Shown: positions 1-15,830, counted from the stretch's first letter. The stretch is DNA of 15,830 bases from Candidatus Hermodarchaeota archaeon (GCA_048885535.1 JBHLLO010000059.1:3160-18989); one strand, 5' to 3'. Notes: a model not told the origin generated them from the letters alone. Numbers and translations are program-made.

Positions 1-624
1 ATATCATTACTTGGAGAATTATTTGCTATAAGAGCAGCATCATTTCCAGATACACTGAATGAAATTGATAAATATTTAGGAAATCTTGAAATACTTGTCG
101 ATTTTCATTCTAATCTACCAATGATAGGGAAAGATACCATTCTTTATGATCATTTGAAGAGTTTCACTGATGAGGAGATGGTACATGTTCTTTTAATCTT
201 AGCTCTTTCAACCAACCTGGACTCGTATAACTACTTTTTTAAGATAATGGAAGATATACCTCAAGGCACAAAATTTTTTTCATCTGTTTGCTCATTATTT
301 CCCTGGGATCCCGAAGAGACTTGGATGATTATGCTTCGAGCACAATCGAATATATTAAAAGCTCAAAGCGCGAAATTTATACCTGAATTAATTGAATACT
401 CCTTGTTAATGAGTTTAAATCCTAGAATTTTAACAATAGAAAATGATATTTCCCAAGAAGAGCTTAAAAGATGGCAAACTTTAGTAATACCATTAATCCA
501 TTTAAGTATCTATTCATATCTCGAGAAAGATTTGGAAACTTATATAAGAAGAAGACCTTTAGCCTATATAATAGCACCGCGATATTTTATCTATTCTTCA
601 TTACATTATCATACAGTTGGATAA
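1..624 (+). CDS. Hypothetical protein, 5'-truncated by the window edge
   Basis: Frame 1 is open from base 1 (ISLLGELFAIRAASFPDTLNEIDKYLGNLEILVDFHSNLP-MIGKD...) to TAA at 622-624, so the ATG at 121 is probably internal. No motif recognised. Confidence 0.7.
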   Translation: MSLLGELFAIRAASFPDTLNEIDKYLGNLEILVDFHSNLPMIGKDTILYDHLKSFTDEEMVHVLLILALSTNLDSYNYFFKIMEDIPQGTKFFSSVCSLFPWDPEETWMIMLRAQSNILKAQSAKFIPELIEYSLLMSLNPRILTIENDISQEELKRWQTLVIPLIHLSIYSYLEKDLETYIRRRPLAYIIAPRYFIYSSLHYHTVG

Positions 625-711
625 TTTAATATTTTTCAATCAATAAAGTGCATTTAAGGTAACAAAACACCCTATAATGCAGCTATGATAACAAAACAAA
701 CACTAGATTTA

Positions 712-1866
712 TTAAAAATCTATAGATTTACCTATATATGCATAATCAAAGATTTTTCTAAATTCATTTTCATTTACTTTTCTTGGATTAAATGGTGTTA
801 GAATGTCCTTTTTGGCATAGGAAAACAAATTATCTATGTTCTTATTCCACATCTCTTCATTCACAAGATAATTTAACGAAAAGGAAATTTTGATGCGTTT
901 TAAAAAGCTTCTAATAAATTCCGCTAAAATACTTGCAGGATTTTTAGTATCTAATATATTTATACTCTGCAAAATCTCAATATAATTAGCTTCACATTCT
1001 ACTCTATTATATTCAATGATATAAGGTAACATTATTCCTACTGCAAGTCCGTGCTTAATATCATAGACTGCTCCTAAGGCATGTCCAAAAGAGTGAGCTA
1101 GACCACAACTCGAATTTGCCATTCCAATTCCTGCTATGGATGCTGCATTATGTAACTTTTCCCGTATCTTAATATCATCATAATTGTTTTCTATAATATT
1201 AGGTAGATATTTAATAATCAATTTGATTGCATGCAAATTCGCAGCGTCACTAAAGTCAGACCTAAATTTACTAGTCATACCTTCAATAGCGTGCACAAAA
1301 GCATCTAAACATGTTACAATGGTAAGTTCTTCAGACATTTTTAGACATAACTTTGGATCTAAAATTACTGATTCTGGAATTAATTCATTTGATGCCAACG
1401 CAACTTTCTGTCCAGTTTCTGAATTGGTTATGATCGAGGCAGGTGTATGTTCAGCTCCAGTACCAGATGTAGTTGGAATTAAAATCAATCTTGATTTTTT
1501 CCCCAAATTATAGGAGGTTATTGGATTACATTCATAAATCGAATCCTTTTTACTTTCATAAAGAAAGTAAAGCATTTTAGCTGTATCCATTACAGATCCT
1601 CCTCCAAATCCTATAATTACTTCAGGTTGGAATCCTATGACAAAATCTTTATTATTATTAATCATCGAATCCTTTGGATTAGGAGTTACATCATCAAAAA
1701 ATGCAAGTTCCTTCTTCTTGAAATATTTTGAAATTAATTCTCCAAAAAGATGTCTTATATTTTTATCAGTTATAATCAAGACTCTATTTTCCTCAATCTT
1801 CTTTAATTCCCTTAAAGAATTCTCGCCATGAAATATTATTGGAATCCTAATTTTGTTTAAAGATAT
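712..1866 (-). CDS. Iron-containing (group III) alcohol dehydrogenase
   Basis: Carries the NAD(P)-binding motifs GGGSVMDTAK and IPTTSGTGAE, and metal ligands in DAFVHAIE, GLAHSFGH and KHG. The frame continues upstream of the track's TTG (1779) through the family-like N-terminus RIPIIFHGENSLRELKKIEENRVLIITD. The start is placed tentatively at ATA 1866. Confidence 0.9.
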   Translation of the reverse strand: MSLNKIRIPIIFHGENSLRELKKIEENRVLIITDKNIRHLFGELISKYFKKKELAFFDDVTPNPKDSMINNNKDFVIGFQPEVIIGFGGGSVMDTAKMLYFLYESKKDSIYECNPITSYNLGKKSRLILIPTTSGTGAEHTPASIITNSETGQKVALASNELIPESVILDPKLCLKMSEELTIVTCLDAFVHAIEGMTSKFRSDFSDAANLHAIKLIIKYLPNIIENNYDDIKIREKLHNAASIAGIGMANSSCGLAHSFGHALGAVYDIKHGLAVGIMLPYIIEYNRVECEANYIEILQSINILDTKNPASILAEFIRSFLKRIKISFSLNYLVNEEMWNKNIDNLFSYAKKDILTPFNPRKVNENEFRKIFDYAYIGKSIDF

Positions 1867-1989
1867 AAAATTTCACCCTAATATTAATAATTTTTTTTAA
1901 ATTAAAATTAGACTAAATTACTTTTATTTTTTCCCATTTTTACTATTTGGCTTAAAAAAGAATTCAATAATACGGTTTATTCGTTAACT

Positions 1990-3657
1990 TTAGATTATCT
2001 CTCTTAAATAGCGTTCATCAATTGAATAGTTTAGGGTATCGTAGAAAACAGACATATATTTTTGATAAAACTCTTTCTTCTTATTAATAATTGAATTTGC
2101 ATCTTTTGAATCAATTTTTCCTTTACTCCAAAAAATCTGACCAGAATAATCTGTGTTCATATTCATTTGATGTTTAATAACCTTTCCGCCTTTAATAACG
2201 AATTCGATGTTTTTAAACGATTCTTCTAATAGTTGATAATCTTTTGAGGTATCAATCTCATTGATATTTAAGTTTAAGATATTTATATCACCATCAGCAT
2301 TTATCCCCAAATTTCCTTTAATACTTCCGATACCTAATGATTTAGCAGGGCTAGATCGACTTATAATTATATATTCATTAAAATTTAGTTCTTTCTCTTC
2401 ATTTTTAAGGAGATTATTTTTCAAAAACTCTTGATTCATATTAGATTGAAATTCCTCTCTAGCTTTTCTACTCATTAACCATGAAGCAATCTCAGGAATG
2501 TTTTTGATATGAGAATAATTCGGAAAATTAAGGGAGAGCTGGATTTGCCATTTATTTTTTATGTTTAGTGCTAAAGAAAGTGCATTAGCCCAATAAATAC
2601 ATGAATCTTTATGTTTTTTACTAAAAGTTCTTAAAGTAGAAAAGGAATCCCCTTCTGATTCAGTAGCCATGGTTATTAACTTAAAAGGGGATGCTGAAGA
2701 ATTAATAGAATTAATTAGTCTTCTATCACTCGTGATTAATGGATTAATAGGATCAAATCCTAAAATTCCTAGATCAAGGCAAAAATCTTGATTATCATTA
2801 AAGAAATTGATTAAATTAGAATTATCTCCATCAATGTTATAAGTTGAAGCATGGGCAAGGTGAAATATTTGTGTGCGGTCAATATTCAAATCATTTTTAG
2901 GATTAGGTGTTAAATTTAAAGCTCTTATTCTCTCCAAAATTATTGATAAATTTTGTTTTGCTGTTTCTTTTTCATACCCTGCAACATGTGCATGGACTGA
3001 ATGTGGTAAGCCTAGATATTCATTATATTTAGCTAATTTTTCATAAACATCAATAGGAGAGAAATTATATAATCGTCCTTTATCTTCGACTGAGTCTCTT
3101 AATTTATGGAAATTCCAATTTTCAGCTTCAAAAGGATTATAAATCTTAAAACCAAATCCTTTTGTCTTAGTTAACAAATCTGATAAAAAGACTGAAGCCT
3201 GCTCTTCCATTTCTCGCTGAAATTCTAATTCTAAAGGCCAAAAATTGCTAATATTTAAAAGTATAGCCTTATCGAGAACTGGAAACTGTTGAAAGTTAAA
3301 AATAGTTTGTTTTGATAATGAAGGATACACATTGGCTTCTACAATGAAAGTATACCCGTTAGATATATAATCTCGAGCAATATAGTCTAGTCTTAGATTG
3401 TTCCAATATTCTTGGAAGGTTTTATCAGTTTTTCCTACCAACCGTACCCAATTAATTTGTTGGGATGCTATATGAGTATGAATATCAATTCCTGAAGGTA
3501 TTACAGTTTTATCTTTAGCATTTATTTCTTTAACGTTTTTTTCATTAGAGAGCTTTTCTACGATCTTTCCATCCTCTATTAAAATATCCTTAACTTCACC
3601 TTTAACATCATTAATGGGATCGAATACTATCCCATTTTTAACGATTAATTTCGTCAT
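1990..3657 (-). CDS. fwdA: Formylmethanofuran dehydrogenase subunit A-like amidohydrolase (divergent)
   Basis: N-terminal KNGIVFDP..GEVKDILIEDGKIV; DIHTH; GFKIYNP (carboxy-Lys position); LPHSVHAH; HLAH; KGNLGINADGDI. 555 aa, in an operon with fwdB and fwdD. Confidence 0.9.
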   Translation of the reverse strand: MTKLIVKNGIVFDPINDVKGEVKDILIEDGKIVEKLSNEKNVKEINAKDKTVIPSGIDIHTHIASQQINWVRLVGKTDKTFQEYWNNLRLDYIARDYISNGYTFIVEANVYPSLSKQTIFNFQQFPVLDKAILLNISNFWPLELEFQREMEEQASVFLSDLLTKTKGFGFKIYNPFEAENWNFHKLRDSVEDKGRLYNFSPIDVYEKLAKYNEYLGLPHSVHAHVAGYEKETAKQNLSIILERIRALNLTPNPKNDLNIDRTQIFHLAHASTYNIDGDNSNLINFFNDNQDFCLDLGILGFDPINPLITSDRRLINSINSSASPFKLITMATESEGDSFSTLRTFSKKHKDSCIYWANALSLALNIKNKWQIQLSLNFPNYSHIKNIPEIASWLMSRKAREEFQSNMNQEFLKNNLLKNEEKELNFNEYIIISRSSPAKSLGIGSIKGNLGINADGDINILNLNINEIDTSKDYQLLEESFKNIEFVIKGGKVIKHQMNMNTDYSGQIFWSKGKIDSKDANSIINKKKEFYQKYMSVFYDTLNYSIDERYLREII

Positions 3658-3661
3658 TCTA

Positions 3662-4036
3662 TTAGCCCTCCTTTATTTTTTGCATAATTTTATTTAAATC
3701 TGTAACTGGTTCTTCCGTAGGTTCTAATCTAACAATAATATTTTTGTACTTGAGCTCTAGATTTTCTATTCCTGTTATTTGGTTTGACCATATTGAATTT
3801 GGCAGAAGGATAGTACCTTGAGTTACATCTTCATCTATTACTCCCCTTACAACGATTTCTCCATACATGCTTGACACTTTCAAATTCCTATCTTTTTTAG
3901 GATTAATTTTCTCCAAATCTAACGGATTAAGAAATGCTACGGCAAGCTTTTCTTTTAAAGAGGCTTTATCACCTAATGCGAACTCCTTTGCTTGATCATT
4001 TTCCATTCGTCTTGCAGTGTTCAAAATTAACTCCAT
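3662..4036 (-). CDS. fwdD: Formylmethanofuran dehydrogenase subunit D-like (molybdopterin dinucleotide-binding domain)
   Basis: MELILNTARR..., AFLNPLDL, VSSMYGEIVV, GTILLPNSIWSN, YKNIIVRLEP. The ATG at 4036 is preceded by SD-like GGAGGT and lies 1 nt from the fwdB stop, so it is preferred over the track's start at 4060. Confidence 0.85.
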   Translation of the reverse strand: MELILNTARRMENDQAKEFALGDKASLKEKLAVAFLNPLDLEKINPKKDRNLKVSSMYGEIVVRGVIDEDVTQGTILLPNSIWSNQITGIENLELKYKNIIVRLEPTEEPVTDLNKIMQKIKEG

Positions 4037-4037
4037 T

Positions 4038-5345
4038 TTATGTACCTCCTTTAACTTCAAATTTTTGAATAATTTGCTCTAATAATTCTGCATCGGTAAA
4101 TATCTTACTAGGAGGGCTAATTATCTTTTTTAGTTCAATGGGAACATGATCTAACCTGTATGCTAAACCATTGCATTCTATGCCGGTAATTGCTGTTGGT
4201 AATATAATGTCTGCCAATTGTGCTGTCGGAGTTTGATGATTATCAACTAATATTATAGGTTTCTTAGCAAGTTTTGAACTCAAACTTATAGGAAGATGTG
4301 AAATTGGATCCGTGCCAAAAAACATTGCACAATCAAAATCCTCTTTTTCGATTTTTGAAATAATCGTGTCATTAGTATTGATAAATTGATTATCCTTAAA
4401 CTGGAGAGCTCCATTCACTCCATATAGAGATAGAGTTAAATGATCAAATCCTGGCATATTGAAGTGACCACCCATCATAACAAGAGATATTCTTCCCCTT
4501 TTTTGTTTTGAGTTTATCATTTCGAGTAATTCTAAAAGTTCAGAAACTAATTTAGAATCTTTTTGAGGTGTTAAAACACCTTGACCTATAAACACTACTC
4601 CGTATTCCGTACCACTTAAGTGTTGTAGCAATCTCTTCATATCTTCTCTATCAAGACCAGCAACCCCTTCAAGAGGGATACTATCTACAGCACAACATTC
4701 CTCTTTTAAAACTTTAATTAAGTCTAGATCCTTACCAGGTGTTATTTTTAAGGCAAGATCTCTAACACCCATTGTGTTAAAAGATGCCGTTTTGATAGGA
4801 TCAATTATGATTAAAGTTTTTATTTCTCGTCCAGTCATTCGAAATTTTCCTCTTGAAAAAAGAACTTTATTTAATAGACGAGGAATTGATTCAGCAGCAT
4901 TGGATCCCCATAAAATGATCAAATCTGCCTTATTAATTATTTCAGTTATAGTTGTTAATGCCATTCCCGTATTTACACTACTATTTAAAACTTTTCCTTG
5001 GCATATCGAAGAATTTGAATCTATAAATCCATTACTTAGTTTAGCGAGTTCCAAACCTTTAAGTTGGGCTTCACAACTCGAATTTGAAAAACCATACAAC
5101 AATAATTTTTTTGAATTTTTAACTAATTGAACCGTTTTATTTAAAGCTTCATCCCAAGATACCTTCTGAAGTTTTGAATTTTGACGAATAAGTGGACTCA
5201 GAATACGATTATGAGAGGTAATTAAATCAAATTTCTCTTTTCCTTTAAGACAAGCACCAATAACCTCTTCGATGTAAATACCATCAGTTCTAACAATAAT
5301 ATCATCACATAATAATGAACATCCAGAACAGATGTAACGTTTCAT
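4038..5345 (-). CDS. fwdB: Formylmethanofuran dehydrogenase subunit B-like molybdo/tungstopterin oxidoreductase (divergent)
   Basis: N-terminal [4Fe-4S] motif CSGCSLLCDDI...ACLKG; VSWDEAL; metal-ligand Cys115 in DSNSSICQG (TGC, 5001-5003); ADLIILWGSN; ADIILPTAITGIE. Confidence 0.9.
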   Translation of the reverse strand: MKRYICSGCSLLCDDIIVRTDGIYIEEVIGACLKGKEKFDLITSHNRILSPLIRQNSKLQKVSWDEALNKTVQLVKNSKKLLLYGFSNSSCEAQLKGLELAKLSNGFIDSNSSICQGKVLNSSVNTGMALTTITEIINKADLIILWGSNAAESIPRLLNKVLFSRGKFRMTGREIKTLIIIDPIKTASFNTMGVRDLALKITPGKDLDLIKVLKEECCAVDSIPLEGVAGLDREDMKRLLQHLSGTEYGVVFIGQGVLTPQKDSKLVSELLELLEMINSKQKRGRISLVMMGGHFNMPGFDHLTLSLYGVNGALQFKDNQFINTNDTIISKIEKEDFDCAMFFGTDPISHLPISLSSKLAKKPIILVDNHQTPTAQLADIILPTAITGIECNGLAYRLDHVPIELKKIISPPSKIFTDAELLEQIIQKFEVKGGT

Positions 5346-5381
5346 AATTTCCCACTAAACTTATTTAAAAATTAATATAAA

Positions 5382-5876
5382 TTAAACATACTCAATTTTA
5401 ATGGCTTCACGAGGACAATAGGTTTCACAAACTCGACATTCTCTCTCCCTACCCTCTGCTTCGATCCTACGGCAATATTTGAGTTCAAGTAATTCACACT
5501 TTCCACCTTTAACTTGAAAGAGTTGATGATCTTCTGGAGGATAATCAGGAGCCTTTCCACTCAAGGTTGGGGGGCAATATCTTGCGTTTACTGGACATAC
5601 AGTAACACAAATTCCACAGCCATCACATAAATCTGAATCTACATTTATACGTAACTCTTTAATTTGCCCTTCTTCAGAACCAAGTAACTCTTTTAGCGTT
5701 TCATATTGTTTTTTATATTTTGGTTCTAGCAGGGGTGTGCAATCATCAACTTTTACCTTCCCTTGCAATAAGTCTAATGCAAAAGCCATACAACTTGGCT
5801 TTCCGCATACCTTACAATTAGTTTTTGGTAAATATTTATATAATTCCATGAAATTCTGAATAGGAATGAAACCCAC
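5382..5876 (-). CDS. fwdG: FwdG-like 2x[4Fe-4S] ferredoxin with an N-terminal putative Fe-S (CdhE/RnfB-type) domain (FwdG/FwdH-like)
   Basis: N-terminal LPKTNCKVCGKPSCMAFA...CTPL; C-terminal CDGCGICVTVCPVNA...GKAP and C-x11-CRVCETYCP. First gene of the fwd run. Exact start uncertain (GTG 5876 or downstream). Confidence 0.8.
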   Translation of the reverse strand: MGFIPIQNFMELYKYLPKTNCKVCGKPSCMAFALDLLQGKVKVDDCTPLLEPKYKKQYETLKELLGSEEGQIKELRINVDSDLCDGCGICVTVCPVNARYCPPTLSGKAPDYPPEDHQLFQVKGGKCELLELKYCRRIEAEGRERECRVCETYCPREAIKIEYV

Positions 5877-6008
5877 CTTCTCAAGTTTAATTAAAATTCT
5901 CTTTCTCTGAGTTATAAATATTAAATAATTTATTAATCTCTTTAGTTTATTGATTATAAATTACGAGTTTTAAGCTATTATTTTGAAAAAGAGATACTTT
6001 ATAGCAAA

Positions 6009-6935
6009 TCAATGATGATTCAAAATTTGATTTTTAAGCTTACTATAGATTTTTTTAATACTTCTGCTAGCGGAGGATTCGGGAGCGTGCATAACAACCG
6101 GTTCCGCATATGACATTGCTTCTGGAATAGATAAATCAAAATTAATATTGCCTAGAACATTATATCCCGTTTTTTCTATGTAGTTCTTAAATTTTTCTTG
6201 AAATGAGCTTTCCAAATCTGCTTTGTTTATAACTATACCAAAATCAATCTTAAATTGTAACACCATATCAATTGCTCTCGTTAAATCGTGTAAACCAGAT
6301 GGGGTAGGTTCTGTAATAGCAATAATATAATCCACTCCTGAAATAGCGGATATGACTGGACATCCAATACCTGGAGGTCCGTCGATTAGAATAATGTTTG
6401 AATCTGGAAATTCAGGTAGATTCTGAGCGGACTTTTTTACATCTGAAACTAATTTTCCAGAAGTAGTGCTTCCTAACCTAGTTTTTCCATAAACTAATGG
6501 AAATTGGAATTTTGTGTTATAAGATATGATTTCACCACTTTTTACTGTTTTTATAGTAAATGCTTGACTAGAACATAAGACTTTACATGCACCACATCCT
6601 TCGCATGCAAGATAATCAATTTTAGGTATCTGTTTCTGTTCAATCCAGCTTAATGCATTAAATTCACAAAAAGAATTATCTATACATTCTTTGCAATGTA
6701 TACAATCATCTTCTATTAGATTTGCCTTCAGAGTGGTGAAAACATCTTCTGAATAGACTTCTTGAGTATCTCCAGGAGGTAAGATTAATGCCAAGTTTGG
6801 AGCATCAACATCACAATCAAGCACGATAGGGTGAAATTCTAGATCCCTGCTCGCAAGAATACTTAAGGATGCCGCTAATGATGTTTTTCCAACACCCCCT
6901 TTTCCAGAAATTATTGCAATTGTTTTGCATTTCAT
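6009..6935 (-). CDS. MinD-superfamily P-loop ATPase with inserted ferredoxin domain (COG1149, ORP-complex ATPase-like), copy 2
   Basis: SGKGGVGKT deviant Walker A, DCDVDAPNL, CIHCKEC...C, CEGCGACKVLC, DGPPGIGCPV, TEPTPSGLHDL. Its start overlaps the upstream stop (ATGA, 6932-6935). Confidence 0.9.
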   Translation of the reverse strand: MKCKTIAIISGKGGVGKTSLAASLSILASRDLEFHPIVLDCDVDAPNLALILPPGDTQEVYSEDVFTTLKANLIEDDCIHCKECIDNSFCEFNALSWIEQKQIPKIDYLACEGCGACKVLCSSQAFTIKTVKSGEIISYNTKFQFPLVYGKTRLGSTTSGKLVSDVKKSAQNLPEFPDSNIILIDGPPGIGCPVISAISGVDYIIAITEPTPSGLHDLTRAIDMVLQFKIDFGIVINKADLESSFQEKFKNYIEKTGYNVLGNINFDLSIPEAMSYAEPVVMHAPESSASRSIKKIYSKLKNQILNHH

Positions 6936-7849
6936 ATTCCTGCTTCACTCCATTTAATAAGGTTTTCATAGACCTGTAGAAAAGCTTTATATCCCTCTCC
7001 ATTCTTATTAAAAGAATTATCACTCATTAATGGAGTTCCAGTGCAGTAGGATTGGACAATATCTTTATCTAGTGGTATATCGCCCAAAACTTGGATCTTT
7101 TCAAGATTTAAATCTTTTAAAAATTGTTCTTTGAATCCTAACAGAGTAGATCTATTTACTATGACTTTGAATTGCTTTTTAAGAAATTTGATTAATTCAA
7201 TAATTCTTAATAAATCTAACTTGCCAAACCTGGTCGGTTCTGTAACAGGTATAATATAATCTGCATGTTGAATTAATTCTTCAACATCACAATGTGCTCC
7301 TGGAGCGGTATCAAAAATAATAATATCATATTTATTTGGATGATCATTCAAGATAATATCTAATTTCTCCATTAATGATTTTACAATAACAGCTGATCTT
7401 GCTTCTGATGGTATTAATTCTCCTATTATTAAGTCAATGTTGTTAATTTGAGTCTTATATAAATTTCCGATTACCCTTGAATCTGTTATTATAGCATTAG
7501 AAGGACAGATTTTATAACATAATTTACAACCTGAACATAGATTTAAAATAGGAATTGGAACAGCATCTTTTATATATAATAAAGCGTGAGAAAGACAGTT
7601 CTCAGCACATAAACCACATTTTGTGCATCTTAACTCATCAATTTTTGGTACAAAAAAATAAACTTCCTCTCTATTCTCAAGTTTTCCTCCCATTAATAAG
7701 TATGTGTTGGGATTTTCAACATCTCCATCTATTAAAAGTACATTATATCCGTTATTTCTAAACATCACTGCTAAATTTACAGCAACTAAAGTTTTCCCTG
7801 TTCCTCCCTTTCCCCCAGTAATGCAGATGACTTTATGCCTTCTTAACAT
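6932..7849 (-). CDS. MinD-superfamily P-loop ATPase with inserted ferredoxin domain (COG1149, ORP-complex ATPase-like), copy 1
   Basis: GGKGGTGKT, DGDVENPN, CTKCGLCAENC, CSGCKLCYKICP, DTAPGAHC, TEPTRFGKLDL. Confidence 0.9.
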   Translation of the reverse strand: MLRRHKVICITGGKGGTGKTLVAVNLAVMFRNNGYNVLLIDGDVENPNTYLLMGGKLENREEVYFFVPKIDELRCTKCGLCAENCLSHALLYIKDAVPIPILNLCSGCKLCYKICPSNAIITDSRVIGNLYKTQINNIDLIIGELIPSEARSAVIVKSLMEKLDIILNDHPNKYDIIIFDTAPGAHCDVEELIQHADYIIPVTEPTRFGKLDLLRIIELIKFLKKQFKVIVNRSTLLGFKEQFLKDLNLEKIQVLGDIPLDKDIVQSYCTGTPLMSDNSFNKNGEGYKAFLQVYENLIKWSEAGI

Positions 7850-7887
7850 AATATTAGTCCTAAAAATTAGACTATGAATTATATGAT

Positions 7888-8331
7888 CTAAAATTTACCT
7901 CGATTTTGATGTCTCATCCCACGACCACTACCCCTACCACTTCCTTGTCCCATTCCATGATGGGGTGTCACATTTGCGGAAGTGATTAAGTCTAATTTTT
8001 GATCAAGATATAATTCTATAACTTCTTTAACTGTAATTGGTTCATCTGGAGCTTGATATATCTTTATATTCAAAGAATTTAAAGCCTCAGCGGCATTAGG
8101 TCCTAAAAAGCTAACTATTACCCCATCGGCTCCAATATTACCGACTATTTGAGCTGCCTGCACTCCAGCACCTCCCATTGTTTCTGAAGCGTGATTAGGT
8201 ACTACTCTTACCTCTTTTATATCCTTATTTTCTATTGTTATAAGAGTAAAACTCGGGCATCGTCCAAACCTAGAATTCATTTGTTCATTCAATCCGCCTT
8301 TCTCATTTGAAGGTACAACAATTATAACCAT
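7888..8331 (-). CDS. NifB/NifX-family (dinitrogenase FeMo-cofactor domain, MTH1175/orange protein-like) protein with Gly/Arg-rich tail
   Basis: SRFGRCPSF, NHAS..GGAGVQAAQ, GPNA; tail HHGMGQGSGRGSGRGMRH. ATG at 8331 is preferred over TTG at 8343. Confidence 0.85.
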   Translation of the reverse strand: MVIIVVPSNEKGGLNEQMNSRFGRCPSFTLITIENKDIKEVRVVPNHASETMGGAGVQAAQIVGNIGADGVIVSFLGPNAAEALNSLNIKIYQAPDEPITVKEVIELYLDQKLDLITSANVTPHHGMGQGSGRGSGRGMRHQNRGKF

Positions 8332-8399
8332 TCTTGTTCTCAACCTTAGTTTTATTAATTAATCTTTAAATAAAATAATTTCAGGATAAATCTTATAAG

Positions 8400-8804
8400 T
8401 TAATGATGGTGCTTATGATCATCATCAGCTTCTGTGTGAACTTTCTCAACACCGTATCCTTTTCCTCCTCCAGGAGTACAAAGACTTTCACCACCCATAG
8501 TTTTAATCTCACCAGCTAAAATTCTTTTGATAACATTATCAACGCTTCCTTGGACACCTATAATTACAGTTATGCCATATTGCTTGAAGAAATTTTGGGC
8601 TCTATACCCCATTCCTCCTGAAATGACATATTCTGCTCCATGTTTATTTAAAAATTCAGGAATACTCCCTACTTCATGTCCAGGATTCGCAAATTCTTCT
8701 CTTTTAACTAATTTATCATTTTCAATTGTAAGAAATGTAAATACTGGAGCTCTACCAAAATGAGCACTAACCTGATTGGAATCTGTGCTTATAGCAATTT
8801 TCAT
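8400..8804 (-). CDS. NifB/NifX-family protein with His-rich C-terminus
   Basis: MKIAIST..VSAHFGRAPVF, NPGH, VISGGMGYRA; tail DDDHKHHH; SD-like AGGAG upstream. Confidence 0.9.
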   Translation of the reverse strand: MKIAISTDSNQVSAHFGRAPVFTFLTIENDKLVKREEFANPGHEVGSIPEFLNKHGAEYVISGGMGYRAQNFFKQYGITVIIGVQGSVDNVIKRILAGEIKTMGGESLCTPGGGKGYGVEKVHTEADDDHKHHH

Positions 8805-8839
8805 AACTTTTTTCTCCTTCTTTTATTATTTCAATTTGG

Positions 8840-9214
8840 TTAATGTCCTTTACACATTGCCCCTTCTAACTGTTCTAATTTGTTCTGAATTAGAAGTACA
8901 ATGTTATCCTTTAAAGTGCCATTAATCCCCTTATATAGCTTTATATTGTATTGAATAAACCCCATATAAGGTCTAGCGCCTATTCCACCCACAATCATAT
9001 CAGTTACATTCCGCTTTACCAAATTAATAACTGGTTCCATGCATCCAGAATGACCATCATTCTTTATTGAAAAGGTTTTTCGATAATTTTTATTTTCATC
9101 CACCTCAAAACCAATGAAATAATTACAATGGCCAAAATGTTCCGATATGAAATCATTTAGTTCAGGTCCATTAGAAGGAATTGCAATTAGTCTCTTCATA
9201 TAATTTCTATCCAT
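8840..9214 (-). CDS. NifB/NifX-family protein
   Basis: IAIPS..ISEHFGHCNYF, GHSGC, IVGGIGARP, C-terminal CKGH. Alternative start at ATG 9200. Confidence 0.85.
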   Translation of the reverse strand: MDRNYMKRLIAIPSNGPELNDFISEHFGHCNYFIGFEVDENKNYRKTFSIKNDGHSGCMEPVINLVKRNVTDMIVGGIGARPYMGFIQYNIKLYKGINGTLKDNIVLLIQNKLEQLEGAMCKGH

Positions 9215-9222
9215 ATCTTATT

Positions 9223-9257
9223 AATAATGAATAATGAATAATTATTCGAAATTATTC
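9223..9257. promoter_or_regulatory. Candidate operator: GAATAAT/ATTATTC heptamer array around the palindrome GAATAATTATTC
   Basis: AATAATG occurs twice (9223-9236), followed by the perfect 12-bp palindrome at 9236-9247 and ATTATTC at 9251-9257. It lies between a minus-strand TATA-like TTTTTAAA (~9281-9288) and the first NifX-family gene. Confidence 0.4.
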
Positions 9258-9400
9258 TCTATTATTATAGCCATTACTCCTTTAAAAATTTGATGTTAAT
9301 AATTAAATGTACAAATATGTAGGAAAAAACGAATAAAATACTTTTAAATACAAATAATTAGACTATTATGATAACTTTCTACAGGAAAATTACATTCTAA

Positions 9401-9943
9401 ATGCCTTTTTCGAAAAAACGAATTTATAAAATCTGTATTGTTGGTGATGGTGGAGTAGGAAAAACAACTATTCTTCACCAATATGTAGACGGAAAGTTTA
9501 TCGAAAATACCCAGATGACTATTGGTATCAATTTTTTTGTAAAATATATCTTTTTAAAGGAATTTGGTAGCAAAATAATTCTTCAAGTATGGGATTTAGG
9601 AGGACAGGAACACTTTTCTTCTGTTCGTCCGAGTTTCTATGAAGGGGCATCAGGAATAATATATACATATGATTTAACGAGAAGAGTTACCTTTGATAAT
9701 CTAACTAAATGGCAAAAGGAGATTAGTAGAATTTTAAATGGAAAAACTCCATGTGTTTTGATTGGAAATAAATTGGATCTAATTGATGATATAAAAAGAC
9801 AGATTTTTCCGAAGGATGTTCAAAATCTAAGAACAAAAATTATATTTACTGAATATTTTGAAACAAGTGCGAAAGAAAATGTAGGAATAGAAAAAGCATT
9901 CTACAAAATAACTAAAACCATTTATGAATCATTCCATAATTAA
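9401..9943 (+). CDS. Rab/Ras-like small GTPase (Asgard eukaryotic signature protein)
   Basis: G1 GDGGVGKT, G2 MTIG, G3 WDLGGQ, G4 GNKLD, G5 ETSAK; Rab-like KICIVG and SFYEGA. 180 aa, with no C-terminal prenylation Cys. Confidence 0.93.
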   Translation: MPFSKKRIYKICIVGDGGVGKTTILHQYVDGKFIENTQMTIGINFFVKYIFLKEFGSKIILQVWDLGGQEHFSSVRPSFYEGASGIIYTYDLTRRVTFDNLTKWQKEISRILNGKTPCVLIGNKLDLIDDIKRQIFPKDVQNLRTKIIFTEYFETSAKENVGIEKAFYKITKTIYESFHN

Positions 9944-9963
9944 TAGTTAAATCACCTTTTAAC

Positions 9964-10080
9964 TAGAAATCATCATTAAAACTTTTAACGTTTCAAAAAT
10001 TGACCTTAGATAATTACTAATTTATTAGTCAGGTTAATTCATGCTCGTTAAGCCCCGTGGAGCTATTGAAATGATTTCTA
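9964..10080 (-). ncRNA. Candidate structured small RNA (or MITE-like element), ~117 nt
   Basis: Perfect 10-bp terminal inverted repeat TAGAAATCAT (9964-9973)/ATGATTTCTA (10071-10080) enclosing two internal hairpins. A minus-strand CGAAA-TATATTATA (10114-10101) lies ~30 nt upstream of 10080. Strand is inferred. Confidence 0.35.
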
Positions 10081-10253
10081 ATAATTATTCAAAAAATTTT
10101 TATAATATATTTCGCTTAAATCTAGTGAAAATATAAATAAAATCTTGTTAGATTTTTCAAAATATTAACATTACATTAAAGATAATTGATGAATCATATT
10201 AAGTTAGAATAATAATAAAATAAATTTAATTGGAAAAATGGTGGTTTAGAATT

Positions 10254-11123
10254 TTGGGTGATGATGAGATACCTGATATTAATCTAAGGGAGACAATTCA
10301 AAACTCTCAACAAGAACTATTAGATGAGCGGATAGAAAATATTAGGAAGAATATGGAAAAGATAAAACACAAAATTGTAATTATTTCCGGAAAAGGAGGC
10401 GTTGGGAAAACAACGGTTGCAGTCAATCTTGCTGTAAGCTTAGCAAGTGTGGGTTTAAGAGTAGGTTTATTAGATGTAGATATAACTGGACCTAATGTGA
10501 ATAAAATGCTTGGGATTAAACCAGATATGAGACCTCGTGTTGATCCTGAAGCCAAAAAGTTTTATCCAGTAAATGGGCCTCTAAATATTAAAGTAATGAG
10601 CATGGCATTTTTAACCCAAGATAATGACACTCCTGTGATTTGGAGGGGTCCAATGAAAATGTCGGCCGTTCGTCAATTTCTCGGAGATGCTGTTTGGGGC
10701 GATCTTGATTACTTAATATGTGATTTACCACCTGGTACATCTGATGAAACCTTAGATATATTACAATTAATTCCTGATGAAAATGTCATTGTTGTATCAA
10801 CCCCTCAAGAAGTTGCTCTTATGGATGCAAGAAAAACCATAGCAATGGCACAAACGATGCAGAGAAAAGTCTTAGGAATCATTGAGAATATGTCTGGTTT
10901 TAAATGTCCTCATTGTAATACTTATATTGATCTCTATCCCCCTGGAGGTGCTGAAAAAGCCTCTAACGATTTTAGCATTACTCTTCTAGGGAAGATACCA
11001 TTTGAAACACAGATAAGTCAGCAAGGAGACCAAGGTTTACCATTCATATTGAAAAATCCTGAAAATGAAAGTAGTAGCGCTTTTAGATCGATTATTAAGA
11101 AAATTAGAGAAATATTAGAATAA
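10254..11123 (+). CDS. mrp: Mrp/NBP35/ApbC family Fe-S cluster carrier ATPase
   Basis: KHKIVIISGKGGVGKTT, DVDITGPN, VIWRGPM, WGDLDYL..DLPPGTSD, STPQ, IENMSGFKCPHC. TTG 10254 follows SD-like GGTGG (the track starts at 10230). Confidence 0.93.
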   Translation: MGDDEIPDINLRETIQNSQQELLDERIENIRKNMEKIKHKIVIISGKGGVGKTTVAVNLAVSLASVGLRVGLLDVDITGPNVNKMLGIKPDMRPRVDPEAKKFYPVNGPLNIKVMSMAFLTQDNDTPVIWRGPMKMSAVRQFLGDAVWGDLDYLICDLPPGTSDETLDILQLIPDENVIVVSTPQEVALMDARKTIAMAQTMQRKVLGIIENMSGFKCPHCNTYIDLYPPGGAEKASNDFSITLLGKIPFETQISQQGDQGLPFILKNPENESSSAFRSIIKKIREILE

Positions 11124-11337
11124 ATCTTCTCTTCCTAATGCATCCAAATTGCGCTTACACTTTTTAAATTAATAGGTTCATAGTTAGAATCTTTTTATTT
11201 CAAAATTACTAAATTCAAAATTATCTCATTTTGTTAATTTTGAAAAATATAAAAACAGTTTAAAAGGATAAGTGTTACTATGTTATTGCATTTTTAGAAA
11301 TCATCTAATTACATGTTAAGGGGAATATGCTATTAAT

Positions 11338-11832
11338 TTGGAAACCGATTCAGAAGTTTCAAAATTATTAAAAGGTATTATAATTTGTAAAGAAACGGGG
11401 GTATATTTACTAGATTTAATTTTGGATTCTGAAATTAATCCTATTTTGTTATCCTCATTTGTTGGGGCTCTCTCACTTTTTGGAGAAGAGAATATGGGAA
11501 AAATTGAGGAAATAACAATTAAAGGGTTAGATATTCAGATGATTATTGTTAGTAAAAATAAGCTTATTTTAATTGCTATAATGGATAAAGAGTTTTTAAA
11601 AGATGGTATTAGGGAAGAGGCTGAAAAGGCTCTCGATATGTTTTATACTCTTTATAAAAATGAAATTGAAGATTGTGTGGATGTTTACATATTTGATTCA
11701 TTTAAAAAAATCTTATATAAACAAATAAATGATTATTTCAATAAATTAAATAATAAAGAAAAGCAAGTAGAGATAGGAAATTTTGGATTTTTCACTGAAG
11801 CTATAGCTAAAATGAGAAATCATCGTGAATAA
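11338..11832 (+). CDS. Longin-like domain protein (Asgard-type)
   Basis: The beta-beta-alpha-beta-beta-beta-alpha-alpha pattern typical of Asgard longin-like proteins: GIIICKETGVYL, PILLSSFVGALSLFG, IEEITIKG, IIVSK.KLILIAIMD, KALDMFYTLY. Assigned by pattern only. Confidence 0.6.
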   Translation: METDSEVSKLLKGIIICKETGVYLLDLILDSEINPILLSSFVGALSLFGEENMGKIEEITIKGLDIQMIIVSKNKLILIAIMDKEFLKDGIREEAEKALDMFYTLYKNEIEDCVDVYIFDSFKKILYKQINDYFNKLNNKEKQVEIGNFGFFTEAIAKMRNHRE

Positions 11833-11872
11833 TTACATTTTCATTCTTAAAAAAATAGGGATTAAGAAATAG

Positions 11873-12367
11873 CTAAATCCCCGACTTTCTTCTTGCAAAA
11901 CTCCCAAATACTATTAAAACAGCTCCAATAAATGGACCTATCACACCAAAACAAGGTTTATATCCCCCTCCAGTAAAACTCCAGTGATTATATCCATATA
12001 TATTATAGAATGATTCCATCATAATGATCCAAGCGAGAGTAAAAGCAATTACTAATCCTGCCGATACAATCAATTTCCATCTAAGTTTCTTTAAATTCAG
12101 TGAATTTCTAAGATATATAGTAGTAAGTGTAATCGCTATAAGGCCATTTGAAAAAATAATTAAAGCTAGAAATGTAGAAATAGCTACAAGTAATAAATCT
12201 GTTCTTAGAAGATATATAGCAAGGGGATCAGTATCTACACTTATTTGAGTCATCCAGACGTAATAAAGAGGTGGACCATCATTGTAACTAGTCGGAGTTA
12301 AAACTGAAATTAATATAATTAAACTTCCAATAATATTAAGAATCCAGAGATACTCTCTAATTTTCAT
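11873..12367 (-). CDS. Four-TM membrane protein of unknown function
   Basis: Four hydrophobic segments (approx. aa 7-25, 59-86, 99-117, 140-157), a larger first loop containing YYVWM, and a C-terminal FGVIGPFIGAVL. Confidence 0.75.
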   Translation of the reverse strand: MKIREYLWILNIIGSLIILISVLTPTSYNDGPPLYYVWMTQISVDTDPLAIYLLRTDLLLVAISTFLALIIFSNGLIAITLTTIYLRNSLNLKKLRWKLIVSAGLVIAFTLAWIIMMESFYNIYGYNHWSFTGGGYKPCFGVIGPFIGAVLIVFGSFARRKSGI

Positions 12368-12451
12368 TGAAAATCAGCTTTTTGTATTTTTTGTTACCAA
12401 ATTAGATGATATGAAAACTAATAAGCTTATATAGAAAACCTTTAAAACATG

Positions 12452-12482
12452 AAATAAAATTAAAAAATAAAAAAATAGATTT
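12452..12482 (-). terminator. Oligo-T archaeal-type terminator candidate after the MFS gene
   Basis: The minus strand reads AATCTATTTTTTTATTTTTTAATTTTATTT immediately after the stop codon. Confidence 0.4.
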
Positions 12483-13853
12483 TTATAATTCAGCTATAGC
12501 CATTCGTCTTGCCAATTTTTCTTCTTCAGTGAGCTCAACTTCTCCTCTCCTGACGAAAAACATTAGAATTAATGCAATTAAAAGAAAAATTGCTCCATCC
12601 AGAAGAAGACTTTCCTTTCCAAAAGCGTCTCTCAAAATTCCAAGTAGAGCAGGTCCAAATATAGCTGCTAAGACACTGAAGAAATAATATAGTCCCGTGT
12701 ATGTTCCTATTTTTCTTATACTTGGAGCAAGTTCCCACACTATGACAATAGAATTAATATTAACAAAAGCCCATCCTATACCAAAAAACACTAAGATTAT
12801 AATTGTTACCAATTGTGTTCGAATTAAGAATCCAATGAGTAATGCAACAATCATTATGACTAACCCGATTTTAATACAATTTCTTCTCCCTATCTTATTA
12901 GCTAGCAAAGACAAGGGATAAGCCGCTATTATAAATGGGATCGCTACAAAATTAAATATAAGGCTTGCCATTCCTCCGCTAAAGTTCAAAACTCCGTTCG
13001 GAAAGTTAATTGGGTCATAAGGTCCAGCATAGATTGAAAATAGAGCTTCCATTCCTTGATATCCTACAAACCAGAAAAAGATCGCAAGCAAGATAAACAG
13101 AGTGCTTTTATCTTTTTCCTTAAATATATCTTTAAAGCTAGCACCAAGAGTCATCTTTTCCTTTTTCTCTTTTACTTTCCCTCCTTCCTTTGCTTCTGCT
13201 TCTAGTAGCATCTGGTAACTATATGACTTTGTTTCTTTAATTGTGAAGAAGAGTGTTACCATTGCGAGAATCATTATCACTGAAGCAACAATAAAAGGTA
13301 AATATGTATTTATATCTATTAACCAACCAAGAGTAAACGCTATAACGGCTCCAATACCACCCATTATGTTAATAATTGCATTCCCTTTACTTCTGTTTAC
13401 TGGTTTAACAAAATCTGGCATCAATGCTACAGCTTGTGATCGATAGAATCCCATACTAATACCAAAACAAAATATCCAGAGCAATAATATCCATAGCTGA
13501 CCAAAACCACCTCCACCGGTAAAGCTGGTAGGAAAACCTGTAGGAATTAGCATAAAAAAAATCGCTGAAAGAATTACTCCTATGACAATGTAAGGCATCC
13601 TTCTTCCATACTTTGTCCGTGTATTATCTGAAATATTCCCCATTATAGGTTGAATAATTACTCCAATTATGTTATCAACGGCCATTATAATGCCAACAGT
13701 AAATCCGGCTAATAAGAATCCTGCGAAATAGTTATCTAATGCTCGATTGACTTGTGTATTATATAGGCTCCAAGAAAATGTTGTAAAAAAAGCTAAACCA
13801 ATTAGGAAAGTTCGGCCTACTTTTAATTTCTCTTTTGACTTTTCATTTGACAT
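12483..13853 (-). CDS. MFS transporter, GPH/SLC45 (maltose/sucrose MalT-like) type
   Basis: About 12 TM segments; IIQPIMGNISDNTRTKYGRRMPYI; ALMPD...RSKGNAIINIMGGIG; LANKIGRR; IGTYTGLYY. ATG 13853 is preferred over GTG 13862. Confidence 0.9.
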   Translation of the reverse strand: MSNEKSKEKLKVGRTFLIGLAFFTTFSWSLYNTQVNRALDNYFAGFLLAGFTVGIIMAVDNIIGVIIQPIMGNISDNTRTKYGRRMPYIVIGVILSAIFFMLIPTGFPTSFTGGGGFGQLWILLLWIFCFGISMGFYRSQAVALMPDFVKPVNRSKGNAIINIMGGIGAVIAFTLGWLIDINTYLPFIVASVIMILAMVTLFFTIKETKSYSYQMLLEAEAKEGGKVKEKKEKMTLGASFKDIFKEKDKSTLFILLAIFFWFVGYQGMEALFSIYAGPYDPINFPNGVLNFSGGMASLIFNFVAIPFIIAAYPLSLLANKIGRRNCIKIGLVIMIVALLIGFLIRTQLVTIIILVFFGIGWAFVNINSIVIVWELAPSIRKIGTYTGLYYFFSVLAAIFGPALLGILRDAFGKESLLLDGAIFLLIALILMFFVRRGEVELTEEEKLARRMAIAEL

Positions 13854-13915
13854 TTTTATCACGTTAAAAGTTTTTGGTTTAAAGTTTAATTTTAAAAGTA
13901 AATTGTTTTTTGTTG

Positions 13916-13925
13916 TTTATATAAA
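13916..13925 (-). promoter_or_regulatory. TATA box candidate for the MFS gene
   Basis: TTTATATAAA matches the archaeal TTTAWATA consensus and lies ~65 nt upstream of the ATG. Confidence 0.45.
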
Positions 13926-13971
13926 TTTATAATTTCAAATACCGATTTAATAAAAGAAAATAAAGAAGGAT

Positions 13972-14124
13972 TTATAATTCAATTTCGATTTTGATTTGTT
14001 TAATTTCTTCAGGAATTTTCTTCGCAGACTTTAAATAGCCTAAAATTATGTTAATTAACATCTTTTCCATTAGTTCATTTAATGGGATTTCAGTTTCATT
14101 TACTTCTAATTTGACGTCTGTCAT
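13972..14124 (-). CDS. Small 50-aa protein absent from the ORF track; resembles the C-terminal extension domain of archaeal/deltaproteobacterial MobB proteins
   Basis: ATG 14124 to TAA 13972 encodes MTDVKLEVNETEIPLNELMEKMLINIILGYLKSAKKIPEEIKQIKIEIEL. It fills an otherwise empty ~400-nt gap and is followed by a T-rich tract. Confidence 0.75.
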   Translation of the reverse strand: MTDVKLEVNETEIPLNELMEKMLINIILGYLKSAKKIPEEIKQIKIEIEL

Positions 14125-14258
14125 AATTCTAATTTATTCTACTTTATATTTTAAAGTTTAACTTTATTTTTTAAAAAATTCTAATTCACGTTTTCCCAAT
14201 AATCATTCCAATAATAAAAACCATGCCCAGTATTCCAAATGACATCATTCAAAAATGA

Positions 14259-15830
14259 TTATAGTTTAATTTCTAAGCGATTTATTATATCATTCTGAAT
14301 AGGAGTGCCAAGATCTATAAAAGTTGCATTATACCCTCCAACCTTTACAATCAAATCAGGATACTTTTCAGGATGCTTTTGGGCATCTTTAAGTGTATCT
14401 GTTGAGACTACATTTGGTTGAATTTGCATTCCTCCCAAATCGAAATATGTTCTTAATAGATTATAGAATTTCACGATATTCTCTTTATTAGATAGATTTT
14501 GAGGATGGATTCTAATATTAACAGCAACGCCATTAGTTGAGTTTTCATAATTTAGTTTAGCGATTGAGTTTAAAATGGCAGTGATCCCATTCTTTTCTGC
14601 TTGATTCACCGGAGATAAACTATTAGAAATCGCTTCCATTGCTTTCCTTCCATCTGCAGTTGGTTGAGTAAAGAAACCTTCCATAACGTGGATTCCCATG
14701 GAATATGCCCCAGCACTATATCTTCCTCCTCTTAGGGGTTTATATTTAGCTACTTCAGAAGTAAAAAGATCCCATAAGTTCTTTGCTAACGTATCAATTT
14801 CATCTTTATCGTTTCCCCACTTATCATATTTATTAATTAACTTTTGACGTAATTCTTCTTGTCCAATGAAATTGGAATTTAAAATTTCAACTAATTCAGG
14901 CAACTTTTTCAAATTTTCTTCATAGACTAATTTTTTTATATTATATAGAGAATCAATTAAAGTAGCAAATCCATAAGCAGTGATTGAAGAAAAATTATAT
15001 TTCGCTCCTCCACAAACGTAGTCTTTCCCACTTTCCATACATCCATCCAAAGTAGCTGATATAAATGGATGTTGCATATACTTCATAGCTTCAATATCTC
15101 CAACCTCAGCTATTTTCACACATCTTTTAAGATTATATTGTAGTTGTCTGATAAATGCAGAATATAAATCTTCAAATGTTGAAAAATTCGAAATGTTTCC
15201 AGTTTGTAAACCAGCAATAGATTTAGACATATGATTATATCCATTATTTAATGTTAATTCTAGCACACCTGGTAAATTTATAAACATGCGAGCAGTTGCA
15301 GCAAAACTATTTCCTTGCCCTGTCGGTTCCACACACCCTATTATTACATAATTAGAAGCATCTTTCAAGGAATAACCAGCTTTCGTTAAAGCAGGTATAA
15401 TAATGTCGTCGTTATAGAATGCTATTCCTGAAGTATGACTTAATACCCTTATTGCTTCTTTAAAAAATTCCGTTGGTGTGTTCTTATGGACCCTAATAGA
15501 TAAATCAGTAGTAAATATTTTCACCCTTCTATAGGCTTCAAGAAAAAGATACGATATTTCATTTGTACCATCATTTCCATCCTCTAATTTTCCAGAGATT
15601 GTAATTGTCTGTGTATTTTGACCAAGGGCGTTAGCTACCATTGTGAAATCAGTTGGTAAAAGAGTAACATTCCAAGTAAGTTTCAGATTTAATTCTTCTA
15701 TCAATTCTAACGCAAAATTACGAGTTAATGTACCTATTTCAATATCTTTTTTATAATAAGGCCATAGAATTTGGTCTAACCGTCCTAAAGCAAGAACACT
15801 TCTCTGATAAATAATATTTGCAATGTTTTG
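14259..15830 (-). CDS. Glycyl radical enzyme (PFL superfamily, single-Cys eliminase-like), 5'-truncated by the window edge
   Basis: The frame is open to the window end (QNIANIIYQRSVLALGRLDQILWPYYKKD...). Cys loop IIGCVEP (15324-15338); KWGND; TADGR; DAQKHPEKYPDLIVKVGGYNATF glycyl loop (14331-14345). Confidence 0.92.
   Translation of the reverse strand, partial: QNIANIIYQRSVLALGRLDQILWPYYKKDIEIGTLTRNFALELIEELNLKLTWNVTLLPTDFTMVANALGQNTQTITISGKLEDGNDGTNEISYLFLEAYRRVKIFTTDLSIRVHKNTPTEFFKEAIRVLSHTSGIAFYNDDIIIPALTKAGYSLKDASNYVIIGCVEPTGQGNSFAATARMFINLPGVLELTLNNGYNHMSKSIAGLQTGNISNFSTFEDLYSAFIRQLQYNLKRCVKIAEVGDIEAMKYMQHPFISATLDGCMESGKDYVCGGAKYNFSSITAYGFATLIDSLYNIKKLVYEENLKKLPELVEILNSNFIGQEELRQKLINKYDKWGNDKDEIDTLAKNLWDLFTSEVAKYKPLRGGRYSAGAYSMGIHVMEGFFTQPTADGRKAMEAISNSLSPVNQAEKNGITAILNSIAKLNYENSTNGVAVNIRIHPQNLSNKENIVKFYNLLRTYFDLGGMQIQPNVVSTDTLKDAQKHPEKYPDLIVKVGGYNATFIDLGTPIQNDIINRLEIKL

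Follow-up and report, generated by a model that had tools for sequence, protein, structure and literature searches.

The locus studied here raises the question whether nine co-oriented genes of a Candidatus Hermodarchaeota archaeon, which join relatives of formylmethanofuran dehydrogenase (Fwd) subunits to relatives of the orange protein (ORP) system of Desulfovibrio, form one system. The window, i.e. the whole stretch of 15,830 nt that was analysed, carries nine minus-strand open reading frames across positions 1990-9214, none of them broken. The three NifX-like genes and the ATPase 1 gene are separated by 35, 56 and 38 nt in turn, and the two ATPase genes overlap by 4 nt. The Fe-S subunit gene follows ATPase 2 after the widest gap (132 nt, 5877-6008) and lies 36 nt ahead of fwdB*; fwdB* and fwdD* share 23 nt, and another 4 nt separate fwdD* from fwdA*. 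The initial annotation had taken this intact, co-oriented arrangement with no gap above 132 nt as one repurposed Fwd-like complex with a dedicated metallocofactor maturation or sensing module, and the arrangement itself was borne out by the coordinates. The locus consists of two separable modules, which lie side by side in this genome. Module 1 (FeS/Fer4-FwdB*-FwdD*-FwdA*, 1990-5876) has its own conserved upstream element, and module 2 comprises three NifX-like genes and two MinD-ferredoxin ATPase genes (6009-9214) plus a divergent mrp gene (Table 1). The asterisk denotes Fwd paralogues of the window type, f1 and g1 the family and genus of the window; 21 loci were fetched from f1, 12 from congeners and nine from other genera.

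Table 1. Features of the locus, in window coordinates.
Feature	Position	Strand	Basis
FwdA* (555 aa), amidohydrolase-fold subunit	1990..3657	-	TIGR03121 310.6, under cut-off 392.75
FwdD* (132 aa), pterin-capping beta-barrel subunit	3662..4060	-	PF01568 32.5 vs 26.8; NF042908 50 bits vs 175
FwdB* (435 aa), W/Mo-bis-pterin subunit paralogue	4038..5345	-	TIGR03129 341.5 vs cut-off 327.8
Fe-S subunit (164 aa from GTG; 155 aa if ATG 5849 is the start)	5382..5876	-	PF04060 51.9 bits + Fer4
AT-rich 34-nt element, TATA-like start	5928..5961	-	conserved block within the 132-nt gap
MinD/ParA-type P-loop ATPase 2, inserted ferredoxin segment, Orp3/Orp4-like	6009..6935	-	4-nt overlap with ATPase 1
MinD/ParA-type P-loop ATPase 1, inserted 2x[4Fe-4S] ferredoxin segment, Orp3/Orp4-like	6932..7849	-	CbiA, ParA, Fer4 matches
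NifX-like protein 3 (151 aa), orange-protein-like	7888..8343	-	PF02579 65 bits
NifX-like protein 2 (134 aa), MrpORP C-terminal-domain-like, separate gene	8400..8804	-	PF02579 71.7 bits
NifX-like protein 1 (124 aa)	8840..9214	-	PF02579 52 bits
Mrp/ApbC-type Fe-S cluster carrier ATPase (297 aa)	10230..11123	+	PF10609 312 bits; CPHC motif

Residue-level alignments to solved Fwd structures agreed with the earlier claim that both catalytic subunits are altered. FwdB*, aligned to 5t5i_B, retains the Cys residues of the [4Fe-4S] cluster and the metal ligand Cys118 (Cys115 in FwdB*), His119 and Arg288 are replaced by Gln116 and Gly292, respectively, and an additional Cys217-Cys218 pair is present. FwdA*, aligned to 9sw6_I and 7bkb_G, retains the HxH motif, the Lys and two more His ligands, with Asp385 replaced by Asn377. 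Arg288 is replaced in all 13 variants (Gly in the window and in nine of ten further f1 paralogues, Thr in genus g18, Ala in two variants from outside the window's class), and this position is Arg in 4/4 canonical FwdB. The replacement of His119 extends to the window and nine of ten further f1 paralogues, His being retained in g18 and in the variants from outside the class. The Asp385 position is Asn in 12/12 paralogues and Asp in 3/3 canonical FwdA; two short variant FwdA proteins from other Asgard families (L029, L030) retain the Asp. Cys118, the four [4Fe-4S] Cys residues and the His/Lys ligands are retained in Fwd*. In a FwdA tree, computed as a quick tree only, the Asn variants fall in more than one place.

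The 164-aa gene product, previously labelled FwdG/H, is not FwdG: this identity was ruled out by its N-terminal PF04060 'FeS' domain, as found in RnfB and the large subunit of the corrinoid Fe-S protein, which is followed by Fer4 motifs. The RnfB/CdhE-type four-Cys domain (residues 10-55 match 2h9a_A of the corrinoid Fe-S protein with E 1.4e-9 and RnfB 8ahx_B with E 4e-4) precedes a 2x[4Fe-4S]-like ferredoxin part. The gene adjoins fwdB* in 21/21 f1 loci and also in L031 and L032; its product is 60-95% identical within the family, and 12 Cys columns are invariant in a 19-row alignment. We propose that this subunit may be the electron entry of Fwd*.

The FeS/Fer4-B*-D*-A* core was intact in all 21 f1 loci, with identities to the window of 51-83% for FwdB* and 52-75% for FwdA*, and FwdC was absent from every Fwd* unit looked at. 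FwdA matches in 61 related genomes fell into two classes, 53-75% versus about 28-33% identical to that of the window, the former occurring only in the window's family among the 61 genomes searched. In five near-complete congeners, canonical FwdB (~615 bits) was invariably encoded directly next to FwdC, and a 333-343-bit FwdB paralogue was also present in four of the five. The canonical operon of the relatives reads fwdG/F/D/B/C-fdhD, while fwdA stands alone elsewhere. The genome of the window itself contains Ftr and the start of a canonical-type fwdA (203 bits over 142 model positions) cut by the end of contig C97; its assembly (91.6% complete) gave no TIGR03122 (fwdC) match at E ≤ 0.001 and no canonical fwdB, which we assume to reside in the 8% of the genome absent from the assembly. 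The reported absence of fwdC and fwdF accordingly stands for the gene cluster, which has neither, but not for the lineage, as fwdC exists in 5/5 near-complete congeners searched. The search for a second canonical operon with fwdC that the initial annotation had suggested thus succeeded in congeners and yielded only the fwdA fragment in the own genome; as relatives carry a canonical Fwd set, the Fwd* of the window is not the sole, catalytically normal Fwd. Genus g18 (L035, L042) carries Fwd* tail-to-tail with a canonical fwd operon. Another Asgard class has a FeS-linked, FwdC-less variant in the order D*-A*-FeS-B* (L032), the family of which (f20) also possesses canonical FwdA, FwdB and FwdC in three of four genomes searched. 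These results support Fwd* as a conserved paralogue that is not the organism's main Fwd, and the occurrence of a conserved set with altered sites beside canonical Fwd supports the view of a repurposed Fwd-like complex.

The likeness of module 2 to the ORP system holds at the level of homology. NifX-like protein 3 matched the D. gigas ORP (2wfb, E 7.8e-12) and MTH1175 (E 1.5e-17) among PDB entries, and its gene always lies ahead of the two ATPase genes in relatives. NifX-like protein 2 matched positions 265-364 of the MrpORP model NF041136 with 89 bits, and PH0822 and TM-type NifX-like proteins in the PDB; Mrp, which is devoid of a NifX-like C-terminal domain, matched positions 1-249 of the same model with 329 bits, under the cut-off of 450. 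NifX-like protein 1 was found in this position only among the closest relatives (L006, L014, L017). ATPase 1 has a Walker A motif and a pair of Cys motifs, all invariant in 12 orthologues, and ATPase 2 has a match (E ≤ 1e-70) in 100 of 135 family genomes, a single one in 99 of these. The distance from mrp to the Fwd* unit is at most 9.4 kb in 11/12 g1 loci and in 5/9 loci from other genera. Judged from these matches, module 2 appears to be the archaeal counterpart of the ORP set, a module by which anaerobes handle metal clusters in general.

We consider it probable that the locus combines two separable modules, a FwdC-less Fwd paralogue probably acting on another substrate and a general ORP-type module. 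Since Fwd* has lost the Arg that binds CO2/formate as well as the gating His, and has an Asn for the acid/base Asp of the amidohydrolase, it most likely no longer forms formyl-methanofuran from CO2. FwdA* may instead be a binding or scaffold subunit, and the pterin metal would exchange electrons with a soluble carrier by way of the Fe-S subunit's clusters and the [4Fe-4S] cluster of FwdB*. The normal reaction would fall to the canonical enzyme, which relatives encode in a fwdG/F/D/B/C-fdhD operon plus a stand-alone fwdA.

A single nine-gene system, in which the ORP-like NifX proteins, ATPases and Mrp are dedicated maturation factors or sensors of Fwd* and would assemble or install its Fe-S clusters or sulfido-W/Mo site, appears unlikely in view of the linkage between the modules. 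This linkage was tallied for 104 FwdA* rows transcribed by hand from 150 matches listed, with 259 further matches left out. Among the matches listed, the modules are directly adjacent in 16/104 across five genera, and within 12 kb in 30/104; in ten more they share a contig at a distance of 14-54 kb, and 46 cases on different contigs are uninformative owing to fragmented assemblies. Together with the co-orientation and adjacency in the window, this recurrence favours one system; it is more than two unrelated sets of genes would show by chance, and function, not just ancestry, could lie behind it, so that direct adjacency in five genera makes a functional tie between Fwd* and the ORP-like genes possible, though unproven. 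Mrp, an Fe-S carrier, also neighbours Fwd* in four loci without ORP ATPases, FdhD is encoded in the canonical operon and not in the Fwd* unit, and the Introduction of PMC6345978 describes a Mo-Cu-S cluster bound to the orange protein. However, the modules lie 1.1-5.6 kb apart in 9/12 congener loci, with the inserted genes on the opposite strand in six of seven inserts read, and no ORP ATPase was found within at least 12 kb upstream of Fwd* in 6/9 loci of other genera. Among the matches listed, an ATPase 2 orthologue (E ≤ 1e-70) is absent from 18/104 FwdA* genomes, some of them 97-99% complete, and conversely occurs without FwdA* in some genomes, e.g. of genera g23 and g26. The sequence retrieved around the Fwd* variants L031 and L032 from outside the class contains no ORP genes, and the Desulfovibrio ORP sets are described without any Fwd connection in the Introduction of PMC6345978.

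An upstream element specific to the Fwd* unit likewise speaks against one system. A block of ~32 nt upstream of the FeS/Fer4 gene is conserved in 13/13 aligned loci from three genera, with unconserved flanks, and is present with or without ORP genes as neighbours. The sole other matches to the element in the own genome differ at 8/34 positions, and an Rfam search of it returned no family at its threshold. The element is probably the promoter or operator of the Fwd* unit; as ORP-less loci share it, it points to a separate promoter, and the unit would be transcribed separately from the ORP-like genes. On the synteny of ORP and fwd genes, which the initial annotation had suggested to examine, adjacency recurs in five genera, but other loci are split or ORP-less; with such variable linkage, the proposal of a dedicated maturation or sensing module finds no support in that form. 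The ORP-like module adjoins Fwd* in part of the archaeal family without being bound to it.

By analogy with the paired Fwd and Fmd of methanogens, Fwd* might be a true formylmethanofuran dehydrogenase isoenzyme for other metal or redox conditions, which tolerates the substitutions and borrows FwdC or dispenses with it, but we regard this as rather improbable, slightly more so than a single nine-gene system. FwdB* clears the curated FwdB cut-off, the Cys ligand, the [4Fe-4S] Cys residues, four His and the Lys are retained with Asp385 as the sole metal ligand changed, and an Asn at this position can still bind metal. Fwd* moreover always occurs in genomes with parts of the MFR/H4MPT pathway, and the tail-to-tail arrangement in g18 counts in the same direction. 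Against this stand the loss of Arg288 and, in most f1 paralogues aligned, of His119, the equivalents of which are essential in metal formate dehydrogenases, and the score of FwdA* under the family cut-off. FwdC, which bridges both catalytic subunits around the tunnel, is missing from all Fwd* units. The Asp lost in 12/12 paralogues is, according to a review (PMC11656701), perfectly conserved in studied formylmethanofuran dehydrogenases together with the four His and the carboxy-Lys, and assists the condensation.

A decaying, functionless duplicate, to which the replaced catalytic residues in both subunits and the scores of FwdA* and FwdD* under their curated cut-offs might point, is highly improbable, because the reading frames are uninterrupted in the window as well as in 21/21 f1 loci at the identities given above, different genera share the same fixed replacements, those of Arg288 and Asp385 being common to all members examined, public data hold >120 protein clusters at ≥58% identity, and the evidence for purifying selection is already strong.

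We thus return to the reading of two separable modules, by which an Asgard archaeon possesses a conserved second Fwd with changed active sites and its own Fe-S subunit, accompanied by ORP-like neighbours only sometimes. The Desulfovibrio ORP set comprises Orp3, Orp4, Orp5, Orp8 and Orp9 (MrpORP) according to the Introduction of PMC6345978. As in D. vulgaris and D. gigas, the window encodes two paralogous MinD-type ATPases with two [4Fe-4S] motifs each, which fit the description of Orp3/Orp4, Mrp and NifX-like protein 2 jointly cover MrpORP, and NifX-like protein 3 is homologous to the orange protein. The window differs in that its MrpORP equivalent is divided between two genes of opposite orientation, with a score of 329 versus the equivalog cut-off of 450, in having three NifX-like genes with no Orp5-like small [2Fe-2S] protein identified, and in being archaeal and without sigma-54 control.

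RnfB and the large subunit of the corrinoid Fe-S protein share the N-terminal four-Cys PF04060 domain with the Fe-S subunit of the window, but the latter is small and stand-alone, combines this domain in one chain with an unusual ferredoxin part that has a long insert, and is without exception encoded beside a FwdB-type gene. The methylotroph formyltransferase/hydrolase complex Fhc (6s6y) is likewise derived from Fwd and gave up the redox reaction at its B subunit; FhcA matches FwdA* weakly (E 1.1e-18). According to PMC7325909 and general background, Fhc has kept a homologue of FwdC together with an Ftr-like subunit and has no pterin in its B subunit, whereas Fwd* retains the Cys ligand and [4Fe-4S] motif, adds an Fe-S electron subunit and has neither FwdC nor Ftr in its unit. 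Closest in comparison is FwdABCDFG (5t5i, 7bkb, 9sw6), to which FwdB*, FwdD* and FwdA* align end to end (266 bits to 5t5i_B, 224 bits to 9sw6_I) with the [4Fe-4S] Cys residues, Cys metal ligand, HxH, Lys and two further His retained. In contrast to W/Mo Fwd, Fwd* carries Arg288Gly, His119Gln and Asp385Asn, has a FwdA* under the family cut-off, bears an RnfB/CdhE-type Fe-S protein in place of FwdC and the FwdF/G polyferredoxin, and is accompanied by a separate canonical Fwd in relatives.

The window probably brings together two separable modules: Fwd*, a conserved, repurposed four-subunit W/Mo-pterin complex which would be fed via an RnfB-type Fe-S subunit and is unlikely to carry out the formylmethanofuran (formyl-MFR) reaction, and an ORP-like set, which would be a general metal-cluster module, placed beside Fwd* here only incidentally. 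The asterisk denotes divergent paralogues of formylmethanofuran dehydrogenase (FMD/Fwd). The gaps and overlaps of the nine minus-strand ORFs are those described in the initial annotation, the widest gap (132 nt) lying between the two modules.

Family assignment with Pfam and NCBIfam profiles (17 ORFs scanned) revealed three NifX-like proteins (PF02579), NifX1-3, and two MinD/ParA-type P-loop ATPases with inserted Fer4 motifs, ATPase1 and ATPase2. FwdB* scored above the cut-off of its NCBIfam model (TIGR03129, 341.5 vs 327.8 bits) and FwdA* below (TIGR03121, 310.6 vs 392.75 bits), and FwdD* matched PF01568 with 32.5 bits and the FwdD model with only 50 bits vs a cut-off of 175. The label fwdG/H previously given to the 164-aa gene had to be dropped: its product is neither FwdG nor FwdH, residues 16-48 form a PF04060 'FeS' domain, and in a PDB search residues 10-55 hit RnfB and, in the corrinoid Fe-S protein, the large subunit's N-terminal cluster domain. 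Its similarity to FwdF and FwdG is confined to generic ferredoxin (Fer4) motifs.

The Ras-family small GTPase encoded between the NifX genes and Mrp is tandemly duplicated in two related loci (L006 and L010) and is consistent with the Asgard labels that sources attach to the closest homologues. A protein of ~510 aa without Pfam hit, encoded convergently to FwdA*, was also found in seven fetched loci (L006, where it spans 2274-3812, L010, L011, L012, L013, L016 and L041). Two ORFs of 164 aa gave no family hit; one of them, hyp164a, accompanies Mrp next to Fwd* in most loci of the family. The glycyl-radical enzyme and the flanking MFS transporter are kept neighbours in several relatives.

Features of the window (window coordinates)
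Feature	Position	Strand	Basis or remark
~510-aa protein	1-624	+	no Pfam hit; cut by window start
Fe-type alcohol dehydrogenase	712-1779	-	flanks region
Nine ORFs	1990-9214	-
Fwd* unit (FeS/Fer4, FwdB*, FwdD*, FwdA*)	1990-5876	-
Cys217-Cys218 pair of FwdB*	4692-4697	-
Widest gap	5877-6008
Conserved block in gap	5928-5961	-	alignment of 13 loci
NifX1-3, ATPase1, ATPase2	6009-9214	-	Pfam/NCBIfam
Ras-family small GTPase	9401-9943	+	PF00071, 156 bits
Mrp/ApbC Fe-S carrier	10230-11123	+	Pfam/NCBIfam
hyp164a (164 aa)	11338-11832	+	no family hit
164-aa ORF	11873-12367	-	no family hit
MFS transporter	12483-13862	-	flanks region
Glycyl-radical enzyme, PFL2/glycerol-dehydratase type	14259-15830	-	flanks region

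The relation between the two modules was examined in 12 loci from the window's genus and nine from five other genera of its family. In all 12 genus loci the modules are near each other; they are directly adjacent as in the window in three (L006, L014, L017), and in the other nine an insert of 1.1-5.6 kb separates the Fe-S gene from ATPase2. The inserted genes, encoding an MFS transporter, a PIG-L-type deacetylase and an MttB-family methyltransferase, lie on the opposite strand in 6/7 inserts read. In the other genera, the ATPases are adjacent in 2/9 loci (L039, L040), no ATPase occurs within at least 12 kb upstream in six, and one contig is too short to tell. For a wider count, 104 FwdA* rows (family genomes, at least 612 bits, ORFs of ~553-579 aa; non-family and canonical-type rows left out) were transcribed manually from 150 matches listed, beside which 259 further matches exist, and joined to the positions of ATPase2 orthologues, present in 100/135 genomes at E≤1e-70. 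Among the matches listed, ATPase2 and FwdA* share a contig at a distance of up to 5 kb in 22 of the 104 genomes, at 5-12 kb in eight and at 14-54 kb in ten; in 46 they are on different contigs, which is uninformative, and in 18 no ATPase2 orthologue was found at E≤1e-70. Direct adjacency accounts for 16 of the 22 genomes, from five genera, again among the matches listed. As related genomes are not independent, these tallies are descriptions and no statistical test.

The check proposed in the initial annotation, synteny of ORP with fwd genes, showed recurrent adjacency in five genera, and also loci in which the modules are split or the ATPases absent. A dedicated maturation or sensing partnership of the ORP-like set with Fwd* is favoured by this recurrent adjacency and by Mrp as neighbour of Fwd*; weighed together with the split loci, it appears rather unlikely. 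Complex prediction that paired the Fe-S subunit with ATPase1 plus ATPase2 gave no answer (score 0.00) and is evidence neither way.

The gap between the modules contains a block of ~32 nt with a TATA-like start, kept upstream of the Fe-S gene in 13/13 loci from three genera with flanks that are not conserved; it is also found upstream of Fwd* in loci without nearby ORP genes. Other matches to the 34-nt element in the window's own genome all differ at 8/34 positions. A scan of the gap region against Rfam gave no family at threshold and two sub-threshold, snoRNA-like chance hits, and a promoter and terminator scan, using bacterial models inapplicable to archaea, found sites no more often than in shuffles. 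We infer that the block is a candidate promoter or operator of the Fwd* unit itself, and it may serve as a site for a dedicated regulator. The sequencing records searched comprised four DNA entries from one study and none for RNA.

Alignment of FwdB* with solved FwdB revealed conservation of the [4Fe-4S] cysteines Cys6, Cys9, Cys13 and Cys32 and of the W/Mo ligand Cys115 (Cys118 of Methanothermobacter wolfeii FwdB, M. wolfeii), as found in FMD subunit B. Both catalytic subunits are nevertheless altered, as stated before: FwdB* carries Gln116 for His119 and Gly292 for Arg288 (M. wolfeii numbering), and thus lacks the second-sphere pair of FMD, and FwdA* carries Asn377 for Asp385 of canonical FwdA. 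In canonical copies, these three positions are occupied by His, Arg and Asp. All 13 variants lack the arginine of position 288, which 4/4 canonical copies possess, the residue there being Gly (window and 9/10 further paralogues of the family), Thr (genus g18) or Ala; His119 is replaced by Gln in the window and 9/10 further family paralogues and is still His in g18. Asp385 is replaced by Asn in 12/12 FwdA* paralogues, which is a departure from FMD subunit A. The arginine matching Arg288 is essential in metal formate dehydrogenases. FwdA* retains His60, His62, Lys171, the histidines of the HxHxH stretch at 219-224, His266 and His269. Passages of PMC11656701 describe the FwdA aspartate as aiding formate condensation and suggest a gating role at the formate dehydrogenase site for the FwdB His119 position. 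To judge from sequence, Fwd* has lost the residues for CO2/formate and formyl-MFR chemistry. A Cys217-Cys218 pair in a 'KEECC' stretch of FwdB*, present in the window and 8/10 further family paralogues, is found neither in canonical FwdB nor in the variants of g18 and the other class, and genus g29 retains the first Cys only; this pair could form an extra metal or redox site.

The statement that fwdC and fwdF are absent held for the window cluster but not for relatives, where FwdC occurs in the canonical operon only. No ORF for FwdC, the beta-helix bridging subunits A and B, was found in the window or in any of the 21 Fwd* units of the family. The window's own genome (91.6% complete) gave no match to TIGR03122 (FwdC), and its sole TIGR03129 match above cut-off was FwdB* of the window; a second FwdA start, covering model positions 2-143 of TIGR03121 with 203 bits, is truncated by the end of a 9172-bp contig (C97), and Ftr was found. 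In a search of 61 related genomes, most congeners had two FwdA matches, one 53-75% and the other ~28-31% identical to FwdA* of the window, and beyond the window's family matches reached only ~33% identity or lower. The search for a second, canonical fwd suggested in the initial annotation was successful: canonical FwdB (614-618 bits) directly adjoins FwdC (228-249 bits) in 5/5 near-complete congeners, four of which also encode a 333-343-bit FwdB paralogue. The canonical locus comprises ferredoxin, polyferredoxin, fwdD, fwdB, fwdC and then one more ORF, which we take to be FdhD-like (L026-L028); canonical fwdA is separate from this operon and stands alone (L018, L019). Since congeners hold a canonical FwdB/FwdC operon and a stand-alone fwdA, the Fwd* set of the window is a second, divergent copy, and canonical FwdA, FwdB and FwdC in relatives lead us to reject that it is the sole Fwd with fwdC elsewhere. 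That Fwd* is a still-working FMD isoenzyme would agree with the retained cysteines of FwdB* and histidines of FwdA*; given the replaced residues, we regard it as quite improbable.

In the closest relative (L022, G018:C17:376710-378428), canonical fwdA consists of two adjacent ORFs (339 and 248 aa) with split matches, which could be due to a frameshift, an insertion or an assembly error. In genus g18 (L035, L042), the Fwd* unit, whose FwdB* combines His119 with Thr at 288, lies tail-to-tail with a canonical fwd(F)DBC operon.

A more far-reaching proposal, to which we give a very small chance, takes the adjacency in five genera as the remnant of a two-component redox machine with ATP-driven electron transfer into a W/Mo-pterin site and metal supply by NifX and Mrp. 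The MinD-ferredoxin ATPases (SIMIBI-class, kin of NifH, BchL and CfbC) would spend ATP on very low-potential electrons, which would pass via the RnfB-type Fe-S subunit to a W/Mo-pterin site remodelled for a non-CO2 substrate; NifX/orange-protein-like carriers together with Mrp would, in sulfidic sediment, provide Fe-S or W/Mo derived from thiometalates. If true, this would provide a concrete client enzyme for the long-unresolved ORP system and place a nitrogenase-like 'reductase plus catalytic component' logic on the Fwd scaffold.

The order FeS/Fer4, FwdB*, FwdD*, FwdA* was found in 21/21 family loci fetched, and no part of Fwd* is better conserved in the family than the Fe-S subunit (60-95% identical to the window). 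That the Fwd-like genes are decaying has next to no chance, simple decay being rejected on the basis of 21/21 intact loci and of the same replacements fixed across paralogues. The FwdA* clade is represented in public protein databases by over 120 clusters with ≥58% identity, the organism-labelled ones all Asgard; clustering at 50% leaves one full-length representative and fragments, with next relatives 31-35% identical. These proteins are named 'amidohydrolase family protein' or 'formylmethanofuran dehydrogenase subunit A'. In another Asgard class (locus L032; the source names of the protein cluster read Jordarchaeales), the unit is ordered FwdD*-FwdA*-FeS/Fer4-FwdB*, with Asn for Asp385 and Ala for Arg288, and 3/4 genomes searched from family f20 of that class hold variant Fwd* alongside canonical FwdA, FwdB and FwdC. 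Upstream of FwdD*-FwdA* in L029 and L032, from two other Asgard lineages, radical-SAM and PTPS/QueD-like genes are located on the opposite strand, with DUF366 between them in L032.

The FwdA phylogeny, a quick tree only, placed the family FwdA* clade (support 100) beside a Promethearchaeota FwdA-like clade with nearly all metal ligands lost; as this grouping stands apart from the other-class variants, the tree speaks neither for nor against a single origin of the Asn variant. In one genome (G042), the ligand-poor FwdA-like protein is encoded by a lone gene beside an HdrA-like gene (L044:9990-13947), with no FwdB* and no ORP genes at this locus. In a further family (L031), a FeS/Fer4 and FwdB-like pair directly adjoins an HdrA-like flavo-Fe-S gene (L031:2-2712). 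These neighbours hint at a link between Fwd-derived proteins and Hdr-type electron bifurcation.

Metabolic models built from Asgard genomes would count hits to 'fwdA' and 'fwdB' as evidence that the Wood-Ljungdahl pathway has its methanofuran branch. Fwd* is a second Fwd-type enzyme, without FwdC and with an RnfB-type Fe-S subunit, which occurs in one or more other Asgard classes besides a large family of Lokiarchaeia; pathway calls that count it as Fwd can mislead, and its parts are named inconsistently by annotation pipelines. The variable ORP-like neighbourhood is a lead, testable though weak at present, to the purpose of ORP systems. In the literature searched, no account of the Fwd* paralogue or of an ORP-Fwd link was found.

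Compared with FMD, the Fwd* unit is encoded without FwdC, and a PF04060-type Fe-S protein adjoins FwdB* instead of the FwdF/FwdG polyferredoxin wire. Compared with the ORP complex, no Orp5-like small [2Fe-2S] protein was found by the Pfam/NCBIfam scan of 17 window ORFs, and MrpORP, a fusion of Mrp/NBP35 to a NifX-like domain in the ORP complex, corresponds to two separate genes on opposite strands: positions 1-249 of NF041136 (MrpORP) match the plus-strand Mrp (329 bits vs a cut-off of 450) and positions 265-364 match NifX2 (89 bits). PMC6345978 (Introduction) describes Orp3 and Orp4 as MinD-type ATPases with two [4Fe-4S] motifs each; the window encodes such a pair, and across 12 orthologues of each ATPase neither the Cys motifs nor Walker A vary. 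NifX3 is a homologue of the orange protein (Orp8; NifX-like fold), matching the D. gigas ORP structure 2wfb_A (E 7.8e-12, residues 13-121) and also MTH1175. With MrpORP split and no Orp5 identified, the matches of NifX3, NifX2, Mrp and the ATPases thus uphold the ORP comparison of the initial annotation at the level of homology.
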